A stretch of DNA of 64,000 bases from an uncultured Flavobacteriaceae bacterium. Lineage in GTDB: Bacteria; Bacteroidota; Bacteroidia; Flavobacteriales; Flavobacteriaceae. The stretch is taken from the NCBI GenBank assembly GCA_964351845.1, contig CAYGQJ010000013.1, forward strand, positions 7,182-71,181. The letters run 5' to 3'. This document shows positions 1 to 64,000 of the stretch, one piece after another (the first letter of the stretch is position 1; the number at the start of each line of letters is the position of its first letter). The notes beneath the pieces were generated by a model. The model made no database searches, was not told the origin of the DNA, and saw only the letters and a list, made by a program, of their open reading frames with translations. The translations under genes and the position numbers were made by a program.

Positions 1-2274
1 CCAAATTTGATCATTATTAGCACTTGCATCACAACGAATACGGAATCTATTGGACGCATTAAAGTTAAATGCACTACTATCTAGTGTAATGGTATCTGTA
101 AAGAACGAACCATTAGAAAAATCTGTTCCACTAACGTATTGCCCTATCACTTGATAGGAAGATCCGTTAAAGAATTCTACGAAATAATCTTCGCCATTTT
201 CCATGCTATTTGCAAACGAATGAAACTCGATAGTTACCTGATTATTTCCAGAAAGATCTAAGACTGGTGATACCATGTTTGAAGAATTAGAATTATCTCT
301 AAGTCTAACAGAAAAAGATCCTTCAAAAGAATTTGTGGTAGATTGTCTTGCGCAATCACTTCCGCCATCGATCCATCCTTCTAAACCTGTCTCAAAGAAA
401 TACCCAGCAATGACACCTGGAGTTCCTCCTCCACCTTCCAGCGTGGTAAATGAAGTTGTTGCGCTACCAGAAACATTTCCTGCAGCATCTTGAGCACTTA
501 CAGATGCGTTATATAATGTTAACTCTGTAAGCCCCGTAACATCAAAAGTTGTTGTTGTAGAACTTCCTACCACATTTCCATCTATAGAAATGGTATAGCT
601 AGCTACCCCTACATTATCTGTAGAGCCATTCCAACTTAATGTAGCACTATTTGAGGTAATATTTGAAGCGACTAAGCTTGTAGGGTCAGAGGGTGCTTCT
701 GTATCAGGAGTTCCTGCTTGTAATTGAAAAGAACCTACAACACCTCTTCTTCCGTTATTCATATATTCATTGATAAACCAAAAAGTAGCATCATCAGACG
801 GATCTACATCCATTTTACTATAATCTCCATAACGTGTCCCTGGTATTTTTGCATCTCCATTAGCGATTAACCCTTCCATAGCGGTCATGGTTCCTAATGG
901 ATCTGAACTTAATCTTCCCGTAAAATAAGAACTCACAAACACGGTAGATGGTGTAGAAGGACCAGACATAGACGTATATCCCATACCGATGTTTCCTTGT
1001 CCATCCATCGCCATACTTGCATTCCAAGCATGTCTTCCATCTGGCGCTGTATACGTTCCTTCTTGATATAAAGACCAAGGTTGGTTATCGCCACTTTGAC
1101 GGAACTCATACCAACGCACTGCGGCTAGTTCTTCAGAAGATGCATCTGCATCTACCACAAAATTAAAAATAGCTGAGTTATGGGTAGCAAATTTTCTAAA
1201 CTGTGCTTGATTCATAATTGTTGCCTGTAAGGCATCTATATTAATAGGTCTTCCACTCCCTGGCTGTCTTAGATTTGAAAAACTTCCATTATCAAACACA
1301 CTTATAAATGGCGTTGTATTAATTTGAGTGGGATTGGATATCGTAGAACTTGATGTGTTTGACCAATTTACATCCGCCGTCCAAACCTTGACGTGATCTA
1401 CAGAAACACCGTTCCATGCATTATCCTGTAAATACACAATCGTAGCTCCTCCTGGCGCTGGCATATTATTGTCTGTAATATTTAATGCTTGAGGACTAAA
1501 AAATCCACTCGTTACAATACCAGGAAGATTAAACCCAATAATTTGTGCATTGGGATCACCTACTAGCATTGCATCTCTTTCTAATGCCCAAAGTTTGTTT
1601 GTACCGCCTGTATTTTCTGTGATATAATATCCATCACTCCATACAGATAATTTTTGATAATCCTGAATTCCAGAAATTGTATATACAAACCAGTTGGCAG
1701 TAAGCGGGTTTGGCCCATCAGAAATAGCCACTTGTGCTCCAGAACCTAAAAAAGAAAGCACCCATCTATCTGCTGCATTGTCATAAGATGCCGTAAGATC
1801 ACAACATCCACCTGAAGGAAAAATTGCTGGATTAGGCGCTGTTTGCCCCAGTAACTGATTTCCAGATTTGTCATAAATAGCAAATCCAGTGTTAAAGACA
1901 ACCATTACGTGGTTAGGCCCAATCGCTAATGAAGGATCTGTGGGTTGTGATCCTGATGCATACGCATCAAAAACAATATCTGCAGCAGCCATACGAACAC
2001 TTTGTTCCTTTTCATGTTTATTTCTTACAAAGTAATCGTCCTCAGTTTGCGGATCTTTTCCTTGTACTATTTGGGCCGCTAAAGACCTCTTATCCTTTGC
2101 TTCTTTTTCAGTATTATCAGACGGAATAAGATCATTAGGTCGCGAAGACAATGAAGAAACATATTCTACAGAAGAAATTTTACCTTGATAAAAAGGCCTT
2201 GTCTTATCATCTACCTGCCCGTAGGACGAAAAAGAAAGAAAACAAAGCAATAAAAGTACTAATTTAATTTTCAT
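1..2274 (-). CDS. Secreted multidomain protein (beta-rich N-terminal region, fibronectin type III domain, further beta-sandwich domain); probable T9SS cargo; 3' end lies outside the window
   Basis: Absent from the ORF track. Translated by hand from ATG 2274: MKIKLVLLLLCFLSFSSYGQ (signal peptide)...PTDPSLAIGPNHVMVVFN...RYGDYSKMDVDPSDDATFWFINEY...DTEAPSDPTSLVASNITSNSATLSWNGSTDNVGVASYTISIDG (FN3)...NDQIW. The frame is open to position 1. Confidence 0.85.
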   Translation of the reverse strand, partial: MKIKLVLLLLCFLSFSSYGQVDDKTRPFYQGKISSVEYVSSLSSRPNDLIPSDNTEKEAKDKRSLAAQIVQGKDPQTEDDYFVRNKHEKEQSVRMAAADIVFDAYASGSQPTDPSLAIGPNHVMVVFNTGFAIYDKSGNQLLGQTAPNPAIFPSGGCCDLTASYDNAADRWVLSFLGSGAQVAISDGPNPLTANWFVYTISGIQDYQKLSVWSDGYYITENTGGTNKLWALERDAMLVGDPNAQIIGFNLPGIVTSGFFSPQALNITDNNMPAPGGATIVYLQDNAWNGVSVDHVKVWTADVNWSNTSSSTISNPTQINTTPFISVFDNGSFSNLRQPGSGRPINIDALQATIMNQAQFRKFATHNSAIFNFVVDADASSEELAAVRWYEFRQSGDNQPWSLYQEGTYTAPDGRHAWNASMAMDGQGNIGMGYTSMSGPSTPSTVFVSSYFTGRLSSDPLGTMTAMEGLIANGDAKIPGTRYGDYSKMDVDPSDDATFWFINEYMNNGRRGVVGSFQLQAGTPDTEAPSDPTSLVASNITSNSATLSWNGSTDNVGVASYTISIDGNVVGSSTTTTFDVTGLTELTLYNASVSAQDAAGNVSGSATTSFTTLEGGGGTPGVIAGYFFETGLEGWIDGGSDCARQSTTNSFEGSFSVRLRDNSNSSNMVSPVLDLSGNNQVTIEFHSFANSMENGEDYFVEFFNGSSYQVIGQYVSGTDFSNGSFFTDTITLDSSAFNFNASNRFRIRCDASANNDQIW

Positions 2275-2741
2275 AATTTTTGGCTTAAGTTATTAATATA
2301 CTGTAATGTACAAATAAAATTTATTCAAAGAATCAATTGTATGTTTTCGCTTGTTTTTTGCCAAAAAACCACATAATTATTATGGTTTTACCATTTAATA
2401 AAATAGAAGATAAAAATTATCGCTATTCTTTGATAAAGTGCTCAGAAGGCGTTAAAAAATTCTAAAACTCGTTTTTTAATGCCTTGCTCCCTTTCGAAAC
2501 GATCAATAAAGAAGACAACATTTGTTAGTTGTCGATGATTTCGTGCTTTATATCTAAAAAAAAAGTTAACGTTTTGTAAGATTCTTTTTTTGTTTAACCT
2601 TAGTAGAATTAAAGAGACAAAATATCTTCTTTTCTATAGTTGCTTTTGTTTTTGAAGAAAGATAAAATCCTACTAACCAAATAAAGATATCCGTCGAACT
2701 ATATCAAATAGTATCGAATACAACAACTAATTTTCTATCAA

Positions 2742-5700
2742 ATGAAAAAACAATTATTTTCGTTTTTATTCGCAAGCCTTCTATCATTTCTAGGGTATGG
2801 ACAAATCACCATAGATGAATCCTTAACTACCCAAGAATTAGTAGAAGATGTTTTAATAAACTCATCTTGTGCTGAGGTTTCAAATATTGTGTCTTCCACA
2901 GGAACTGATTTTGGAGATGTAAATGGTATCGCCGCTTTTTCTGCAAACGGATCAGATTTTCCTTTTGAAGAAGGAATTTTATTAATGTCTGGGGATGTTC
3001 AAGCTGCCCCTGGTCCTAATACATCTACACAAAGTAATGGTGGTTGGCCTGGTGATGCAGATTTGGAAGCAAATACAACGGCTATAAACACGAACAATGC
3101 TTCTTTTATAGAGTTTGATTTCACCCCATTTATTGAGCAGATAAGTTTTAACTTTATCATGGCTTCTGAGGAATATGATCAGAACTTCGAATGTACGTTT
3201 TCTGATGCTTTTGCTTTCATACTAACGGATATTACCACAGGAGATGTACAAAATCTAGCTGTTTTACCTGGAACAACAATTCCTATAGAAGTAACTAATA
3301 TTCGTCCTGAAGTACCTGGACAGTGTGCCGCTGTTAATGAAGAGTTTTTTGATAGATATAATTTTCAACCTTTTAATGATGAAAACGCCGCTGCCACCAA
3401 CTTTAACGGTCAAACTGTTCAGCTTACAGCAATGGCCGACGTGGTATCAGGAAATCCATATAGAATAAAATTAGTAGTCGCCGATCAATCTGACAATGCC
3501 TTTGATATTGGCGTATTTTTAGAAGCAGGTAGTTTTAACATTGGTACTACAGATTTAGGAGATGATATATTACTTTCTAACGGAAATGCCGCTTGTGAAG
3601 GAGATACAATCACTCTTAACGCAGAAGACCCAGATGCTGTATCATACACATGGTTTATGGATGGCTCTGAAATTGTTGGAGAAACAAATCCTACGCTTGA
3701 CGTAACAGTGGCTGGAACCTATAGTGTAAGTGTAAGTCTTAACAACACAGATTGTACTATCGAAGATGAAATCGTTGTTGAGTTTATCACAGCTTCTGCT
3801 GTTGATCTTGGTGATGATATTGATGCTTGTGAAGGGGATATGGTTGTTTTAGATGTTGATATTCTCGATTCTTCAGCATCTTTCGCTTGGTTTTTTAATA
3901 GTGTCGTTCTTATCGATGAAACAGACGCTACACTTAATGTAACAGAAGCAGGAGAATATGCGGTTGTTGTTACTTTTAACTCAGGATGTACTTTTTCTGA
4001 TGTCGTTACTGTAGATTTTACAACAGCCCCTATTATCGAATTAGGAGAGACTATAAATAGCTGTTTAGTAGATCCTATTATCTTGGACGCAACACCATCT
4101 AATGTAGATCCTTCGACAGTTACGTATGCATGGTTCTTAGACAGTGTTGTGCTTATAGACGAAACAGCAGCAACATTAAGTGTTACTCAAGAAGGAGTAT
4201 ATACAGTCGTGGTTACTTTAGGACCTTGCACCATAACAGATAGTGTTACTGTCGCACCTCTTGCGGTTCTTTTTGAATTAGGAGATGATTTTAACACCTG
4301 TTTTGAGTCAACAGTCACACTAGATGCTACACCAACAAACGTTGATCCTGATGAAGCCACTTATGAATGGTCTCTTGATGGTAGTATTATAACTGGCGAA
4401 GAAGAAGCTACCCTCACCATAACAGAGGAAGGAACCTATGAGGTTACCGTGTCATTTGGAATTTGCTCTAATACAGATAGTATTACCGTTACACTAGCAA
4501 ATCCTGATGGGTCTCCATGTACAGATCCAGAACCAACAGATTGTACCGTATTAGATGCTGGTCCAGATTTAGAGGTAGATTGTGAAAATCCTTGTGTAGA
4601 TTTAGTAGCTTCTGTCATAACACTACCGTTTACATCTACATCTTCCTATAGAATAGCTCAAATAGAATGTCCTAATCCTCCAACTAGTGGAGACCCAACA
4701 AATCTAGAAATAGATGACCGTTGGAGTGAATTGATAGATTTACCTTTTACGTTTACATATTTCCAGAATGATTACACCAATCTTGTGATAGGTGCAAATG
4801 GTCAAATTTCTTTTAACCCAGCGTACGCTGGTGAAACGAATGGATGGAATTCTGAACCCGGAGAGCTTTTACCTTTTAATGATGAAGATGTAGAAGGACT
4901 AGATGCAGAATTCCCTTTTAATACTATTTATGGAGCCTTTCACGATATAAATCCTGGAGTAGCACCTACCGCACCAGATAGAATAAATTTCTTTGTAGAT
5001 GGTGATGCACCTTACAGAAGATTTATTGTGAACTTTGATATGGTTCCTCAATTTAGTTGTACTGAGTTATTAACTTCTCAACAAATCATACTCTATGAAT
5101 CTCTAAATGTTATAGACGTTAACATCATCAACAAACCTGTGTGTGAGCCATGGAATGACGGTCTTGCAACTTTAGGAATCATGGGGAATGACCTTACTGA
5201 ATTTGCGGTTCCTGATGGAAGAAACACAGGAGCTTGGGAGGCTTTTGATGAAAGCTGGAGATTTATTCCTGATGGCCCAGCTAGTGATGATAGCGTATTT
5301 ACTTGGTCTGACGAAGATGGCACTATATTAAGTAATGACTTAATATTTAATGTATGCCCAACAGAAACCACTACGTATACCGCGACATTAACAATCACTA
5401 ATCCTGATGGATCTACTTCTACACTCACTGATGATGTCACAGTCACAGCAAATGTTGTAGACTTTACTGTTGGATTAGGTGATGACCTAGCATTTTGTGA
5501 TGTAGCCTCTTTTGAGATTGTTCCTGAACTCGCTGGAGATGTGACAAATCCTACTTTCTTATGGAGTACTGCAGAAACGACAGAGACCATTACTGTAACA
5601 ACGTCTGGAACGTATACTGTTGAAGTAACCGTAGATGGCTGTGTCATGATGGACGAAATAACAATTACCTTTTTAGAAAGTCCTTGTACTGTAGATTCTG

Positions 5701-7589
5701 ACTGTCTTGTTATCGATTTCTTAGAAGATTTTGGAACTGGTACAGAACGCGTATCAACTCCATTTACTGAATACACATTTAATCCAGGCCCTGGAGAAGT
5801 AAATGATGGAGAGTATGCGATCATAAATACTTCTGCTGACTTAAACAATGGATGGCATGACAATCTTGAAGACAATACGCCTGGAGATGTAAATGGACGT
5901 GCACTATTTGTAAATGCAGACTTTAATACAGATGAATTTTACAGAAGAACAGTAGATAACCTTCTAGCTGATACTAACTACACATTTAACGCATTCATCA
6001 CAACGGTGTATGACATAGATACGGGTATTTGTGGTGGTAATGGTATTCCTGCTAATGTAACATTCAGAGTTGAGGATCCATTAGGAGCTACACTAGCTGA
6101 AATTGACACAGGCGATATTCCGAACGAATCAGATCCAAACTGGCAACAATTTACTATTGATTTTAATTCTGCCGTAAATACTTCGGTTCAGATTGTATTA
6201 GTGAATAACTCAATAGGCGGTTGTGGTAATGACCTTGCGATTGATGATATATCACTATCATTTAGCGGTACCACACCTACCCTAGTTACTCCTCCTGATT
6301 TAGAACTTTGTGATGATCTTGGAGATATGGTAGAGATTTTTGATCTTACTTCGCAAATACCTACGATCTTAAACGGTGAGGACGCTGCAGATTTTAATAT
6401 CTCATTCCATACAACACAATTAGATGCAGAGGCAAATGCAAGTCCTATTGGAACTCCAAGTGCTTATGCAAATACTACAGATCCAGAAACCATCTTTGTA
6501 CGTGTTGAACGCGTATTAGATGAAAGTTGTTTTAGTTTTGTTGCGTTTGATTTAATCCTTAATGACATTTTCTCATTAGCAAATAATCTTCCGTCGACGA
6601 TTGATATCTGTTCAACAGACACAATCCCAGTATTAGATGCAACTCCAATAGATACCTCTATAGATCTATCTTCTGTAACGTATGTATGGACTGATGAAAC
6701 GAATACAACTGTGTCTACAGACGCTCAATTTACGCCTTCAGTTGCTGGTATTTATACCGTAGTGGTTGAATTACTACCATGTAGTCAAGAAACATTTACC
6801 GTAGATCTCTCTATTACAGAAACGCCTATTGTAGATCTTGGACTAGATGAGTTACTATGTAGTGATGCCTCTTTTGAAATTGTTCCTTCCTTAAGTGGAA
6901 ACCTAAATGGTGCAACACTTCTATGGAGCACAGGTGAAACTACAGATACAATCATAGTTGATCAATCAGGAACCTACGATCTTACTATAACAGTAGGGCC
7001 TTGTTCTGTCACAGATAGCATCACCATTACCATAGCTGATCCTGTAAACGTATCTGTTGATGATGACTTTACTACCTGTAGAGAATTCCCTAACACCCTT
7101 ACATCTGTAAGTGATGATGCTAATGTCACATATCAATGGCTTCTTAACGGGGACATCATCACTGGAGAAACCTCTAGCACATTAGACTTCTCTATACCAG
7201 AGAGTGCCGTAGGAACTCAGATATACACTGTTATTGTAACAACAGCAGCTGGATGTACAAGTGAAGACTCTGTCGATGTATCATTATTTGACGTAGGAAA
7301 CTGTGTGATTTCTCAAGGGATATCTCCAGATGACACGCCTGGATTTAATGACACACTAGATTTAGAGTTCTTAGCAGCCAGAACAGGAATTGATGTGCTT
7401 CAAATCTATAATAGACTGGGCACACTCGTTTATGAACAGAATAACTACGTAAACCAATGGAGAGGTCAAACAGATAATGGAAATGATCTTCCAACTGGTA
7501 CGTATTTCTATGTCATCAATCTTGAAGGTGAAGATCCTGTATTTGGAGGACAAGCTACAGGATGGATTTATATCAATAGAGGCAAATAA
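2742..7589 (+). CDS. Large T9SS type B (gliding motility-associated CTD) surface protein with an N-terminal choice-of-anchor L-like domain and repeated Ig/PKD-like modules
   Basis: 1615 aa with a signal peptide. N-terminal FEFIMASEEY...FSDAFAFIL is typical of choice-of-anchor L. About 80-aa repeats (TLDA...YAWFLD...ATLSVTQEGVYTVVVT). C-terminal ISQGISPD...FND...IYNRLGTLVYEQNNYVNQWRG...LPTGTYFYVI. Confidence 0.9.
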   Translation: MKKQLFSFLFASLLSFLGYGQITIDESLTTQELVEDVLINSSCAEVSNIVSSTGTDFGDVNGIAAFSANGSDFPFEEGILLMSGDVQAAPGPNTSTQSNGGWPGDADLEANTTAINTNNASFIEFDFTPFIEQISFNFIMASEEYDQNFECTFSDAFAFILTDITTGDVQNLAVLPGTTIPIEVTNIRPEVPGQCAAVNEEFFDRYNFQPFNDENAAATNFNGQTVQLTAMADVVSGNPYRIKLVVADQSDNAFDIGVFLEAGSFNIGTTDLGDDILLSNGNAACEGDTITLNAEDPDAVSYTWFMDGSEIVGETNPTLDVTVAGTYSVSVSLNNTDCTIEDEIVVEFITASAVDLGDDIDACEGDMVVLDVDILDSSASFAWFFNSVVLIDETDATLNVTEAGEYAVVVTFNSGCTFSDVVTVDFTTAPIIELGETINSCLVDPIILDATPSNVDPSTVTYAWFLDSVVLIDETAATLSVTQEGVYTVVVTLGPCTITDSVTVAPLAVLFELGDDFNTCFESTVTLDATPTNVDPDEATYEWSLDGSIITGEEEATLTITEEGTYEVTVSFGICSNTDSITVTLANPDGSPCTDPEPTDCTVLDAGPDLEVDCENPCVDLVASVITLPFTSTSSYRIAQIECPNPPTSGDPTNLEIDDRWSELIDLPFTFTYFQNDYTNLVIGANGQISFNPAYAGETNGWNSEPGELLPFNDEDVEGLDAEFPFNTIYGAFHDINPGVAPTAPDRINFFVDGDAPYRRFIVNFDMVPQFSCTELLTSQQIILYESLNVIDVNIINKPVCEPWNDGLATLGIMGNDLTEFAVPDGRNTGAWEAFDESWRFIPDGPASDDSVFTWSDEDGTILSNDLIFNVCPTETTTYTATLTITNPDGSTSTLTDDVTVTANVVDFTVGLGDDLAFCDVASFEIVPELAGDVTNPTFLWSTAETTETITVTTSGTYTVEVTVDGCVMMDEITITFLESPCTVDSDCLVIDFLEDFGTGTERVSTPFTEYTFNPGPGEVNDGEYAIINTSADLNNGWHDNLEDNTPGDVNGRALFVNADFNTDEFYRRTVDNLLADTNYTFNAFITTVYDIDTGICGGNGIPANVTFRVEDPLGATLAEIDTGDIPNESDPNWQQFTIDFNSAVNTSVQIVLVNNSIGGCGNDLAIDDISLSFSGTTPTLVTPPDLELCDDLGDMVEIFDLTSQIPTILNGEDAADFNISFHTTQLDAEANASPIGTPSAYANTTDPETIFVRVERVLDESCFSFVAFDLILNDIFSLANNLPSTIDICSTDTIPVLDATPIDTSIDLSSVTYVWTDETNTTVSTDAQFTPSVAGIYTVVVELLPCSQETFTVDLSITETPIVDLGLDELLCSDASFEIVPSLSGNLNGATLLWSTGETTDTIIVDQSGTYDLTITVGPCSVTDSITITIADPVNVSVDDDFTTCREFPNTLTSVSDDANVTYQWLLNGDIITGETSSTLDFSIPESAVGTQIYTVIVTTAAGCTSEDSVDVSLFDVGNCVISQGISPDDTPGFNDTLDLEFLAARTGIDVLQIYNRLGTLVYEQNNYVNQWRGQTDNGNDLPTGTYFYVINLEGEDPVFGGQATGWIYINRGK

Positions 7590-7660
7590 ACACAGGACTA
7601 ATAGATAATATTTATTATCGCGCATAACGCATCATTTATGCAATAAATAAATTTTTAAAA

Positions 7661-8575
7661 ATGAAAAAACTATTTTTATTAACCCTTATCACAAGCATTT
7701 TATGTGTTGATCTTGCAACAGCACAGCAAGATCCGCAGTATACGCAGTATATGTATAATCAGAATGTAGTTAATCCTGCATATGCTGGTTTACAAGAAGG
7801 GCTTTCTCTGGGTTTATTGTATAGAAACCAATGGTCTGCTCTTGATGGAGCGCCTGAAACGTATACCTTCAATGCACATGCACCCGTAGGTGAGAGGACA
7901 GGATTAGGAATTTCTTTGATTAGAGATGAACTAGGCCCTGTTAGAGAAACTAATGCATACATAGATTTCTCATATACAATCCCAGTAAGCAATAAGTATC
8001 AATTAGCATTTGGGCTAAAAGCAGGCGCTACGTTCCATGATATTGGACTCGCCGACCTAGAACTACAAGATCCAGGAGATCCTTTCTTTTCACAAAATAT
8101 AACTCAAACAACTCCTAACATAGGAGCTGGCGTCTTTTTATATAGTGATAATTTTTATGTTGGAGCTTCTGTACCTAATATCTTAAATTCTCTTCACTTG
8201 GATGAAAATGGATTACAATTTGGCTCAGAAACAAATCACTATTTTGTGACATCTGGATATGTTTTCCAAACCACCGAAAATTTAAAATTAAAACCATCAG
8301 TGCTCGTAAAATCAGCTTTTGACGCACCCACTTCTTTTGATATAAATCTTAACGCACTATTCTTGGAAAAATTTGAACTAGGAGTCTCATACAGATTAGA
8401 CGACTCTTTTAGTGGTATTGTAGGTTTTCAAGCAACACCTGATTTAAGAATAGGATATGCATATGATGCTGTTGTTTCAGAAATTAATAATGTTGCCCCA
8501 TCATCACATGAAATAATACTAACCTATAATATCATCTTTAATAAGCGTGCATTACGCTCACCGAGATACTTCTAA
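7661..8575 (+). CDS. PorP/SprF family type IX secretion outer-membrane barrel
   Basis: QQDPQYTQYMYN..VVNPAYAG, YRNQW..LDGAP, C-terminal SHEIILTY; lies directly after a type B CTD gene. Confidence 0.92.
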   Translation: MKKLFLLTLITSILCVDLATAQQDPQYTQYMYNQNVVNPAYAGLQEGLSLGLLYRNQWSALDGAPETYTFNAHAPVGERTGLGISLIRDELGPVRETNAYIDFSYTIPVSNKYQLAFGLKAGATFHDIGLADLELQDPGDPFFSQNITQTTPNIGAGVFLYSDNFYVGASVPNILNSLHLDENGLQFGSETNHYFVTSGYVFQTTENLKLKPSVLVKSAFDAPTSFDINLNALFLEKFELGVSYRLDDSFSGIVGFQATPDLRIGYAYDAVVSEINNVAPSSHEIILTYNIIFNKRALRSPRYF

Positions 8576-8593
8576 AATAAAATATAGTACAAC

Positions 8594-10474
8594 ATGAAGA
8601 AGTTTTACATATACATATTACTTGTTGCTACGAGTATTAATTTTGCTAATGCACAAAGCAAAGACACTAAAAAGGCAGATCAATTATTTAATAGATTAGC
8701 GTATATAGAAGCTATCGAAGAATATAATGGTCTTATTCAAAAAGGAAAAGCAGATGACTACGTATATGAGCAATTAGCGCGTAGTTACACAATCCTTAAC
8801 GATACAAAAAAAGCAGAATCTTTTTATAAGCGTATTGTTAAGAACAAAAATGCAAATCCAGAAACACTTTTTGCGTATGCAGAAATCTTAAAAGCAAACG
8901 GGAAATCAAGTGATTATAAAAAATGGATGAAACGATTTGTAAAAGCAAATTCAACTGATCCAAGAGCCGCTATCTATTTAAAAAATCAAGATTATCTAGA
9001 AGAACTAGAAGATCGCGATCCTTTGTATACTGTGACCAACGCAGATAAAATAAATACTAAATACGCTGACTTTGGTTCTTTTACAAAAGACAATAAAATC
9101 TACTTTTCTTCTTCTAGAAATACAGATCGTAAAAACCACAACTTAAATGGAGAGCCTTTCTTAGATATCTACGCTGCTACTACAGACGGATCTGCCATGA
9201 GTAACGTTGAGCTATTAGAAGGAGATGTAAACTCTAAATATCACGAAGGCACCATCGCAATTACACCTGATGGAAAGCGCATGTTCTTTGACCGTAACAA
9301 TTACTTTGAAGGAGATCTAGAAAAGGATGAAGAAGGCGTGAATCAAATCAATATGTATTCTGCCGAAAAAGTAGCTGGAGAATGGACAAACATTGAACCT
9401 GTTTCTTTTAATGATGACAACTATTCAACAGGACACCCTGCGATTAGTCCAGACGGAAAAACCTTATACTTCTCTAGCGACAAGCCAGGAGGGCAAGGTG
9501 GATCTGATATCTATATGGTAGAAATTAAAGCAGACAACACGTTTGGTGAACCTAAAAATTTAGGAAATCAAATTAACACGATTGCCACTGAAGCATTCCC
9601 TTTTATTGATGCTAATGGATCTCTTTACTTCGCAAGTAATGGCCATTTGGGACTAGGAGGTCTTGATGTTTTCCTTGCAGAAAAAAATGGCAATTCTTTT
9701 GCGTATCCAGAAAATTTAGGCCCTGGCGTAAATAGTGGTAATGATGACTTTGGAGCAAATATAGATTCAGAAAAAGGAACTGGATATGTCTCTTCAAACA
9801 GAAAAGGCGGTAAAGGAAGTGACGATATTTACATACTAGGCAAATTGCCTCCATGTGATGTAGATGTAACCATCACTGTAGAAGATACCGATGGTAACGG
9901 AATCTCTAAAGCATTCGTCGAAATTATGAATATCACCGAAGGAACAACAGATTCTGACACGGCAACCACTACAGGAAGATATCTATTTTCTTCAAAATGT
10001 AAAAGAGAATACAAAGTAATGGCGTCTGCAGATGGATTTATTCCTAATGAGCAAACCGTAACTGTGGCAAAAAAATCTGTCAACGTTACGATTACACTTC
10101 AAAAAGAAGCGATCATTACTCCAGACGAAGTGGTATTGAATCCTATTTACTTTGATTTTGACAAATGGAACATACGTCCAGATGCTGCAGCTGAATTAGA
10201 TCGCCTTGTTGCTTCTATGAATAAATATCCTGATATGAAAATCTCTGCAGAAAGTCATACGGATGTTAGAGGACCAGAATCATACAACCAGACACTTTCT
10301 CAAAAAAGAGCTGAGTCTATGCGTGATTATGTCATTAGTAAAGGGATCAATGCAAATCGTATTACCGCAGATGGAAAAGGAGAAACAGACCCTGCTGTCT
10401 CTTGTGAAGAAGCTGCTTGTTCTAAAAATGATCACCAACTTAATAGACGTTGTGTCTTTAAAATTGTAAAATAA
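8594..10474 (+). CDS. PorE-like OmpA family protein (TPR + PD40 propeller + carboxypeptidase-regulatory-like + OmpA_C)
   Basis: N-terminal TPR-like helices, PD40 repeats (GHPAISPDGKTLYFSSDKPGG), C-terminal IYFDFDKWNIR...SHTDVRG..YNQTLSQKRA...NRR. Confidence 0.9.
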   Translation: MKKFYIYILLVATSINFANAQSKDTKKADQLFNRLAYIEAIEEYNGLIQKGKADDYVYEQLARSYTILNDTKKAESFYKRIVKNKNANPETLFAYAEILKANGKSSDYKKWMKRFVKANSTDPRAAIYLKNQDYLEELEDRDPLYTVTNADKINTKYADFGSFTKDNKIYFSSSRNTDRKNHNLNGEPFLDIYAATTDGSAMSNVELLEGDVNSKYHEGTIAITPDGKRMFFDRNNYFEGDLEKDEEGVNQINMYSAEKVAGEWTNIEPVSFNDDNYSTGHPAISPDGKTLYFSSDKPGGQGGSDIYMVEIKADNTFGEPKNLGNQINTIATEAFPFIDANGSLYFASNGHLGLGGLDVFLAEKNGNSFAYPENLGPGVNSGNDDFGANIDSEKGTGYVSSNRKGGKGSDDIYILGKLPPCDVDVTITVEDTDGNGISKAFVEIMNITEGTTDSDTATTTGRYLFSSKCKREYKVMASADGFIPNEQTVTVAKKSVNVTITLQKEAIITPDEVVLNPIYFDFDKWNIRPDAAAELDRLVASMNKYPDMKISAESHTDVRGPESYNQTLSQKRAESMRDYVISKGINANRITADGKGETDPAVSCEEAACSKNDHQLNRRCVFKIVK

Positions 10475-10501
10475 CAAATCATACATTACATACTCACTCA
10501 C

Positions 10502-10534
10502 AAAAAGGCTTCCTATATTTTAGGAAGCCTTTTT
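10502..10534. terminator. Bidirectional intrinsic terminator
   Basis: AAAAAGGCTTCCTA-tattt-TAGGAAGCCTTTTT between convergent genes. Confidence 0.85.
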
Positions 10535-10597
10535 ATTTTTAATCAGCATCATGATTATTAACGCTATACTTTCATTATAATACTTCCTAAACTATTT

Positions 10598-12598
10598 TTA
10601 ATCTTCAGTAAGAGGTGTAGGTTTTTGAACTGCTTTTAATATATAGTTAGGTATCATCTCATTGGGCGGTGTACTTTTACCATATAGTTGATACGAATTA
10701 TAATTCCCTCCTGTAAATACAGTAATCATATCTAATGCTGGCCAAATATTAATTTTTTGCCCCCCATTCCCCGAAGCTTGATATGAATTATATCTTCGAC
10801 CCTCAATGTCAAAGTGTTTTTGATACCACAAGTAGCCATAATCACCTGCATCCATTCTAAAGGTTTTACTGACCCAATCTGCTGAGACTACTTGTTGACC
10901 TTGCCATTTTCCGCCGTCTTTATACATTTTAGCCAATTTAACTAAATCTCTTGGTGTTATTCTCATCGTACTAAACGTTGTTATACTAGACTTGTTTGGT
11001 TCAAAAGTCCAGTGGTAATTTGATATTCCCATTGGGTCAAATAGATGTTGTTTTGAAAACTCTTCTATGTTTTCTCCAGTTGAGACCTCTACCAAACTAC
11101 CTAAAGTAAGTGCACAGCCTGTACAATAGGAAGAAGATTTCCCAGGCGCTGTGATCATTGGCAAATCGAGTGTGTACTTTACCCAGTCTTCACTTTCCAT
11201 CATTGACCCCTCATTTCCTTTGCTCTCCTGATTACCATCTTCACAGTCTAAACCGTGTCGATACATTAAGAAATTTTCTATGGTGAGTTCCTTTTTCCTG
11301 GCATCTACATTGGCAATTTCTGGATACCTTGATTTGAAATAAGGCAGAAGTTTATCTTTTTCACCTTTTATAAATCCTTTGTCTATAGCAATACCAACGA
11401 TCCCACCAATGAAAGGCTTTGTTGCTGATCTTAATTGATGCGGTGTATCTTTATCATACCCATAAAAATACTCCTCAAGAACTAACGTATTATTCTTATA
11501 AATTAATATGCTATGCACATCTGGGTAATCCCCTTTTATCGTTTCCCTAACCATATCTAGTATGAGTTCCGGGTTTTGAAATGCGTCTTCCAAAGAACCT
11601 GTTTGTAAGCCATCAGGTAAGGCTATTGGTTTTTGATAGGTATAATCCTCAGGATGATGGAAAAGTTCTTTTCTTGGGAACATATCCATCTTCTCAATCT
11701 TTGTGGTTATTAACTTAAAAAATTGCTCATCGGTTGTATAAGCTATGACTTTATCAAGTTGATCTCTGCTGAATATAACAGTGCTTCCTTGTGCATCAGT
11801 AAAGCTATCTAAAGCGATGAATTTTAATGGATATTTTGCATTCTCTATGACCGCATAAAGGATGGTGTCTAATGCAGATGCCTTCAGCTCTAGCGTTGTA
11901 TTATTAATATATTCATATTTTCCTTCGTAGGCTAAAAGTGTTTCATATTCAGATGTTTCTTTTTTGGAAGAACACCCTATAGTTAATAACAACGTAATGA
12001 CTAACAACACAATTACGTTTTTTGAAAAATAGCTTTTCGTATTCCGTTTCAAGAAAGGAATCGATAACGGATAAAAGCATTTTTGTGACGTTACGGCTTT
12101 AAAAATATTATACGTTATTACCAAAATATTAAAAGGAACTACAGCAATAAAAAATAAAAAGCCCCATTTTTCAACTGTAACTAAAGATATAGAAGCAATA
12201 ATATATAATATAGTTACACTCAATTGGAAGTTAATAACCTTAATCCCATGTTCATTATATATAGCATTATCCTCTCGCTTATGGAGCCATAAAAAGAGTG
12301 GAATTAACACCGAAAACGGAAAGATAAATCCCAATAATGGTGAGCCATGTATAAACAGTAGCCATTTTTTTTGTAATGCCTCTTTTTTTGGATTCTCTAA
12401 CACCAATAGGTCTTCGGCTGTTATTCCTAGCGCATTTGATAATAACTGTATCGTTTGTAGTTGTGGGTTTACTTCGTCTTTTTCAATACGCTGTATTGTT
12501 CGTATTGTTACTTCAGATTTTTCAGATAGTTTACCCTGTGTGTACCCTTTTAGTTTTCTTTGGTACACTAAATTTTTTCCAATTGATTGAGTTTTCAT
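10598..12598 (-). CDS. Fusion protein: XRE helix-turn-helix + DUF4870-like membrane domain + serine hydrolase (beta-lactamase/PBP-like)
   Basis: N-terminal HTH (YQRKLKGYTQGKLSEKSEVTIRTIQRIEK), three hydrophobic helices with the DUF4870-type HGIKVINFQLS...FYPLSIPF, then SATK (SxxK), YCT (YxN-like) and SGNGGQ motifs. Start moved from 12643 to 12598 because a TAnnTTTG box lies at 12615-12622. Confidence 0.8.
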   Translation of the reverse strand: MKTQSIGKNLVYQRKLKGYTQGKLSEKSEVTIRTIQRIEKDEVNPQLQTIQLLSNALGITAEDLLVLENPKKEALQKKWLLFIHGSPLLGFIFPFSVLIPLFLWLHKREDNAIYNEHGIKVINFQLSVTILYIIASISLVTVEKWGFLFFIAVVPFNILVITYNIFKAVTSQKCFYPLSIPFLKRNTKSYFSKNVIVLLVITLLLTIGCSSKKETSEYETLLAYEGKYEYINNTTLELKASALDTILYAVIENAKYPLKFIALDSFTDAQGSTVIFSRDQLDKVIAYTTDEQFFKLITTKIEKMDMFPRKELFHHPEDYTYQKPIALPDGLQTGSLEDAFQNPELILDMVRETIKGDYPDVHSILIYKNNTLVLEEYFYGYDKDTPHQLRSATKPFIGGIVGIAIDKGFIKGEKDKLLPYFKSRYPEIANVDARKKELTIENFLMYRHGLDCEDGNQESKGNEGSMMESEDWVKYTLDLPMITAPGKSSSYCTGCALTLGSLVEVSTGENIEEFSKQHLFDPMGISNYHWTFEPNKSSITTFSTMRITPRDLVKLAKMYKDGGKWQGQQVVSADWVSKTFRMDAGDYGYLWYQKHFDIEGRRYNSYQASGNGGQKINIWPALDMITVFTGGNYNSYQLYGKSTPPNEMIPNYILKAVQKPTPLTED

Positions 12599-12614
12599 AC
12601 ATTTTAATTTGATA

Positions 12615-12622
12615 CAAAAGTA
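12615..12622 (-). promoter_or_regulatory. Bacteroidota sigma-70 -7 element
   Basis: TACTTTTG (TAnnTTTG consensus) just upstream of ATG 12598. Confidence 0.55.
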
Positions 12623-12810
12623 TTCATCTTCACTAGCTTTCATGACGACATACTGGTGTCATCTATCTGTCATTTGCTTATTTTATAGGGGTTATGATCA
12701 GTTTTTAGCTTATACACACTAAAATATATCTCTAAGTAAAATAACACTAATTATAGTAAACTTTATAGTGATCTAAGTATACACAACTATTCTTTTAAGC
12801 ATCCTAATTC

Positions 12811-12860
12811 CGCTTTCACGTAAGTGAAGTTTATACTGAGCCCGTCGAAGTACGAAAGCG
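12811..12860. repeat. Palindrome-A-like hairpin interrupted by a family C element
   Basis: CGCTTTC...GAAAGCG arms enclosing AGTTTATACTGAGCCCGTCGAAGT (12828-12851). Confidence 0.7.
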
Positions 12861-12902
12861 TATAAAGAACCATCCCATTTGGAAATATAACACTTCTAAT
12901 TA

Positions 12903-14291
12903 CTACTGCGCATTAATTTTAATATTGTCTAGCTCATACGTCCCGTCAAAAGTAGCATCACCACTTCCTACGTATTTAAAAGCGATATGAACAGTCCCCT
13001 CGAGACACGACAAATCAATAGTTCCAGAAGCTACCCAATCCTGAAAAAAGGTATCATCAGAAACAATAGTCCCTTCTAGTATGGGGCGCCAATCGGCATC
13101 ATCTATATGAGCTGTATCACCATCCCAATCAGTTGCATAAAGCAAGGTAAGTGTGCTTGCATCAGCAAAACTATTGGAGGTTTCAAAGGCAAGTGTCTCC
13201 ATTTCTTGTGCATTAAAATTAATCGCTGGGGTGATCAACCACGCAATCGTACTATCATCACCAGACGAAAAAGACCCTATCCGCACAGCAGTACCATAAT
13301 TACCCCCTGCATCAAAAGGTTCCCAAATTTCAGACCCTTCTTGGGCAAAGTTGATCCACGCATCATTCAAGGATCCGTTGTCTAAGTTATCGGCAAACAC
13401 AACGCCTTCTCCACTCTCTTCTGCAAGACCACACAAATCACACCGATCTCCTTCTTCAAATAGGACATCCTTTGGATCGTTGATCGCCATATTAAAGACG
13501 TCTCCGAAGAAGTCTTTTGTCAACACCCCTTGCAAAGTCCCCCTCCCTGACGGCAGTGATAATGCTTTAAAATCTGAGAAAGTACTTGTACTCAATATGG
13601 TTCTTGCTCCTGTAGCACAATCTTCCAATACCCGCTCACCATCAAACTGATCTTGTGGCTCTGAAGCATACGTTCTTTGATGATTAATGACTTCATCTAC
13701 ATTAAATTGGACGTTTTCAAGCGAAACAAACAAATTCGTTTTCTCATCAGAAAAATCAGAAAAAGAAATTGGCATCGGAATAATCTCTGCCACCTCATTA
13801 CTTCGTACAATCACCTCATTTTGCATAGAAGGTGGGATTTTTCCAACAGAACTCCCATCGGCAATACCTACCGAAAGAACGCCGTTAGCAATACCAACTG
13901 TAAGACCATCTAACCTAACAAATACTTTTCTTCCTAATTCATAGCTTGTAAATAAAGGATTTACATCGATGAGCACCCTAATCCCAGCCACTGGATTTTC
14001 AGGAAGATCTTGAATAATAAATTCTTCAAAAAAATTACCTCCTTCATCACTAGAGATCACATATCCTTCTATAAAGGTATCCACACCTTCAAATGTGAAT
14101 ATCGCATCTCCATTTGCGACAGCTTGGGCTACCTGTCCAGCAACACTGCTGATGCTTACCGGTTGTCCTTCTATTTCTAACGCTCCAGCATCTAATTCTG
14201 GAACAGAAAAGTCATCATCTTGCACACAAGAAATGAGTGCTGTCAAAACAGCTAACATTATAAATAATCGTAGTAATTTTATGGTTTTCAT
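12903..14291 (-). CDS. DUF5689 domain-containing lipoprotein
   Basis: Lipobox ALISC; IEGYVISSDEGGNFFEEFIIQD...GRKVFVRLDGL is typical of DUF5689; C-terminal beta-sandwich domain. Confidence 0.8.
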   Translation of the reverse strand: MKTIKLLRLFIMLAVLTALISCVQDDDFSVPELDAGALEIEGQPVSISSVAGQVAQAVANGDAIFTFEGVDTFIEGYVISSDEGGNFFEEFIIQDLPENPVAGIRVLIDVNPLFTSYELGRKVFVRLDGLTVGIANGVLSVGIADGSSVGKIPPSMQNEVIVRSNEVAEIIPMPISFSDFSDEKTNLFVSLENVQFNVDEVINHQRTYASEPQDQFDGERVLEDCATGARTILSTSTFSDFKALSLPSGRGTLQGVLTKDFFGDVFNMAINDPKDVLFEEGDRCDLCGLAEESGEGVVFADNLDNGSLNDAWINFAQEGSEIWEPFDAGGNYGTAVRIGSFSSGDDSTIAWLITPAINFNAQEMETLAFETSNSFADASTLTLLYATDWDGDTAHIDDADWRPILEGTIVSDDTFFQDWVASGTIDLSCLEGTVHIAFKYVGSGDATFDGTYELDNIKINAQ

Positions 14292-14327
14292 AAGCGTGTA
14301 TACTTCTATAGTTTCTTGATATTTTGA

Positions 14328-17192
14328 TTAAAAGCGAACGTAAAAATTCAGGAAGTACGTAGTTCCGTTTCCGAAGAAGTACCTAGGTCCAAACACAGGC
14401 CCATTTTCTCTTGCCTGGTCATCGCGCACATTTCTGAAGGTAGCATTACGAGATTGTTCAAAACCTCCCGTAACATACTGCTGATCCAATACATTATTGA
14501 TTGTGGCAAAAAAGCCTAAAAAGTAGTGACGGACTCTCCATGATTTCCCTCCAATAATATTGACTAAGAAATATGCATCAAACTCTTGTTGCTGTAATAA
14601 ACTTTTGCCCACAGTAGCGTCAAAATCATTAATAGGCAATCCATCGCTGTCGGTCACAAAATTGGTAGAACGCGCTAAGTTACTCACGTCTATATACGCA
14701 TTCGAGAGATAATTGGCAGTCACTCCTATATTCCAAAAATCAGGATCTCTATATTCAAACCCTACTTGAAAAGCTCTTTCAGGGCCTCCAGCTACGTGGA
14801 GATTCTCTAAGTTTGTGGTACCATCTCCAAAGCGTAGCGCTCCATCAAAATCATCACTTCGCAAGTATAAATTAGGGGTATTTGTAAACGTGTATTGCCC
14901 TACACTAGCCGACGCTTTTAACTTAAGTGTAGGTAACACTTGGGCTTCAATTCCAAGTTCTACCCCCATATGACGTCTTCCTACGTTTGTGAGAACCTCT
15001 TGTACAAAGGCATTTCCATCATTTCCTAAGCCTCCTAGATCTTCTGTAAAGTAAAATCCAATATCCGTTCCTTTTTCAAAAACTGTGTGATACCCCGTTA
15101 ATCTTGCTTTTACAACCGGAGATCTAAAAATATAGCTTACATCTACAGATTGTAGTTGCTCAGGCACTAACCCTTCTACCACCTCATTGTTTTGACGTGC
15201 GTTTACAAAAGAATTACGGATTGTAGGGGCATTTGTATAATAGCCGCTGTTCACATCAATAATATGTCGTCCTGTTATCTTATACGTCAATCCTGCTTTA
15301 ACGCCGCCTGTCGAAAAATTTAACGCTTCACTAGGTCCAAAAGATCCAACAGCTCCTTCTTGGTTTTGGAAATTTCCATTTTCAAATAATCCATTTCGTT
15401 GGTAACTTGTTTGCGTGATTGTGGTTCCTAAGTAAAAATCTACTTTCCTGTATTTGAATTGCGCTTGCGCGAAAGCCGATACCACATTGGCATCTATCTG
15501 ATAATTGTATTTGTAGCGATCTCCCTCCCCAACAATCCTATTAGGATTTCGCACATCACTTTGCGCATTGTCTGTAGAGATAACTCCTGATGCATCTTCA
15601 GACGCTGCTTCTGTAAAGTTATCTATATCCAAATAGCCTGTAGCCCCAAGTAAATCCTCAATTTCTGCATAATTCTCACTACGCAACCTACGATAACTCA
15701 CATTTCCATGAAGCGTAATATGATCTGTAATCGCAGTATTTACAATACTCGTTGCGCTTAGCTGCGTATCTTCTATCACATCATTTTGAAGAATATACAA
15801 CGCATTTCTGCCTTGCGCTCTTAACGCAGCATTACCCTCGTATAAAGCGTTCCAATGAAACTGTCCGTCGTTAACCAGCTGTTCTTGTGCTAAAAAGGCG
15901 TTTTGGAAGTCGGTTGCTGTTGGATTTTCATCTTGCAAAAAGAAACTTGGTAATAATTGATAATAATCAGGCGAAGGGTTACGAGCACCTCCAGCAAAGA
16001 ATTGCTGTCCGTTAGATTCCACCAATGTGGTTCCGTTCGCATCAATTCGACTATTCTTAATGGTTCCGGTTTGGTAGCCAATATTTGTAAGAATTGTTGT
16101 CTTTTCAGAAAGATCCCAGGTGTGATTTAACATCAAAATAGGCTCTTCTATTTCTCGTATACGCGTGTTGCGTATTTCTCCATTCAGATAGCCCCAAAAA
16201 GGATTGTATTGCCTTCCTTTAAGATCAAAAATCTCCTGTGTTAATGCAGTAGAACGACCCCTTCTATTAGGCGTATAAATCGCGGTAAGATTAAGGCTAT
16301 GCTGCTCATTAAATTTTCTTTCCACAGAGGCGAAAATGGAATTTGCATCATACAACGTACCTTCTACATAGCCTTCATTTCCAAAACGTCTAGAAGCAAG
16401 AAGTGTAAACGCCCACCCACTCGAAAGAAGTCCTGTGCTATAACTCCCCATCACACGCCCTTCATACGATCGATTGGCACCGGCATAAGACACCCGTCCT
16501 CCTTTACGGTATTGCGATGCGCGCATCGTAATATGTGTGACACCCCCTAAACCTCCAAAAGCATATTCATTGGCAGAAAGTCCTGCTGTAAACTCACGAT
16601 TGCGTTGTGCATCATTAAGGCCTCCCCAATTTCCCCACTGGGGACGTCCATTAAATTGCTTGTTCATTTCAATACCATTGATGAGTAGTTTCCCATTGGC
16701 ATTATCAAGACCTCTTGGCCTGAAAAAAGTGGCACTCCAATCAAAAGCCGCGGCACTTAAATACGTATCACGACCCGCAGAGAGCAATCCAGAAATGTTA
16801 AACCCGCCTAAATCATCATCTTCTCCATTGAGATCCGTATCAGATAAAGAAATAAGGCCATTGAGCTGTTGTTCTGCGGTGACATCTACATCAAACGTAA
16901 TGTCTCCTAGATCCAGTATGTTTCCTTCATGAACAACAATAGGAAAGCGTCGCGTCACATAGCCTTCTTTTGAAATCCTAAGAATTTGATCTCCGATAGC
17001 TATATCTTGAAATAAAACAAAGGCGCCTGATGCGTCTGTTTGTGTCGCTTGACTTGTTCCTTCTAGTGCAACATGTACATTGGGTAATTTGTCTGAGGTG
17101 ATTCTGTCAATGACAGTTCCTTTTACGGACGTTTGAGCCATGGCAAGAGGCATGGTCAAAACCAGTAAAAATCTAAAAATAGCGTACTTCAT
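14328..17192 (-). CDS. TonB-dependent receptor with N-terminal carboxypeptidase-regulatory-like domain
   Basis: Signal peptide, VKGTVID...LPNVHV domain, plug FFRPRGLD...INGIEMN, C-terminal YFFGNGTTYFLNFYVRF. Confidence 0.88.
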   Translation of the reverse strand: MKYAIFRFLLVLTMPLAMAQTSVKGTVIDRITSDKLPNVHVALEGTSQATQTDASGAFVLFQDIAIGDQILRISKEGYVTRRFPIVVHEGNILDLGDITFDVDVTAEQQLNGLISLSDTDLNGEDDDLGGFNISGLLSAGRDTYLSAAAFDWSATFFRPRGLDNANGKLLINGIEMNKQFNGRPQWGNWGGLNDAQRNREFTAGLSANEYAFGGLGGVTHITMRASQYRKGGRVSYAGANRSYEGRVMGSYSTGLLSSGWAFTLLASRRFGNEGYVEGTLYDANSIFASVERKFNEQHSLNLTAIYTPNRRGRSTALTQEIFDLKGRQYNPFWGYLNGEIRNTRIREIEEPILMLNHTWDLSEKTTILTNIGYQTGTIKNSRIDANGTTLVESNGQQFFAGGARNPSPDYYQLLPSFFLQDENPTATDFQNAFLAQEQLVNDGQFHWNALYEGNAALRAQGRNALYILQNDVIEDTQLSATSIVNTAITDHITLHGNVSYRRLRSENYAEIEDLLGATGYLDIDNFTEAASEDASGVISTDNAQSDVRNPNRIVGEGDRYKYNYQIDANVVSAFAQAQFKYRKVDFYLGTTITQTSYQRNGLFENGNFQNQEGAVGSFGPSEALNFSTGGVKAGLTYKITGRHIIDVNSGYYTNAPTIRNSFVNARQNNEVVEGLVPEQLQSVDVSYIFRSPVVKARLTGYHTVFEKGTDIGFYFTEDLGGLGNDGNAFVQEVLTNVGRRHMGVELGIEAQVLPTLKLKASASVGQYTFTNTPNLYLRSDDFDGALRFGDGTTNLENLHVAGGPERAFQVGFEYRDPDFWNIGVTANYLSNAYIDVSNLARSTNFVTDSDGLPINDFDATVGKSLLQQQEFDAYFLVNIIGGKSWRVRHYFLGFFATINNVLDQQYVTGGFEQSRNATFRNVRDDQARENGPVFGPRYFFGNGTTYFLNFYVRF

Positions 17193-17320
17193 GAGGGTTT
17201 AGTTAATCATAAATCCCGCATAAGATTTTTACATTACACCCAAATATACTCATTTTCAATGTATTCACTATATTTAGCCAAAAATATCTTAGTTTTTTTC
17301 AAAAAAATGAAATCGCCATA

Positions 17321-18379
17321 ATGAATTTAAAAACGTATCTATTCTTCGTTTTCCTTCTATCTTTTGCTTTCGCGAAAGCGCAAGACCAAAAAACCTACAA
17401 GCCACACACCATCGCTTTTTATAACGTAGAAAATCTTTTTGATACGGAAAATGATCCTATTACATTTGATGATGACCGTACGCCAGACGGAAAAGATCAT
17501 TGGACCGAAGCTATCTATGCAGATAAAATACAGAAAATGGCGCGTGTCATCTCAGAAATAGGCAAAGACATTACAAAAAATGCCCCTGCTATTATTGGAC
17601 TGGCTGAAATAGAAAATAGAAAAACCGTAGAGGCACTTGCTAATGATCCTCAATTACTAGACAAAGAGTATGGAATAGCCCATTTTGACTCCCCAGATCG
17701 AAGAGGAATTGATGTCGCTCTTATGTATCAGAAAGCAATATTTACGCCTATACACATTAGTAAACACGAGCTTATTATTTACACTAATGACGATGCTAAA
17801 AAACGTAAATATACACGCGATCAACTACTGGTTTCGGGTTTATTGGATGGGGATATGATTCATGTGATTGTCAACCACTGGCCTTCGCGTTCTGGTGGAG
17901 AAGCCCGAAGTCGTAAAAAACGTATGGCAGCGGCAGCACTTAATAAAAAAATCATAGATAGCCTTCAAAGTAATGACCCGTATGCAAAAATCATCACCAT
18001 GGGAGATCTTAACGACGACCCGACAAGCCCGAGTGTAAAAAAAGTATTGAAAGCTAAAGGAGATAAAGACAAAATAAAAGATAAGATGCTCTATAATCCT
18101 ATGGAGCCTATGTTTAAAAAAGGGATGGGTACCTTAGCTTATAGAGATGGTTGGAATCTTTTTGATCAAATCTTAATTACAGAACCCTTATTACGTAAAG
18201 AATATAGTTCCTACAGGTATTTTAAAGCGGGTATTTATAACAAAAATTACCTCAACACCCCAAAGGGTCGGTACAAAGGATATCCGTATCGCAGCTTTGC
18301 TAATGGAGGCTACACGGGAGGGTATAGTGATCATTATCCCGTATATATTGTCCTTATCAAAGAAGTAGCAGATAATTAG
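17321..18379 (+). CDS. Secreted endonuclease/exonuclease/phosphatase (EEP) family nuclease
   Basis: IAFYNVENLFDT, GLAEIEN, DRRGIDVAL, VNHWPSR, MGDLND, LFDQI, GYSDHYPV. Confidence 0.9.
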   Translation: MNLKTYLFFVFLLSFAFAKAQDQKTYKPHTIAFYNVENLFDTENDPITFDDDRTPDGKDHWTEAIYADKIQKMARVISEIGKDITKNAPAIIGLAEIENRKTVEALANDPQLLDKEYGIAHFDSPDRRGIDVALMYQKAIFTPIHISKHELIIYTNDDAKKRKYTRDQLLVSGLLDGDMIHVIVNHWPSRSGGEARSRKKRMAAAALNKKIIDSLQSNDPYAKIITMGDLNDDPTSPSVKKVLKAKGDKDKIKDKMLYNPMEPMFKKGMGTLAYRDGWNLFDQILITEPLLRKEYSSYRYFKAGIYNKNYLNTPKGRYKGYPYRSFANGGYTGGYSDHYPVYIVLIKEVADN

Positions 18380-18391
18380 ATTTCTTTTATT

Positions 18392-18452
18392 CGCTCCTGC
18401 CTGCCGGCGAGGCAGGTTTGAGAAATGGTATGCTGAGCCTGTCGAAGTAGCG
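18392..18452. repeat. Degenerate palindrome A carrying a B insert in one arm and a C insert in the other
   Basis: CGCT|CCTGCCTGCCGGCGAGGCAGG|TTTGAGAA|ATGGTATGCTGAGCCTGTCGAAGT|AGCG. Confidence 0.8.
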
Positions 18453-18467
18453 TACCACCAAAAATAA

Positions 18468-18500
18468 AAGAGGGAAGATGTTTTGCATCTTCCCTCTCTT
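18468..18500. terminator. Intrinsic terminator between convergent genes
   Basis: AGAGGGAAGATG-ttttg-CATCTTCCCTCT with A/T-rich flanks. Confidence 0.75.
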
Positions 18501-18520
18501 GTTTTAATTATCTTTATAAG

Positions 18521-18952
18521 TTATTGGAACCACCTATCCCAAGGAATCATCGCTAATACCGCGATCAATGCAAGAGTATAAAATATCGCTAGTTTCTTAA
18601 ACTTAGGGGTGGATAAGCGCTGTTTTTTATGTTTAGAATATCCAATGGTAACTAATACAACAGCTATAATCATTAATGTAGGGTGCTCTACAGCGAGACG
18701 TCTCATACTTCCACCCATGCCATTTTGCCGAATCTCATTGAGTCCACTAGGAGATACAAACCAAAGTACTAATCCTATCAATAATTGAATGTGCATGGTG
18801 ATTAATGTAAAAAGTGCCAAACGCATATCTTTGGCCCCATATTCTTTTTTTCCAAAAAACTTAGTTAGTGAATTAATCGTTGTAGCCACTAGTATAAAAA
18901 GAACTAGGCAAGCCCATACTGCATGCACAAATTTTATTGTATCAAGAAACAT
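18521..18952 (-). CDS. Conserved four-helix membrane protein of unknown function
   Basis: Four hydrophobic segments, HIQLLIG and AVEHPTLMIIAV motifs. Start placed at 18952 (MFLDTIKF) because TATCTTTG lies at 18980-18987. Confidence 0.7.
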   Translation of the reverse strand: MFLDTIKFVHAVWACLVLFILVATTINSLTKFFGKKEYGAKDMRLALFTLITMHIQLLIGLVLWFVSPSGLNEIRQNGMGGSMRRLAVEHPTLMIIAVVLVTIGYSKHKKQRLSTPKFKKLAIFYTLALIAVLAMIPWDRWFQ

Positions 18953-19003
18953 AATGTGTGTGTTTAAATAATGACTCCTCAAAGATAGGGCATTTTAAAC
19001 CAA

Positions 19004-19031
19004 AAAACCGACACTATATAGTGTCGGTTTT
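19004..19031. terminator. Intrinsic terminator after the Oar-like TBDR gene
   Basis: Perfect palindrome AAAACCGACACTATATAGTGTCGGTTTT. Confidence 0.8.
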
Positions 19032-19072
19032 GAAGTTTTCGCTATTGCGAAACTATATACTAAGCTATAGAA

Positions 19073-22000
19073 TTAGTTAAAGATATAACGTACTCCTATT
19101 TGTGCTTGCCATCTTGAAGACTGAAGACCGAAATCATCAACTTCTTCTACATTAAGACCCGTTGGGTTTCCTTCTGTATCGTACTCAAGGATACTATCTA
19201 CAAAGCTAAACACAGGTGTATCATCTGTAGAAACCGTTTGTAACGGCTGAACATTACTACGTACAAAGTTACGAACACCCCATTCTTTATTGATCAAGTT
19301 TGTAAAGTTGAAGATATCAAAAGATAATTGTAATGTATGCTTCTTGTCTCCTGACTTGAAGTAGATATCTTGTAAGATCTTTAAATCTACTACGTGATTC
19401 CAAGGTCCTCTAGATGCATTACGCTCTGCGTACTCACCTCTACGAGTTTTTAAATAATCATCATTTTCAATGAAGAAATTAAGACGTTCCCATTGTTGTG
19501 CTTGCTCAGCAGCATCTCCTGAGAATAGAATTTCACTAGCGTTTGCTGGCACATAGATTAATGCGTTGTCTCTAGAATCATCATTTAAAAGATCACGTCC
19601 TTCTCTATAGGTAAAACTATAAGGTCTTGACTGTGCTCCTTCATAGAAAAGACCAATTGTAGTCTTTCCTCCAAACTCGCCTCCGTAATTAATCTCGTAA
19701 GATGCATTTGCAGAAATACGACTTCCTAAAGCAAAATCAGAACGAGATAATGGAATATCAGAGTTCTTACCATTTACTGTCTGAATACCTCTCCATTGAG
19801 AGCTGTTCTGAGAAGAAGTACCATCAAATACTTTCTTAGAATCTCCGTATGCATACGTTACTTGTCCTTGGAAACCATTTGCAAATGGCTTTCTAATGGT
19901 AAGAGATGCGTTTGTAGCGTATCCTTCGTTCGTGTTTGATGCTAAGATAATTCTTCCGTACGTATCATCGATCTCATCACGACGATCATAGAAAGGTCTA
20001 TTATCTGCTCCTACATAAGATCCTACAGGATCTTTTAAGTTTAAGTTCTCATATCTGATATCATTTAAAACGTCAGTATAAGTGAAGTCAGCAGTAGCAA
20101 CTAATCCCCAGATTGGTAATTTTTGATCTACAGCGATATTAAACTTAGAAACTTGAGGTAATTTGAAGTTTTCAGCAAAAAGGTCAATGTTACCTCCTAC
20201 TCCTCCTGAACCAGCTGGAACAACTTGAGTCTGTTGGTTAACATCTGGCTGGAATGCTACTTGTCCGAAAAGGAAACTAAATCCTCCAGTCACACCATTG
20301 TTGTTATACGTTCCTCCAGGCCATACTAAAGGTAATCTTGAAGTAAATACTCCAATACCTCCACGTACTTGTGTTGTATTGTTATCGAATACATCCCAGT
20401 TAAATCCAATACGAGGTGCAATATGAGCTGTTGGAGTTACATTAGGCCCTACACGAGCACCTTGTAAATCTTTCCCTTCTGCTTCCAATAAAGGAATTGT
20501 ACGTGTATTAAAATCACCATTTGGTGTACCATCTTCCCAATAAGGAATATCTACACGAATACCTGCTGTTAACTTAAAGTTATCAGCCACTTGAACTTCA
20601 TCCTGTACATAGAAACCAGCTTGGAATGTTCCAAAATCTGCAGATCCCGCAGACTCATCACCTACTGTACCGTCACCTACTAAAGAATACCCATGTTGGA
20701 ATACATCTGCAACTTCTCCTGTTAAGAACTGGTTAAGACCTGAAGATGTTAAGTTTCCGTCATCATCAAATTGATCTTCAAATGTGTAATCTCCAAAGTT
20801 AAAAGCAAAAAATAAGTTCTTTGCAGAAGCCCACTCTAAGTTAGCTCCTAATGTCACTGTATGACGTCCAGCAAAAATCTCGAAGTTGTTGTTGATCGTA
20901 AAGATATCTTGCTCAAGTAAATTTGCTGTTGAGAAAGGCTCTGCTCCAAAAGAAATGGTACCAGCACCATCTTGAATATCTACCGTAGGAAATGGATTTC
21001 CAGCTGGATCACGATCGTCATCTACTTTCGTATATCCTATTTTAAGGTTGTTTGCGAATTTTGATCCAAAAGTAGCGTTCCACTCAAATGCTGCAGAATA
21101 CGTGTTTGTTTCAAATAACTCAGACCCATTAATGAATCCTATGTTTCTATTTCCAGAGCTACGTGCTTCAAGATTTTCAGCTTGTACAACTCCTAAACGT
21201 AAATATAGTTTGTGATTTTGACTTGCGTTTAAATCTAAACGTAAGTTGAATTTATCACTATCTAATGTTCTTGTGTTTGCATCAAAAATCCCTGGATTGT
21301 ATCCGTATTCTGACTGCAAGAAGTTTGATAAACCATTAATATCTTCTAATGAAGAATTTCCTGTGTAATTTGAAAAAGTAAAAGGCTGTGGCGTTTCATC
21401 TTCTTGACGCTCATAGTTTACAAAAACAAATAATTTGTCTTTAATAATAGGACCTCCTACACGCACACCGTACGTTAATGCAGAAAACTCATCTACTTTC
21501 TCACGCTCATCACCTGCGTCTTCATCTACAAGATCTACGGGTGTCTTACCTACTAAGCTTTCGTTTCTGTAAAACCCATAAGCAGATCCTTCCCAGTTAT
21601 TAGAACCAGAACGCGTTACTGCGTTTACAGATCCTCCAGAGAACCCTGATTGACGTACATCAAAAGGAGCAAGGTTAATTTGTACAGACTCAATAGCATC
21701 TACAGAAAAAGGATTCACCCCTGTCTGTCCACCATTTGTTCCTGATCCCGCAAGACCAAATACATCATTGTTTACAGCACCATCAATATAGATCGCGTTG
21801 TAACGGTTGTTTTGTCCACCAAGTGAGATAGAAAAACCATCATTCCCTTCTGTAAGTTGTGCAGATGGTGTTACACGAGCAAAATCTGCAAGAGATCTTG
21901 ATACCGTAGGTAGTGTATTAATGTCACGCTCAGAAATAGAAGTTTCAGAACCAGTTTTGTTACTGTTGAAAATTCCATTGTTTTGCGCTGTAATCACAAT

Positions 22001-22354
22001 CTCGTCAAGTGCATTTGCTGACTCTGCCATTGTGGTACTAACACGCTTAGACTCTCCTAAAGAAAGATTGAAACCCTCTTTTTTAAAGTCTTCAAAACCT
22101 ACATATGATATCGTTAAGGTATAAGGACCTCCCGATTTCATATTAGTAATACGGTAAAAACCGTCAAAATCTGTAACCGCTCCATAAACAGAACCGGTTG
22201 GTACGTGAGTAGCAATAATGTTAGCCCCTGGTAATGGACCCTCATTATTGTCTAATACTCGACCGTTAAGCGAACTCGTAGTTACCCCTTGCGCAAATGA
22301 CACAGCTGTCATAAAGAAAAGAGCAATTACGGATAAAAATGTAATTTTCTTCAT
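19073..22354 (-). CDS. Oar-like TonB-dependent receptor with carboxypeptidase-regulatory-like N-terminus
   Basis: QGVTTSSLNGRV, GQNNRYNAIYIDGAVNNDVFGL, RQSGFSGGSVNAVTRSG, C-terminal RWQAQIGVRYIFN. Confidence 0.88.
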   Translation of the reverse strand: MKKITFLSVIALFFMTAVSFAQGVTTSSLNGRVLDNNEGPLPGANIIATHVPTGSVYGAVTDFDGFYRITNMKSGGPYTLTISYVGFEDFKKEGFNLSLGESKRVSTTMAESANALDEIVITAQNNGIFNSNKTGSETSISERDINTLPTVSRSLADFARVTPSAQLTEGNDGFSISLGGQNNRYNAIYIDGAVNNDVFGLAGSGTNGGQTGVNPFSVDAIESVQINLAPFDVRQSGFSGGSVNAVTRSGSNNWEGSAYGFYRNESLVGKTPVDLVDEDAGDEREKVDEFSALTYGVRVGGPIIKDKLFVFVNYERQEDETPQPFTFSNYTGNSSLEDINGLSNFLQSEYGYNPGIFDANTRTLDSDKFNLRLDLNASQNHKLYLRLGVVQAENLEARSSGNRNIGFINGSELFETNTYSAAFEWNATFGSKFANNLKIGYTKVDDDRDPAGNPFPTVDIQDGAGTISFGAEPFSTANLLEQDIFTINNNFEIFAGRHTVTLGANLEWASAKNLFFAFNFGDYTFEDQFDDDGNLTSSGLNQFLTGEVADVFQHGYSLVGDGTVGDESAGSADFGTFQAGFYVQDEVQVADNFKLTAGIRVDIPYWEDGTPNGDFNTRTIPLLEAEGKDLQGARVGPNVTPTAHIAPRIGFNWDVFDNNTTQVRGGIGVFTSRLPLVWPGGTYNNNGVTGGFSFLFGQVAFQPDVNQQTQVVPAGSGGVGGNIDLFAENFKLPQVSKFNIAVDQKLPIWGLVATADFTYTDVLNDIRYENLNLKDPVGSYVGADNRPFYDRRDEIDDTYGRIILASNTNEGYATNASLTIRKPFANGFQGQVTYAYGDSKKVFDGTSSQNSSQWRGIQTVNGKNSDIPLSRSDFALGSRISANASYEINYGGEFGGKTTIGLFYEGAQSRPYSFTYREGRDLLNDDSRDNALIYVPANASEILFSGDAAEQAQQWERLNFFIENDDYLKTRRGEYAERNASRGPWNHVVDLKILQDIYFKSGDKKHTLQLSFDIFNFTNLINKEWGVRNFVRSNVQPLQTVSTDDTPVFSFVDSILEYDTEGNPTGLNVEEVDDFGLQSSRWQAQIGVRYIFN

Positions 22355-22529
22355 AATGAATTGATTGAATTAAGCAACGCAAAACTAATCAATTCTTCTA
22401 TCTGTTAAGATTATCACAACGTTAATTAATTAACATTAATGCTTTTTTTATAAACATAATAGGTTAATCAACAATAAAGTGTGTGTATTATTAATAAATT
22501 GTACTTATTAATAACTAATCCTTATTTTT

Positions 22530-24143
22530 TTATGCTTTTTTATACGAAATTAACAACTGCCTTGTAGACGCATCATGAACAGAGGATTCAACATCGTCAA
22601 AGTCGCTAAGCACTTGTTTAGCAAGCTGTTTACCAAGTTCTACACCCCATTGATCATAACTGTAAATATTCCAAATAACACCTTGTACAAAAATTTTATG
22701 CTCGTACATAGCGACTAAAGCGCCTAAAGTCTTTGGAGAAAGTGTATTTATGAGATAGGTAGTGGTTGGTTTATTTCCTTCAAAAACCTTAAAAGGGGTA
22801 AGCTGTTCTATACGCTTTCGCGAAAGCGAACTCTCCTTTAATTCATCTGTCACCTGAGCTTCAGTCTTACCGTTCATTAAGGCCTCTGTCTGTGCAAAAA
22901 AGTTTGCCATCAATTTATCATGATGATCTACATTGCCATGAAGACTTTTCTTAAACCCGATAAAATCAGCAGGAATCAGTTTTGTTCCTTGGTGGATTAA
23001 CTGGAAAAATGCGTGTTGTGAATTGGTCCCCGGTTCCCCCCATATAATATTCCCTGTTTCGTATGTCACAGGATTTCCATTGCGATCTACACTTTTCCCA
23101 TTACTTTCCATAATCGCTTGCTGTAAATACGCAGGCAATCTATGTAAGTATTGCGTATATGGAATAACGGCTTCACTTTCGGCACCAAAGAAATTATTGT
23201 ACCAAATACTTAATAAAGCGGTAATGACAGGGATGTTTTCGCCGAAAGGCTGTTCTTTAAAATGAACATCCATCTCCTGAGCACCTTTCAACAGCTCTTC
23301 AAAATGATCATATCCTACTGCTAGAGCAATAGAAAGCCCTACAGAACTCCAAAGGGAAAAACGCCCCCCTACCCAATTCCACATAGGAAAAATATTTTCT
23401 GATGCAATTCCGAAATTTTGGACAGCTTCTAGATTGGTAGATACCGCCACAAAATGACTTCCCACAGCTTCTTCTCCCAGCTGATCTACAAACCAAGCGC
23501 GTACCGTAGTAGCATTACTCAGTGTTTCTTGCGTGGTGAACGTTTTTGAAACGATAACAAAAAGTGTCGTCTCAGGATCAAGATCTTTTATGGTTTCCAT
23601 CACATGATCTCCATCTACATTTGAGATAAAGTGTGTGGTTAAATGATTTTTATAATACTGCAATGCCTCTACGACCATCACAGGCCCCAGATCTGATCCT
23701 CCGATACCTATGTTAACAACATCGGTAATCGCTTTTCCGGTAGCACCCGTATGCGCACCATCTATAATACTTTTTGTAAAGGTTTTTATAGCACCACGTA
23801 CGTCAGCAACTTCTTCTTTATGGTAAGCTGTTGTTGAAAAATCTCGTAAAGCAGTATGCATTACAGGACGATCTTCTGTTGCATTTATAGCTTCGCCTCC
23901 ATAATAACTAGCAATAGCTTCTGTAAGACCTACTTCTTCTGCAAGCTCAATGAGAAGTGATTTGGTTTCTTCTGTAATTCTATTTTTACTATAATCTACA
24001 AGAAAGTCCTTCCATTGTATCGTAAATGTTGCGGCTCTACCTTCATCTTTGAAGAGTTCCTTAAGGTGTGTGTCCTTTATGGTATCAAAGTGTGCTTGTA
24101 ATTTCTTCCAAGCATGTGTTTCTGTTGGGTTGATATTCTTCAT
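22530..24143 (-). CDS. pgi: Glucose-6-phosphate isomerase
   Basis: [53 protein letters not shown]. Confidence 0.98.
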
Positions 24144-24166
24144 TGGGTAGTCTTTACTATAGATTA

Positions 24167-25486
24167 TTATAAATCTTCTTCTTGAAGTGTGCTAGAGGCG
24201 CCTACACCTTCACCTTCACTGTCTGTTGCAAAAGGAATGGCTTCTAATTGTTTTTGAAGAGGCTGCATAATGCTGTCAAATATAGGCTTAAGATCTTCAG
24301 CAAGTGGCTCTGAAGCAGGTAAGTCTTCTTTAAAAGGATCTACTTGTCTACCATTTTTCCAAAAGCGATAACATACATGAGGACCTCCTGTATTTCCCGT
24401 CATCCCTATGGTTCCTATAACATCTCCTTGTCTTACAAAATCACCAACACGCACACTTCTTTTTTGCATGTGTAAATATTGGGTCTCATACGTTCCATTG
24501 TGCCGTATTTTTACATAATTTCCATTCCCTCCTTTACGCTCTGATTTTGTAACAGTTCCATCTGCTGTGGCAAGAATGGGAGTTCCAATACCTCCAGCAA
24601 AGTCAGTCCCTTTGTGAGGCCGAACTTTATAACCATAATATTTTATACGTCTTTTCAGATTATATCGAGAGGAAACTCTATTAAATTTTAAAGGACCTTT
24701 TAGGAAAGCACGTCTTAGATTATCTCCATTTTCATCAAAATAGTCAGAACCTCCTGGAAGGGAATCATTTTGAAAATGATAGGCATATACAGGTCTTCCT
24801 TTATGCTCAAAAACACTTGCTTTAATTCTCCCAATACCTGCAGGAACGGTATCATTCACAAAGCGTTCTTCATAAACTACTTTAAAGCGATCTCCTTCTT
24901 GAAGTTTAAAGAAATCTATTGTCCATGCATAAATATCTGCCATTCTATAGGCTACCAAGACATTGGTATCTAACTCATCAAAAGTAGAAGACAAATTACT
25001 ACTGATAACACCTGATATTTCTTTTTCTACAATGGTAATGGGATGTGATTTTTCTTCTGCAGTGAACTCATCTTGAAAATCTACTACTACGTAATCTTCT
25101 CTATTTTTTTCATAAATAAAGACTTGTGCCTTTTCTAAGGAATCCTTTGATTTTAATAATACATAAGGCTTTCCTGCCTTTATCTTACGTGTATCAAAAA
25201 CGTCTTGTATGGTATCTGAGATTTGCTGTATGGTTCCATACCCCACATGAGAATCAAAAAGAATTTTCCCAAAACTATCACCAGATTTTACCGTATCTCG
25301 CTGCACGATATAGTCATCTAAGACATACCCATAAGCCTCTACAGGTGGTTCTTCAATAATTTGCTCCTCATAAACAGGTGCTGGTTTCTCTTCTTTATCA
25401 CCACAAGCAACAAAGCTAAATGTTACTAATACGATCGTAAAAATGGTTCCTAATCTCACAGGTTTTATCATCTGTCCTTTATACAT
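24167..25486 (-). CDS. M23 family peptidoglycan DD-metalloendopeptidase (lipoprotein-like)
   Basis: [34 protein letters not shown]; true start may be the downstream Met (MIKPV). Confidence 0.9.
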
Positions 25487-26417
25487 CTTGCCCCCAGTTT
25501 GCTAATTCTTCGGTAGTCCAAACCTCTGGAAAAAATATTCTGCGTTGGTATTTAGGGTGCATATATTTTGTCCATTCACTTCCACCTGTTGCTTCTACTA
25601 CGTGTTCTCCATTATTCAGGTAATGGTTTGCTGTGTGATAGTGTGACATCACCCAAGTTACATTCACCGTATAGTCGTAGTGTCTCATTGCTTTTAACAA
25701 TGTTGGATCATTTTGATCTGCTTCAGGTAGTGATTTGAATTTTGCGTACAAATTTATAGTATTATATTCTTTTGTAAATGCTATAAACTCATTTTTATAT
25801 TTTTCTTCAAATGCGTACAGTAAATAACTCTTCTTACCCGTGTTGTAGTCTTTTCCAGCTGCTTGCCAGTACAGATGCTCTAAGGCATGTTCATAGGGAG
25901 TGTTCCTATCTATGGTTTCGCGAAAGCGAGCGTCTATCAAATTAATTAAATCGGTACTTGCAAATTCTATTTTCCGGTATTGTGCGCTCTGAAATCCGCT
26001 GGCAGGCGTTAAGGTCTTTCTGAATTTCATATACTGCTCAAGATCCATCCCGTCTTTCATAATTGTAAAAGAGGAAGTCAAGATATCAAAGTAACGGCTT
26101 ATACGATCCAAGCGTGATGCAAAAAAAGCGACCGTTAGGTTTTTATGATGTGCAACTTGTTCTATTTCCCAAAGCACCATTTTAAAGAGGAGTTCATTGA
26201 CCTGATGGTACATGATGAACACGTTTTCATCGGGGAAATTTGTACGTGGTAGCTGGAGATTAAGTAAGGCGTCAGTATGGATGTAATCCCAATAGGTAAT
26301 GGGTTTGCTTTGTAATAAACCTTCCAGATGATCATCAAGGTCTTGATCTATTTTCTCATATTTATCATCAAGAGCATCAATAATACGCTCAATATCTGGT
26401 TCGATTTTTTTCTTCAT
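25479..26417 (-). CDS. kynA: Tryptophan 2,3-dioxygenase family protein
   Basis: YWDYIHTDALL, DENVFIMYHQVNELLFK, LTPASGFQSAQYR, TGGS. Confidence 0.88.
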   Translation of the reverse strand: MKKKIEPDIERIIDALDDKYEKIDQDLDDHLEGLLQSKPITYWDYIHTDALLNLQLPRTNFPDENVFIMYHQVNELLFKMVLWEIEQVAHHKNLTVAFFASRLDRISRYFDILTSSFTIMKDGMDLEQYMKFRKTLTPASGFQSAQYRKIEFASTDLINLIDARFRETIDRNTPYEHALEHLYWQAAGKDYNTGKKSYLLYAFEEKYKNEFIAFTKEYNTINLYAKFKSLPEADQNDPTLLKAMRHYDYTVNVTWVMSHYHTANHYLNNGEHVVEATGGSEWTKYMHPKYQRRIFFPEVWTTEELANWGQDV

Positions 26418-26426
26418 AGAATTTGG

Positions 26427-27239
26427 TTAATTATCTACTACAATCTTAAAGGAGTGCTTAAGCCCTTTAAAGGCTTCAAGATCTGCTTTTAGTGATCCTA
26501 CGGCAAGACTGGCTTTAATACGAATAGGCACTTTATTTTCATCATCACTTACCCAAACCGTAAGGCTTTCTTGTTCTTTAAAGACACGCCCAGATTGTAC
26601 CAAAGGTCTAAATTTAAGGCATCTTATTTTACCAAACTCCGTATTCATGACCTCACGTCCTAAAAAACGAAGTTTAAACGGATAGTTCTCACTATCAAAA
26701 AACATGGTAACACTCGTTTCATCTCCTTCTTTAAGGTTTGAAGTATCTAAATGGTTACGCAAATAATAAAAAGCAGACACCATGTCTTGCACTCCAATAG
26801 CAGCATCTACCGTGCTACGTGTATTATGCTTTCTATTAAAGATATGTGCTTTATGATTTTCTTGATCAAAGTCTATGACTTTGTCTTTGGTATGACCTCC
26901 TTCATCTATTTTTCGAATGAACTGATAAGGCAAATCTGTTTCTTTATCTATATAACTTTCGTAATAGTCTTCTACTTTGAAAAACCATCTAGAAACGCCA
27001 CTTGTTTCTCCATACCCTTTTACGTGATAGACAGGAATATCTTTATATTTTGCCTCTTCAACGGTAAGCGTAGCATATCCAGCAGTGATTAACCCATAAT
27101 GCACTCTAAATTTAAACCACTCTCCTTCTTGATAGGCTGGTTTTATTTCCTGCGCATTTCCTACCACAGTAACTAGTGTAAAAACGCCTATGAATAGTAA
27201 TTGTTTAATATGATGTACTGATATTTTCATGCTTGGCAC
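26427..27239 (-). CDS. DUF3108 domain-containing protein
   Basis: GEWFKFRVHYG, FFKVEDYYESY, IRKIDEGG, WVSDDENKVPIRIKA. Confidence 0.85.
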   Translation of the reverse strand: MPSMKISVHHIKQLLFIGVFTLVTVVGNAQEIKPAYQEGEWFKFRVHYGLITAGYATLTVEEAKYKDIPVYHVKGYGETSGVSRWFFKVEDYYESYIDKETDLPYQFIRKIDEGGHTKDKVIDFDQENHKAHIFNRKHNTRSTVDAAIGVQDMVSAFYYLRNHLDTSNLKEGDETSVTMFFDSENYPFKLRFLGREVMNTEFGKIRCLKFRPLVQSGRVFKEQESLTVWVSDDENKVPIRIKASLAVGSLKADLEAFKGLKHSFKIVVDN

Positions 27240-27292
27240 TATTTGGTTATCTAGGGGCGTATTTACAATAGTTATTCCAAAAATACTATAAT

Positions 27293-27325
27293 AAAAAACT
27301 TCGCCCTATAAAGGACGAAGTTTTT
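27293..27325 (-). terminator. Intrinsic terminator after hppD
   Basis: AAAAACTTCG-ccctataaagga-CGAAGTTTTT. Confidence 0.6.
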
Positions 27326-27356
27326 GTGCAAATATTGTGTTAAGCTCCTTATAAAA

Positions 27357-28517
27357 TTATAACGTACCTCGTTGTTCTTGTTCTCTCTCTATAGATTCAA
27401 AAAGTGCTTTAAAGTTCCCAGCACCAAATCCTTTGGCCCCCATACGTTGTATGATTTCAAAAAACAAGGTAGGTCGGTCTTCTAGAGGTTTTGTAAAAAT
27501 CTGAAGCAAGTACCCATCCTCATCGGCATCTACAAGAATTGAAAGCTCTTGTAATTTTTCAATATCTTCTTTCATTACCTTCATGTGCTCGCCGAGTCGT
27601 TGTGGGATATCATCGTAATAGGTTTGTGGTGGGGGTGGTAAAAATTCAATCCCGCGTGCTTTTAATTGTGCTACCGTTTTAATAATATCATCAGTAGCCA
27701 TAGCAAGATGTTGTACCCCAGAACCTTCATAAAAATCTAGATACTCCTCAATCTGAGATTTCTTAGGGGCTTTCGCAGGTTCGTTAATCGGGAACTTAAT
27801 GCGTCCATTACCGTTGCTCATCACCTTACTCATTAAAGCAGAATACTCCGTATGGATTTGTTTATCATCAAACGATAGGAAATTGACAAACCCCATCACA
27901 TCCTCATACCACTTTACCCATGTATTCATTTGCCCCCAACCTACATTTCCTACCATGTGATCTATGTATTTAAGACCTGTAGGCGTAGGATTATAATCAG
28001 ACTCCCAAGCTCTAAATCCTGGTAAAAAAGTCCCTTTATAATTTTTACGCTCTACAAACATATGCACCGTCTCTCCGTACGTATAAATTCCTGCGCGTAC
28101 GGTCTCCCCATGTTCATCGGTTTCGACTTTAGGCTCCATATACGATTTTGCACCTCTTTTAGTCGTTTCTTCGTACGATTTTCGAGCATCATCCACCCAA
28201 AGCGCCACTACTTTTACGCCATCTCCATGCTTGACAATATGGTCGTTGATAGGAGATTTGCTGTTAAGCGGTGTTGTCAAAACAATTCTGATTTTATCTT
28301 GTTTTAACACATAGCTCACTTCATCTCTAGACCCTGTTTCTAATCCTTTATAAGCATACGATTGAAATCCAAAAGCAGTCTTATAAAAATGAGCTGCTTG
28401 CTTTGCATTCCCTACATAAAACTCCACATAATCTGTCCCTAACAAGGGTAAGAAATCTTGTGCTCCTTCAAATATTTTTTCTAGTCCGTAATTTACGGGT
28501 TGTATATCCTTACTCAT
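27357..28517 (-). CDS. hppD: 4-hydroxyphenylpyruvate dioxygenase
   Basis: IDHMVGNV, KFPINEP, SQIEEYL, GVQHLA, LLQIFTKP, FFEIIQR, GFGAGNFKALFESIE. Confidence 0.97.
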   Translation of the reverse strand: MSKDIQPVNYGLEKIFEGAQDFLPLLGTDYVEFYVGNAKQAAHFYKTAFGFQSYAYKGLETGSRDEVSYVLKQDKIRIVLTTPLNSKSPINDHIVKHGDGVKVVALWVDDARKSYEETTKRGAKSYMEPKVETDEHGETVRAGIYTYGETVHMFVERKNYKGTFLPGFRAWESDYNPTPTGLKYIDHMVGNVGWGQMNTWVKWYEDVMGFVNFLSFDDKQIHTEYSALMSKVMSNGNGRIKFPINEPAKAPKKSQIEEYLDFYEGSGVQHLAMATDDIIKTVAQLKARGIEFLPPPPQTYYDDIPQRLGEHMKVMKEDIEKLQELSILVDADEDGYLLQIFTKPLEDRPTLFFEIIQRMGAKGFGAGNFKALFESIEREQEQRGTL

Positions 28518-28522
28518 GATCC

Positions 28523-29032
28523 TTAGTTTTCTATAATTTTTATTTCTTTTATTTCTTCAATAAACATTGAGTCTATCATCAACGTATCTTTTTCAAATTC
28601 TTCAAATTCATAATCTTCTTCGCCTTCATAAATACTATCCGTTTCTTTTAGTAGATGAGGATATTTGTCAAGTAAAACTTCCCTATCTAATGTGTCATAA
28701 AAATTGTAAATTCCAGAACCCATATAGATAAACCCTATTAAAATAGATGAAAAAATAAGTCCACCAAAGACTAAGGTAATGATATTTACAACCCTCGCCG
28801 TAGCGACATTATCTCTTGATCTTTTTAAATATATCTCATGGCTCTCTTTATATAATTTTAAACTTTTAGTAGCCATCACAAGGCCTATGATAGATATGAT
28901 CACTGGCATAATAGATAACAATGCAAATGGAAAGAAAGCGACAGATAAGCAGCACCCACCTACGCTCACTAAAAGTGATATAATGCCTAAGATTAATGCT
29001 AACGGATCTGCAGGTAATTTACTTTGCGACAT
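28523..29032 (-). CDS. CCC-motif/DUF4190-like membrane protein
   Basis: LPADPLALILGIISL...GGCC, three hydrophobic helices, acidic tail. Confidence 0.65.
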   Translation of the reverse strand: MSQSKLPADPLALILGIISLLVSVGGCCLSVAFFPFALLSIMPVIISIIGLVMATKSLKLYKESHEIYLKRSRDNVATARVVNIITLVFGGLIFSSILIGFIYMGSGIYNFYDTLDREVLLDKYPHLLKETDSIYEGEEDYEFEEFEKDTLMIDSMFIEEIKEIKIIEN

Positions 29033-29081
29033 GTATATTATGTTAGACGCTTTTGTATTTCGATGGTCTCAATGTTGACTT

Positions 29082-29117
29082 CGCTTTCGCGAACCTGCCT
29101 GACGGCAGGCAGGAGCG
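29082..29117. repeat. Palindrome A split by a 20-nt B insert
   Basis: CGCTTTCGCGAA|CCTGCCTGACGGCAGGCAGG|AGCG. Confidence 0.9.
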
Positions 29118-29140
29118 TACTATTACTACTTAAAATTAAA

Positions 29141-30301
29141 TTAATGATCTAGCCATGACTTGTGATAGTCCTCATCGGCTATTTCCATAGCGGCTTCACA
29201 CACTTTTAAAGGCTTAAAGGTATCGACCATCACCGCCAATTCTTCAGTTCCTTCTTTTCCGATACTCTTTTCTACCGTCCCAGGGTGTGGACCATGTGGG
29301 ATTCCAGCGGGATGCAGTGAAATATGACCAGCATCCACATCAGCTCTACTCATAAAATCTCCATCTACATAATACAACACCTCATCACTATCTATATTAC
29401 TATGATTATACGGTGCCGGAATACTTTGTGGATGGTAATCATACTTACGAGGCACAAAACTGCACACCACAAAAGCATCCGTCTCAAAAGTTTGATGCAC
29501 GGGTGGTGGCTGATGTATACGCCCTGTAATAGGCTCAAAATCATGAATACTAAACGCATACGGATAGTTATATCCATCATATCCTACCACATCAAAAGGA
29601 TGAGAGGCGTAGACCATCTCAAAAATATCATCTTGCTTTTTGACTTTGATTAAGAAATCTCCTTTCTCATCATTGGTTTCTAACTCATACGGCTGGCGTA
29701 AATCACGCTCACAAAACGGCGAATGTTCTAATAATTGCCCAAACCAATTACGATATCTTTTGGGTGTATATATAGGACGTCGTGATTCGACAATAAAAAG
29801 TCGGTTATCTTCGGTGTCAAAATCTATTTTGTAAATCACCCCTCGCGGAATCAAGAGATAATCGCCATATTTAAAATCCAAATTCCCTAAATGCGTACGC
29901 AGTTTTCCTGACCCTTTATGAATAAACAAGAGCTCGTCTGCATCGGTATTTTTATAAAAATAATTCTGTGTTTTTTGTTTAGGTGCTGCCAGAATGATTG
30001 TACAATCACTATTGGTCAACACAGGTTTACGACTCTCCAGATAATCCTGTTCTGGCTTAATCTGAAACCCTCTAAACCGATAGGATTTTATACTATTTTC
30101 TAAGGCAATTTTTGGTGCTACAGAATATTGCTTGCGGATCTCTTTAACCTGCGTAGGACGATGCACATGATAACTATTGGTACTCATCCCATCAAAACCA
30201 ATGGTTCCAAATAGTTGTTCTGAATACAGTTCTCCATCAGGTTTACGGAACTGTGTATGTCGTTTAGGAGGAATCTCTCCTAACTTGTGATAAAATGGCA
30301 T
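29141..30301 (-). CDS. hmgA: Homogentisate 1,2-dioxygenase
   Basis: MPFYHKLG.IPPKRH, NTDADELL, HQPPPVHQTF, PYNHSNIDSDEVLYY, HPAGIPHGP, ELAVMVDT. The ORF track extends to 30346, but MPFYH at 30301 is the likelier start. Confidence 0.93.
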   Translation of the reverse strand: MPFYHKLGEIPPKRHTQFRKPDGELYSEQLFGTIGFDGMSTNSYHVHRPTQVKEIRKQYSVAPKIALENSIKSYRFRGFQIKPEQDYLESRKPVLTNSDCTIILAAPKQKTQNYFYKNTDADELLFIHKGSGKLRTHLGNLDFKYGDYLLIPRGVIYKIDFDTEDNRLFIVESRRPIYTPKRYRNWFGQLLEHSPFCERDLRQPYELETNDEKGDFLIKVKKQDDIFEMVYASHPFDVVGYDGYNYPYAFSIHDFEPITGRIHQPPPVHQTFETDAFVVCSFVPRKYDYHPQSIPAPYNHSNIDSDEVLYYVDGDFMSRADVDAGHISLHPAGIPHGPHPGTVEKSIGKEGTEELAVMVDTFKPLKVCEAAMEIADEDYHKSWLDH

Positions 30302-30510
30302 GGTATTGTATAAGTTTAGATTGCTATTAAAGGTACTTAAAATCAAGCAATCAATGACTATTCTGGGTTTCTCTTTATGAGAAATTTCAGTAACAATGGG
30401 AGGTATGTCCAGCTTTTGTTTGACATTGCGATAAAGATACGGGTTTTTTATATGTGTTTGGTATGTGTTTTACACGCTTTCGCGAAAGCATATAAAGCAT
30501 CACCATTTTT

Positions 30511-31620
30511 CTAGAACTCAAACCGCAATTGCACATCGATTTCTTTTTCTTCAAGTGTTGTCTTAGCTTTCTTTTTATCTTCTGTATTCAAATTAGACAG
30601 TGAGATGCCTAACAACCGTACACTATCCTTCATTTTTTCTTGATATAAAAGCTCTTTGGCGGTTTCTAGAATCACATCTTTGGTGCGTACATAATAATCG
30701 AGTGTTCTGCTACGCGTTTGTAAGGTAAAATCAGAGTATTTAATCTTAAGGGTTACCGTTTTTCCAGCGACGTTGCTTTTAGAAAGGCGTTTCTCCACCT
30801 CCTCGGCAATATGATCTAGGCGCTCCATCATAAAAACTTCTGAGGTAATATTTTCAGAAAATGTACGCTCCGCAGCAAGGGATTTTCGAATGCGATTGGG
30901 TTTCACCTGACTGTATTGAATCCCTCTTACAATATCATAATAATACGCCCCACTTTTCCCAAAATGTTGCGCCAAATATTCTTTGGACTTCTTTTTCATA
31001 TCCAGTCCTGTAAAAATTCCCTTTTGGTACATTTTTTCAGCCGTTACCTTCCCAATTCCATAAAACTTACGGATGTCAAGGGTCTCTAAAAAAGCAACCA
31101 CCTCCTCTGGCGGAATGGTTTTCTGTCCATTGGGTTTATTGATATCGCTGGCCACCTTAGCCACAAACTTATTAATGCTAATGCCCGCCGAAGCATTCAA
31201 TCCTGTTTTTTCTTTGATTTTCTGACGTATCCAGGTAGCAATCACCGTAGCACTGGGCATGCCTACTTTATTTTCAGTGACATCCAGGTAGGCTTCATCA
31301 AGAGATAAAGGCTCTACAAGATCTGTAAACTCATGAAAGACTTCTCGTATTTGCTTTGAAACTTCGTTATAGCGTGCAAAATCAGAGCGAACAAAAATAA
31401 GTTCAGGACATAATTTACGCGCTAGCACCCCACTCATGGCACTTCGCACCCCAAATTTACGCGCTTCGTAACTCGCTGCGCTCACTACGCCACGCTCACC
31501 TCCACCCCCCACAGCAATCGCTTTTCCTCGTAAACTAGGATCATCCAACTGCGCTACAGATGCATAAAATGCATCCATATCTACATGAATAATCTTACGA
31601 ATAGGGAGGGACGTTTCCAT
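30511..31620 (-). CDS. dinB: DNA polymerase IV
   Basis: IIHVDMDAFYASV, AASYEARKFGVRSAM, SLDEAYLD, AKVASD..KPNG; probable start METSLP (ORF track start 31656). Confidence 0.96.
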   Translation of the reverse strand: METSLPIRKIIHVDMDAFYASVAQLDDPSLRGKAIAVGGGGERGVVSAASYEARKFGVRSAMSGVLARKLCPELIFVRSDFARYNEVSKQIREVFHEFTDLVEPLSLDEAYLDVTENKVGMPSATVIATWIRQKIKEKTGLNASAGISINKFVAKVASDINKPNGQKTIPPEEVVAFLETLDIRKFYGIGKVTAEKMYQKGIFTGLDMKKKSKEYLAQHFGKSGAYYYDIVRGIQYSQVKPNRIRKSLAAERTFSENITSEVFMMERLDHIAEEVEKRLSKSNVAGKTVTLKIKYSDFTLQTRSRTLDYYVRTKDVILETAKELLYQEKMKDSVRLLGISLSNLNTEDKKKAKTTLEEKEIDVQLRFEF

Positions 31621-31677
31621 AACATGCAAGGTACGGATTAGCCTAGAAGTTTTCAATAGATATTGTACATTTGAGAT

Positions 31678-32346
31678 ATGCCAAAAACAGCCATCATATT
31701 AGGAGCGACAGGACTTACAGGAGGCCTCTTAACCGAACTTCTCATCAATGATCCTGCCTATTCAAAAATCAAACTCCTTACCAGAAGACCTACCACATTT
31801 TCCAGCCCTAAAATAGAAGAAGTCATTTGTGATCTGCTTAACCTAGAAACGGTCAAAGAAGAGGTTACAGGAGATGTCGTTTTTTGCTGTATTGGTACCA
31901 CAAAAGCCAAAACACCTAATCGAGATCTATATCACAAGATTGATTACGGAATTCCGCTAAAAGCTGCAAAACTTGCAATAGAAAATAAGATAACCACGTT
32001 TATGGTGGTCTCCTCTATAGGCACTTCTGCTAAAAGCCCGTTTTTCTATGTCCGTACCAAAGGAGAAATGGAACGCGATGTGCTAAAAATAGGGATCCCA
32101 CATACCTATATTATGAAACCTGCCTTTATCAATGGCCGTCCCGATGAAGATCGAAAAGGAGAAAAAAGCCTTAAACTCCTCATGCGTATCATGGACTTTT
32201 TTATGGTAGGACCACTTAAAAAATACAAATCTACACAGGCACTACAAATCGCCAAAGCCATGGCATATCTCGGGACACACGATCACAAAGAACAGAATGT
32301 GCTCAATGATCAAATCAAAACACTAAGCAATGCCTATAGCATTTGA
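31678..32346 (+). CDS. NAD(P)H-binding short-chain oxidoreductase (TIP30/YraR-like)
   Basis: ILGATGLTG, FCCIGTT, IDYGIP, FYVRTKGEME; TACATTTG -7 box at 31666-31673. Confidence 0.85.
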   Translation: MPKTAIILGATGLTGGLLTELLINDPAYSKIKLLTRRPTTFSSPKIEEVICDLLNLETVKEEVTGDVVFCCIGTTKAKTPNRDLYHKIDYGIPLKAAKLAIENKITTFMVVSSIGTSAKSPFFYVRTKGEMERDVLKIGIPHTYIMKPAFINGRPDEDRKGEKSLKLLMRIMDFFMVGPLKKYKSTQALQIAKAMAYLGTHDHKEQNVLNDQIKTLSNAYSI

Positions 32347-32740
32347 TCACATCACGGCACCTTCAAAAAACCTAGAGGCTTCCATTGCATTCTATAAAAA
32401 GATAGGAATGACACTTATTGAGATAGAACCTAAGCATCATGCGCACTTTGAAAATAAGGAACATCATACCATTTTTACTGTATATTACAACACAAAACGC
32501 CCAGAAGATGACGTCATTATTTACTTTGAAGTCACTCATATTGAGTTATTGGAAGTCCGCTTTCGCGAACTTGCCTCGCCAGCAGGCAGGAGCGAATACT
32601 TCATAAAAACAAACTACGCTACTTCCTGGGGAGGTCACGAACTTCACCTGAAAGACCCAGACGGAAATTGTGTAATTTTATATCAAAAGAATCAAACGGG
32701 AAATACCCCGCCTTGGCAAACCGCAACATATGAATCTTAA
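32330..32740 (+). CDS. VOC/glyoxalase family protein with an in-frame 21-nt repeat insertion
   Basis: FDHIT...FYKKIG...WGGHELHLKDPDGN; a split palindrome A plus B insert encodes RFRE-LASPAGR-SE. Confidence 0.8.
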   Translation: MPIAFDHITAPSKNLEASIAFYKKIGMTLIEIEPKHHAHFENKEHHTIFTVYYNTKRPEDDVIIYFEVTHIELLEVRFRELASPAGRSEYFIKTNYATSWGGHELHLKDPDGNCVILYQKNQTGNTPPWQTATYES

Positions 32741-33635
32741 TCAAATCACCATACCCTCCATAGACGTCAATCACGCTGTTGCGTTTTATAAAAAACTAGG
32801 ACTCCTACTCATTGTATACGTGCCTGAGCAATACGCTCGTTTTGAATGCCCCGATGGTGACAGTACGTTTTCTATCCATAAAGTAGACGAATTATCGTCT
32901 GGAGAGGGCGTCATTGTCTATTTTGAAATAGAAGAGCTTGACAAAAAAGTAGCCGAATTACAAGATCTTCACGGAGATACGATTCATTTTGACCTACTTC
33001 CTACAGACCAGTCATGGTTATGGAGAGAAGCCCGACTCAAAGACCCGGACGGGAATCAGCTTATTTTATTCCATGCAGGAGATAACAGGAAGAATCCGCC
33101 TTGGCGAATTAAAAGTGAAACTACAGAAGATTCTCGCCTTCGCGAGAATGAAAGTGAATCTTTTGAAATAGAACGTAAATTTTTACTCACCTCAGATGCT
33201 TTCAAAAAAGAAGCAAAGACCGCAACACGCATTACACAAGGATATCTCAGTATAGCCCCTGAACGCACGGTGCGTATTCGCACAAAAGGAGACAAAGGGT
33301 TTCTCACGATAAAAGGAAAATCAAATGAGAGCGGTACCACGCGTGTTGAAGTGGAGGAAGAGATCGCTTTCGCGAAAGCGGAAACACTTCTCAAACTCTG
33401 CCTTCCCGGGATCATAGATAAAACCCGATACGAAGTTATTATCGGAAAACACACCTGGGAAATCGACGAATTTTACGGAGAAAATGCTGGACTCCTACTC
33501 GCCGAAATAGAACTCTCCCAAGAGAATGAATTTTTTCAAAAACCCTCTTGGATTGGAAAAGAAGTTACTGGAAATAAAAAATACTATAATTCTTATCTTA
33601 GTACACATCCTTTCAAAGGTTGGGACGAAGAATAA
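32730..33635 (+). CDS. VOC family domain fused to a CYTH (triphosphate tunnel metalloenzyme) domain
   Basis: N-terminal MNLNQITIP...WLWREARLKDPDGNQLILF; C-terminal EIERKFL, ITQGYL, RTVRIR, LTIKG, KTRY, WEIDEFYG, LAEIEL, YYNSYL. Confidence 0.85.
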   Translation: MNLNQITIPSIDVNHAVAFYKKLGLLLIVYVPEQYARFECPDGDSTFSIHKVDELSSGEGVIVYFEIEELDKKVAELQDLHGDTIHFDLLPTDQSWLWREARLKDPDGNQLILFHAGDNRKNPPWRIKSETTEDSRLRENESESFEIERKFLLTSDAFKKEAKTATRITQGYLSIAPERTVRIRTKGDKGFLTIKGKSNESGTTRVEVEEEIAFAKAETLLKLCLPGIIDKTRYEVIIGKHTWEIDEFYGENAGLLLAEIELSQENEFFQKPSWIGKEVTGNKKYYNSYLSTHPFKGWDEE

Positions 33636-34150
33636 CGAACATAACAGCTGTTATTATGAAACTACGTATTCCTTTTTGTTGTCTACTATTTCTTTGTATG
33701 TCATGTGTACAACAAACGCCTCAAAGAGAATATATATTTACAGAAAAAGAAGAAAAAAAGATTCCTATCGCTTCTCAAATAGCGCAACTAAAAGCAGATG
33801 GCTACCAGATTTTTGACTATGTAGATGAAAAAACAGGAGATACGGTCATTATGCAACAATACTTTATGGCATTTTTAAAAAGCGGCCCCAATCGCGATCA
33901 ATCAGAAGAAGAGGCTACAAAACTTCAAGAAGCACACAGGGCACATCTAGGTCGTATGTATGAAGAAGGATATGCTGATATTTCGGGGCCTTTTGGAGAT
34001 GACGGAGAATTACGCGGTATTACCATATATAATGTACCTACCCTAAAAATGGCAGATAGTTTGGCCAACCTAGATCCTATGATGAAATCGGGTAGATTGG
34101 TTGTTGAAATTAAACCGTGGTGGGCTGGAAAAGGGTATCCGTTGCGGTAA
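33620..34150 (+). CDS. YciI family protein (probable lipoprotein)
   Basis: Lipobox-like LCMSC, YFMAFLKSGP, QEAHRAHL, ISGPFGDDG, DPMMKSGRL. Confidence 0.8.
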   Translation: MGRRITNITAVIMKLRIPFCCLLFLCMSCVQQTPQREYIFTEKEEKKIPIASQIAQLKADGYQIFDYVDEKTGDTVIMQQYFMAFLKSGPNRDQSEEEATKLQEAHRAHLGRMYEEGYADISGPFGDDGELRGITIYNVPTLKMADSLANLDPMMKSGRLVVEIKPWWAGKGYPLR

Positions 34151-34225
34151 CATTATGTATCCTAAAGTATATTGAACTCTCTATTTATAGTTTGCAATGC
34201 ATCATTAAAAACAATCGTATTTTAT

Positions 34226-34924
34226 TTACAAATCATCTGCTGTTCCTTTTACTGCTGGTTTAATGTTTTTTGGCAAATGAGATTTTAACATCTTTAATGT
34301 CTGTATTGCTGTTCCTCTTCCTATTATAACACCATTATTAGAACGAACTTCATACGTCCCCTTTTCATCAATGATTGGAATTACGATAGGTATATCATAA
34401 GTATATGGATACCCTGTACATCTACTAAAACAAAGTCTCATTAAACTAGTAAAAGGAAACAATTTCCCAATAATTTCATCCTGTTTAGCAATTTCTATAA
34501 ATTCTCGTAATTCTTTGAAATTCTCATTTTGGACATAGGAGTTCCATGCATATTCTACCTCTCTATTTTCATCAAATGCTATTGCTTTATTATTTGGCTC
34601 AACCCATGTAAATGTTTCTGATAATTTGTTTGTAGAAACATTATTTAAAAGCCAAAAGTCAATTACGGTCACCAATTCATTTAATTCACTTGTTTGCCCA
34701 TTTGCAAGGCAAACCCCATCTCTCCAAAAATCAGGCAGAAAAATATGCTTCTTTGATGCTAAGTAAATTTGAGAAAATTTGTTCCTATATTCTACTAGCG
34801 CATATGTCAAAGGAAATTTATCTATTGATTCATTTTCCTGAACCCTTAACGGTGATTTTATTTTTGCAAACCCACTATTAAGAGCATTATTTATGTTTCC
34901 GTATTTTTCTATTTCAAGATACAT
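34226..34924 (-). CDS. Hypothetical protein, possibly DUF6193-like
   Basis: 232-aa ORF, visibly AT-rich. The C-terminal LFPFTSLMRLCFSRCTGYPY..DIP resembles, from recall only, the DUF6193 family. Confidence 0.5.
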   Translation of the reverse strand: MYLEIEKYGNINNALNSGFAKIKSPLRVQENESIDKFPLTYALVEYRNKFSQIYLASKKHIFLPDFWRDGVCLANGQTSELNELVTVIDFWLLNNVSTNKLSETFTWVEPNNKAIAFDENREVEYAWNSYVQNENFKELREFIEIAKQDEIIGKLFPFTSLMRLCFSRCTGYPYTYDIPIVIPIIDEKGTYEVRSNNGVIIGRGTAIQTLKMLKSHLPKNIKPAVKGTADDL

Positions 34925-34964
34925 CCCCTATTACTTTTCTTTACATACACTCGCCAAAATCTAA

Positions 34965-35429
34965 TCAGACCCCTTTCAATAATCGTTTATCAAAAACAAT
35001 AGGAAGTTCATCCACAATCTTAACCTTAGAAAAATCAGGATGCTTTGGATTTATAAGAATATTATCATCTATGGGATTAATCGCCGAGGGAACGCTAAGG
35101 CATAAAAACTCAGCCTTCGCTACAAATTGATCTCCAATATCTAAAACAGTAGGATGTTCTGTTCTATGTATCCAATCTTCTGGCAAGTCCTCTAGAGCAA
35201 TACGACCCATGGTCATCGTCTTAGGAAATTCCAGTACGATAATTTTTAAATCTTTAGGAAATACATACACAGGAATATGCACTAATTTCTCAAGCATCGC
35301 CAGCGAACTATTTCCCGCTGTATAAAGCACCGAAGTCCCTTTACGGTTCCATCTTCCCCCATAAAGACGAGCCCCTTCGCCAGAGAGGTCTTTGGCATAG
35401 GTATCTTTGGCTATTCTATATACTCGCAT
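34965..35429 (-). CDS. RES domain toxin (NAD+ phosphorylase family)
   Basis: MRVYRIAK..Y..DLSGEGARLYGGRWN..G..VLYTA.NSSLAMLE.LVH, VPSAI, NILINPKHPDF. Confidence 0.92.
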   Translation of the reverse strand: MRVYRIAKDTYAKDLSGEGARLYGGRWNRKGTSVLYTAGNSSLAMLEKLVHIPVYVFPKDLKIIVLEFPKTMTMGRIALEDLPEDWIHRTEHPTVLDIGDQFVAKAEFLCLSVPSAINPIDDNILINPKHPDFSKVKIVDELPIVFDKRLLKGV

Positions 35430-35431
35430 AC

Positions 35432-35932
35432 TTATACGACGATACCATGAGCCATTCTATCTAATAAGATCTCTACAGAATCTATCCCGTAGGTGGTATC
35501 AAGCATAGACAACGGAGTTTGATTTTCAAAGGCGTAATTTGGGATACTTAACCATTTTCTAAACCCTTCTTTACTCCCAAAAAAATCCCATCCTTTTTCA
35601 AAGAGAATAGACACTTCAAGAATACGTTCTGTTTGAGGCGTAGATAATCGTTTTTTATCCTTGTGGATGCGCTCTAAGGTACGCTCAGAAATATGAAGTA
35701 ATTGTGCTAGCTCTTGTTTTGAAAAATCAAAAGCCTCTACAGCCAATAAAAATTTTGGATACGATAATCCTTCTCTAGAAACGTGAACTAATCGTAGCGT
35801 AGAACGATCTCCTACAGGGGTGTCACGCATAATAACTGCGGGTTCTGAAACTCCAGAAATATCAATATCACTCCCTGAAACTAAGTTTTGAACTAGGTTT
35901 CCAGATGTATTATAGGCCGTATCGTCACTCAT
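35432..35932 (-). CDS. Xre/MbcA/ParS antitoxin
   Basis: HTH (FSKQELAQLLHISERTLER), C-terminal WL..PN.AF..QTPLSMLDTTYGIDSV..LL.RMAHG; directly upstream of the RES toxin. Confidence 0.9.
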   Translation of the reverse strand: MSDDTAYNTSGNLVQNLVSGSDIDISGVSEPAVIMRDTPVGDRSTLRLVHVSREGLSYPKFLLAVEAFDFSKQELAQLLHISERTLERIHKDKKRLSTPQTERILEVSILFEKGWDFFGSKEGFRKWLSIPNYAFENQTPLSMLDTTYGIDSVEILLDRMAHGIVV

Positions 35933-35949
35933 AACTTTCTAAATTTACA

Positions 35950-35983
35950 CAAAGATAAGAAATTTGTCGTAAATATAACGACA
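35950..35983 (-). promoter_or_regulatory. Promoter -7 box and inverted-repeat operator of the TA operon
   Basis: TATCTTTG (35950-35957) with TGTCGT-N7-ACGACA (35965-35983) immediately upstream. Confidence 0.6.
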
Positions 35984-35994
35984 TTTGTTTAATT

Positions 35995-38361
35995 TTAAGA
36001 TTTTGAAACTTTTATTTGCTGTTTCAACTGATTCCCCTCTGCATCTACGACCGTAATGATATAATCTCCTTCTTCGGGTAAAACAGCGAGTTCATGAAAG
36101 GTTTCCGTATCTCCTATAAATCTATCATTCAGATACCAAAACACCTTCGTATCTGGACGACGATGTGCTAGTTTGAGAATCAAATCATTTCGTTTTCCAT
36201 CAAAATCTTTTGGTAAGATAATATCCTCATTCTTTTTTGGATATATAAAGGACATGGGCTGCTCCCCTAATAGATCACAATCTGGATGCATAGATGGTAA
36301 TTCGTTGTAGTCAGGATGCTTATTCGCATAATAATAGGCAATCGCAGGAGAGAGGACAAATCGCACTTCAGAGGTCATTTGATCTAACGCATAACAATCT
36401 GAATTTACACGATAATTGCCAGAAGCGGTAACATAGATCTGTTTGTGATATGCACAAGACGCACTATGAATCCCCGCGTTTGGAGCTAAAATTGTTTTTG
36501 TATCAAGACAATACACACTTGCTAAGGCACCACTTTTTGAGCAAATAGTCACTTCAGTAAGCGCATCAAAGGGTTTAGCAAACCACCTCCCTTCATTAGG
36601 CAACGTACGCAATACATCAAAAAACAAAGGTGCCGCCGCTTGTATCCCTGTCACACCCGGTCGCCCCTCGCCATCTGCATTGCCTACCCAAACTCCAATA
36701 GCATATTGCGGAGTAACGCCCACTGCCCATGCATCTTTAAAACCATAACTTGTCCCCGTTTTCCAAGCAATAGGTTGTGCATCTTCATAAAACTGCCAAT
36801 ACTCTTCCCCAGAAGGTCTATTGACTTCTCGTAAGGTTTCTAACGTATGGTAGATAGCACCTGCATCAAAAATAGGCGGGTCTGCAAAAACAGTAGTTTC
36901 CTCATGAGAAGCGTGAGGCATATAGGAATAGCCTTGAAAAGCCGTTTTAGTATATTCACTAGAAGTCGCCGTATACGTATTTAAGGTATGTGCTAGACCT
37001 GCGTAGGTTTTTGTCACTTCCCATAAACTACTCTCAGCACCACCTAAAATAAGAGAAAGCCCATAATAATTCGCCGACTTGTCAATATGTGCAACTTCCA
37101 TCTCTTGTAAATTAGTATAAAATTTCTCTAACCCATACCTACGTAACATTCGTACTGCAGGCACATTAAGAGATCGCGCCAATGCATTACTCGCAGGAAC
37201 CACGCCTTGAAACTCTTTATCAAAATTCTGAGGTTGATATCCATTAATATACGTCGGAATATCAATCACCAAACTCTGCGGTAAAATATCCCCTGCATCC
37301 AACATCCCCGCATATAAGAAAGGTTTCAACACGCTTCCTGTACTTCTAGGACGCATCACAATATCTACATCTTTTTGATGCTGACTCGTCGTAGGAGCAT
37401 TACCCACATAACCGATCACTTCTTTTGTAGCAACGTCCATGACAACAATAGCGAGGTTATAAATCTCATTTTGCTGCAATTGCGCATGATGCGCTTGAGC
37501 CAACCGATTCAACTCCTTTTGTACGGTATGTTGAATGGTAGTTTTCACTCGTTTTCCAGTATGTTCTTTACGGATGCGTTCGGTGAGATGCGGTGTTATT
37601 TGGGGTAATGGATAAGGTTTTCCTGGCAATTCTTCCAATATTGAAAGTTGATACGTACGCTCATCAATAATTCCTTTTTTCCATAGCTTTTCTAGAAGTT
37701 GATTCCGCTTTCGCGAAAGCGTACCCTCATTCTTCCCCGGCCGCACCATCGACGGGTTATTGGGGAGTACCGCTAGTGCCGCGCTTTGTCCCCAACTCAG
37801 TTGATGCGCCGGAAGCCTAAAATACCGCCAAGCTGCTGTTTCTAGGCCTACCACATTCCCGCCAAAAGGCGCATACGTCGCATACATCGATAGAATCTCC
37901 TCTTTTGAATATCTCGTCTCTAGACGCGTAGCTTTTACAAGTTCTAAAAGTTTTTCTGTGTAGGTACGTTGGGTATTTTTTCGCGAAAGCCTAATCACCT
38001 GTTGCGTAAGGGTACTTCCGCCGCGTCGTTTGTCGGTGGTGAGGTTTCCATAAATAGCTTTTCCCATCGCTACAGGATTAAATCCTGGATGCGAATAGAA
38101 ATACTCATCTTCAAACAACAAAAGACTCTGCTCAAACCGATACGGCACACTATCTAATGCCGGAAATCGCCATTGCCCATCATCTGCAATACGAGCGCCC
38201 AATAAATCCCCTGTACTACTCTCTACCACCGTCGATGTCGGATCTTTAAACAACGTAGCCGGTAAACAAAACAACCAATACAAAACCACCAACGCAAACA
38301 CCGAAAGCTTGATTTTATGCTTTCTAAGTTTAGAAATGACCTGTTGTTTGTTGATGTTCAC
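35995..38361 (-). CDS. pbpC: Penicillin-binding protein 1C
   Basis: FEDEYFYSHPGFNP, GGSTLTQQVIRL, RSTGSVLKPF, SLNVPAV, KTGTSYGFKDAW, C-terminal PbpC domain. Confidence 0.95.
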   Translation of the reverse strand: MNINKQQVISKLRKHKIKLSVFALVVLYWLFCLPATLFKDPTSTVVESSTGDLLGARIADDGQWRFPALDSVPYRFEQSLLLFEDEYFYSHPGFNPVAMGKAIYGNLTTDKRRGGSTLTQQVIRLSRKNTQRTYTEKLLELVKATRLETRYSKEEILSMYATYAPFGGNVVGLETAAWRYFRLPAHQLSWGQSAALAVLPNNPSMVRPGKNEGTLSRKRNQLLEKLWKKGIIDERTYQLSILEELPGKPYPLPQITPHLTERIRKEHTGKRVKTTIQHTVQKELNRLAQAHHAQLQQNEIYNLAIVVMDVATKEVIGYVGNAPTTSQHQKDVDIVMRPRSTGSVLKPFLYAGMLDAGDILPQSLVIDIPTYINGYQPQNFDKEFQGVVPASNALARSLNVPAVRMLRRYGLEKFYTNLQEMEVAHIDKSANYYGLSLILGGAESSLWEVTKTYAGLAHTLNTYTATSSEYTKTAFQGYSYMPHASHEETTVFADPPIFDAGAIYHTLETLREVNRPSGEEYWQFYEDAQPIAWKTGTSYGFKDAWAVGVTPQYAIGVWVGNADGEGRPGVTGIQAAAPLFFDVLRTLPNEGRWFAKPFDALTEVTICSKSGALASVYCLDTKTILAPNAGIHSASCAYHKQIYVTASGNYRVNSDCYALDQMTSEVRFVLSPAIAYYYANKHPDYNELPSMHPDCDLLGEQPMSFIYPKKNEDIILPKDFDGKRNDLILKLAHRRPDTKVFWYLNDRFIGDTETFHELAVLPEEGDYIITVVDAEGNQLKQQIKVSKS

Positions 38362-38391
38362 CTTGAATTTATGTTTATTTTTCTTGTTTTT

Positions 38392-38574
38392 ACCCCTTCC
38401 GTCAATAGCGCCGCTCTCGCTTCACTATTGCCACCTTCCCTGCCAGGGGAAGGAGCTCATGAGATAGTTATCTTTTAAACTTGGTGGAAATCTATTTGAT
38501 TTTCACCCCTTTTTAAGGCTCTCCTCCTTGAAAGGGAGGAGTGGCATTCGCCCAAGCGAATGACGAGGTGGGTC
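38392..38574. repeat. Family F hairpin pair (F1 forward 38392-38456, F2 reverse 38515-38574) downstream of DUF559
   Basis: ACCCCTTCCGTC-[hairpin]-GCCACCTTCCC..GGGGAAGGAGC and an inverted relative; repeated at 39017-39201. Confidence 0.88.
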
Positions 38575-38585
38575 AACCATCATCT

Positions 38586-38975
38586 TCATACCTCACATTC
38601 CTCATCTCCCAAAAAATGATCCTCAATATCCTTCAAAACACTCGGTAGCAAATTAAAAACCATCTTATTCTCAAACCGAATTACCGTTAACCCCTTGGAT
38701 GCCAGAAACTGTGTTCGTTTCTCATCTTTTTCTTGAGCCGTTGGATTCATATGAGGTTGCCCGTCTAATTCTATGACTAACTTCTCCGAAGCACAATAAA
38801 AATCAACGATATACTTCCCAACCCCATGCTGTCTTCTAAATTTTCTCCCCGCTAATTTTCGTTCTTTCAAATGATTCCACAAAAACGCCTCCGCTGATGT
38901 CAACCCATTACGCAATGATTTTCTAAAACCTTTCGTGTATTCCGGATCGTGGAGTTTTGGCTTTTTACTTCTCAA
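38586..38975 (-). CDS. DUF559 (Vsr-like) endonuclease domain protein
   Basis: RKSLRNGLTSAEAFLWNHLK..KLAGRKFRRQH.VGKYIVDFYC...KLVIELDG..H...DEKRT.FL...GLTVIRFEN. Confidence 0.92.
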   Translation of the reverse strand: MRSKKPKLHDPEYTKGFRKSLRNGLTSAEAFLWNHLKERKLAGRKFRRQHGVGKYIVDFYCASEKLVIELDGQPHMNPTAQEKDEKRTQFLASKGLTVIRFENKMVFNLLPSVLKDIEDHFLGDEECEV

Positions 38976-39016
38976 AATTGTGTTTTTTGTATTTCCTATT
39001 ATATTCTACTATTTTC

Positions 39017-39201
39017 ACCCCTTCCGTCAATAGTACCGCTCTCGCTCTACTATTGCCACCTTCCCCTGCTAGGGGAAGGAGCACTTACTAACTTTATTTT
39101 TTTTACAAGAGAAGCTATTTGTTTCTATACTTACTTTTTAAAAGCTCCCCTCATTGAAAGGGAGGAGTGGCATTTGCCAAAGGCAAATGACGGGGTGGGT
39201 C
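39017..39201. repeat. Family F hairpin pair (F1 39017-39082, F2 39141-39201) upstream of DUF559
   Basis: Near-identical direct repeat of the two elements at 38392-38574, with stem-preserving changes. Confidence 0.88.
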
Positions 39202-39230
39202 CGCTAGCCACTCTGCTACTTATCTACTCC

Positions 39231-42200
39231 CTACTTCTCAATCTCAACCCATGCCCCTTTATTACGTGCATAATATGTATTATCATACATCGCCTCTACC
39301 TGAGTACCTGGTAAATAATATTTCCCTAAATAGGAGGCATTTAAACGGACCGTAAAGGTTTTTGTGGAAGTTTTACTCAAATCAAAGTAAAAATTGACAC
39401 GATCATCGCGTATGTCTGTATATCTAGCAGCCCCTTCTGTTCCGCCTGCATCTTCTGTAAAACGGGTATTTACAATTTCCCATCCGCTTGGAAAGATTTG
39501 TGTAAGGGCTATATTGTCTACAAAATCACGACTGTCATTACTGACACTAATTTTAGCCACAAACTCTTCGCCTTGTCTCAACTTGGTAATGTCTATTTGT
39601 TGACCATCTGCACCCACAAACCGTGTCGTTACTGTAAGCTTACTAATCCCTGACAGCTCTTCCCCCAACGGTAATTTTCCGCTTTGGACGACACGAACAA
39701 ACACCACATTGTCTTTCGCATTTTGAAGGGTAATGGTATTAGCACCTTCTTTCGTTACTAAATCTCGCAGCGCAATCGCTTGTTGGGTATCAATCGTCAT
39801 TGATTTTCCATCTTTGGCATACTCCAACTTAATCGACTTCCCACCATTTTTGATCACCATTTTAGCCATGGCTAGTAACGCATAACTCGTTTCCTGCGTA
39901 CTTAACCAACGCTCTGACGACAAGGTTTTAGCCATAGAAATAGCAAGGTCTTTTTGCTTGGCGTCACCCATCGCGACCATCGTTTCTAATGCCATCGCGC
40001 GATTACGGAACACAGATCCATACGTATGATAATTACTTCTGTTAGGTTGAAAATCAATGTTTGCAGTGGCTGCTAATTCTTCAGCAGCTTTTGTTTGCCC
40101 TGCGAGTGCGTATGCTGCCGCCAATCGCCATTTGCTGTCATTGCTTAGGTTTCTGCTTTCGCGCAAGCGGTTCATCGCCGCAAGATCAGGTTGACCTGCA
40201 AGTGCTAAGGTGTATAAACGATACGCTTGTACAAGGGTCGTATTATACGCACGTTCCCCAGATCGCCACTCACGAGCCGTTTTTTTCTGAAAACGCAGCC
40301 AATTACTCATAAATGTAAGCGGTAAAGCATAGCCTTTTTTCTGTGCTTCGATCATAAAATGTCCCGCATAGTTGGTACCCCAAGTATCCGCAACCGTTTC
40401 ACCTTGCCAATAGCCTAATCCGCCATCTGCATTTTGAAAATTCCCTAATCGTTCGATCCCTCGCTTGATGTTTTCTTGTGCTTTTTGTTTTTGCTCAAAC
40501 GTCAAATCAAACACATCATCCATAAATAATTGTGGAAACGCACCCGATGTGGTTTGCTCTACACACCCATGCGGATACCGAATTAAGTACTGCATCCGTT
40601 TGGTGAAATCCATAGGAGGTAGCGTAGAAAACTCAATCGCCGACTCGTTAGATCCTGCGACCCCGAAGGTTGAATAATCAATGGTTAGACTCCCTGATGC
40701 AGGCAACTCATAATCGGTCACTTTTTGGGTGATCGGATTCGGGTTTTCAACATCTATTTCTACTTGATAGGTCGCACGTTCTCCATTTCCTTCAGCAATG
40801 ATTTCGATGGTTTGGATCTCATTCACGGCCGTCACATCAAATTCAAAAGGAACAATTTGCTCGCCTACAGAAGAGAAATTAATCGTCTTGGTCGTGCCAT
40901 CTGTAGCCTTAAATGCTGCCGAAGTTTTGACAGTAATTTTAGCTTGTTTAATGGTAGACTCCATCGCAAAAACGGTCACAGGCAAGGTTACGTGTTCGCC
41001 CGGAGATAGCTTTCGCGGAAGCGAACCTAACACCATCAATGGCTTACGAACAGGAACTGTTTTTTCGGCAGCACCATAGGCAGATGCGGTAGGATCGCCT
41101 GCCACCACCATCGCACGTACCGAACCGACATAATTAGGCATCTGTATCGTGTGGGTTTTGGTTTCATTTTCGCTTAAAGCGAAAGGACCTAAATATGTCA
41201 CCACCGGCTTAAAACGTTCTGCTTTTCTGTTTTTTGCAGCCGCAGCAGCATCGCCCCCACCGATTGCATAAATGTTTCCTACACTTCCTGAATAAGCGCC
41301 GATCACATCATCAAACATGTCAAAGGTCATTACGCCTAACGCTTCTCTGCTGTAAAAATGATTGTGAATGGCGGGGGTTTTATAACGTGTCAAGTCCAGC
41401 AAACCGTCATCTACCACCGCAATGGTATAGGTCATGGCTTTGGCGTTGGCCTCACTTACTTTGATGGTATAGGATTCCTCAGGCTTGAGGACATCAGGCA
41501 TCGTGATTTTAGGCGTAAGTATGGTATTTTGATCTTCAACCAGCAACGGAATCACACCATATAATCGAATAGGCAAATCATTTTTAGTTTGCTCGTGAGC
41601 TTGCAATAAGGAGATATTGACATAGACATTGGGTGCCATATCTGAAGTCACCGGAATCTTGAATTGTGTTTCGCCATTTTGAGCATCTACCCACCAACTG
41701 TCCAATACTTGAGTTCCATTTTCTAGGCTGATCAGCGCACGCGAACTATCACCGGACGGAAACGTAATGGTCGCCGCTTCCCCGACTTGATATTTTTCTT
41801 TATCTGACGAGAATACTAGCATTTTAGCACTTTCCGAATCACTTTGCAAACCACTCCAATTGCGATAAAAATACGCAATACGCCCCGTGGCATGTCCGCT
41901 TTCTGGATCAATTACTCGAATCAAATACCGCCCACTTTCTCTTTCTGGAATATTGACCGTAAAACTGGTTTTACCGTTATTCCCTGTGGTGACTTTAAAA
42001 TCTTTTACAGGCGTATGCACGGTGCCAACTTCGTAGTTGGAATAGTTATCGCGACCGCGACTCCACCACCAGCGCCAATTCATTTTAAATACTTGTACAT
42101 CCAACGTTCTGTTGCCTGCAGCTTTTCCTTTGGTGTTAGTGGTCACAACATCAAACTCGGTGTTATCATCGGTAAAATAGCTGCCGTAGGCACGTCCTTT

Positions 42201-44828
42201 GGGCGATTGTACCCCTACAAAATGATCAAAAGGGGCGATGTCTTTAGTAACGACATCTAATGAGAAGTCACCGCCGCCTTCATATGCTTTGGTTACAAAA
42301 GTTCCTTTCAGCATACCCGGAGCACGCTCGCTGAGTGCTAACTTTTGACTGATATTTGTACTCCCTTCTTCATTTAATTGACCGTCAAGTACCGTAAGTT
42401 CTACGTCATTAAAACTGCGAATAGGATCAAAGAAATGATAGGTAGGGTAGGTTTTGAAACCACTGTTAGAACTCCGAATCGTCACATCCGATTTAATCTT
42501 GAGATTACGTGCAGGGGCTCCGTGCAACCACGTAACTTTTGCAGTCCCCTCTAACGCACCGCTCGCATCTATGATATCATCTTCAAAGTCTAAGTTGACT
42601 TTTAACCGATTGGGTTTGATGGTTTCTACTTTTAAGGTTTTAGAAAAACTAGCACCGCCTACACTTACCGTCGCATTCCAATTTCCCGTAGGATCTGTGG
42701 GTGCGGTAGTAATCGGGAAATAATACACGTTATTGAGTGCTTTTCCTGTGTTTGATACAGTATTTGCCGTGAGCACCTTGCGATAGGTTAATTTTCCTCT
42801 GGCATCACTGACTTCTAATTTTACAGGATGGTCTTTGGGCAATGGATTGTTAGCATCATTCAACACAAACGAAAGGTGAATACTATCACCCGGACGATGT
42901 ACGCCTCGCTCGGTATACAAATATCCTTTGAGCCCTTTTTGTAATTGTTTTCCAGAAATATCAAATTTGCTCATAGAAAGGGCATTCCCGTCTTCTATTT
43001 TTAAATAGGCATAGTTGGCGCCTTTTTGAGCAACAGCAAATACGGCGTATCCTTTGGGCGTAATCGTCGCAAGCCCTGTGGCATCTGTCGTTACACTGCC
43101 AATGGGTTGTTTTTGATAATTATATAGAGTGATTTTAGTATTGGCTTCAGGCGTCGTGGTTACGATATCTGTCGCAGCAAAATGATAGCCATTATCTTTT
43201 CCTTTTTTGACAATCAACGCAAGATCCGAGCCTAAAATATTGCTCTGGATAAACCGATCTTCTTGGTAATAGGCGGGATGACACGGGTTATCTTCTTGTC
43301 GCCAATTATACACTTGATTTCGCCAACGATAGATTCTATTATCCCAATATTGCTCTTCGCGCTCGTCTTCATTGGTACTTTCTACCTCGGTAAAGTCCTC
43401 GTCATAATAATCTTCTTCATAATAGTCATCATAGGTGTCTTCTTCTACCTGTGTGCCATCGTCTACACATTCATAAGCGACATAGCTTTGCTTGTAACTG
43501 ATCTCTACCCGATACAATGCTCCTGGATCTGCCTGAAAGATCTTAGAAAGATCAATGCCGTGCACACGCCACTGACTATCGCCTACATCACTTGACTGAA
43601 AACTAGCATCTTCTAGCGTGATGGTTTTCTTTGTGACACGTCTTCCAACTTGCTTTAATCCATAGCTATTATTACTATTTAGGTTATTTTCCTGTAAATA
43701 TTCTAGTACATTATTTTCGTATATTTTTATGATCCGCACATCGACATGGCTCAAATTAACGGCTTCAAAATAGAACGGATTGCTTCCTGATTTAGGCAAA
43801 ACCACACCATTTGTAATCGCTCGAAGTGCGGGTTTTAACTGCTCAAAAGAAACGGTTTCTGCAAAAGGGGTTTTTAGTTTAAATCCATCGGTACTTTTAA
43901 TGCCTTGAAAAACCTCCACAAGGGATTTCCCTACAATCTTATTTTCTGGGTACACATTGAGGACATTGCCATCGACTTCAAAACGTAAATTTCCAGCTCG
44001 CTGAATCGTCACTAAGCCCTTAAAATTTTGTTTGTCTTGTAACGGATCTGAAAAATTGATCGTCAACGACGCATTGGCACCCAGTCTTTGATTGATTTTT
44101 ACAATTTTAAAATTATTACGCCCAGGAATTAGCACCTCATTATCCCCTTTTGTTTCATCGGCATCTATGGCATCGCCATCCCAACTGACTTGAATTTTCG
44201 TATCTTCTGTTTCTCTACGAATGCTATCTATTTTAAACACATGATAGCGAGCGGTGGTTTGATCACTCAACCACGTAATGGAGAGCGGTTTTCCGTTTTG
44301 AGTCGCTTGTATGAGTTGTTTTGCTTTCGCGAAAGCGATCACATCGGCACCCTCAACTTGCCCTTCTAGATATTGATATTCCCGATCATACGATTGTAAG
44401 GCACGGAGATCTACTTTGAAATCTGGGGTAATGGTTTTGAAACCAAACGCAAACGTGCGCATCTCTTTAGGAAGGTCGTCATAGAGTTTATCCAGACGCA
44501 CCTCCACCGAATATTCGGTGTCCGCTTCAAGAAGTCCATCAGGCACAAATTTTAAGGTGCGCTGTCCAGAAACCGTCAATGTTCCCGACGTTTTAGGTGT
44601 AATTTTCAAAATCTCTGAAGGGATTTCTTGATCGACTTCAAACTGCGTCAACGCCTTTGCTACCTGCACGGTAATTGGGTTTGCAATAGACTGCCTACCA
44701 CTTGTGGAATACGAGATATACTCCTTGTATTTAAACAAGTTATCAGTAGGTTGTTCAGTGCCTTTTTTATCACAAGTGATAAATAAAAGCGGTAGGACGA
44801 CGGCGAGAAGAAGATGAATTTTACGCAT
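39231..44828 (-). CDS. Bacterial alpha-2-macroglobulin (MG2/YfhM family) lipoprotein
   Basis: Lipobox LFITC, YLYTERGVHRPGD, VVDDGLLDLT, thioester motif PHGCVEQ, RDDRV, VEAMY. Confidence 0.95.
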   Translation of the reverse strand: MRKIHLLLAVVLPLLFITCDKKGTEQPTDNLFKYKEYISYSTSGRQSIANPITVQVAKALTQFEVDQEIPSEILKITPKTSGTLTVSGQRTLKFVPDGLLEADTEYSVEVRLDKLYDDLPKEMRTFAFGFKTITPDFKVDLRALQSYDREYQYLEGQVEGADVIAFAKAKQLIQATQNGKPLSITWLSDQTTARYHVFKIDSIRRETEDTKIQVSWDGDAIDADETKGDNEVLIPGRNNFKIVKINQRLGANASLTINFSDPLQDKQNFKGLVTIQRAGNLRFEVDGNVLNVYPENKIVGKSLVEVFQGIKSTDGFKLKTPFAETVSFEQLKPALRAITNGVVLPKSGSNPFYFEAVNLSHVDVRIIKIYENNVLEYLQENNLNSNNSYGLKQVGRRVTKKTITLEDASFQSSDVGDSQWRVHGIDLSKIFQADPGALYRVEISYKQSYVAYECVDDGTQVEEDTYDDYYEEDYYDEDFTEVESTNEDEREEQYWDNRIYRWRNQVYNWRQEDNPCHPAYYQEDRFIQSNILGSDLALIVKKGKDNGYHFAATDIVTTTPEANTKITLYNYQKQPIGSVTTDATGLATITPKGYAVFAVAQKGANYAYLKIEDGNALSMSKFDISGKQLQKGLKGYLYTERGVHRPGDSIHLSFVLNDANNPLPKDHPVKLEVSDARGKLTYRKVLTANTVSNTGKALNNVYYFPITTAPTDPTGNWNATVSVGGASFSKTLKVETIKPNRLKVNLDFEDDIIDASGALEGTAKVTWLHGAPARNLKIKSDVTIRSSNSGFKTYPTYHFFDPIRSFNDVELTVLDGQLNEEGSTNISQKLALSERAPGMLKGTFVTKAYEGGGDFSLDVVTKDIAPFDHFVGVQSPKGRAYGSYFTDDNTEFDVVTTNTKGKAAGNRTLDVQVFKMNWRWWWSRGRDNYSNYEVGTVHTPVKDFKVTTGNNGKTSFTVNIPERESGRYLIRVIDPESGHATGRIAYFYRNWSGLQSDSESAKMLVFSSDKEKYQVGEAATITFPSGDSSRALISLENGTQVLDSWWVDAQNGETQFKIPVTSDMAPNVYVNISLLQAHEQTKNDLPIRLYGVIPLLVEDQNTILTPKITMPDVLKPEESYTIKVSEANAKAMTYTIAVVDDGLLDLTRYKTPAIHNHFYSREALGVMTFDMFDDVIGAYSGSVGNIYAIGGGDAAAAAKNRKAERFKPVVTYLGPFALSENETKTHTIQMPNYVGSVRAMVVAGDPTASAYGAAEKTVPVRKPLMVLGSLPRKLSPGEHVTLPVTVFAMESTIKQAKITVKTSAAFKATDGTTKTINFSSVGEQIVPFEFDVTAVNEIQTIEIIAEGNGERATYQVEIDVENPNPITQKVTDYELPASGSLTIDYSTFGVAGSNESAIEFSTLPPMDFTKRMQYLIRYPHGCVEQTTSGAFPQLFMDDVFDLTFEQKQKAQENIKRGIERLGNFQNADGGLGYWQGETVADTWGTNYAGHFMIEAQKKGYALPLTFMSNWLRFQKKTAREWRSGERAYNTTLVQAYRLYTLALAGQPDLAAMNRLRESRNLSNDSKWRLAAAYALAGQTKAAEELAATANIDFQPNRSNYHTYGSVFRNRAMALETMVAMGDAKQKDLAISMAKTLSSERWLSTQETSYALLAMAKMVIKNGGKSIKLEYAKDGKSMTIDTQQAIALRDLVTKEGANTITLQNAKDNVVFVRVVQSGKLPLGEELSGISKLTVTTRFVGADGQQIDITKLRQGEEFVAKISVSNDSRDFVDNIALTQIFPSGWEIVNTRFTEDAGGTEGAARYTDIRDDRVNFYFDLSKTSTKTFTVRLNASYLGKYYLPGTQVEAMYDNTYYARNKGAWVEIEK

Positions 44829-45083
44829 AATGATGGTGTTAGGTAGCCTCTCTATCTCTCACCCAAAAGAGCAGAAACAGATAAAAAGGAATTCAAAATA
44901 TGCTACTAAAGATAACAGATTTTAAATAGATGAATATGAAATTACTTTGATGCTTTTACAGGTTAAGATTGGTTAAATCAACGTGTAAAATGGGTATAGA
45001 AATTTGAGTGGTTATGGTGGTAACGTAACTGTTAAAATTTCTAGTATGTGAATGTTAACATTTGTGACGGATTTAACAGTTTA

Positions 45084-45143
45084 AGCCCTCTCTGCCTTTC
45101 ATAGATATCTCCCAAGCCCTCTCTCTACCTTTCAAGGGAGAGT
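45084..45143. repeat. Degenerate family F-like CCCTCTC elements
   Basis: AGCCCTCTCTGCCTTTC...AGCCCTCTCTCTACCTTTCAAGGGAGAG, similar to 58545-58580. Confidence 0.45.
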
Positions 45144-45156
45144 TGTTATAAGGCTA

Positions 45157-45501
45157 TTAATTGAGTTTTGAGAAATGGTATTCGCGTTCTACTTTACAGA
45201 TGCGAACGCTATAAGACTCGTACCAGGTCGTTTTTCCTGTGGTTTGTGCTGCTTGATGATCGGTTTCGGCTTTCCAACGGGAGATATCTTCTACCGTTTT
45301 CCAATACGAGATGGTAATGCCTATTTCGCTACGTGCGTGATCTATACCTAAGAAACCTGGCATTTGACTCGCTAGTTCTTCTAGATGCTGTGCTGCCATG
45401 GCATACCCTCGGGTGATACTCGTCTGCGTACTCGTGAAAATAACAGCATAATACGGGACTTCGTGGTCAAGAAATGTAAGCGGAGTATTGTCTGATGCCA
45501 T
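45157..45501 (-). CDS. Antibiotic biosynthesis monooxygenase (ABM) family protein
   Basis: PYYAVIFTS, MPGFLGID.AR..IGITISYW....I..WK...H..AQ..GK..WYESY.VRICKVER. Confidence 0.88.
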   Translation of the reverse strand: MASDNTPLTFLDHEVPYYAVIFTSTQTSITRGYAMAAQHLEELASQMPGFLGIDHARSEIGITISYWKTVEDISRWKAETDHQAAQTTGKTTWYESYSVRICKVEREYHFSKLN

Positions 45502-45563
45502 ACCTGATGATTAGGTCTTAAAAATACTCCTTTTTTTAAAAATGTACGTGCAAAAAACAGGTG

Positions 45564-46322
45564 TTACTTTTTAATAAATCGTTGTGTCGTTATCACCCCG
45601 TTTTGACTTTCAAAGCGTACAAAATACACTCCAGAAGCCCAATTTTGAATGTCTAACGGATTTGAGCCCAACACTTCCTTTGACGTTGCTAGTTGTTGCC
45701 TCCCTTTCACATCAAATACAGTAATCATGTAATTCCCTGTTTCTTGTTGAGCCTCTATGTACAATTGATCACTCGAAGGGTTTGGGTAGATCGTAAAAGA
45801 AGCTTGTGTCACTTCATTTAGAGATAATGCCGCTCTGTTATATATTGCTACGTCGCCTGCAGAAGACATAACGTCTAAAGTGGCACCATCATCTCCTGAA
45901 AATGTAGTGAAATATTCAAATGGATCTGAAAGAGAAGCCTCATAAAATGTAAAATATACATTTTGAAAATTGCCATTTTCTGATGTATTACAATTTGCGA
46001 GTGTGGTCACATAATCATCCCCAATCATAAAAGTAGGCAATCCCCCATCTAGTTCTTGAAAAGTGACGCTCGCAGAAAAGATATCACATACGGAGCCCAT
46101 TATGGTTTCAGGCAGTCCATTCCCGCCACTATTTTCCTCCAAGAATTCAAGAGTTACCGTCTCAACCTCCTCATTGGAAGGGGGAAAAAATTCTTCTCCA
46201 TCTATTGTTATAGATTCTAATTCCCAAATGCCTTCAAAAAGAAGCGGGTCTTGTGCAAGGATATTTTGAGAAATAACAAAGCATACTAGCACTAAAAAGA
46301 ATCTGTATATTTTCATAACCAA
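45564..46322 (-). CDS. Small T9SS type A CTD cargo protein
   Basis: Signal peptide; C-terminal FTIYPNPSSDQLYI...ITVFDVKGRQ...ASGVYFVRF...TTQRFIKK. Confidence 0.88.
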   Translation of the reverse strand: MVMKIYRFFLVLVCFVISQNILAQDPLLFEGIWELESITIDGEEFFPPSNEEVETVTLEFLEENSGGNGLPETIMGSVCDIFSASVTFQELDGGLPTFMIGDDYVTTLANCNTSENGNFQNVYFTFYEASLSDPFEYFTTFSGDDGATLDVMSSAGDVAIYNRAALSLNEVTQASFTIYPNPSSDQLYIEAQQETGNYMITVFDVKGRQQLATSKEVLGSNPLDIQNWASGVYFVRFESQNGVITTQRFIKK

Positions 46323-46461
46323 CCATTTGGAATTTCAAAGTACTACATTTTACACAAACCATCAAGGTATCGTTGTCTCTATTTTTTTTATAGCTGACTT
46401 ATTAATTGCTTACTTTTAACCTAGTTGGCAAACATTACTTAAAAAATGAACACTCTTTTAA

Positions 46462-46779
46462 ATGGAATATGTAATTCGAACTTTATTAACTGAAAAAAAC
46501 AAATTAGTTGAAGAACTGAAAAGAAATGAAGGTGCTAATACTAATGTTGAACGAATTTCAGAAATTAAAAAAGCAATCAACTGGCTACATAAAATTTCTG
46601 AACTTAAACTCGAGAATATTAAAAAATATGAGATTGTGGAACTTCCTGATATGAATACAGGATATTCGGAATATAGACTTATGAATGATTGTGAAACTGA
46701 TAACATAAAACATTGGATTGAATTCAAAGATCATATTGGATTGACTCCTGGAGATTTTATTATAAGTCGAAAGCCTTAA
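46462..46779 (+). CDS. Hypothetical protein (AT-rich orphan)
   Basis: 105-aa ORF filling the gap between two genes; no motif recognised. Confidence 0.5.
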   Translation: MEYVIRTLLTEKNKLVEELKRNEGANTNVERISEIKKAINWLHKISELKLENIKKYEIVELPDMNTGYSEYRLMNDCETDNIKHWIEFKDHIGLTPGDFIISRKP

Positions 46780-46873
46780 AAAGCAAAACGATTTGCCAAC
46801 ACTGTATTAATTTAATACTAGCATAACAGCCTTATCTATCCTTTTTACCAACTTTACACAAAATAGTATTCTT

Positions 46874-48223
46874 ATGAACCGTACGATCCTCTCTTTTTTA
46901 GTCAGTTTTTTGATTTCTACATCTATTTTCCTGTCATCCGAACAGGCAGGCGCGCAAGCGGACTTTTTACAGTCAGGGCCTATGGTGGGATATTCTGATT
47001 TTCGAGAAGTACTGATTTGGGTACAAACCAAAGCTCCTGCCGATGTGAAAATTGGATATTTCGCTCAAGGCGAAAAGGAACGATTCACACCCACCGTTAC
47101 CGCTACAGCAGCCGAAGATCATATTGTAAAATTATTTCCAAGTGACGTGGCATATGGAACGCAATACACCTATAAATTATACATCAATAATCAACATGTA
47201 AAACGCCCGTATCCTTTAGAATTCCAAACGCAAACCTTATGGCAATATCGCACAGATCCGCCATCATTTACCTTTGCGATTGGATCTTGTTTTTATCGGA
47301 ATGACCCTACAGATGACCGCCCTGGAAAACCGTATGGAGATGTCTACGGAATCTTTGAGAGTATCGTTCAAAAAAGTCCTGATTTTATGGTCTGGCTGGG
47401 GGACAATATTTACCTACGCACCCCCGATTTCCAATCTGAACGTGGCATCCGATATCGGAACCGAGAAGCGCGTGCCACACCAGAATTACAATCTTTATTA
47501 GGAAGTGTACATCACTACGCGATTTGGGATGACCACGATTTTGGCCCCAATGATTCTGATCGGAGTTATGTACATAAAAAAATGACTGAAAAAGCCTTTA
47601 ACGACTATTGGGGGAATCCGAGTACCAATGCCACTGGAGAAGGCGGGATTACGGGACAATTTGTGTGGAATGATGTCGAGTTCTTCTTGATGGATGATCG
47701 CTATCACCGCGCACCTAACCGAAGTCTTGACACTACTAAAGACTACCTTGGAGAAGCGCAACTCAACTGGCTTATAGATGCGCTAACGGCTAGTAAAGCA
47801 TCTTTCAAAATCGTATGTATTGGTGGGCAAACCATCAGTGATGCGGCGGTGTACGAAAACTACGCCACGTATCCAGAAGCCCGCAAGCGTTTATTAGATC
47901 GTATTGCCGCCGAAAAGATAGAAGGCGTTGTCTTTATGAGTGGAGACAGGCATCATACGGAGATCTCTCGTTTAGAACGCCCAAATGCCTATCCGCTGAT
48001 TGATATTACGTGTTCGCCGCTTACTTCGGGCACCCATAAAGCCCGTGATGAAGGAAATACGTTACAAGTAAAAGACAAAACGTATTATGAGCGCAACTTT
48101 GGCATAGTCAACGTTTCTGGAACGTATGGAAAACGTACGCTTCTACTTACCATTTATGACGAAAAAGGGGCAAAAGTATGGGATTATACGATCTCACAAG
48201 AGGAATTGAAGTATCAAAAATAA
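46874..48223 (+). CDS. phoD: PhoD family alkaline phosphatase
   Basis: FAIGSCF, WLGDNIY, IWDDHDF, FFLMDDRYHR, LGEAQLNWL, MSGDRHH. Confidence 0.88.
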   Translation: MNRTILSFLVSFLISTSIFLSSEQAGAQADFLQSGPMVGYSDFREVLIWVQTKAPADVKIGYFAQGEKERFTPTVTATAAEDHIVKLFPSDVAYGTQYTYKLYINNQHVKRPYPLEFQTQTLWQYRTDPPSFTFAIGSCFYRNDPTDDRPGKPYGDVYGIFESIVQKSPDFMVWLGDNIYLRTPDFQSERGIRYRNREARATPELQSLLGSVHHYAIWDDHDFGPNDSDRSYVHKKMTEKAFNDYWGNPSTNATGEGGITGQFVWNDVEFFLMDDRYHRAPNRSLDTTKDYLGEAQLNWLIDALTASKASFKIVCIGGQTISDAAVYENYATYPEARKRLLDRIAAEKIEGVVFMSGDRHHTEISRLERPNAYPLIDITCSPLTSGTHKARDEGNTLQVKDKTYYERNFGIVNVSGTYGKRTLLLTIYDEKGAKVWDYTISQEELKYQK

Positions 48224-48224
48224 A

Positions 48225-48453
48225 GCCGGGGCTTCAGTACAATTTTTAGGATTGCTTTTAGCAATTATAAAAATCACTCAGCCACCTTTGATCCGTTTTT
48301 AATATGTGCTTTCGCGAAAATCACTTAGCCGCCTTATATTTTGTTTTAAAGTCGGCATTTCGATACATTTTGCTTCAATAGAAAAAGAATCAAAGGACAT
48401 TGAGTGATTTCAGAGTTCTGAAAAAGAACTCTGAAATAGTACCGAAATGCCGG
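48225..48453. repeat. X/Y mosaic (BIME/REPIN-like) unit 1
   Basis: X GGGGCTTCAGTAC..ATCACTCAGCCACC (48225-48287), partial A+X (48308-48333), Y GGACATTGAGTGA..GTACCGAAATGCCGG (48395-48453). Confidence 0.88.
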
Positions 48454-48458
48454 GTTCT

Positions 48459-49952
48459 TTACTCCACCACCTCAAAGGCTTGAATCGCGGCATTAGGCTC
48501 CATAATGGTATAGCCTGTCCAAAACGTAGGATCGTATTTTGATAAATAAGTCGCTTCTACGTTTTCATTTTCTGAAGCCGCTTCATAGGCGGTACTTGAA
48601 ATATCTTCTGAGTTAAAAATAACCATCTCATATTTAGACAAAGACGTTCCTTGCATATCGATGTTCAGCGAAAGCTCATTTTGCTTACGACGGCCTTTGA
48701 CAAATTTGTTTTTTTCGATCACTTTTAACGGGCGATCGATGCCAAAATAGTTTCCATTTTCTAACTCCAAATACCGCGGACTATAACTTCCACTGGCATT
48801 TTTAGCAAATAGCATTTTTCCTCTGTAGACATTTTCACCGTACTTAATCCCTAATAACCCAAAGGTAAATAGCGGACGCACATTGTCAAATTCTAAGCGT
48901 ACAATGGCAAAATCATCGATGTTGACAAATGCGGTTCCTTTAAAGTCTTTTTTGCCTTTGGGCGAAAAGTCAATAATATACACTGGCTCCTCATCGATAA
49001 ACGTATAATCTCTGATTTCAAACTCATACCGATTCGATTTTGTGAGGATATCAATCTTAGAATCTTCATTAAAAAAAAGTTGGGTGTACAGTTCGGAAAT
49101 ACGATTTTTAATCTGTTCTTGGAAGTCTTGATTATTGGCATTTTCGACCTCTACCTTTACTTTATTGGCATCTTCATTGGCCGCAGTAATAGAGTCTAAT
49201 TGTACTTTGGTTCCAAAAAGTCCCGACTTAATTTTAAGGTAGGAATTAGGTTTTACATTTTCTTTAAAAATGGTTTCCAGGCGTTCACTGAGTCCGTCGA
49301 CAGAGACATCTTTGGACTTATCATACAGCTCGGCTGCTTTATCTACATATAGCTTATGCTTATTGTAATTCCCATAAAAATCACCGACGGCTTCGCGATA
49401 ATAGGAAGATTCACGCGGGACAAGCGTTGCAATGCTATCAATCAATTCTTTGTCAAGCTCTTCTATTGTTGATTTTTTAAAGGCGAAATCTACTTTTTTC
49501 ATCGCATTAAAATCCGACTGCCTAAAGAAAATTTTCTTTTTAGATAATTCTTGAACATCGTAGTTTTTATACATATTTTCTTTGACTTTCTCAATCACTT
49601 CTTTGGCAGAAAGCGGATTGCTAGAAAGAAAAACACCTTTCAGCTCGAATGATTTTGGCGAAAGCCGCACCAGACTATCTGTAAGGGAGGCTACCCAAAT
49701 TCCTTTACGTTCATACCCCATGGATGAGATATACACAGAGTCTTGTATTTTTTTAAGTTGGTCAGGATTGATGGTAAACATCCCATCTTCATTTGAAATC
49801 ACGCCTTGATTTTCTGAAAGTTCAATGGTCGCAAACGGAATCGGTTCTTGTGTTTTGTCATCAATAAGTCTGGCTGATACGGTTTGTGCGGTCATTCCTG
49901 ATACGAGGAATGCAGACAAGAGCATTAAAATGTATTTGATAAGTGTGGTCAT
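48459..49952 (-). CDS. Secreted protein with carboxypeptidase-like regulatory (D_2) N-terminal domain
   Basis: VSARLIDDKTQEPIPFATI...GVISNEDGMF...ISSMGY; YDPTFWTGYTIMEP C-terminus. Confidence 0.8.
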   Translation of the reverse strand: MTTLIKYILMLLSAFLVSGMTAQTVSARLIDDKTQEPIPFATIELSENQGVISNEDGMFTINPDQLKKIQDSVYISSMGYERKGIWVASLTDSLVRLSPKSFELKGVFLSSNPLSAKEVIEKVKENMYKNYDVQELSKKKIFFRQSDFNAMKKVDFAFKKSTIEELDKELIDSIATLVPRESSYYREAVGDFYGNYNKHKLYVDKAAELYDKSKDVSVDGLSERLETIFKENVKPNSYLKIKSGLFGTKVQLDSITAANEDANKVKVEVENANNQDFQEQIKNRISELYTQLFFNEDSKIDILTKSNRYEFEIRDYTFIDEEPVYIIDFSPKGKKDFKGTAFVNIDDFAIVRLEFDNVRPLFTFGLLGIKYGENVYRGKMLFAKNASGSYSPRYLELENGNYFGIDRPLKVIEKNKFVKGRRKQNELSLNIDMQGTSLSKYEMVIFNSEDISSTAYEAASENENVEATYLSKYDPTFWTGYTIMEPNAAIQAFEVVE

Positions 49953-50045
49953 GTGTGATTGTTTAGTAGTATAGACGCGTCATTTTCACAAAAGGTTGTC
50001 TCGCATCTTTTTTTATGACGATTTTATAGATGGAATGTTACTTAA

Positions 50046-50239
50046 GCCGGGGCTTCGGTACAATTTTTAGGATTGCTTTCAGCAATGATAAAAATCACTC
50101 AGCCGCCTTTGATTTGTTTTTGTTATATGCTTTCGCGAAAGCAAAAAATTACTCAGACGCCTAACATTACAACAAACACAGGACATTGAGTGATTTTAAA
50201 ATCCTGATAAAGGGTTTTGAAATAGTATCGAAATGTCGG
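50046..50239. repeat. X/Y mosaic unit 2 with an embedded palindrome A
   Basis: X 50046-50108, A 50129-50142, Y 50181-50239. Confidence 0.88.
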
Positions 50240-50253
50240 ATCAATAAGAAATA

Positions 50254-50412
50254 TCACTCTTCCTTTTGCTGTGCTTTGATTTTTTCTTTGAGGATTTTTA
50301 TACGGGCTTCATGAGCGTCTTTTTTCTCGCGCTCTTTCTTTTTCTTTTGTGCCATCAGCTTAGAATGCTTGGCTTTATTTTTTGTGTTTTTAGGACTTCC
50401 TGCTTTTGCCAT
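50254..50412 (-). CDS. Small basic protein (52 aa), not in the ORF track
   Basis: MAKAGSPKNTKNKAKHSKLMAQKKKKEREKKDAHEARIKILKEKIKAQQKEE*; TATCTTTG -7 box at 50417-50424. Confidence 0.7.
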   Translation of the reverse strand: MAKAGSPKNTKNKAKHSKLMAQKKKKEREKKDAHEARIKILKEKIKAQQKEE

Positions 50413-50437
50413 AAAGCAAAGATAGTGAAGATTAATT

Positions 50438-50562
50438 GGGGGCTTCGGTACAATTTCCGCTTACGCGAAAATCACTCAGCCGCCTAGCATTGTATCAAGG
50501 AGAGGACATTGAGTAATTTCAAAATCCTGAAAAAGGATTTTGAAATAGTATCGAAATGCCGG
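50438..50562. repeat. X/Y mosaic unit 3
   Basis: X with an A-like core (50438-50485), Y 50504-50562. Confidence 0.88.
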
Positions 50563-50610
50563 CATCATGGGTCCGCTTTAACGCTTTGCTCTCCCTTTTG
50601 GTCGTGAATC

Positions 50611-51213
50611 TCACAAGCTCGCTTTCGCGAAAGCGGTTTGCATCTCCTTAAATGCTTGCACAGGATCAGCTGCATTCCAAACGCCACCTAAGGCACCCAC
50701 GCCTTGAAAGCCTAGTTTGATCGCTTCTGGGGTAGTTTGTGCGTTGATACCGCCCATGCCTGCAATGAATTTTGGGATGTGACGTACATCAAAACCTCTG
50801 CCTTGCATCTCACTTTTGGAAATCGCTGCAAACACCGGACTTAGCAAATGATAGGCAAAATCAACGGACTGTGCGGCGAGGTCTTCAGGTTCGTGGTAGG
50901 AGCTACTGACCGAAAATTCATTGTCGGTGAAAGATTGAACATAGCTCGCCAACTGATCGCCTTGGGCTCTCCATTTACGTTCTTCCAGATGAATTCCTTT
51001 GATGGGAAACTCGGCCGTGAGTTCGTGATGGAAATTATGCGTCATAATATATTGATAATACTGCGGATCTACTTGATCCAAATAGGCACAGTGCGCTTCT
51101 AGCGTTGCCGCTGGTTTTCTAAAATGAAAATACTGCAAGCCCGCTTCAAAGAGTTGATGCAAGGTTTGAATTTCTGTAGCGCTGGTTTGTTCTGGTGATA
51201 TGAGTAGGATCAT
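50611..51213 (-). CDS. Thiamine phosphate synthase (ThiE/TenI) family protein
   Basis: LFEAGLQYFHFRKP, GIHL, SSSYH, LLSPVFAAISK, AGMGGI, GALGGVW; likelier start MILLISP at 51213. Confidence 0.82.
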   Translation of the reverse strand: MILLISPEQTSATEIQTLHQLFEAGLQYFHFRKPAATLEAHCAYLDQVDPQYYQYIMTHNFHHELTAEFPIKGIHLEERKWRAQGDQLASYVQSFTDNEFSVSSSYHEPEDLAAQSVDFAYHLLSPVFAAISKSEMQGRGFDVRHIPKFIAGMGGINAQTTPEAIKLGFQGVGALGGVWNAADPVQAFKEMQTAFAKASL

Positions 51214-51220
51214 AGTTTTT

Positions 51221-51494
51221 CTTTTCATTCCCTTGAATTTACCTACCGACAGGCAGGGATGGGAATCTCATCATAACGTAAAAGTACGGTTTAATCTACG
51301 TATGAGGAATTTGATTGGTTTTATACCGCTTATGATTCTTTTTAATTCCCGTGAAGACGGGAATCTAATTCTTTTTTTGATTACGTTTCAGAGCTTGAGA
51401 TTCCCGTAGTTATTTACTGATAAGCAGCTAGTAAAATAACATGAGATTCCCGCCGGAGTTTATGCTGAGCATAGTCGAAGTGCGGGAATGAAAG
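51221..51494. repeat. Cluster of family D (ATTCCC-N8-GGGAAT) hairpins, two with nested inserts
   Basis: 51227-51266 (with a 20-nt B insert), 51345-51364 (intact), half copy near 51397, 51446-51489 (with a C insert). Confidence 0.85.
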
Positions 51495-51499
51495 TATTA

Positions 51500-51796
51500 C
51501 TAACTAGAAGCAATCACCTGCTTCAACGCTTCTTTCTGTACCACCCCTGACTGTCGCCAGACTTGTTTTCCGTTTTTGAATAAGATCATGGTGGGGACAC
51601 CACGCACTTGATATTTGGTAGCTAAGGGTTGGTTTTTGTCAACGTCTATTTTGACGATTTTAACGGCATCCCCTAGTTCTTCTTTGACTTGTGTGAGGAT
51701 AGGGCCTAAGGTTTTACACGGCCCACACCAAGTCGCATAAAAGTCGACTAAAACAGGCGTTTCTGAGTTGATGATTTGGGAGAAAGAGGACTTCAT
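51500..51796 (-). CDS. trxA: Thioredoxin
   Basis: VLVDFYATWCGPCK, KIDVDKN, VRGVPT. Confidence 0.95.
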   Translation of the reverse strand: MKSSFSQIINSETPVLVDFYATWCGPCKTLGPILTQVKEELGDAVKIVKIDVDKNQPLATKYQVRGVPTMILFKNGKQVWRQSGVVQKEALKQVIASS

Positions 51797-51852
51797 TTTT
51801 ATTATTTACTATAAAGTTACGAAAAAAAGAAGCTATTGACTGAATCAAACGC

Positions 51853-51972
51853 GGGGCTTCGGTACAATTTTTAGGATTGCTTTCAGCAATTATAAAAATC
51901 ACTCAGCCGCCTTGCATTGTAACACAAAAGGACATTGAGTGACTCGCTGCAAGCGAGGTGTATCGAAATGAC
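51853..51972. repeat. X/Y mosaic unit 4
   Basis: X 51853-51912; Y with a short CTCGC-TGCAA-GCGAG core 51930-51972. Confidence 0.85.
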
Positions 51973-52142
51973 TGGCTCTAGTTTTCATGCTTCGAAAAAC
52001 AGGCTGCTGCAAAGTTTCTATATTGAGATCCCGCTATTCAGCGGGATTAGTTCAACTTACAAGGTTGAGTGCGTCTTTTCAGACTTCTCAACATTGAGTT
52101 TCACTAAAAATAGTATATTCAACATCGAAAATTAGAATCTCT

Positions 52143-52427
52143 ATGTCCAAAGAAAAATCTTGGAAACAACTCATTTTAGACCTCGCCAAGGCGATCTCTG
52201 AAAGCGTAACGGGTGCCTCACGAAAAAGAACTTGGCATCAACATGTGGTGCCGTATGAAGACGGTTGGGCAGTGCGCCGTGAAGGGAATAAACGGATTAC
52301 CTCTAAACATCGCAAACAAAGTACAGCCATTACCAAAGCGAAAGTGATCGCCAAAAGAAAGAAAGCGGATGTCATTATCCATCGAGCGAGTGGTGGGATT
52401 CGAGAGCGGATTGGTTATGGGGATTGA
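52143..52427 (+). CDS. DUF2188 domain-containing protein
   Basis: QHVVPYEDGWAVRREGNKR.....KQSTAI..AK.IAK.....V.IH...G.IRER..YG. Confidence 0.88.
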   Translation: MSKEKSWKQLILDLAKAISESVTGASRKRTWHQHVVPYEDGWAVRREGNKRITSKHRKQSTAITKAKVIAKRKKADVIIHRASGGIRERIGYGD

Positions 52428-52527
52428 GATGAGGGTTGTTTTTACGCTATTTTTTTAATGTGCTTCTACTGGGTTAGTCGTTTTTTGAAAGCTTCTTGTT
52501 GTTAGATATAAAAAATTAACTGAGGCT

Positions 52528-52577
52528 AGGCGTTTCTGATTTGATGATTTGGGAGAAAGAGGATTTCATTTTTTATT
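52528..52577 (-). pseudogene. Truncated duplicate of the trxA 5' end
   Basis: About 50-bp near-identical copy of 51755-51803; reads MKSSFSQIIKSETPSLS*. Confidence 0.75.
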
Positions 52578-52669
52578 GAATTTAGGGGGTAAATCTTACA
52601 TCGTGAAGATACACTTTTTTGCAAAGAATAGGCGTACAGGTTTCCGCAAAGGAGTTGCTGTGTAAGTGA

Positions 52670-53098
52670 TTACAGCAATTCTTCTTTACACATCAAACCT
52701 GGCATTTGTATTTTTTCTCCTTTAATAGTCGCAGAAGCGATGATATGCGCACAACTGTCTTTTATTTTCAGAATTTCTACATAGACAACCGTTTCTTTCA
52801 CAGACTCAATATCTACAAATTCTGGATCATTATAGCTAGACACATAATGCAACTCATAACTGCAATCACTCGTCCAGATAATGCTAACAATGACCTCAGA
52901 GACATTTCCATTAATGTCTACAATTTCTCGTTGCTCATCGCCTTGGCGTATAATCAAGGTTTCAAAAGATACATATTCATTCATAGGAACGACAAAGGAG
53001 CCTTCTTTAAAATCGGCGCAGGTCAATGCCTCTTGTGCCTGTAGGGCACTGACGACAAATAGCGTCATACAAAAACTAAAAAGGGTCTTCATTATCAT
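52670..53098 (-). CDS. Secreted hypothetical protein
   Basis: Signal peptide, C.DFKEGSF, I.WTSDCSYEL. Confidence 0.7.
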   Translation of the reverse strand: MIMKTLFSFCMTLFVVSALQAQEALTCADFKEGSFVVPMNEYVSFETLIIRQGDEQREIVDINGNVSEVIVSIIWTSDCSYELHYVSSYNDPEFVDIESVKETVVYVEILKIKDSCAHIIASATIKGEKIQMPGLMCKEELL

Positions 53099-53192
53099 TT
53101 TTTTTGTGAAGATACGAGAATTTGAAACTCTTGTGTCACAACATCGTCAAGTGCAATGACATCTCGTTTTTGTGTATGAGTGACAAAGACAT

Positions 53193-53474
53193 CCGGCATT
53201 TCGGTACAATTTATAAAGTGCTTTCAGCACTTTATAAATCACTCAATGTCCTAGCAGTGTTACAATGTAACAAACACACCCCTTAATCCCCTACTTCGAC
53301 AAGCTCAGCACAGCGTCTTTCTAGAGGGGAAACTCATACTTTAAATGTTTTAAAACTAAATGTAAGGTGGCTGAGTGATTTCGAAGCATGAGAAATAGTA
53401 TCGAAGCCACCGAGTCAAGAACTCAATGTAAGGTGGCTGCCTGTTTTGCTGAAAGCAAAAGGTACCGAAGCCCC
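53193..53474. repeat. Mosaic unit 5: inverted Y, an F hairpin with a C insert, two inverted X copies
   Basis: Y 53193-53251; CCCCT|24 nt|CTTTCTAGAGGGG 53288-53329; X 53365-53410 and 53430-53474. Confidence 0.85.
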
Positions 53475-53625
53475 AGTTTGGATGTTAAAAATCAGGCCTA
53501 TTGTTGCAAAAAGAATCATTTTACTATCAATTTTACGGTATCCCCACATATTATACATAATAATGGGCAGTCACGGTATCTAGTTAGAGATAAAATAGTT
53601 ATATTTCCGTTCCCAAATTAGCCTG

Positions 53626-55857
53626 ATGCTTAAGACCGTCAAAACCCTACTCTTTTTTTTATGTATGTGCTACAGTTCTTTGGCAGCACAAGACTTACAG
53701 CAATATGAAAATTCGAGAGAGATTCCCTATACGTATACAAATGCTCAAATAGATTCTATTACCAATATTTTACGAGCTTATTTTTACGAAGCTAGCTATG
53801 ATAAAGTGATTGAGGAATCACCAACGCTTATTGACAACGCTCGGGATATTAATTATAAGATGGGGGAAAGAAGCTTGATCTCTATCCTTGGAAATGCCTT
53901 TGCTAAACTAGATGATATCGACAAAGCGAGTACGCTTTTTAATAAGGCACTTACGAAAGCTCAAAAGGAAAAAGATCTCCTTTCTTTAGCAACACACTAT
54001 AACAATCTCGGAAATACCTACATCAAAGAAGACCCTCAAAAAGCCATTTCTTATTTTGAAAATGCTTATGAGGCTGGAAAACAGCTAAAAAGCGACCGTA
54101 TTGCATTTATTGCACTCAACAACCTTTCAGAACTATATGTAGGGACTAAAGATCCACAAAACGCACAATATTATGTAGATAAAGCCCTGCCATTGTTATT
54201 GAATAGTGAGACCATCGATGAGGCTTTTAAAGAGGAATACATCGCAACTGTGTATCATGTGCAGGGAGCTATCTTTTTATTAAAAGGAAAAAACGACCAG
54301 GCCATTGCGTATATCTTAAAATCTATGGAGATAGGAAAAGGTGGTAAGTACCAAGAAGAAACACTCCTCGATAATTTTACGAATTTAATAGACGCCTACG
54401 ATAACACGGGGCAATATGAAAAATTAAATGTCGTTAGAAAGCGATATGACTCCTTACGAAATAAACGCTACGAAGCCGATAAAATTTTACAACAACAAAT
54501 TGCTCGCTTTAAGTTCAGCTTAGATCAATATGAACAAGAACTAAAAGCGTCCGAACTCGAAAGGTTACTGGCGCAACAAAAAGCATCAAAAAGTAAATTA
54601 CTTTCGACTTTCTCCTTAACCTTGGGAGGAATTTTATTATTAATTCTTGCGCTCTTACTCTACGTGAGGCGTAAGCGTTTTAAACTACTTAAAGATTTAA
54701 AAGCAAAAAACGCACAATACTTAGAAGCTAAAGAAAAATCAGAACGACTAACACAAGCAAAAACACAACTGTTTTCAACCATTAGTCACGAGCTACGTAC
54801 GCCGTTATACGGCATTATCGGACTCTCTTCTATATTACTGAAAGATCCTAAATTCCAAAATAACTTAGAAGATCTTACCTCTCTCAAATTTTCTGCTGAT
54901 TATTTATTAGCCCTCGTCAATGATGTCTTAAACTTAAATAAACTAGATTCTCAAACAGGGCAACATATTCAAAATAGCAATTTTAAATTAGAGTCCCTTA
55001 TTCATAACATCACCCAATCATTTGAGTTTATTAATCAGCAAAATAATAATGTCGTTTATATTGATATCGACCCTACCATTCCTAAAATTCTGCTTGGGGA
55101 TCAAACAAAAGTCTCTCAGGTGTTAATGAACTTAGTGAGTAATGCCAGCAAGTTTACACAAGAGGGACGCATTGATATTATTGTAAAAACACACTATGCC
55201 GACGATAAAAAAGTCTCTTTGTCTTTCTCTATCATGGATAACGGCATTGGGATTCCTGAAGAACAAAAAGAAAAAATCTTTGAAGAGTTTACCCAAGGTG
55301 CCAATTATAGTGAGTATGAAGGCACGGGACTCGGACTTCCTATTGTCAATAAAATCTTAGCCATTTTAGGCAGCAAACTCATGTTTGAAAGCACCTATGG
55401 TAAAGGAACGACCTTCTCTTGTATCTTGACTTTTTCTAGGGGCGCTGCTGATATGCTAGAAAACACTGAAAGAGAAGATGTATGTGTCAAAAAATTACAA
55501 GACAAAAAAATCTTGATTGTTGACGATAATAAAATCAATCAATTGGTTACTCAAAAAGTACTGGAACAACACGGGATGCTACACGGTGTTGCCAATAATG
55601 GATTGGATGCTTTAGAAAAAGTAAAAGAGCACGCTTTTGATGCCATTTTGATGGATGTAAATATGCCCGTCATGAATGGTCTTGACTCTAGTAGAGCTAT
55701 GCGAGATTTTGGCTTAAACACCCCTATCATTGCCTTAACCGCTGTAAATGCTGTAAATCCAGAGAAAGATTTTGGCACCTATGGGATTGATGATGCCATT
55801 GTAAAACCATATCGAACAGAACAATTATTAGAACTGCTGGTAAAGTACATTTACTAA
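53626..55857 (+). CDS. Hybrid sensor histidine kinase/response regulator with periplasmic TPR domain
   Basis: Signal peptide, TPRs, TM helix, ISHELRTPL, QVLMNLVSNASKFT, DNGIGI, GTGLGL, receiver ILIVDD...ILMD..MP...DGL. Confidence 0.93.
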   Translation: MLKTVKTLLFFLCMCYSSLAAQDLQQYENSREIPYTYTNAQIDSITNILRAYFYEASYDKVIEESPTLIDNARDINYKMGERSLISILGNAFAKLDDIDKASTLFNKALTKAQKEKDLLSLATHYNNLGNTYIKEDPQKAISYFENAYEAGKQLKSDRIAFIALNNLSELYVGTKDPQNAQYYVDKALPLLLNSETIDEAFKEEYIATVYHVQGAIFLLKGKNDQAIAYILKSMEIGKGGKYQEETLLDNFTNLIDAYDNTGQYEKLNVVRKRYDSLRNKRYEADKILQQQIARFKFSLDQYEQELKASELERLLAQQKASKSKLLSTFSLTLGGILLLILALLLYVRRKRFKLLKDLKAKNAQYLEAKEKSERLTQAKTQLFSTISHELRTPLYGIIGLSSILLKDPKFQNNLEDLTSLKFSADYLLALVNDVLNLNKLDSQTGQHIQNSNFKLESLIHNITQSFEFINQQNNNVVYIDIDPTIPKILLGDQTKVSQVLMNLVSNASKFTQEGRIDIIVKTHYADDKKVSLSFSIMDNGIGIPEEQKEKIFEEFTQGANYSEYEGTGLGLPIVNKILAILGSKLMFESTYGKGTTFSCILTFSRGAADMLENTEREDVCVKKLQDKKILIVDDNKINQLVTQKVLEQHGMLHGVANNGLDALEKVKEHAFDAILMDVNMPVMNGLDSSRAMRDFGLNTPIIALTAVNAVNPEKDFGTYGIDDAIVKPYRTEQLLELLVKYIY

Positions 55858-55886
55858 AAGGAAGGGATTAAAATTATTTCTTTTTA

Positions 55887-55921
55887 CGCTCCTTACTTAT
55901 CGGCTGCGGGTTCGCGAAAGC
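55887..55921. repeat. Palindrome A split by a degenerate 20-nt insert at the B site
   Basis: CGCT|CCTTACTTATCGGCTGCGGG|TTCGCGAAAGC. Confidence 0.75.
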
Positions 55922-55967
55922 ATACACATCTGCACAATACATCTTCCTAATTCTAAAAACACGATTT

Positions 55968-56747
55968 CTAATACCCTTTTTTTTCGATCTCCTTTACGAG
56001 GTCAAGCAAGATGAATACATCTACCAATTTTTGGGATCCTGTGGTTTTCACAAAAAACTGATGAGGTAAGATTTCTACTTCTACTCCTCGAATTTTAGCT
56101 ACTAGATGCATGATGTTTTCTACAGCTCTCGTTGTTTTTGAGTTTTGAATAGAAAAACATTCATAATTCGCTACTTGAATAGCATCATCTGGTCTGATTT
56201 TGTCTAAAATCCGATCTGAAGTCGTTTTTTCTTTGAAAACATAATGCCCCGAACTGTACTGAATAGGAATGGATACGGCTAGCTCATAGGCATTATGAAT
56301 CGTCAGAATGACAGCAACCCTCTTTCCGCTCTCAAAAAAATAGCGATACCCCCAATTTTCGTCCAATTCATCTAATAGTTGGAGGCGCTCAAAAACTTTA
56401 AATTGTTCTTCAGACAACGGACTTTTTGCTTTTACAAAACCTTCTTTTAGGAACTCCTTTCGTATAGATTCTGCGACGAGGTCTTCTCCAAAAAATTGTT
56501 CTTTTTTTTCCGTTTCACTCATTTTTTTGGAAGCATCGTCCAAGTCCCAAATACCAGACTCTGCTTCTTCTAAGGTAATGTATGTATCGGTTTCTGGGTC
56601 ATATATTCTAGTGTCTTCTAATCGCTTTTTCAGCAATGCTTCGTCTTCTTTTTCTTCTTTATATATCGGTTTATTTCCTATCGATACGACAAAAAAGAAA
56701 ATCCCTATAAAAGCTGCGATAATCAATAAACCTCCTAAAATCTCCAT
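55968..56747 (-). CDS. Hypothetical protein with an N-terminal membrane anchor
   Basis: 259-aa ORF, hydrophobic N-terminus, IYDPET...ITLEEAESG.W motif. Confidence 0.65.
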   Translation of the reverse strand: MEILGGLLIIAAFIGIFFFVVSIGNKPIYKEEKEDEALLKKRLEDTRIYDPETDTYITLEEAESGIWDLDDASKKMSETEKKEQFFGEDLVAESIRKEFLKEGFVKAKSPLSEEQFKVFERLQLLDELDENWGYRYFFESGKRVAVILTIHNAYELAVSIPIQYSSGHYVFKEKTTSDRILDKIRPDDAIQVANYECFSIQNSKTTRAVENIMHLVAKIRGVEVEILPHQFFVKTTGSQKLVDVFILLDLVKEIEKKGY

Positions 56748-56756
56748 CTATAAAAA

Positions 56757-58481
56757 TTAATGTCCACTTGCTTCTCCAGCACCGCTTGGAATTCTAATGG
56801 TTTCTACGATTTCTTGTACCTCGGCTGGTGGCGATGGTGTAAAACGATGTACGATAAGAGCAACCACAAAATTAACGGCCATGGCAACGCTTCCAAAGCC
56901 TTCTGGGGAAATCCCAAACCACCAATCCTTTTGAAGGCCTGCAACGGCTTCTTTACCTCCATCAAAAACCCCAAACTTAAACTTAAGTATGTAAAAAATC
57001 ATGAGTGTAATCCCGACAATCATCCCTGTGACTGCCCCTTCTTTATTCATTTTTTTATAAAAAATTCCTAATACAATGGCGGGAAAGAAAGAGGCGGCGG
57101 CAAGGCCAAAAGCCAATGCTACGACTGCGGCGACAAATCCTGGCGGATCAATCCCAAAGTAGCCTGCAATGACCACCGCTACGGTAGCTGCGCCACGGGC
57201 AATCCATAATTCTTGTTTGTCGGTAATATCAGGTTTAAAGGTTTTTTTGACAAGGTCATGCGATACCGATGATGAGATCACCAGTAATAATCCTGCAGCG
57301 GTTGATAATGCGGCGGCAAGTCCGCCAGCGGCGACTAAGGCAATGACCCAGGCAGGAAGGTTGGCGATTTCAGGATTTGCCAGCACCATAATGTCGCGAT
57401 CTACGGTGAGTTCATTAGCAGGGTGTCCATTTTCCGCTTTCGCGAAAGCGGTATACTGCACCTTTCCATCTCCATTTTTATCTTCAAAAGTAATTAAGCC
57501 TGTCGTTTCCCATTTGGTGAACCATTCGGGCATTTCTGAATAGGGTTGATCACTTACGGTGGTGATCATATTAGTACGCGCAAACACTGCTACGGCAGGG
57601 GCTGTCGTGTATAAAACAGCAATCAACAACAAGGCAATTCCCGCCGATTTACGTGCATCTCTTACGCGTTTTACCGTAAAAAATCGAACGATCACATGGG
57701 GTAATCCTGCCGTTCCTACCATCAATGCTAGGGTGATCATAAACACATCTATCTTTGACTTAGAACCGCTCGTATAGTCAGCAAAACCAAGGTCTTGTGA
57801 GAGGCCATTGAGCTTGTCTAAAAGGTAGGTGCCATCTTCTACGGTACTTCCCATCCCTAGCTGCGGAATCGGATTTCCCGTCATCTGAATGGATATAAAA
57901 ATAGCCGGTACCATAAAGGCAAAAATAAGCACGCAGTATTGTGCAACTTGGGTATAGGTAATGCCTTTCATACCGCCTAATACGGCATAAAACAGCACGA
58001 TAATCATTCCGATGATCACTCCTGTATTGATATCAACTTCTAAAAAGCGTGAGAATACGAGACCCACGCCTCGCATCTGCCCAGCGACATAGGTAAACGA
58101 CACCAACAATGCACAGCATACAGCCACAATTCTTGCCGTTTTTGAGTAATACCGATCGCCTATAAAATCAGGGACGGTAAACTTACCGAACTTCCTGAGA
58201 TAGGGCGCTAATAATAAAGCGAGAAGCACATAGCCTCCAGTCCATCCCATGAGATACACAGAGCCATCATAGCCTCCAAAAGAGATAATCCCTGCCATGG
58301 AGATAAAGGAAGCGGCACTCATCCAATCGGCAGCGGTAGCCATGCCATTTGCCCAAGGAGAAACGCCTCCGCCGGCGACATAAAATTCTTTGGTGGATCC
58401 AGCGCGGGACCAAATGGCAATACCAATATAAAGGGCAAAGGTGATGCCTACGAGTATGTATGTCCAAGTTTGTACAGTCAT
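56757..58481 (-). CDS. Sodium:solute symporter (ActP-like monocarboxylate permease)
   Basis: ANGMATAADWMSAASF, GWTGGY, FTVPDFIGDRY, GTAGLPHVIVRFFTV, AAALSTAAGLL. Confidence 0.93.
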   Translation of the reverse strand: MTVQTWTYILVGITFALYIGIAIWSRAGSTKEFYVAGGGVSPWANGMATAADWMSAASFISMAGIISFGGYDGSVYLMGWTGGYVLLALLLAPYLRKFGKFTVPDFIGDRYYSKTARIVAVCCALLVSFTYVAGQMRGVGLVFSRFLEVDINTGVIIGMIIVLFYAVLGGMKGITYTQVAQYCVLIFAFMVPAIFISIQMTGNPIPQLGMGSTVEDGTYLLDKLNGLSQDLGFADYTSGSKSKIDVFMITLALMVGTAGLPHVIVRFFTVKRVRDARKSAGIALLLIAVLYTTAPAVAVFARTNMITTVSDQPYSEMPEWFTKWETTGLITFEDKNGDGKVQYTAFAKAENGHPANELTVDRDIMVLANPEIANLPAWVIALVAAGGLAAALSTAAGLLLVISSSVSHDLVKKTFKPDITDKQELWIARGAATVAVVIAGYFGIDPPGFVAAVVALAFGLAAASFFPAIVLGIFYKKMNKEGAVTGMIVGITLMIFYILKFKFGVFDGGKEAVAGLQKDWWFGISPEGFGSVAMAVNFVVALIVHRFTPSPPAEVQEIVETIRIPSGAGEASGH

Positions 58482-58530
58482 AAAAAAGGGATTTGGTATT
58501 GGGGATTAGGAATTAGTATGCTATTATTTT

Positions 58531-58580
58531 GCTTTCGCGAAAGCCCTCTCTGCCCTTTGGGCATCTCTCCCAGAGGGAAA
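58531..58580. repeat. Palindrome A abutting a family F-like element
   Basis: GCTTTCGCGAAAGC followed by CCTCTC-TGCCCTTTGGGCA-TCTCTCCCAGAGGGA. Confidence 0.7.
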
Positions 58581-58608
58581 GAACTTTCTCAATATGACAA
58601 CAATCAAT

Positions 58609-58878
58609 TTAGGTATCATACCCATGTTTTTTGTCCAGTCGATTCATTAACCAGACATAAACAAAAATGAGAATAACAAATACATAAATAGATCCTTGTT
58701 GTGCAAACCAAAATCCAAGGGGAAATCCTCCTAGTTTTATGGTGTCTAAGGTGTCTTTAAAAAGAATCCCTGCGCCATAAGAAACGGCAAACCAAATCAA
58801 CAACAGTAGCAACAAATACTGTAAATTTTTCTTCCAATAGGATTGTGGGGTGTTCTGTGATGGTTTCATACAATGCAT
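58609..58878 (-). CDS. DUF4212 small membrane subunit of the symporter
   Basis: YWKKNL..LL.LL.IWF.VSY...LGGFPLGFWFAQQGSIYVFV. Confidence 0.9.
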   Translation of the reverse strand: MHCMKPSQNTPQSYWKKNLQYLLLLLLIWFAVSYGAGILFKDTLDTIKLGGFPLGFWFAQQGSIYVFVILIFVYVWLMNRLDKKHGYDT

Positions 58879-58983
58879 ACGATGTTAGACTTCGTAAATT
58901 AGTAAATTTAATCGGAATCTACATAGTTGGTTATTTTACTCCGCCATCTATTGAATCATACAGGGGAAGGAAATCATAAGCGA

Positions 58984-60705
58984 TTACCGCTCTACAAACG
59001 TCACTTTTGCAATCTTACCGTCTTCTATTTCATAAATAGCAACGACACTATACTTGTGATCCCCAAAATGGACATACTCTTCATCAATGATTTTAGTACC
59101 CATCACCATACGGTTTTTGATCTCGCAATAAAGACTAGAAGGACTTTCAAACGTTTTTGTAAACTTACTTCTTAAATGTTCTTTTCCTTTTAGTGTAGAC
59201 TCATTAGGGAAATTAAAAATTTCGATGGTATCTGCATAGGTGTCTAAAAAAGCGTCTATGTTTTTTGCATTGTACGCATTTATCTGACGCTGTACGATTT
59301 GTTCTGGTGTTTCTTTAATGATCTCTGAGGCCTGTAAAAGGATTCCATCTTTGATCACAGACTGGATCGTTGTAAGATGCTGGATATCGTCTAGCGGATT
59401 TTTGCTGAGCAAGATCATATCTGCGATTTTTCCTTCTGTGATGCTTCCTAATTGCGTGTCTAAACCAAAGCCTCGAGCTGCATTAATCGTGGCTGCTTTT
59501 AGTAATTGTGCATTGGTAAGTCCGCCTGTTTTCATGGCTTCCATTTCTTGAAGATATGAAGAGGCATGCATGGTTCCTATATTGCCCGCATCGGTTCCTG
59601 TAGCAATATTGACTCCTTGTTCTTGAAGAAAGATGAGATTCTTTGCCATTAACTCGCTCACTTTTGCATAGTATCCTAAAAACCCAGCTGGATTATTCTG
59701 AAAACGCTTTAAAGGAGCGGGCATGGTTTCTTTTGTATACCGTTTTACATCCTTTAATGTGCTATATACTCTTGGGTTTGCAAAATACAGATCTTGTGGA
59801 TGGTCTTCTGGCGTTCCTGTAAAGGAGGTGAAATAGTTTTTTGAGACAATTAATGTCGGGATATAGGTGACTTGATTTTGTTTCAGTAGTTGTGCAAACT
59901 CCTCGGTAAGTTCTTGGTCATCTACGCTATGTACTAAAATATCTGCGCCTGCTTCTACAGCAAGTTTGGCGGTTTTTAATTGCGTGGCATGCACTGCTAA
60001 TTTCAGATCATTTTCATGGGCTAGTTTTGCGATATGCGCAACAATAGGATATGTTTTTTCTGCGGGTATCCCTGGGCTTGCGATGTACCAAATCTTAATA
60101 AAATCAGGCTTATAGGGGAGCATTTTATTAAATAAGGCAGTGGCTTCAGCCATCGAAGTGATTTTTTCGATAGGCACATCGGCTAGTGTAGAAAGGGCTT
60201 CTGGTTGGTAGGGCGAAAATAAAGGTCCTGTCACATACACATTGGGAGCGATTTGTTCTTTTGCAATGGTATCGCGGACTTTAAAATTAGAAAATGGGCC
60301 TCCTACATCCATCACTGTGGTGATTCCTAGACGCAAATAGCGTTGAAAACTATCTTTTGCCATTTCTTCTGCAAACGCCAATTCGTCTTCATAGGGAACG
60401 ATATCGGTTAAACCCATCGCATCGGGTCGTGTGTATAGGCTTCCGGTTTGAAAAAAGTGAATATGCGTATCAATCATGCCTGGCATCACATAATGCCCTG
60501 TGGCATCTATCACTTGATACCCCTTTTTATTTTTGATCGCTTTCGTACTTATGTTCGCAATGATTCCTTCCTCTACTAGGAGGTTTTGTTTTTCTACCAA
60601 TGCGCCCGTATTCACATCTACAAGGGTTGCATTTGTAATTATCAGGTTTTGTGCATACAAAGAATAGGATAGCAACGCCATGCAAACAAGGAAGCAATAT
60701 TTCAT
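58984..60705 (-). CDS. Secreted amidohydrolase with a C-terminal SnoaL/NTF2-like domain
   Basis: MPGMIDTHIH, AVHA, ILVH, GTDAGN, G.IADMILL; C-terminal PEQIVQRQINAYNAKNIDAFLDTY...IDEE. Confidence 0.88.
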   Translation of the reverse strand: MKYCFLVCMALLSYSLYAQNLIITNATLVDVNTGALVEKQNLLVEEGIIANISTKAIKNKKGYQVIDATGHYVMPGMIDTHIHFFQTGSLYTRPDAMGLTDIVPYEDELAFAEEMAKDSFQRYLRLGITTVMDVGGPFSNFKVRDTIAKEQIAPNVYVTGPLFSPYQPEALSTLADVPIEKITSMAEATALFNKMLPYKPDFIKIWYIASPGIPAEKTYPIVAHIAKLAHENDLKLAVHATQLKTAKLAVEAGADILVHSVDDQELTEEFAQLLKQNQVTYIPTLIVSKNYFTSFTGTPEDHPQDLYFANPRVYSTLKDVKRYTKETMPAPLKRFQNNPAGFLGYYAKVSELMAKNLIFLQEQGVNIATGTDAGNIGTMHASSYLQEMEAMKTGGLTNAQLLKAATINAARGFGLDTQLGSITEGKIADMILLSKNPLDDIQHLTTIQSVIKDGILLQASEIIKETPEQIVQRQINAYNAKNIDAFLDTYADTIEIFNFPNESTLKGKEHLRSKFTKTFESPSSLYCEIKNRMVMGTKIIDEEYVHFGDHKYSVVAIYEIEDGKIAKVTFVER

Positions 60706-60795
60706 AATTGATCTATATTTTTAGATAAAGGTACGGAAAGTGTTCAATGCATTCAGAGGTTTTTTCTCTTATTGAATGTGTTACGATTGTCTTTT

Positions 60796-61902
60796 TTAGG
60801 AATGCACAATCGTTTCAAAAGTTCCGGGTAGGGCTACTTCGAGGAATTCTAGATCTTTGGAGCTGTGTGTAAATTGATAGTTCATACCGGGCGGAATAAC
60901 AAACGCATCGCCTTCGGTAAGGTGTTGTATGTCTTGACCTTCGGCGGCTAGTCGCATAGATCCTGAGAGCATAAAACTAAACAGAATATCTGTCGTATGA
61001 CTTACAACAGGGCTTTCTTGCAGTGTCTGAGTAGGTTTTATAACATGCACTGCGGCATCACCTTGGGTGGCACTGTGGATACCGCTTTCGCGAAAGCGGA
61101 AACCTGCGACACGCCAATCTTTCCAAACAGCATCTTTGACTTGATGATGACAGAAACGCTGCCCTTGAAAAAGTCGGTCGGGGCGATAGGTGTTTGTAGG
61201 GAGTTCTAGATCGTGATCTATGGTGGTCATATGCTCGGCAGGGACTCCAATCTCTATCACTTCCAAATGATCTGAGGCTTCGAGTACGCGGTGGCGTATT
61301 TCGGGAGGCTGGGTCACACAATCACCTGCATGTAATATAAAGGGAGGGCCTTGGTCTTCATAGACCAATTTTACCCAACCGCGTTTGCAAAAAATGAGTT
61401 GAAATCCGATGGTATGGTAATGCACCATATCGGGTACGGGGCCGCCTTCAGGTATACTGATATGTGAGGCAATGATGCTCCCACCCAATCTATCAGGAAT
61501 GAGATCGCGATATAGCATCCCCGCACGGCCAATCACCCATGAGGATGCTTCGGATAATTTACGAACTTCAAAGTGATGCTGGGTGCTTGGAGTGACCAGT
61601 GTATGGGTTCTGGGTAGTACCTGAATTACTGTCCCATTAGGTGCAATAAGTTCTTTTTTTCCGTGTGCAATAGTTTCTGGTATGTCTGTAATGATATTAA
61701 TCACCGGCGGCGGACTTGTTACACGTTTGTCTAAGACAAGGTGCATCCCAAATCCTGAGAGCATGGCTACCGCAGGATGATCTGCAGGAAATATTTTATC
61801 CAATCGAAATCCTAGTTGGATGAAAAAATCCATATCAGCCGTGAGGTCTTCTGAGGGTAAACGCAGTTGTGCGTAGGATGAAGTGGGATGGTATGTGCTC
61901 AT
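60796..61902 (-). CDS. VOC-like + double cupin domain protein
   Basis: N-terminal VOC-like segment; GPVPDMVHYHTIGFQLIFCKRGWV...HAGDCVTQPPEIRHRV; second cupin GDAFVIPPG. Confidence 0.8.
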   Translation of the reverse strand: MSTYHPTSSYAQLRLPSEDLTADMDFFIQLGFRLDKIFPADHPAVAMLSGFGMHLVLDKRVTSPPPVINIITDIPETIAHGKKELIAPNGTVIQVLPRTHTLVTPSTQHHFEVRKLSEASSWVIGRAGMLYRDLIPDRLGGSIIASHISIPEGGPVPDMVHYHTIGFQLIFCKRGWVKLVYEDQGPPFILHAGDCVTQPPEIRHRVLEASDHLEVIEIGVPAEHMTTIDHDLELPTNTYRPDRLFQGQRFCHHQVKDAVWKDWRVAGFRFRESGIHSATQGDAAVHVIKPTQTLQESPVVSHTTDILFSFMLSGSMRLAAEGQDIQHLTEGDAFVIPPGMNYQFTHSSKDLEFLEVALPGTFETIVHS

Positions 61903-61979
61903 TAGAAGTAAATAGTATCTTAATAATACTTCCTCACAAAATACAAATTAGATATGTAAGTGTTTATATAAGAATGGAG

Positions 61980-62975
61980 TTAATACAGCCCATAGTCTAA
62001 TGGAAGGGCGTCACCGAGGCGTTGACGGCCCATCAATCCGCTAAAGATAAGCGCATCTGGAGGATTAAAATTCCCAAAGCCATCAATGGTATAGTGAGTA
62101 TATTTGGGGCGGACATCGGATCGTTTTTTCTTGTTGTATAAAACCGCAACGGGACCTGTTAATTGCACTTTTTTGATACCGAGCGTATCGCTTACGATAA
62201 AATGCATTTTTGGGTATGTGGGTAATCCTTTTTTATAAATTGCAAAATCTTCTTCATCCCAAGTTTCGGTGGCTACCGTTCGCATAAAATGTAAGGAAGA
62301 GCCTTCATAGACTTCTTGTCTTCGCTTCTTATATTTTCTAACGTCTTTTTTCTCATCGATAAAGAAACTGGTGCCTGCATAATAGGATTGTATGACATGA
62401 TAGGGCTTAATAGATTTTGCGACATACGAAATCTTGCAGTCATACAATCGGAAACGAATCTCATAGCCTAAATAGGGGTTTTTAACACGCAAAACCTCAT
62501 CAGATGTTACGGTTAATTGCTTTTTGGAGGCATTGTAATATAGTCTGAGGGCATCTTCATTGAGAATCTTGCAGGACTGTCCTGCTTTGGTGGTTCCTAA
62601 AAACTGGGTTCGGAATGCGGCTACCAATTCTTTTCTGGTAAACAAGGGAGAGGCCCTCACGACCACCTCATCGAGTGATTCTTCTTTTGGAATCAGGTAC
62701 ACAGTCAGGGGTTTGTTTCCCGAAAGGGATAAAACAACATCTGTATATCCAAGATAGCTCACGATGAGTTGAGAGGTACTAGTTATTTCTGAGTAGAGGC
62801 TGAATTTTCCTTGCTCGTTGGTAATGCCTCCTATGGTGGTGCCTTCAAAATAGACCGAGGCTCCAAGCAAGGGTTCTTTGGTCACACTATCGTATACCGT
62901 ACCGCTGACAGTCTGCGCATACAGACTGCCGCAAAAAAGAAAACAAAGTATGTGCGTGTATATTTTCATGTTCAC
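61980..62975 (-). CDS. Secreted protein with carboxypeptidase-like regulatory domain
   Basis: VSGTVYDSVTKEPLLGASVYF.GTTIGGITNEQGKF...VSYLGY; YEGSSLHFMR. Confidence 0.82.
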   Translation of the reverse strand: MNMKIYTHILCFLFCGSLYAQTVSGTVYDSVTKEPLLGASVYFEGTTIGGITNEQGKFSLYSEITSTSQLIVSYLGYTDVVLSLSGNKPLTVYLIPKEESLDEVVVRASPLFTRKELVAAFRTQFLGTTKAGQSCKILNEDALRLYYNASKKQLTVTSDEVLRVKNPYLGYEIRFRLYDCKISYVAKSIKPYHVIQSYYAGTSFFIDEKKDVRKYKKRRQEVYEGSSLHFMRTVATETWDEEDFAIYKKGLPTYPKMHFIVSDTLGIKKVQLTGPVAVLYNKKKRSDVRPKYTHYTIDGFGNFNPPDALIFSGLMGRQRLGDALPLDYGLY

Positions 62976-62982
62976 CGAACCC

Positions 62983-63657
62983 CTATTTGTCTTTTGTCTT
63001 TATTTCTATGACTCCGTTTTCCCCATCTTTTCCATATTTTAGAGTGGCTGATGTTCCTTTAAGTACATTTACACTTTCTATATTATTTGGGTCTAGGTCT
63101 TTGAGTTTTCCTTTTCCCTTATTTCCTTTATATTTTTCTTCTCCATATTTATTCATAATAACAAATAGAGGGCTTTTACCGTCTTTTGTAGCACTACCGC
63201 GTATCACAATACGGGGGTTTTCACTAATAGGAGTAGTCACATTAAGGGTAGACAAATCAGTATCATCTCTAAGTTCTTTGAGGGTATTTTGTTGTTTTTC
63301 TGTGAGTTGATTTTTAATCTTAACTAACATTTTAAGACGTTGCCTTTTTAACTTTTTTTCAAGCTCTGCGATCTCTTCCATTTTTGCAAGTGCTTCTTTT
63401 TCATCTATAGAACTTTTTGAAATGAGTTTATTAAGATTTACTTGTAGTGCATCTAAGTCCCATTTTATTGAATTAAATGTTGCAATGTTGTCACTATAAA
63501 TTTTCTTGACATTTGTTACTTGCTCGTCTGAGAGTTCTAAATCAGATCTATATTTTAATACAGTTTCTGCTGAAAATAATTCGCTTTGAAAGGTATCTTG
63601 TGCTAGACTAGTTGCGTATCCCGTAATGCATAAGATGAGTATTATTAATTTTTTCAT
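62983..63657 (-). CDS. Periplasmic Spy/CpxP/ZraP-like helical protein with a C-terminal TonB-receptor plug-like module
   Basis: Signal peptide; LELSDEQV..VK.I...heptad helices; C-terminal PLFVI...LDPNNIESVNVLKG..AT.KYG.DG.NGVIEIKTK. Confidence 0.7.
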   Translation of the reverse strand: MKKLIILILCITGYATSLAQDTFQSELFSAETVLKYRSDLELSDEQVTNVKKIYSDNIATFNSIKWDLDALQVNLNKLISKSSIDEKEALAKMEEIAELEKKLKRQRLKMLVKIKNQLTEKQQNTLKELRDDTDLSTLNVTTPISENPRIVIRGSATKDGKSPLFVIMNKYGEEKYKGNKGKGKLKDLDPNNIESVNVLKGTSATLKYGKDGENGVIEIKTKDK

Positions 63658-63669
63658 AATCTATTTTAT

Positions 63670-63999
63670 TTAATCGTTAAAGTCGTTTATTAATGATGCT
63701 GTAGATGATTCCCAAGAGAAGACAGAAGGGTCATCAAGAAGCAATGTTTCTGTTGTTGTTTTGTTTTCTAGCGTAATGACTACTGTATTTTCTTCTGGTT
63801 GTATTTCTGGTTTTTGACTCCAAATCCCAATTCCAATTCCAACTAAAAGACAAGCTGCTATACTTGCAGGTATGAGGTATTGTATGATTGATTTCCTTTT
63901 TGGTGGAAGTACTTCTTCAAAATCAGGGATTTTATTTTTTAAATCTTCTTGACGCATGTCGTCAAAAAAGGATTTGATGTCTTGATTTTCTATATTCAT
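63670..63999 (-). CDS. Single-pass membrane protein (anti-sigma-like)
   Basis: Short N-terminal domain, one TM helix (YLIPASIAACLLVGIGIGIW), C-terminal W.SSTASL; start codon is at the window edge. Confidence 0.55.
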   Translation of the reverse strand: MNIENQDIKSFFDDMRQEDLKNKIPDFEEVLPPKRKSIIQYLIPASIAACLLVGIGIGIWSQKPEIQPEENTVVITLENKTTTETLLLDDPSVFSWESSTASLINDFND

Positions 64000-64000
64000 A

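Follow-up and report, generated by a model that had tools for sequence, protein, structure and literature searches.

A gene conserved in Dokdonia and its relatives encodes two domains joined by a linker that matches a normally intergenic hairpin repeat, which we call family D, and it adds a small new instance to the known cases of repeat DNA within genes. The fusion ORF is at 32730–33635 on the forward strand of the window (the whole 64 kb stretch of DNA analyzed) and is uninterrupted, with 301 amino acids plus a stop codon, as seen in the ORF list and from Pfam, homologues and AlphaFold. The product is predicted to be a single polypeptide in which a disordered tether of about 18 residues connects a VOC module to a CYTH module. 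The VOC (glyoxalase/bleomycin-resistance-like) domain is at 32736–33110 (+ strand; aa 3–127, with a C-terminal end of ...NRKNPPWRI; Pfam, Foldseek), the linker at 33111–33164 (+ strand; aa 128–145, KSETTEDSRLRENESESF, 18 residues, predicted to be disordered), and the CYTH or triphosphate tunnel metalloenzyme (TTM) domain at 33165–33632 (+ strand; aa 146–301), starting with EIERKF, an ExExK motif. A paralogous VOC gene, VOC1 (32330–32740, + strand, 136 aa; ORF list, Pfam), lies upstream with its stop codon overlapping the start of the fusion ORF, a synteny that is kept in relatives.

Both domains score above their Pfam cut-offs and the original prediction of a VOC–CYTH fusion ORF is well founded. 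PF00903 (Glyoxalase/VOC) matches aa 3–111 (E 7e-5, 23.6 bits against a gathering cut-off of 20.6) and PF01928 (CYTH) matches aa 145–280 (E 2e-13, 50.8 bits against a curated cut-off of 23.2). The AlphaFold model of the fusion protein has two confident domains; linker residues 129–145 have pLDDT values below 50, and the linker is the hypervariable region among the aligned fusion homologues (alignment A1). Foldseek matches the VOC domain to the small VOC proteins 4mym, 1kll and 3vcx, and the predicted domain combines the PF00903 match with the paired beta-alpha-beta-beta-beta fold of the VOC superfamily. The CYTH domain model has the tunnel-forming beta-barrel fold of the TTMs (Foldseek), with 2fbl and 3typ (both 'inorganic triphosphatase NE1496'; E 9e-12, TMt 0.75) as its closest structures and 7nsd as a further match; sequence matches in the PDB are to the same NE1496 entries (2fbl/3typ), and the module appears from sequence and model to be most similar to this triphosphatase. 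An N-terminal ExExK motif is a trait of the CYTH/TTM family, and E146-I-E148-R-K150 is invariant here (54 of 54 aligned sequences). The conserved PPWR motif at the VOC C-terminus marks where the stand-alone VOC gene stops in relatives with split genes.

The junction between the domains (33128–33155, + strand; AGATTCTCGCCTTCGCGAGAATGAAAGT) is a short-form D copy, AG-ATTCTCGC-CTTC-GCGAGAAT-GAAAGT. The hairpin itself, at 33130–33149, has a perfect 8 bp stem (ATTCTCGC/GCGAGAAT; arms at 33130–33137 and 33142–33149) and a CTTC loop, with an RNA minimum free energy of -10.9 kcal/mol (z = -2.7 relative to shuffles). Translation here uses frame a (GAT TCT CGC CTT CGC GAG AAT GAA) and gives (E)DSRLRENES, and the CYTH signature FEIERKF follows directly without a Met of its own; these two earlier readings can be taken directly from the sequence. 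Within the window the pattern GATTCYCGC-N(0-30)-GCGRGAATGAAAGT has exactly two matches, 33129–33155 and 51445–51495, where zero matches are expected by chance (100 shuffles). The proposed match between the junction hairpin and an intergenic D copy is thus confirmed, with the end of the intergenic copy corrected from 51494 to 51495, and DNA from nine orthologous loci shows that the linker is a copy of the D repeat.

Elsewhere, D appears from its positions to be mainly an intergenic, intra-operon repeat. The family has the consensus AG-ATTYCCGC-CTTC-GCGGRAAT-GA, with a 51 nt long form besides, and about 20 copies are flanked by (T/G)AG-ATT... and ...AAT-(G/T)A. The window has four to five units, and three related loci (L167, L169 and L171) have two to four per 12–21 kb, most of them between genes. 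The long-form intergenic copy in the window (51444–51495, + strand) directly follows the 3' end of a thioredoxin gene, has an outer stem of ATTCCCGC/GCGGGAAT enclosing a 28 nt inner segment with its own 6 bp hairpin, and folds with -18.6 kcal/mol (z = -3.1). Other units are an intergenic short-form hairpin (51345–51364, - strand; ATTCCCGT-CTTC-ACGGGAAT), a D-like unit with a 24 nt loop (51227–51266, - strand; ATTCCCAT...AAGGGAAT) whose 3' flank GAATGAAAAG and the first ATG of a TMP-TENI-like ORF (50611–51228) overlap, and a half copy at 51397–51407. D copies are 8–10 nt upstream of the start codon of an HPPD-like gene in L167, L169 and L171, and there is another downstream of a PBP gene in L169. 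Compared with about nine intergenic sites, there are two independent sites where D is in frame within a gene, the VOC–CYTH linker (in many orthologues) and a surface or variable loop of PBP1 in L167, where it is read as frame c; the PBP1 loop is the only other independent site clearly inside a gene, and the N-terminus of an A2M-like ORF in L167 is a possible third. Neither end of the approximately 20 D copies has a GTAG or CGTC tetranucleotide tag, there are no Rfam families in the whole 64 kb window, and BLAST of the long copy gave no match in the collections of phages and plasmids, which excludes D from the mobile elements catalogued there. Two other short GC-rich palindromes were seen, a 14-mer (GCTTTCGCGAAAGC) and a CCTGCC...GGCAGG hairpin, and literature searches gave no relevant report of either the D family or the 14-mer from Dokdonia or Flavobacteria.

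The same VOC–CYTH fusion is present in about 47 full-length protein clusters with 51–81% identity in Dokdonia and relatives, and the linker is D-derived in approximately 32 of the 47 (about 26 that match D peptide patterns and about six with apparently decayed copies). At the DNA level the hairpin is in the same orientation at nine orthologous junctions, and the L081 linker contains the long 51 nt form, with 49 of 51 positions identical to the intergenic copy at 51444–51495 in the window. There are also instances where the D copy has decayed and the fusion persists (L166, L167, L172, P0013, P0014 and P0016), and seven distant clusters in neighboring lineages (P0041–P0047; DNA checked in L165 and L170) are fused without D. 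A search of 50%-identity representatives showed the same VOC subfamily joined elsewhere to GNAT or lipocalin domains; the VOC–CYTH fusion family itself is not among the matches listed. The further suggestion that the repeats are generating new chimeric proteins is not upheld: the fusion did not arise afresh from the repeats in this genome, as it extends through all of these clusters down to 51% identity and folds as two confident domains, and the presence of D in coding DNA only at the VOC–CYTH locus and in L167 PBP1 is not evidence for a general chimera-generating system.

VOC and CYTH are separate adjacent genes in at least 13–14 relatives (L001, L002/L083, L086, L088, L091, L098, L099, L105, L110, L124, L127, L135 and L147, together with L084), with a shared synteny of dinB, NAD-binding, VOC, CYTH and YCII genes. 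These split loci come from a metagenome scan with a VOC-only alignment, in which fused loci are absent among the matches listed; a first scan of a genome collection was dominated by stand-alone CYTH genes and gave two useful loci. The VOC stop and CYTH start codons overlap or abut, with VOC ending in ...PPWRIN-stop and CYTH starting with M[LHIQ]EIERKF. L086 and L091 have a TAATG overlap and an MHEIERKF start of the same type as outgroup L001, and the ancestral VOC end, PPWR[IV]N-stop, is retained in L002 and L084. As separate neighbors in the same order elsewhere, the VOC and CYTH genes constitute, on sequence and synteny, a Rosetta-stone fusion. L084 is the one split locus with a D-like hairpin between the genes: its VOC gene ends in PPWRVN-stop, its CYTH gene starts with ML-EIERKF, and the 30 nt spacer includes ATTTCTAT-CTTC-ACAGAAAT-GAC. 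The expectation that relatives would have separate genes with D between them is therefore borne out generally for the separate genes and in this single instance for the repeat. The VOC-to-CYTH distance in L084 is 60 nt and in frame, the same as in fused L163 and L169, and an alignment of the L002 and L084 spacers, made to find a deleted D remnant, revealed no clear remnant either way. The linker alleles also depart from the domain tree, as the L081 linker resembles that of L164, while L172, the sister of L081 at 88% identity, has a linker like that of the window, which indicates recombination at the VOC–CYTH locus.

The pattern of change in the linker shows that the hairpin is conserved as nucleic acid and not as the encoded peptide. 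Two of the three D frames are stop-free, frame a (DSRLRGNE, or EDSRLRGNE) and frame b (EISAFAEM, with an in-frame ATG in GAA ATG A), and frame c has a TGA at the 3' edge of D. Orthologous junction hairpins are translated in both a and b, giving unrelated peptides, and the two frames alternate even between sister sequences. Contig X9 from a related organism has a -1 change at 33124 and a +1 change after 33150, flanking the hairpin; X9 and X22 share a paired stem change (33134 T>C and 33145 A>G). Among eight orthologous junction hairpins, 95% of the stem cells are paired and five of the eight stem pairs have double-sided (compensatory) changes, a level reached by none of 500 shuffles. Mean pairwise identity is 72.5% in the hairpin, and four-fold degenerate sites in the flanking domains reach 40.7%, for loci chosen for a recognizable hairpin (L166, L167 and L172 carry decayed copies). 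Most mismatches in the stem are of the A.C and not the G.U type when read on the sense strand, which does not favor selection on the sense RNA specifically. We infer that the hairpin is maintained by selection on DNA or RNA structure, by concerted evolution, or by palindrome-templated correction.

Hairpins can cause sequencing errors, and the fused ORF might be supposed to be an assembly or sequencing error at the hairpin, or a pseudogene. This is extremely improbable, as Logan contigs of four independent runs, which are biofilm and marine metagenomes, have identical bases across the junction, free of substitutions and indels (a comparison of assembled contigs), about 47 homologous clusters are full length, and both domains are conserved and confidently folded in the model. 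The public annotation of D. ponticola (P0049), a CYTH protein of only 173 aa, could be read in favor of an artefact or as an unfused relative; however, the DNA contains a continuous 299 aa ORF and the short call begins at an internal ATT, so it is the 173 aa call that is the annotation artefact. It is also very improbable, if marginally less so, that the likeness to D is chance or follows from selection for a linker peptide that is charged and flexible, with no role for the repeat. Both EDSRLRENES and EISAFAEM are hydrophilic and would suit a linker, but the same nucleotides yield unrelated peptides in two frames, paired frameshifts surround an intact hairpin, the 51 nt insert in L081 is nearly identical to an intergenic copy of another genome, and no chance matches to the D pattern are expected.

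How the fusion arose is a separate matter. The favored explanation is that the ancestor had two adjacent, translationally coupled genes, VOC then CYTH, as are still separate in many Flavobacteriaceae, that the intercistronic spacer gained a copy of D in the Dokdonia clade, and that loss of the VOC stop codon then created an open read-through, given that two of the three D frames are stop-free, with D becoming the linker. After fusion the linker peptide would have drifted freely while the hairpin was kept at the nucleotide level. Taken as a whole we consider this account to have somewhat better than an even chance of being correct, and we lean towards the arrival of D before the fusion rather than after it. 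The alternative is that the fusion came first and D inserted in frame into an existing linker, in the manner of a Rickettsia palindromic element, where the disorder of the linker allowed it to be tolerated; split genes in the Dokdonia clade would then be secondary fissions or recombinants. The D-less fusions in neighboring lineages and the ready fusion of VOC to several other partners (GNAT, lipocalin) favor this and show that D is not needed for fusion, the in-frame D in the PBP1 variable loop of L167 shows that insertion into an already fused linker is possible, and the in-frame 60 nt spacing of L084 and the discordant linker alleles of L081/L164 and L172/window also fit; L084 might have arisen by secondary fission and not be an intermediate. 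On the other side, the precise ancestral junctions of L086, L091, L002 and L084 are unlikely to have been restored once the genes were fused through a long linker, and the D sites are predominantly intergenic, with PBP1 the one independent site that is clearly genic. We regard fusion first as possible but on the unlikely side. The deep nodes of the neighbor-joining tree are weakly supported, and the order of D arrival and fusion is not fixed by it. The original prediction of read-through across an intergenic repeat is partly supported, by the D-copy linker at nine loci and by the split relatives.

With either order the hairpin could be a working cis-element within the ORF, an intercistronic relic, for which possible roles are ribosome pausing between the domains, formation or processing of an mRNA 3' end to give a VOC-only message, and, in frame b alleles, use of the internal ATG for a separate CYTH product. 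Conservation far above neutral sites, compensatory changes and frame switching are consistent with this, as are the conserved intercistronic position of D near the HPPD-like start codon in three genomes and the ATG and TGA in frames b and c at the 3' edge of D. We nonetheless find a cis-acting role doubtful, since the window yields no Rfam family, L166, L167, L172 and P0013/14/16 have a decayed hairpin although the fusion persists, the mismatch types do not favor sense-RNA pairing, and palindrome-templated correction or gene conversion could yield the same pattern free of function. A role as terminator was rejected, as the hairpin lacks a T-run and was not called in the terminator scan. A possibly RNA-derived 620 nt contig of a relative spans the junction, a kind of contig that cannot show transcript ends, and the runs found in an RNA-run search share only 4% of words. 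A broader version, which we find similarly improbable, is that the Dokdonia-clade palindromes (D, GCTTTCGCGAAAGC and CCTGCC...GGCAGG) form an active or selected system that is written into or kept in coding DNA regardless of frame, with the VOC–CYTH hairpin as a functional cis-element; it may set the ratio of fused to separate products, or mark mRNA or DNA for recognition by a dedicated protein that binds or processes it. Such a system, if real, would parallel cyanobacterial HIP1 in flavobacteria and join to it protein remodeling like that by the Rickettsia palindromic elements.

The VOC–CYTH locus displays nearly all stages from intergenic repeat to protein: coupled separate genes, separate genes with a hairpin between, fused genes with a hairpin linker in two frames, and decayed copies. 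Among translated segments it is also a rare case of demonstrable constraint as nucleic acid rather than as peptide, as seen in the covariation, the paired frameshifts and the conservation above four-fold sites. If the hairpin is functional, cultured Dokdonia with this gene would be a simple system for the effects of ORF-internal structured repeats on translation, mRNA processing or genome maintenance; if it is not, the locus documents concerted or templated upkeep of palindromes within genes. For annotation, it accounts for pipelines that split or truncate the gene, as in D. ponticola, and for recurring 'DSRLRGN/EISAFAEM'-type peptides in flavobacterial proteins.

Several known systems are comparable. 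In a Rosetta-stone fusion by stop-codon loss, adjacent translationally coupled genes in relatives correspond to one ORF, as here; the difference is that the former spacer holds a repeat from which most of the linker derives and whose conservation is at the nucleic-acid level. The repetitive extragenic palindromes (REP/BIME; PMC3733652), which are GTAG/CGTC-tagged and RAYT-associated, are short (20–40 bp), GC-rich, imperfect and multicopy palindromes that are mostly intergenic and often intra-operon or after stops, traits that D may share, but D has no such tag, being flanked by AG... and ...GA/TA, and REPs are extragenic by definition whereas the junction D copy is translated. The MITEs of the ERIC, BOX and Correia type occur inside genes as in-frame fusions with host ORFs (PMC10969869) and illustrate how a small non-autonomous repeat with an open frame can lengthen or connect ORFs of the host; they are larger than 100 bp with terminal inverted repeats and target-site duplications, whereas D is a single hairpin with no duplication visible. 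The Rickettsia palindromic elements (RPEs) are palindromic repeats that lie in frame within protein-coding genes (Ogata et al. 2000, reviewed in PMC10969869). D differs in its length (20–51 nt compared with roughly 100–150 nt), in having no sequence similarity to RPEs, in its free-living marine flavobacterial host, and in its position precisely where two once separate genes meet. Its reading frame also varies among orthologues, with covariation of the stem, whereas RPE peptides are reported as conserved. Nonetheless, in both cases a palindromic family is present between genes and in frame inside ORFs and is translated at structurally tolerant places, which for D are the disordered interdomain linker and the variable PBP1 loop in L167, and by this analogy D would resemble the Rickettsia palindromic elements in miniature.

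The VOC-CYTH open reading frame (32730–33635, + strand) is uninterrupted and encodes 301 amino acids, with Pfam matches to a VOC/glyoxalase domain (residues 3–111) and a CYTH domain (residues 145–280). By fold comparison the VOC half resembles small glyoxalase/bleomycin-resistance-type VOC proteins, and among solved structures the CYTH half is closest, by sequence as well as by fold, to 2fbl/3typ (Nitrosomonas NE1496, entered as an inorganic triphosphatase). An AlphaFold model with 54 homologues as input has two confident domains, and pLDDT is below 50 at residues 129–145. The nearest named relatives are from Dokdonia species, and the window therefore belongs to a Dokdonia-like flavobacterium. 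In all, 47 protein clusters cover 98% or more of the query, at identities of 51–81%; the fusion is old and conserved, and as a gene fusion it is an ordinary Rosetta-stone case. Synteny is also kept in relatives, in the order dinB, an NAD-binding protein gene, sometimes the paralogous VOC1 gene, VOC-CYTH, YCII, often a RES/Xre pair, and PBP1. A seemingly unfused CYTH protein of 173 aa in Dokdonia ponticola (P0049) is a gene-calling artefact: the DNA (L082 2623–3522; JBHSFV010000010.1) has a single 299-aa ORF, and the public call begins at an ATT codon inside it and omits the VOC half, so that the fusion looks absent there. Genes for a DUF6193 protein and a RES-domain toxin (34226–35429, – strand) lie just downstream of YCII in the window, and the latter has an Xre-type antitoxin gene as its partner in relatives. 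The slot beside YCII is occupied by DUF6193, RES/Xre or an OmpA gene in different relatives, and is thus a variable spot adjoining a conserved operon.

The original prediction was that the linker at 33128–33155 (AGATTCTCGCCTTCGCGAGAATGAAAGT) is a copy of the D repeat, and the junction sequence is as it was written. Its 8-bp stem is capped by a CTTC loop (folding energy –10.9 kcal/mol; z = –2.7), and the encoded peptide is EDSRLRENES. A pattern of both D arms and the 3′ flank is matched in the window only in this region and at 51445–51495, with 0 matches expected by chance. An artefactual junction is ruled out by Logan contigs of four independent runs (biofilm and marine metagenomes), which have no substitution or indel here. 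We note that the NPPWRI codons directly 5′ of the linker (33093–33110; AATCCGCCTTGGCGAATT) form a near-palindrome like the D core (CCGCCTT.GCGG), which may be fortuitous or may have been a local context favourable to D.

A clear hairpin, in one orientation throughout, is present in nine of the 13 fused loci for which junction DNA was compared; the copies in L166 and L167 are decayed, and no D was found in the L165 and L170 junctions. Across the Dokdonia clade a D copy forms the linker, and what is conserved is the DNA. Two reading frames are used, frame a (GAT TCC CGC CTT CGC GGG AAT GA) giving DSRLRGN(E/D) and frame b (GAG ATT TCC GCC TTC GCG GAA ATG) giving EISAFAEM; the third would run into TGA. 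One related organism has a 1-nt deletion at 33124 and a 1-nt insertion after 33150, which together shift the hairpin, itself intact, out of frame a and into frame b. The linker in L081 is the long 51-nt form, identical at 49 of 51 positions to the intergenic copy at 51444–51495 in the window, and encodes EISAGVYAEHSRSAGM. In the eight short-form hairpins compared at the junction, pairing holds for 95% of stem cells, and five of the eight stem pairs have double-sided CG<->UA changes; these pairing values were reached by none of 500 shuffles, and shifted registers give only 36–53% pairing. Contigs of related organisms aligned to the window have T>C at 33134 paired with A>G at 33145. Among loci picked for a recognisable hairpin, mean pairwise identity over its 20 nt is 72.5%, compared with 40.7% for the four-fold degenerate sites in the domains on either side. 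The loci L081 and L172 are sisters (88% identical), but the linker flanks are of the L164 type in L081 and of the window type in L172; this shuffling of linker types relative to the domain tree indicates that the locus has recombined.

Elsewhere, D copies (consensus (T/G)AG-ATTYCCGC-CTTC-GCGGRAAT-(G/T)A) are mostly intergenic and within operons. One example is the cluster at 51.2–51.5 kb, flanked by genes for a TMP-TENI-like protein and a thioredoxin, which comprises one long unit, a short unit on the opposite strand, a half unit and a variant whose loop is 24 nt. In three genomes an orthologous D hairpin lies 8–10 nt before the start codon of an HPPD-like (double glyoxalase) gene (L167 6924, L169 6930 and L171 7417), so that intergenic D copies are positionally conserved and not recently mobile; L169 has another copy between PBP1 and an A2M-like gene. 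The cluster (51219–51495) lies within a repeat-rich stretch (47600–53300) in which two families of ~95-nt repeats with internal hairpins (the first at 48223, 50044 and 51848; the second, of 95 nt, at 48359, 50145 and 50468) are interleaved with small genes, and the first ATG of the TMP-TENI-like ORF (50611–51228) comes from the 3′ flank of one D-like unit.

Separate VOC and CYTH genes are present in 13 loci among the matches listed, from a Flavobacteriaceae MAG (L001), Dokdonia sp. Asnod2-E02 (L002) and 11 metagenome contigs. In these the VOC gene ends in PPWR(I/L/V)x-stop and the CYTH gene begins M(L/H/I/Q)EIERKF, with stop and start codons overlapping or 0–23 nt apart. A fourteenth, L084, has the arrangement expected if two genes were joined by read-through across the repeat, with ancestral-type VOC and CYTH ends and a 30-nt spacer containing a D-like hairpin with one stem mismatch (ATTTCTAT-CTTC-ACAGAAAT-GAC). 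In a neighbour-joining tree of VOC plus CYTH (61 sequences; deep nodes weakly supported) split forms are basal, fusions without D (P0041–47) are interspersed among them, and most members of the Dokdonia clade are fusions with D, although the split L002, L086, L091 and L084 are nested in the clade; bootstrap support reaches 100% at one node that unites split with fused members. L086 and L091 have a TAATG overlap and an MHEIERKF start as in the outgroup L001, which argues that they retain the ancestral split state rather than having re-split. These junctions, the L084 arrangement and the mainly intergenic location of D combine to make it somewhat probable that D first entered the spacer between the genes and that the stop codon was lost afterwards. 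The reverse order, in which fusion came first and D was inserted into the linker later, is a less probable reading, although distant VOC-CYTH fusions without D exist, the L084 spacing is the same as in fused L163 and L169, and D can enter coding DNA directly (a frame c hairpin in an indel-prone loop of the L167 PBP1 gene, 12296–12315, – strand, peptide LRFPPTRKL). Elsewhere the same VOC subfamily also continues, right after PPWR, into a GNAT acetyltransferase or lipocalin-like domain; however, the outgroup-type junctions of L086 and L091 count against fusion first. In the representative library this subfamily (MNLNQ...PPWR) is fused to GNAT acetyltransferase, lipocalin-like or unassigned domains in P0151, P0169, P0189, P0237 and P0254, from other lineages; it is a promiscuous N-terminal module.

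The persistence of the junction hairpin fits selection on a structure inherited from an intercistronic role, for which candidates would be ribosome pausing between the domains, an mRNA end or processing site or, where frame b is used, an ATG inside the ORF that would serve CYTH. Two observations count against an indispensable sense-RNA element: several lineages retain the fusion although their hairpin has decayed, and the sense-strand mismatches are of the A.C type. The data fit equally with a hairpin that has no function and is maintained by gene conversion between D copies or by palindrome-templated correction, and such correction yields 'compensatory' changes automatically.

Other palindromes also lie within coding DNA. 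A 14-nt palindrome, GCTTTCGCGAAAGC, has 11 exact copies in the 64 kb (33366–33379, and cores at 17368, 22816, 30478, 37709, 44325, 50131, 50623, 57438, 58533 and 61086); 10 of 14 TTTCGCGAAA cores are inside long ORFs, in all three frames (AFAKA, LSRKR, RFRES), and TTCGCGAA is the commonest palindromic 8-mer in the window (17 copies). The copy in the CYTH domain (33366–33379; EIAFAKAET) shows no synonymous difference among nine related loci, in contrast to ~41% identity at four-fold sites elsewhere, and relatives without the 14-mer have different residues at those columns. In VOC1 (32330–32740), a 27-nt in-frame insert in the segment 32564–32596 (CTTGCCTCGCCAGCAGGCAGGAGCGAA), itself hairpin-forming, falls exactly within another such palindrome (CGCTTTCGCGAA|AGCG), which is unbroken in Dokdonia sp. 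Asnod2-E02; the piece of ~40 nt matches several unrelated contigs in metagenome assemblies and is therefore multi-copy elsewhere. The L166 PBP1 loop equivalent to the D-bearing loop of L167 encodes YRFRESV, which corresponds to the RFRES-frame translation of the 14-mer, and variable protein loops seem to host D and 14-mer palindromes. The 14-mer copies, including that in the CYTH domain, and the VOC1 insert suggest a wider phenomenon in this clade, with palindromes maintained inside coding DNA, on which we found no literature for Dokdonia or Flavobacteria; these observations may matter more than the VOC-CYTH finding.

The 14-mer looks like a hyper-abundant palindrome of the HIP1 type. For D, we found no family in Rfam and no match in phage and plasmid collections. 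It appears similar in size and location to REPs, but tested negative for the GTAG/CGTC tag that classical REPs carry (PMC3733652). In behaviour, D comes closest among known systems to the Rickettsia palindromic elements, which are in-frame insertions of repeats within genes (PMC10969869), although D is several-fold shorter and unrelated in sequence, and lies at a former gene boundary with frames that differ between orthologues.

Follow-up and report, generated by a model that had tools for sequence, protein, structure and literature searches.

DUF559 proteins form a very large family of small nucleases that, to our knowledge, has no assigned role. We also know of no enzyme that makes or maintains many of the REP-like repeat families, including the CGTC-tagged superfamily, and the PD-(D/E)XK nucleases known to us are unable to ligate DNA. 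Several IS families target REPs. According to Di Nocera et al. 2013 (PMC3733652), the superfamily of CGTC-tagged REPs occurs in Bacteroidetes, alpha-Proteobacteria and Neisseria and 'apparently lack[s] a dedicated transposase'. Free-standing Vsr-like homing endonucleases have conserved hairpins in the 5' UTR, and the hairpin stays after the gene has been lost (PMC2677866). Here, we describe a DUF559 gene that is flanked on both sides by REP-like hairpin units and is located in the window, that is, the whole 64-kb stretch of flavobacterial DNA that was analysed.

The DUF559 gene and its flanking units

The genes for A2M, DUF559 and pbpC share the minus strand, with the DUF559 gene placed between the other two. 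The features of the locus are as follows:

39231..44828, minus strand: gene for A2M (bacterial alpha-2-macroglobulin), the upstream neighbour, 1865 aa (ORF list; Pfam A2M_BRD, bMG3/5/6/10, MG2, A2M and TED)
39017..39201, minus strand: unit R, the A2M-proximal hairpin unit of ~185 nt, in gene-strand order A module, AT-rich spacer and B module (repeated directly as unit L; orthologues in D. ponticola and MAG CAYYSK; covariation)
39144..39201, minus strand: A module of unit R (F2), with tail GACCCACCCCG, CGTC-tagged hp1 (CATTTGCC/GGCAAATG), CCAC and the polypyrimidine/polypurine hairpin hp2 (profile match 39145-39198, E=2e-9; covariation)
39017..39082, minus strand: B module of unit R (F1), with hp3 (CCTTCCCC/GGGGAAGG), TGG, hp4 (CAATAGTA/TACTATTG) and tail TGACGGAAGGGGT (core pattern, profile, covariation)
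38586..38975, minus strand: gene for the DUF559 / Vsr-like PD-(D/E)XK nuclease, 129 aa, TTG start uncertain (Pfam DUF559, E=1e-32)
38392..38574, minus strand: unit L, the pbpC-proximal hairpin unit (direct repeat of unit R; folding; orthologous copies; covariation)
38518..38574, minus strand: A module of unit L (F2), with GACCCACCTCG, hp1 (CATTCGC/GCGAATG), CCAC and hp2 (CTCCTCC/GGAGGAG) (profile match)
38392..38456, minus strand: B module of unit L (F1) (core pattern, profile, covariation)
35995..38361, minus strand: gene for a pbpC-type penicillin-binding protein, the downstream neighbour, 788 aa (Pfam Transgly, Transpeptidase and BiPBP_C)

The sequence-only reading of this DNA had the 129-aa gene bracketed on both sides by the same two-part unit, F1 plus an inverted F2, and this layout was borne out by the location of two direct ~185-nt copies. 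The start-to-start distance of the two units is 625-627 nt, and they share a mean column identity of 85% in a MAFFT alignment and 81% in a local alignment. Each unit consists of F1 (the B module), an AT-rich spacer of ~60 nt and F2 (the A module), and holds two inverted double-hairpin modules, F2 being an inverted relative of F1 that has TGCCAC and a polypyrimidine/polypurine hairpin in common with it. A 36-nt core pattern allowing up to three mismatches matches at unit L and unit R alone in the 64 kb, where shuffled sequences are expected to give 0 matches. Single-strand folding of the units is far stronger than that of shuffled sequences (z = -4.9 and -3.8). The inner stems had been said to differ between the two sides and still to pair: the change from CATTCGC/GCGAATG to CATTTGC/GCAAATG between the sides is truly compensatory and AATAGTA/TACTATT pairs fully, but AATAGCG/CACTATT contains one G.A mismatch, which makes that claim approximate. 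In eight orthologous units from Dokdonia, pairing holds in 93% of cells, and six pairs (11 cells) have changed on both sides; the covariation score was equalled in 0 of 500 shuffles, and pairing dropped to 45-55% when, as a control, the partner was slid by 1-3 columns. Templated repair of quasi-palindromes is a possible source of compensatory-looking changes without selection.

The units are near-palindromic and occur in both orientations relative to the DUF559 gene. Fold energy showed no strand asymmetry, the sense strand being lower in 20 units and the antisense strand in 18, and G.U content was likewise without strand bias in the sense versus antisense test (115 versus 126 of 1518 pairs). 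Rfam matched no family to the units, whether those of the window or those of 11 related loci, and returned only sub-threshold miRNA-precursor look-alikes, as long hairpins would lead one to expect. A simple terminator scan called neither hp2 nor hp3. In the B-module tail, TTGACG scores as -35-like in an uninformative sigma-70 consensus scan, whose coverage does not extend to Bacteroidota promoters.

The encoded protein matches Pfam PF04480 (DUF559) with E=1e-32 and 112.7 bits, at a cut-off of 20.6. A weak match to MTES_1575 REase was the other Pfam match, and the HUH Y1 transposase was not among the matches. NCBIfam PRK09767 scored 78 bits where its equivalog cut-off is 218, which rules out identity with the E. 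coli YcjD equivalog. PDB entry 3HRL was matched by sequence (2e-19) and also in a Foldseek search with the AlphaFold2 model (pLDDT 85.8; E=6e-8, TM 0.63/0.86), which further matched the catalytic domain of I-Bth0305I (3R3P; E=1e-4, TM 0.58/0.74). The predicted model has the alpha/beta fold of a Vsr-like nuclease, and the homing endonuclease I-Bth0305I is its closest characterised fold. H9, E29, W33, E64, E69, H75, R87, R100 and N103 do not vary among 28 relatives, and D58 and D71 hardly do; D58, E69, D71 and H75 are candidate active-site residues.

Exact searches for the DUF559 sequence of the window, with L or M as its first residue, returned no contig, so copy numbers were read from the genome of D. 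ponticola, whose DUF559 protein is 93% identical in amino acids to that of the window. An exact 19-mer of the unit core is carried by this genome at the A2M-pbpC locus only. Within the GTDB species set, the 19-mer is found in four Dokdonia-type genomes only and always in the A2M-pbpC spacer, twice per genome with DUF559 and once without it. Hence, the Dokdonia unit is not a genome-wide repeat family. A profile search of the 64-kb window matched the four flanking modules and no others, and excluded from the F family the hairpins at 45084, 53288 and 58545, which the nuclease cassette had been proposed to drive: the elements at 45084 and 58545 have only a ~20-nt hairpin in common with F2, and the 53288 hairpin has nothing in common with F2 or the unit. 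The further suggestion that the cassette perhaps drives the other repeat families is not supported either, these families being unrelated to the unit. A comparison of the 53288 hairpin with the GIY-YIG-associated unit of D. sinensis led us to reject a relationship between the two. Other hairpin repeats are plentiful in the intergenic spacers of the window. Lone hairpins resembling hp2 sit 3' of other window genes, for instance at 45121-45142.

History of the cassette in Dokdonia

The cassette is found at the same place in three Dokdonia lineages, represented by the window, D. ponticola and MAG CAYYSK. The nucleotide identity of DUF559 follows that of its flanks (0.889 versus 0.886/0.868 and 0.789 versus 0.782/0.737), its dN/dS is 0.07-0.12, and the gene has stayed at one site while synonymous divergence passed 1.5. 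There is no sign of homing between the Dokdonia lineages, across which DUF559 is no more alike than the flanks are. The cassette is therefore old, syntenically fixed, vertically inherited and not recently mobile in Dokdonia. The sequence-only reading had named syntenic fixation together with a lack of flanking repeats as evidence against itself; the orthologues are indeed fixed, yet the repeats are always present. A comparison of the two Dokdonia clades gives a conservation of 91% for the A module and 79% for the B module, of 60% for the spacer and of 74-79% for coding DNA. The A module of unit L keeps 96% identity with its counterpart in the distant clade, although coding DNA is only ~78% identical there.

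As assumed from the outset, A2M and pbpC are normally adjacent: in relatives without DUF559 the two genes are neighbours with one unit between them. Such alleles, which read A2M-unit-pbpC, were found in two MAGs and in one metagenome contig, the latter from a ~98% identical strain and accompanied in its metagenome by contigs with DUF559. In the phylogeny of the flanks, the window and D. ponticola, both with DUF559, group together with a MAG without the gene, and MAG CAYYSK (DUF559 present) groups with CB59 (DUF559 absent). The gene has been lost at least three times at A2M-pbpC, with one solo unit remaining each time, and the losses are probably the result of recombination between the two direct units. 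In MAG CAYYSK, the two units differ by 1 nt. Solo units are well conserved without an adjacent DUF559 gene, and the unit may be functional by itself. Judged from these sequences, persistence at one site and housekeeping-like evolution would fit a domesticated or purely cellular role as well as a selfish one.

DUF559 genes elsewhere and competing explanations

Direct repeats that flank and adjoin the ORF, 25-215 nt long and 81-99% identical, are present at 26 of 51 related DUF559 genes versus 3 of 134 other ORFs taken from these loci. About half of the 51 genes had no flanking repeat detected in the test. When orthologous Dokdonia loci and tandem-array cases are dropped, 20 of 44 DUF559 genes retain flanking repeats. 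Related loci totalling 377 kb gave 85 module matches, of which 82 lie within 300 nt of a DUF559 gene, such flanks making up 13% of the bases; this map was made with a single profile that misses many modules visible by eye (e.g. L009, L015 downstream and L017), and with architecture strings incomplete, positional enrichment alone was used. One module grammar is found across relatives of 50-69% amino acid identity in differing genomic contexts, and the arrangements vary (A-s-B/gene/A-s-B, B-s-A/gene/B-s-A, B-s-A/gene/A and inverted flanks). Similar flanking modules are present at DUF559 genes of alpha- and beta-Proteobacteria, Cyanobacteria and Deinococcus, and modules are repeated on both sides of the gene at 8 of 19 non-Bacteroidota loci and on a single side at a further 5. 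The DUF559 copies of E. coli, Photobacterium and P. aeruginosa have no flanking repeats. A single Sinorhizobium replicon has the flanking unit at 39 or more places, and the flanking repeat of Neisseria is present 21-26 times per genome, with DUF559 itself at 1-2 places per record. Salegentibacter has three tandem DUF559 genes with a period of 417 nt, and at locus L017 four copies of a gene remnant plus unit surround one intact DUF559 gene. Several DUF559 genes lie inside conserved pairs or operons, namely A2M-pbpC, ligase-Lhr, sufB-sufC and yqeY-dnaG. The association of DUF559 with the modules is statistically strong and recurrent across phyla. Reports of DUF559 genes with flanking repeats did not turn up in the literature searched, which took in few subscription journals, and the link may be new.

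The explanation we favour, with our confidence evenly divided for and against, is that DUF559 and the flanking double-hairpin modules form one conserved cassette, a Vsr-like nuclease with its own REP-like repeats that is vertically kept and is lost via recombination between the units. The arrival of the cassette in the A2M-pbpC spacer would predate the split of the sampled Dokdonia lineages, and its inheritance would since then have been vertical, with the DUF559 protein under purifying selection. Homologous recombination between the direct units would repeatedly have deleted it, each time leaving a solo unit, and the same process could have produced the tandem arrays seen elsewhere. The modules would be sites bound or nicked by the nuclease at the DNA level, as hairpins, cruciforms or duplex; action of the nuclease on the hairpins is our inference from sequence. 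Because the PD-(D/E)XK class cannot join DNA alone, host repair or recombination would be needed for copying, homogenisation or spread. The Dokdonia system appears nearly sedentary, and modules of the same kind in Proteobacteria would belong to dispersed families. As there is no dispersed repeat population in Dokdonia, spread by the nuclease is unsupported there.

DUF559 could instead be a free-standing, homing-endonuclease-like selfish gene, with the modules serving only as expression or insulation signals (to end transcription of the upstream gene, control translation of the nuclease and re-start the downstream gene) that are carried along and are not substrates. We consider this unlikely. 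Vsr-like homing endonucleases do have conserved 5' UTR hairpins, one of which is left after loss (PMC2677866), the predicted model resembles I-Bth0305I most closely among characterised folds, and the DUF559 genes lie inside the otherwise conserved pairs or operons listed above. In addition, hp2-type hairpins followed by T-rich runs are terminator-like, and lone ones occur 3' of other window genes. However, the strand bias expected of an RNA signal is not seen in the structures, the conserved tails and hp1/hp4 exceed the needs of a terminator, and the terminator scan left hp2 and hp3 uncalled. Moreover, the Sinorhizobium and Neisseria units occur 20-40 times per genome at places away from any DUF559 gene, and the similarity of DUF559 between lineages, which is not above that of the flanks, gives no sign of homing.

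Another proposal, which seems to us distinctly unlikely, treats the units as pre-existing REP/BIME-like host repeats into or beside which a DUF559 element preferentially inserts, so that the flanks would be its target and not its partner. The targeting of REPs by IS elements is established, the proteobacterial units are dispersed families with many unoccupied copies, and the varying module arrangements around DUF559, including inverted flanks, would be in keeping with insertion. Bacteroidota-type loci are nearly without unoccupied modules, however: 3 of 85 lie away from DUF559, none is found elsewhere in the window and the D. ponticola 19-mer is at one locus. Therefore, no target population for insertion exists there. 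The module grammar also tracks DUF559 across unrelated loci and phyla.

It is highly improbable that a structured RNA, for instance an sRNA, a processing signal or a repeat like a type III antitoxin, is made from the units and works with or against the nuclease. Such an RNA would account for the strong predicted folds and the compensatory changes, and direct repeats beside a nuclease gene loosely recall ToxI/ToxN. Against this stand the lack of strand asymmetry in energy or G.U pairs, the lack of an Rfam family apart from sub-threshold hairpin look-alikes, the near-palindromic nature of units found in either orientation relative to the gene, and the predicted DNA-nuclease fold of DUF559. A type III toxin-antitoxin reading was set aside on the strand symmetry, the Rfam result and the predicted fold. 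Finally, a coincidence of two independent MITE insertions into successive spacers, for which the richness of the window in other intergenic hairpin repeats and the imperfect, MITE-like terminal inverted repeats of each unit might speak, is effectively refuted by the presence of just two copies that both flank one 390-nt gene, by the recurrence of the layout in three Dokdonia genomes and around 26 of the 51 related genes versus 3 of 134 controls, and by the absence of dispersed copies from the D. ponticola genome (19-mer) and the 64-kb window (profile).

Comparison with known systems

Two mobile elements were considered and rejected for the cassette. The unit ends, GACCCACC... and ...GGAAGGGGT, are without the attC core sites (RYYYAAC / GTTRRRY) of an integron gene cassette. 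Imperfect TIRs (ACCCnCCTCGTCA / TGACGGAAGGGGT) are present as in a MITE, yet no TSD was seen and there are no dispersed copies. With IS200/IS605 elements the cassette shares a unit size of ~0.6-0.8 kb, one small nuclease gene between hairpin ends of the same orientation, and the lack of a visible classical short target duplication. However, it has neither an HUH transposase nor multiple identical copies per genome, and its ends are complete near-palindromic units that also survive as solo copies. Solo units in three independent lineages, tandem arrays and near-identical units in one genome recall solo-LTR formation and tandem amplification, a likeness that covers loss, amplification and homogenisation of the cassette but not its origin.

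The I-Bth0305I family of Vsr-like homing endonucleases, known from 'fractured genes', provides the closest fold to the predicted model and, like DUF559, a small nuclease gene wedged into a conserved arrangement (PMC2677866, PMC3239194). Both have conserved hairpins beside the gene, and a hairpin remains once the gene is lost (PMC2677866). The cassette is also present in some and absent from other alleles that are collinear apart from this one site, a polymorphism that is a feature of homing endonucleases, but DUF559 diverges like its flanks, with no excess similarity between lineages and no sign of lateral homing between Dokdonia lineages. The described enzymes are phage or intron/intein-associated and have upstream-only hairpins that act as RNA translational regulators (PMC2677866, PMC3239194), whereas the DUF559 repeats lie on both sides, show no strand bias and are dispersed in some phyla.

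The hairpins hp1 and hp4 appear to resemble CGTC-tagged REPs as described (PMC3733652) in their CGTC tag, A/T-first stem and (G)CCA tail, in the 4-nt loop of hp1 and in the mostly head-to-head pairing. Set against that description, hp1, which reads CGTC, ATTCGC, TTGG, GCGAAT and G-CCA-C, is like a CGTC-REP except for a shorter stem, and hp4 has the tag and tail with a 12-nt loop. The stems are 6-8 bp here versus 8-9 bp in the described repeats, the hp4 loop is longer and the hairpin makes up just part of a larger module. There are two copies per Dokdonia genome instead of a high-copy extragenic family, and the proteobacterial DUF559-flanking hairpins (CGTC + CCCTCTCCCC...) lack the A/T start. 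Tentatively, and with considerable doubt, we suggest that DUF559 might serve a second REP-like superfamily, spread across phyla, as its dedicated nuclease; the superfamily is marked by a C-rich tail and a polypyrimidine/polypurine hairpin, often in inverted pairs. Such a RAYT-independent, REPIN-like system would be active in the form of dispersed families in Cyanobacteria and in alpha- and beta-Proteobacteria, would have shrunk in Flavobacteriia to a cassette that is sedentary and has two copies of the repeat, and might supply the missing enzyme of the CGTC-tagged REPs.

The link between DUF559 and repeats in Flavobacteriia, Rhizobiaceae, Neisseria, Cyanobacteria and Deinococcus bears on two problems, that of an orphan nuclease and that of orphan repeats, and suggests that selfish or domesticated repeat-nuclease partnerships exist beyond the HUH transposases. 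For annotation, it would explain the small 'endonuclease domain-containing' genes that split pairs such as A2M-pbpC and sufB-sufC, the predicted N-termini of such genes that often run into repeats, and the solo hairpin units that persist in such spacers.

By analogy, the cassette layout is that of a RAYT between REPINs, or of IS200 between subterminal hairpins, but built on a hydrolytic PD-(D/E)XK nuclease. The Vsr-like DUF559 hydrolase forms no covalent intermediate and does no joining, in contrast to the HUH Y1 transposase of REPIN/RAYT systems. Further differences are that the DUF559 units mostly flank the gene in direct orientation and that they are ~60-nt double hairpins with a C-rich tail instead of 20-40-nt GTAG-tagged REPs. 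The sequence-only reading had proposed a REPtron-like element on a non-HUH nuclease; the lack of genome-wide copies of the unit, and of any dispersed repeat population, in Dokdonia weakens this proposal, and the gene-between-hairpin-repeats layout and the dispersed families of Sinorhizobium and Neisseria support it in part. In terms of published REPIN/RAYT descriptions, the likeness extends to a nuclease gene that has one or two copies in a genome and lies between REPIN-like units, each composed of a spacer and two hairpin modules in inverted arrangement, to vertical inheritance with purifying selection on the gene, as in the low dN/dS of DUF559, and to the dispersed extragenic families of tens of copies in the Sinorhizobium and Neisseria DUF559 systems. 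The recurrence of this gene-plus-hairpin layout around DUF559 in several phyla suggests an undescribed nuclease-repeat partnership that resembles REP/RAYT.

Layout of the DUF559 cassette and neighbouring repeats

The DUF559 gene lies between genes for alpha-2-macroglobulin (A2M) and a pbpC-type protein and, as the sequence-only reading had claimed, is bracketed by the same two-part hairpin unit, present as two direct copies of ~185 nt:

35995-38361, minus strand: pbpC-type gene (ORF list and Pfam)
38392-38574: unit L, pbpC-proximal copy
38586-38975, minus strand: DUF559 ORF, 129 aa (Pfam, E=1e-32)
39017-39201: unit R, A2M-proximal copy
39231-44828, minus strand: bacterial alpha-2-macroglobulin gene (ORF list and Pfam)

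Aligned with each other, the units share 81-85% identity, with starts 625-627 nt apart, and the ORF between them has a match in 3HRL, a Neisseria DUF559 protein of solved structure. On the gene strand, the A module comprises the tail GACCCACCTCG, then hp1 (a hairpin with a CGTC tag), CCAC and hp2 (a polypyrimidine/polypurine hairpin). Some 60 nt of AT-rich spacer separate it from the B module, an inverted, diverged relative of A, which reads hp3, TGG, hp4 and the tail TGACGGAAGGGGT. The earlier statement that stem differences between the two sides still pair holds in general, except that AATAGCG/CACTATT contains a G.A mismatch. No further occurrence of the 36-nt unit core is found in the 64-kb window (chance expectation 0), and the suggestion that the DUF559 gene drives the genome's other hairpins is not supported. 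An exact 13-nt repeat, ATTTTCACCCCTT, is present at 38499-38511 (unit L spacer) and 39011-39023 (unit R start), and alternative joins at these points in contigs of other samples suggest further small rearrangements inside the units.

Other repeats are also found in the window. The 14-nt palindrome GCTTTCGCGAAAGC has 11 copies in 64 kb (0 expected from shuffles), at 17366, 22814, 30476, 33366, 37707, 44323, 50129, 50621, 57436, 58531 and 61084, some of them within the coding sequence of pbpC and A2M; with related copies in Dokdonia sinensis (L009), it looks like a genus-wide over-represented palindrome. A separate hairpin family (..CCGGGGCTTCGGTAC.. and its inverse) extends across successive intergenic spacers at 47638-53460, and direct copies of it, 1821 nt apart, stand either side of a CarboxypepD_reg-like gene (497 aa, 48459-49952). 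Directly downstream of pbpC are genes for a RES-domain toxin and an Xre/ParS-MbcA-type antitoxin (34965-35429 and 35432-35932), assigned by size and synteny with an annotated D. ponticola locus.

Descent, loss and constraint in Dokdonia

The closest DUF559 homologues are those of Dokdonia (93% amino acid identity in D. ponticola). Comparison of A2M-pbpC spacers in relatives found the cassette either present, in the order A2M-unit-DUF559-unit-pbpC (window, D. ponticola and the Flavobacteriaceae MAG CAYYSK), or absent with one unit left, in the order A2M-unit-pbpC (two MAGs). When a 19-mer of the unit core was scanned against one genome per GTDB species, only four Dokdonia-type genomes matched, always in this spacer, twice in genomes with DUF559 and once in the two MAGs without it. 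By the identity of their flanking genes, the window and D. ponticola pair with each other and then with one of the MAGs that lack DUF559, and CAYYSK groups with the other such MAG; the most economical account is a single old insertion followed by vertical descent and two separate losses. The divergence of DUF559 equals that of its neighbours (nucleotide identity 0.889 versus 0.886/0.868, and 0.789 versus 0.782/0.737), and its dN/dS is 0.07-0.12. A third loss, at strain level, is visible in a marine metagenome, in which a contig from a ~98% identical strain runs from the start of pbpC straight into unit R, lacking DUF559 and one unit, and contigs with DUF559 occur in the same sample. The solo units include one similar to the pbpC-proximal copy and one similar to the A2M-proximal copy, as crossovers at different points between two direct repeats would yield, and the single-base difference between the two CAYYSK units points to gene conversion. 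The element at this locus is an ancient, sedentary, frequently deleted cassette.

Gene and modules are both under strong constraint. At the distance between the two Dokdonia clades, where synonymous sites have reached saturation (dS 1.2-2.6) and coding DNA retains 74-79% identity, conservation is 91% for the A module, 79% for the B module and only 60% for the spacer. Across eight orthologous Dokdonia units pairing is found in 93% of cells, and both partners have changed in six stem pairs, of which hp4 accounts for four (CAATAG/CTATTG, CTATTC/GAATAG and CAATTG/CAATTG). The covariation score was reached by 0/500 shuffles, and partners slid out of register pair only ~50%. The gene strand and its complement showed no difference in fold energy or G.U content among 38 units from 19 loci, and no Rfam family matches the units of the window and related loci; hence, we read the structure as DNA-level and strand-symmetric rather than as strand-specific RNA. 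This symmetry, as well as the dispersed unit copies described below, fits poorly with the idea that a free-standing, homing-endonuclease-like gene uses the hairpins only as signals for expression or termination, an explanation that has a precedent in phage Vsr-like endonucleases (PMC2677866) and that we consider unlikely here.

DUF559 genes and repeats in other genomes

The link between gene and repeats extends to related DUF559 genes. At 80 metagenomic loci with DUF559 proteins 48-69% identical, the 330 nt upstream of the ORF were aligned with the 330 nt downstream, and 26 of 51 usable standalone genes had a direct repeat that clearly exceeded all shuffles (25-215 nt, 81-99% identical, adjoining the ORF), or 20/44 once three orthologous Dokdonia loci and tandem-gene-copy cases were removed, versus 3/134 control ORFs of the same loci. 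The three were a GIY-YIG gene, a transposase next to a DUF559 gene and a spurious ORF lying within an array of units. Repeats at different loci have the A/B grammar in common, and genomic contexts vary (recQ in D. sinensis, ligase-Lhr, others). A module profile gave 85 matches in DUF559-bearing loci, 82 of them within 300 nt of the gene, in flanks amounting to 13% of the sequence; a gene that only targets repeats already present is a still less probable explanation, since unoccupied modules are nearly absent from the Bacteroidota loci. The arrangements (A-s-B/gene/A-s-B in the window, B-s-A/gene/B-s-A in D. sinensis, B-s-A/gene/A, and inverted flanks; s, spacer) indicate that the modules act as mosaic building blocks, not fixed ends. 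A Vsr-like nuclease gene and REP-like modules form a conserved cassette, which is lost, amplified and homogenised via recombination between the repeated units. For instance, Salegentibacter sp. JZCK2 (L010:9529-10786) has three tandem DUF559 genes (417-nt period, 92-93% nucleotide identity) with an identical hairpin 5' of each, and a metagenome contig (L017:451-2189) carries an array of ~300-nt repeats round one intact gene, with four copies, two of them 98% identical, of a 3' gene remnant (the last ~75 nt) plus a complete A-spacer-B unit.

Several loci have further features. A DDE (IS4-type) transposase gene, possibly an IS that inserted into an array of units, lies beside a DUF559 gene and between strong direct repeats (L043:822-2213, score 224). 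DUF559 genes also interrupt gene pairs or operons that are otherwise conserved (L111, L102, L091, L104/L110: sufB-sufC, yqeY-dnaG, DNA ligase-Lhr helicase, hpa catabolic genes). The D. sinensis GIY-YIG gene (101 aa, 3186-3491, between ssb and recQ; L009:3019-3651) is flanked by ~155-nt direct repeats, 85-100% identical, with internal inverted repeats and of a different sequence family (CCTTCGACTCCGCTCAGG...) from the DUF559 units, and represents a second small-nuclease family with the same layout.

In other phyla, 19 of the DUF559 loci found by tblastn against a plasmid collection, which includes some mislabelled chromosomes, were inspected. Repeated modules stand on both sides in 8/19 (Neisseria gonorrhoeae, the 3HRL gene; Sinorhizobium meliloti; Azospirillum lipoferum; Picosynechococcus; Pseudanabaena; Sphingomonas; Sphingobium; Deinococcus aetherius), on one side only in 5/19, and are absent beside DUF559 in Escherichia coli, Photobacterium, Pseudomonas aeruginosa and three others. 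What these modules have in common is a C-rich tail, CCCCTCACCC[T/C]AAC, and after it a hairpin with arms CCCTCTCCCC and GGGGAGAGGG. The S. meliloti unit occurs at at least 39 places in one replicon and at 1077 places in 224 Rhizobiaceae records, that of N. gonorrhoeae at 21-26 places per genome and that of Sphingomonas at ~22 places across replicons; with DUF559 itself at 1-2 places per record in the tblastn search, this is the REPIN/RAYT pattern. Proteobacterial modules at L097:1300-1445 and L102:1040-1160 have four G-runs on the G-rich strand (e.g. GGGGAGAGGGTTAGGGTGAGGGG), from which a G-quadruplex competing with the hairpin could form.

Proposed mode of action and relation to known systems

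The nearest fold to the DUF559 protein model (pLDDT 85.8) is 3HRL, followed by the catalytic domain of the homing endonuclease I-Bth0305I, and the model fits a site-specific DNA nuclease of selfish ancestry. As a hydrolytic nuclease is unable to join DNA, DUF559 is not a transposase in the RAYT sense. We hypothesize from the sequences that the modules are DNA sites of the enzyme, that nicking at a hairpin or cruciform, followed by host repair or recombination, would maintain them, and that the same process might account for their spread in some phyla.

A literature search, with most subscription journals outside its scope, found no published link between DUF559 and flanking repeats; the general partnership appears undescribed and is open to direct test. 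Among known repeats, the CGTC-tagged REPs are similar to hp1 and hp4 in the tag, the A/T-first stem and the CCA tail, a partial likeness that we regard as a lead; according to Di Nocera et al. (PMC3733652), that superfamily apparently has no dedicated transposase. The closest system is REPIN/RAYT, which, as described, has in common with the cassette the layout, the mode of inheritance and, in Proteobacteria, the copy-number pattern. The description of the cassette as a REPtron-like element is thus supported in part, by its architecture and, in other phyla, by dispersed repeat populations. Such a population is missing in Dokdonia; given this difference and the other enzyme class, the cassette is not a member of the REPIN/RAYT system.

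Follow-up and report, generated by a model that had tools for sequence, protein, structure and literature searches.

The window, i.e., the whole 64-kb stretch of DNA analysed here, carries intergenic hairpin repeats of two types, X and Y, among genes that include those for a PhoD, a CarboxypepD_reg-like and a thioredoxin protein. Eleven full copies have been confirmed by a covariance model and three fragments were identified by eye, together spanning 48227-53475. The covariance model was trained on 31 copies from many genera, and the whole window was scanned with the filters off. Its 11 matches have E values from 7e-13 to 2e-3 and span 48229-53475; nothing else appeared in the 64 kb at E ≤ 1. 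In addition, we have found nine exact matches to the pattern TGAGTRA-N(8-38)-GTAYCGAA, where 0.01 would be expected, and all of them are located within 48.4–53.4 kb. The copies, with coordinates running from P1 to P1', followed by two short-form members, are as below.

48227-48286, minus strand: X-type long-form copy, P1 GGTGGC / GCCCC, second box GTACTGAA with one mismatch; 22 bits in the covariance model; DNA fold -12.1 kcal/mol, z -5.9; its tail is 3 nt past the PhoD stop codon
48306-48333, minus strand: fragment with the 5' strand of P1, a TAAGTGA box and a palindrome-A-like core, without the second box
48349-48372, minus strand: Y-type fragment, 3' half only, GTATCGAA-ATGCCGAC
48395-48452, plus strand: Y-type long-form copy, GGACAT / ATGCC, core TTTCAGAGTTCT...AGAACTCTGAAA; DNA fold -13.5 kcal/mol, z -7.1; ~6 nt separate its tail from the stop codon of the CarboxypepD_reg-like gene on the minus strand
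50048-50107, minus strand: X-type long-form copy, GGCGGC / GCCCC
50121-50163, minus strand: fragment, GGCGTC-TGAGTAA followed by a palindrome-A core, without the second box
50181-50238, plus strand: Y-type long-form copy with two G:T pairs within P2
50438-50484, minus strand: X-type long-form copy with a short P2, TTTTCGC-GTAA-GCGGAAA; 40.5 bits
50504-50561, plus strand: Y-type long-form copy, first box TGAGTAA
51852-51911, minus strand: X-type long-form copy upstream of the thioredoxin gene, head-to-head with the next copy at a distance of 18 nt
51930-51973, plus strand: Y-type long-form copy with a short P2, CTCGCT-GCA-AGCGAG; 57.9 bits
53194-53251, minus strand: Y-type long-form copy; DNA fold -13.2 kcal/mol, z -7.4
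53366-53411, plus strand: X-type long-form copy with a perfect P1, GGTGGC / GCCACC; 44.4 bits
53432-53475, plus strand: degenerate X-type copy, first box TGCCTGT instead of TGAGTGA, second box and P1' intact; 24.2 bits
51460-51485, plus strand: short-form member TGAG-CATAGT-CGAA, nested in the dRS3-like stem of element C (51446-51489)
53289-53313, minus strand: short-form member TGAG-CTTGT-CGAA, whose 13-nt string is among the commonest beside GIY-YIG genes in other taxa

The original prediction had described five intergenic clusters within ~5.3 kb, arranged as inverted pairs around exchangeable self-complementary cores. All five clusters are indeed intergenic, and each of them is head-to-head, (-)(+). 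Both consensus strings occur in the window as given, i.e., GGCGGC-TGAG-TGAT[core]GTA-CCGAA-GCCCC for X and GGACAT-TGAG-TGA[core]GTA-TCGAA-ATGCC for Y, and so do all five of the listed cores (e.g., CTCGC..GCGAG and TTTTGCT..AGCAAAA). Within a unit the order is the P1 stem, TGAGTGA, a variable P2 hairpin, GTAYCGAA and P1'. P1 has 6 bp, frequently with a bulge at the third base, and the conserved parts are AAAGG-N4-TGAGTGA and GTAYCGAA-N3-4-CC. It had also been claimed that X, Y and element C belong to one superfamily with a stem-TGAG...CGAA-stem skeleton, which agrees with our observation that in other taxa this skeleton is the short form of the repeat. Within this superfamily of DNA hairpin repeats, X and Y represent the long form. 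The part that stays constant is the junction, made up of the closing stem P1 plus TGAG (5' side) and CGAA (3' side). TGAG and CGAA could pair with each other as T:A, tandem G.A/A.G and G:C. The apical part varies freely, being either a loop of 5-6 nt (short form) or T(G)A-[P2 hairpin]-GTAY (long form).

The structure of the repeats is under selection while the sequence is free, as had been anticipated, since P1 and P2 covary strongly among the 31 copies. Actually, 91.3% of cells are paired in these copies, against 71.9% in shuffles, and double changes are seen at 10 of the 13 pairs. The covariation score is 0.596, compared with 0.225 for shuffles and 0.10-0.19 for slid partners. In one copy the T7:A38 pair has become C:G, with both sides changed, and in one orthologous copy the loop is flipped. 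The cores may be swapped or regenerated by template switching, as the original prediction had it; they never occur outside the elements. That the length of P2 does not matter fits with recognition of the folded form.

As DNA, the window copies fold into a two-helix hairpin, with z-scores down to -7.4. The strand carrying TGAGTGA is the better-folding one: folding of the sense strand gives the more stable structure in 205 of 232 copies. Among 100 core families, 74 G:T events were counted against 26 A:C events. Overall, one strand is under selection. GNRA-like loops are frequent in the repeats; these loops and the G:T asymmetry are compatible with RNA as much as with single-stranded DNA.

Nearly all copies, 240 of 246, lie between genes, and the genes that separate copies are syntenic housekeeping genes. 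The mosaic layout likened to BIMEs in the original prediction is seen here too, with alternating orientation and typed linkers: in relatives, head-to-head pairs account for 32 of 49 adjacent pairs, direct pairs for 12 and tail-to-tail pairs for 5. Most spacers in head-to-head pairs measure 18-33 nt and most linkers in direct pairs 14-19 nt, and their sequences recur. The tail of a copy points toward a gene start in 119 cases and toward a gene stop in 101, 41 of the latter lying no more than 30 nt from the stop. That is, the repeats have no orientation bias relative to genes and are not oriented by transcripts. Copies have been both gained and lost between species, as the copy content at orthologous gaps varies. 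The elements have no more than 1.5-3x the contig depth of their flanks, indicating a low copy number. The Y-type pattern was matched at four loci in D. ponticola, and in the Dokdonia copies a T-rich run (CCTTTGATTTTTT) follows the complementary strand.

The original prediction had proposed a search for a nuclease gene flanked by X/Y, and in the relatives such a gene does exist, though it encodes a GIY-YIG protein and not a RAYT. This protein forms the largest ORF family within 400 nt of the repeats, with 14 loci in at least 6 genera of Flavobacteriaceae. By tblastn, long-form repeats lie within 250 nt of the stand-alone GIY-YIG gene in all 13 Flavobacteriaceae genomes with the gene. The gene encodes ~96 aa and sits directly between hairpins in 13 genomes of Flavobacteriaceae; in three relatives from Dokdonia (L029, L030 and L034) it is found inside the cluster equivalent to that of the window, in the thioredoxin-DUF2188 gap. 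The partner proteins have 95-102 aa, match the Pfam GIY-YIG domain with E values of 1e-17 to 1e-20, and keep the invariant Tyr, Tyr-x-Gly, Arg, His and Glu positions in the nuclease alignment.

The association extends far beyond this family. We have picked 80 homologous loci by protein similarity alone, covering Bacteroidota, Chloroflexota, Ignavibacteriota, Spirochaetota, Calditrichia and Proteobacteria. Stem-TGAG..CGAA-stem hairpins lie within 300 nt of the gene in 72 of the 80 loci, and on both sides of it in 45. They reach 6.7/kb near the gene and 0.22/kb at distances above 600 nt, and shuffling the window gives ~0.05/kb. The nearest downstream hairpin has a median distance of 19 nt from the nuclease stop codon. 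How the flanking copies are oriented relative to the gene varies between taxa (upstream 26 plus and 26 minus, downstream 32 minus and 21 plus). Across phyla the gene retains 60-70% identity, and it turns up in odd locations, e.g., between cas1 and cas2 in Parvicella. Other GIY-YIG paralogues of Flavobacteriaceae (L104 and L122) have different, dRS3-like flanking hairpins. The 64-kb window itself contains no GIY-YIG gene; a ~83% identical homologue of similar depth is present in a metagenome that holds the strain of the window, and is not assignable to that strain. Guilt by association in the sequences suggests a functional link between nuclease and repeat.

The closest known system is Ssn/NTS. 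SsnA is a single-domain GIY-YIG nuclease of 94 aa that cuts beside its own hairpin repeat (Chenal et al., Nat Commun 2025, PMC11893778). It binds and cuts the repeat only as single-stranded DNA and on one strand only, not as RNA or double-stranded DNA, the identity of the loop is dispensable and loop extensions are tolerated, and the ssnA gene is flanked by its repeats (PMC11893778). In our case, the partner is likewise a single-domain GIY-YIG protein of ~95 aa with its gene bracketed by its own hairpin repeats, in relatives rather than in the window. The repeats are also oriented, with non-palindromic conserved parts and clustering around certain genes, the apical loop is variable with possible extensions, and one strand is apparently the relevant one. 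On the other hand, X/Y are unrelated to the Ssn repeats in sequence and more complex: a conserved TGAG...CGAA junction connects their two helices, while a simple hairpin, CGTC-ATTCCCGC...GCGGGAAT-CYRG, makes up NTS. They number tens per genome, compared with hundreds for Ssn repeats. The SRM consensus HGTCWYN(0-2)YYVSBRHN(0-5)WNVSBRGN(0-2)RNCYNB was found within 300 nt of the gene in 0 of the 80 loci, and not once in the window.

The enzymes may differ as well. Ssn nucleases belong to CDD cd10448 and lie within E<1e-10 of N. meningitidis SsnA (PMC11893778). The nearest solved relatives of the X/Y partner are UPF0213 proteins, namely BH0048 (PDB 1zg2, E 3e-13) and EF2693 (PDB 1ywl, E 2e-10). 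The partner clade may lie inside UPF0213 or beside it, and its enzyme could therefore represent a sister family that differs in activity. The UPF0213 proteins are stand-alone GIY-YIG domains too, with a size similar to that of the partner nuclease. Another member is YhbQ of E. coli; we are not aware that UPF0213 proteins have been described as associated with repeats or as site-specific.

Since a tiny GIY-YIG gene is bracketed by the repeats in relatives, an Ssn-like way of working seems most likely compared with classical REP/BIME elements or RNAs. By analogy, X/Y are probably the cognate single-stranded DNA hairpin sites of an Ssn-like GIY-YIG nuclease, orphaned in the window.

Could the repeats act as RNA instead, as terminators, stabilisers of mRNA 3' ends or small RNAs, in cis and independently of the nuclease? 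The covarying stems, the GNRA-like loops and the one-strand excess of G:U-type pairs would suit such elements. As a U-rich tract follows the complementary strand and 41 of the 101 stop-facing tails are close to a stop, a head-to-head pair would act as a back-to-back terminator. The tract, however, follows the other strand and not the better-folding one, orientation bias relative to genes is absent, and a simple terminator scan showed no enrichment and did not call the elements. The window has no Rfam match at gathering thresholds, and no family is matched even at E ≤ 10, where only chance-level C/D snoRNA-like matches appear. Moreover, an RNA reading leaves unexplained both the invariance of the TGAG/CGAA junction across phyla and the tracking of the nuclease gene, and the family of the partner acts on single-stranded DNA, not RNA (PMC11893778). 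We therefore regard the RNA-centred part of the original prediction as unlikely, though the Dokdonia copies may have an added or alternative role as terminators, judging from their T-rich run.

It is less plausible still that the hairpins are regulatory or insulating parts, such as the own terminator and operator, of a mobile GIY-YIG cassette, with the other copies being decayed footprints and not substrates. Copies do hug the start and the stop of the GIY-YIG gene, the similarity of this gene across phyla and its odd placement would suit a mobile cassette, and the window array exists without the gene. But intact, covarying arrays with maintained stem selection persist far from any nuclease gene, and the cores differ between copies, so these are not simple footprints of one cassette. 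The Ssn precedent, in which the enzyme recognises the repeat directly (PMC11893778), also speaks against this reading.

There is very little chance that X/Y are REP/BIME or REPIN elements of the classical kind, which a RAYT, i.e., an HUH-Y1 transposase, produces and mobilises. The likeness lies in short imperfect intergenic palindromes with alternating orientation and characteristic linkers, in the variable copy content at orthologous gaps, and in the REPtron layout, where an enzyme gene is flanked by inverted copies and a folded single strand is presumed to be recognised. 'Atypical' REPs without GTAG have been reported with the RAYT subclass 2.6 of Bacteroidetes (PMC6006769), but the listed ones, including one from a Flavobacteriaceae genome, are unlike the X/Y motif. 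The hairpin foot of X/Y lacks the tetranucleotide GT[AG]G (or CGTC), and their conserved part is the internal junction rather than a 5' foot. A six-frame regular-expression scan of limited sensitivity, covering 1.55 Mb of repeat-bearing loci, gave no ORF with an HUH...Y motif, and a Pfam scan of 28 window ORFs gave no Y1_Tnp domain. The copies are also few (11 in 64 kb, all within 5.3 kb) where REPs are dispersed in hundreds per genome, and the recurrent neighbour is the GIY-YIG gene.

It is equally hard to credit that X/Y belong to a conventional DDE transposon as its MITEs, or serve a tyrosine recombinase as attC-like sites: the head-to-head dimer has inverted ends, and one comparison of a filled site (L031) with an empty one (L037) gave a border direct repeat of 12-14 nt, AAAAATAGTATA, but the window clusters show no consistent target-site duplication, and the recurrent neighbours include no transposase or integrase. 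With attC sites X/Y share apparent recognition as a folded single strand, structure kept while sequence is free, and the architecture, in which a basal stem containing extrahelical bases is followed by an unpaired spacer, another stem and a variable terminal structure whose length differs widely; they differ in the lack of an R/L box consensus (GTTRRRY/RYYYAAC not found by inspection), of an integrase and of a cassette array, in having copies in both orientations, and in having syntenic housekeeping genes, not cassettes, between copies. Overall, structural selection, the mosaic and the superfamily stand from the original interpretation, while REP/REPIN membership and the RNA-centred reading are not supported.

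Returning to the orphaned nuclease sites, the hairpin would form on the TGAGTGA strand only, in single-stranded DNA, and would be the cognate site of the stand-alone GIY-YIG nuclease of ~96 aa; hairpins of this kind typically flank the nuclease gene on both sides. Taking SsnA/NTS as a model, we infer that the enzyme would bind the folded strand and cut the single-stranded DNA nearby in a strand-specific way. As to the mode of spread, the repeats would build up in the surroundings of the nuclease gene and in a small number of further intergenic places, where they make BIME-like head-to-head pairs and arrays. With the nuclease gene gone from the window, the array there would be an orphan, and the gene has probably been lost via recombination between repeat copies.

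At 48.2-53.5 kb of the window, copies of a single element fill five intergenic gaps of unusual length. The genes set apart by these gaps encode a PhoD-like phosphatase, a CarboxypepD_reg-domain protein, a 52-aa lysine-rich ORF, a TENI-like protein, a thioredoxin, a DUF2188 protein, a 142-aa ORF and a hybrid histidine kinase. Against an expectation of 0.01, the window has 9 exact matches to the pattern TGAGTRA-N(8-38)-GTAYCGAA. In addition, a covariance model based on 31 copies from a range of genera has found 11 copies, every one at 48229-53475, when all 64 kb were searched with filters off, and no other match at E<=1; 3 additional repeat fragments were recognised by eye. Each copy is laid out as (AAUC)AAA, GG-N4 (5' strand of the stem P1), TGAGTGA, the hairpin P2, GTAYCGAA, N3-4-CC (3' strand of P1) and G-A-n-T-T. 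P1 has 6 bp, with base 3 often bulged or mismatched (e.g., GGACAT/ATG-CC and GGCGGC/GCC-CC); it is perfect in some copies (GGTGGC/GCCACC and GGTCAT/ATGACC). P2 varies from 5 to ~17 bp, is unrelated in sequence among copies and is frequently capped by GAAA, GTAA, GCAA or GGAA. The repeats occur in two forms. The short one consists of P1 and a TGAG-N5-6-CGAA loop, e.g., GGTGGCTGAGGCTCTCGAAGCCACC, and the long one, the X/Y type, has the boxes TGAGT(G)A and GTAYCGAA around P2. Four short-form copies are in the window, one of them within element C (a dRS3-like stem, 51446-51489). On re-check, the X and Y strings, the five variable P2 cores and the inverted pairing of the original prediction are all correct, and its view of X, Y and element C as one superfamily is borne out by this short-form copy.

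X/Y copies have 1.5-3 times the depth of the flanking contig, that is, a modest copy number, unlike palindrome A and the GATCCCGC...GCGGGAT hairpin at 5-60 times. Palindrome A (CGCTTTCGCGAAAGCG) is an element in its own right, dispersed and of high copy number: the window has at least 10 copies, and 1.55 Mb of related loci contain ~100 sites. It never occurs with the X/Y boxes, though some X cores resemble it (TTTTCGCGAAAGCGAAAA). The cores are never found outside X/Y elements, so that they cannot be taken as independent mobile palindromes. Examples of palindrome A in the window are:

33360-33385, palindrome A
50615-50640, palindrome A
57430-57455, palindrome A
61078-61103, palindrome A

Some other features of the window were also recorded. 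Several 39-54 nt blocks, 74-91% identical and with a repeat spacing of ~626 nt, lie at 38387-39182 within a 1.16 kb gap upstream of an 1865-aa ORF; at 34965-35932, on the minus strand, a RES-domain toxin is directly paired with an Xre/MbcA/ParS-type antitoxin. The stretch 52528-52573 is a lone 46-nt copy, 96% identical to 51755-51800 (5' end of the thioredoxin gene), in the next gap, and appears to be left over from a rearrangement or from a paralogue since lost.

The claim that the structure is under selection has held. Among 31 equal-length copies, 91.3% of the cells are paired (71.9% in shuffles), double changes occur at 10 of the 13 pairs, and the covariation score is 0.596, compared with 0.225 for shuffled copies and 0.10-0.19 with the 3' partners slid. 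In one copy T7:A38 is changed to C:G, which supports a T:A pair closing a possible tandem G.A/A.G step (TGAG over CGAA). A DNA energy model favours pairing of G10-T11-G12 with T32-A33-Y34, and the window copies modelled as single-stranded DNA form a two-helix hairpin with z-scores down to -7.4. In DNA, tandem G.A steps of the type 5'-Y-GA-R-3' and loops of the d(GCGAAGC)/d(GCGAAAGC) type show notable stability, in keeping with a hairpin made of DNA.

The two strands are not equivalent. On the TGAGTGA strand, G:T pairs outnumber A:C pairs by 57 to 11 in P2 and by 29 to 5 in P1 (74 to 26 with each core family and position counted once), and this strand is the better folder in 205 of 232 copies. 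On the other hand, 240 of 246 elements are intergenic and their orientation towards the neighbouring genes shows no preference (119 vs 101). Selection of one strand without a tie to the direction of transcription points to folded single-stranded DNA.

Readings at the RNA level fare less well. In Dokdonia, a T-run CCTTTGATTTTTT follows the opposite strand of the copies, so a head-to-head pair, that is, adjacent (-)(+) copies, could double as a back-to-back terminator; this reading was set aside, as a simple scan for the terminator consensus gave no enrichment (6 found vs 5.0 expected) and did not call the X/Y elements. No Rfam family matches the elements of the window, where snoRNA matches are at chance level only. 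Reasoning from the box sequences, we also rejected a k-turn or C/D-box-like motif, hammerhead, sarcin-ricin/loop-E, T-loop and group II intron domain V, whose box order and spacing misfit.

The partner of the repeats was found by clustering all ORFs within 400 nt of any element at 167 loci. The largest ORF family near the elements is a 95-102 aa protein at 14 loci in at least 6 genera, which matches Pfam GIY-YIG (E 1e-17 to 1e-20) and has the UPF0213 proteins BH0048 and EF2693 as its best solved relatives. By tblastn, the gene is present in 13 genomes of the set; each of them has long-form elements at a distance of up to 250 nt from it, in most cases on either side. The original prediction had suggested a search for a RAYT (the HUH-Y1 transposase of REP/BIME/REPIN), GIY-YIG or other nuclease gene bracketed by the repeats; the GIY-YIG part stands, while motif scans of the repeat-bearing loci (1.55 Mb; regular expressions of limited sensitivity) found no RAYT. 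A phage homing endonuclease does not explain the family, as just 7 weak relatives (30-43% identity) exist in 2.9 million viral contigs, from which the nuclease clade is nearly absent.

Three Dokdonia genomes have the gene between thioredoxin and DUF2188, in the same cluster as in the window, with the tail of one element 3-26 nt from the stop codon and that of another ~25-30 nt upstream of the start. By tblastn, it is absent from this locus in the window and in the window's closest relative, and neither a GIY-YIG nor a Y1 transposase domain was found by Pfam among the 28 window ORFs scanned. A contig ~83% identical to the nuclease, which may belong to the window's strain or to another organism, occurs at similar depth in a metagenome that contains this strain. 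In Dokdonia isolate 746 a whole head-to-head dimer is present as a direct repeat on each side of the gene, so recombination between the copies would delete it, and the window has probably lost its nuclease gene in this way.

The copies turn over among sister species. The nearest relative is D. ponticola (95% protein identity in the CarboxypepD_reg-like gene). Gene order around the cluster is kept in seven Dokdonia genomes, while the elements found in a given gap vary in number, type and core. The thioredoxin-DUF2188 gap of D. pacifica is 60 nt and element-free; compared with this empty site, the locus L031 of another genome is a filled site with a head-to-head pair and its flanks; a direct repeat of 12-14 nt (AAAAATAGTATA) borders them, and D. 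pacifica has one copy of this sequence. Metagenome contigs over the region gave repeat-induced assembly joints only, and no excision or insertion variants could be accepted from them. Against its D. ponticola orthologue, the Y copy at 48395-48452 has an identical stem and an inverted loop (GAAAA vs TTTTC), as expected for a palindrome flip by recombination or template switching between arms. In a Psychroflexus MAG (L139, 540-810), a full element is nested in P2 of another, and an opposite-orientation short-form unit lies between GTAC and TACCGAA, so that each side of it has a copy of TAC; both cases hint at elements inserting into elements.

The Y-type pattern is almost confined to Dokdonia. 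Among the matches listed, the general pattern occurs in the Flavobacteriaceae genera Aequorivita, Marixanthomonas, Psychroflexus, Patiriisocius, Rasiella, Ulvibacter and Leeuwenhoekiella, and also in Ignavibacteria and Melioribacter. P1 is characteristic for each genome and the two boxes are constant. A link to neighbour genes was rejected, as thioredoxin, DUF2188 and others do not recur beside the repeats in other genera.

The GIY-YIG family is strongly conserved (1814 matches, 65-75% identity across phyla), with a homologue in at least 589 of 185,579 species genomes scanned. From these, 80 loci were picked on protein similarity alone, spanning Bacteroidota, Chloroflexota, Ignavibacteriota, Calditrichia, Spirochaetota, Fibrobacterales and Proteobacteria. 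At a distance of up to 300 nt from the gene, 72 of the 80 loci carry stem-TGAG...CGAA-stem hairpins, and 45 carry them on both sides; the density of these hairpins is 6.7/kb near the gene, compared with 0.22/kb beyond 600 nt and ~0.05/kb in window shuffles. Clear single examples are a Chloroflexi contig, Parvicella and Chryseobacterium. In a type II CRISPR-Cas locus of Parvicella tangerina (L172, 2715-3600), the gene and its hairpin arrays separate cas1 from cas2, which looks like an insertion into an operon. Loops identical or near-identical to those beside GIY-YIG genes in other phyla are found in two window units remote from the cluster, with weak closing stems:

12831-12855, short-form TGAG-CCNGT-CGAA unit
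18428-18452, short-form TGAG-CCNGT-CGAA unit

Two known systems invite comparison. Of the BIME/REPIN frame originally proposed, the mosaic layout stands: of 49 adjacent pairs, 32 are head-to-head, with spacers mostly of 18-33 nt, and direct neighbours have linkers mostly of 14-19 nt with recurring sequence, so that head-to-head dominance and typed linkers are the BIME-like aspect. Membership in REP/RAYT fails on its defining features, as the elements lack a GTAG tag, the motif scans gave no RAYT and the copies are few; the REPs listed for the Bacteroidetes RAYT subclass 2.6 are unrelated to the X/Y motif.

The Ssn/NTS system is closer. SsnA of N. meningitidis is a 94-aa single-domain GIY-YIG protein that binds and cuts beside the NTS hairpin repeat solely as single-stranded DNA, on one strand, and not as RNA or double-stranded DNA; its gene is flanked by NTS repeats in an IS-like layout, the loop identity of NTS is dispensable and loop extensions can be added (Chenal et al. 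2025, PMC11893778). The logic of a single-domain GIY-YIG gene with its own hairpin repeats is the same here, but the repeat differs: the published SRM search pattern (PMC11893778) matches at 0 of 80 loci and nowhere in the window. The present enzyme may belong to a sister branch of Ssn. Two other GIY-YIG paralogues of Flavobacteriaceae (L104, 3481-3723; L122, 3398-3667) have flanking hairpins of a different, dRS3-like kind, which the window contains as well:

51227-51266, dRS3/NTS-like hairpin
51345-51364, dRS3/NTS-like hairpin
51446-51489, dRS3/NTS-like hairpin (element C)
52028-52047, dRS3/NTS-like hairpin

ATTCCC-N8-GGGAAT is an exact fit to the definition of the Neisseria dRS3 repeat, and in one metagenome the contig depth of the hairpin GAGATCCCGC...GCGGGATTAG is as high as ~560x. 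These hairpins and paralogues suggest a second nuclease/repeat pair, and several such pairs seem to coexist in these genomes.

Overall, X/Y most likely represents an Ssn-type nuclease/hairpin-repeat system with a different repeat, of which the window array would be an orphaned part. We propose that, when the DNA becomes single-stranded, the TGAGTGA strand would fold; the nuclease would recognise the P1/junction module, i.e., the GG...CC stem base, the bulged third base and the TGAG/CGAA step, would tolerate P2 as an apical extension, and would then cut near the hairpin. The association, the structure, the strand bias and the turnover of copies are shown by the data above; the single-stranded state, the binding, the cleavage and the mode of copy multiplication are put forward here as a working model. 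A wider reading is tentative, and we consider it rather doubtful: TGAG/CGAA-junction hairpins and the ~96-aa GIY-YIG gene might constitute an unrecognised, phylum-hopping, IS-like family, in which a stand-alone GIY-YIG nuclease acting on folded single-stranded DNA, not an HUH or DDE enzyme, would seed and maintain BIME-like arrays. The X/Y arrays of the window would then be non-autonomous or orphaned progeny, and the enzyme a site-specific single-stranded DNA nuclease with a new, structure-defined specificity.

The X/Y finding is real and goes beyond a curiosity. It gives a concrete, testable partner to intergenic mosaic repeats in Flavobacteriaceae and beyond that are unannotated and have no Rfam match. 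The idea of 2025 that a tiny GIY-YIG enzyme has its own hairpin repeat (Ssn) is extended to a repeat built quite differently, and probably also to another branch of the stand-alone GIY-YIG proteins. If the enzyme cuts single-stranded DNA at junction hairpins, it would offer a new specificity class for single-stranded DNA tools. For genome biology, the nuclease/repeat system explains the large size of the gaps at this locus, the copy content that differs between sister species, and the way in which genes could be deleted by recombination between copies, as apparently happened here to the nuclease gene itself.
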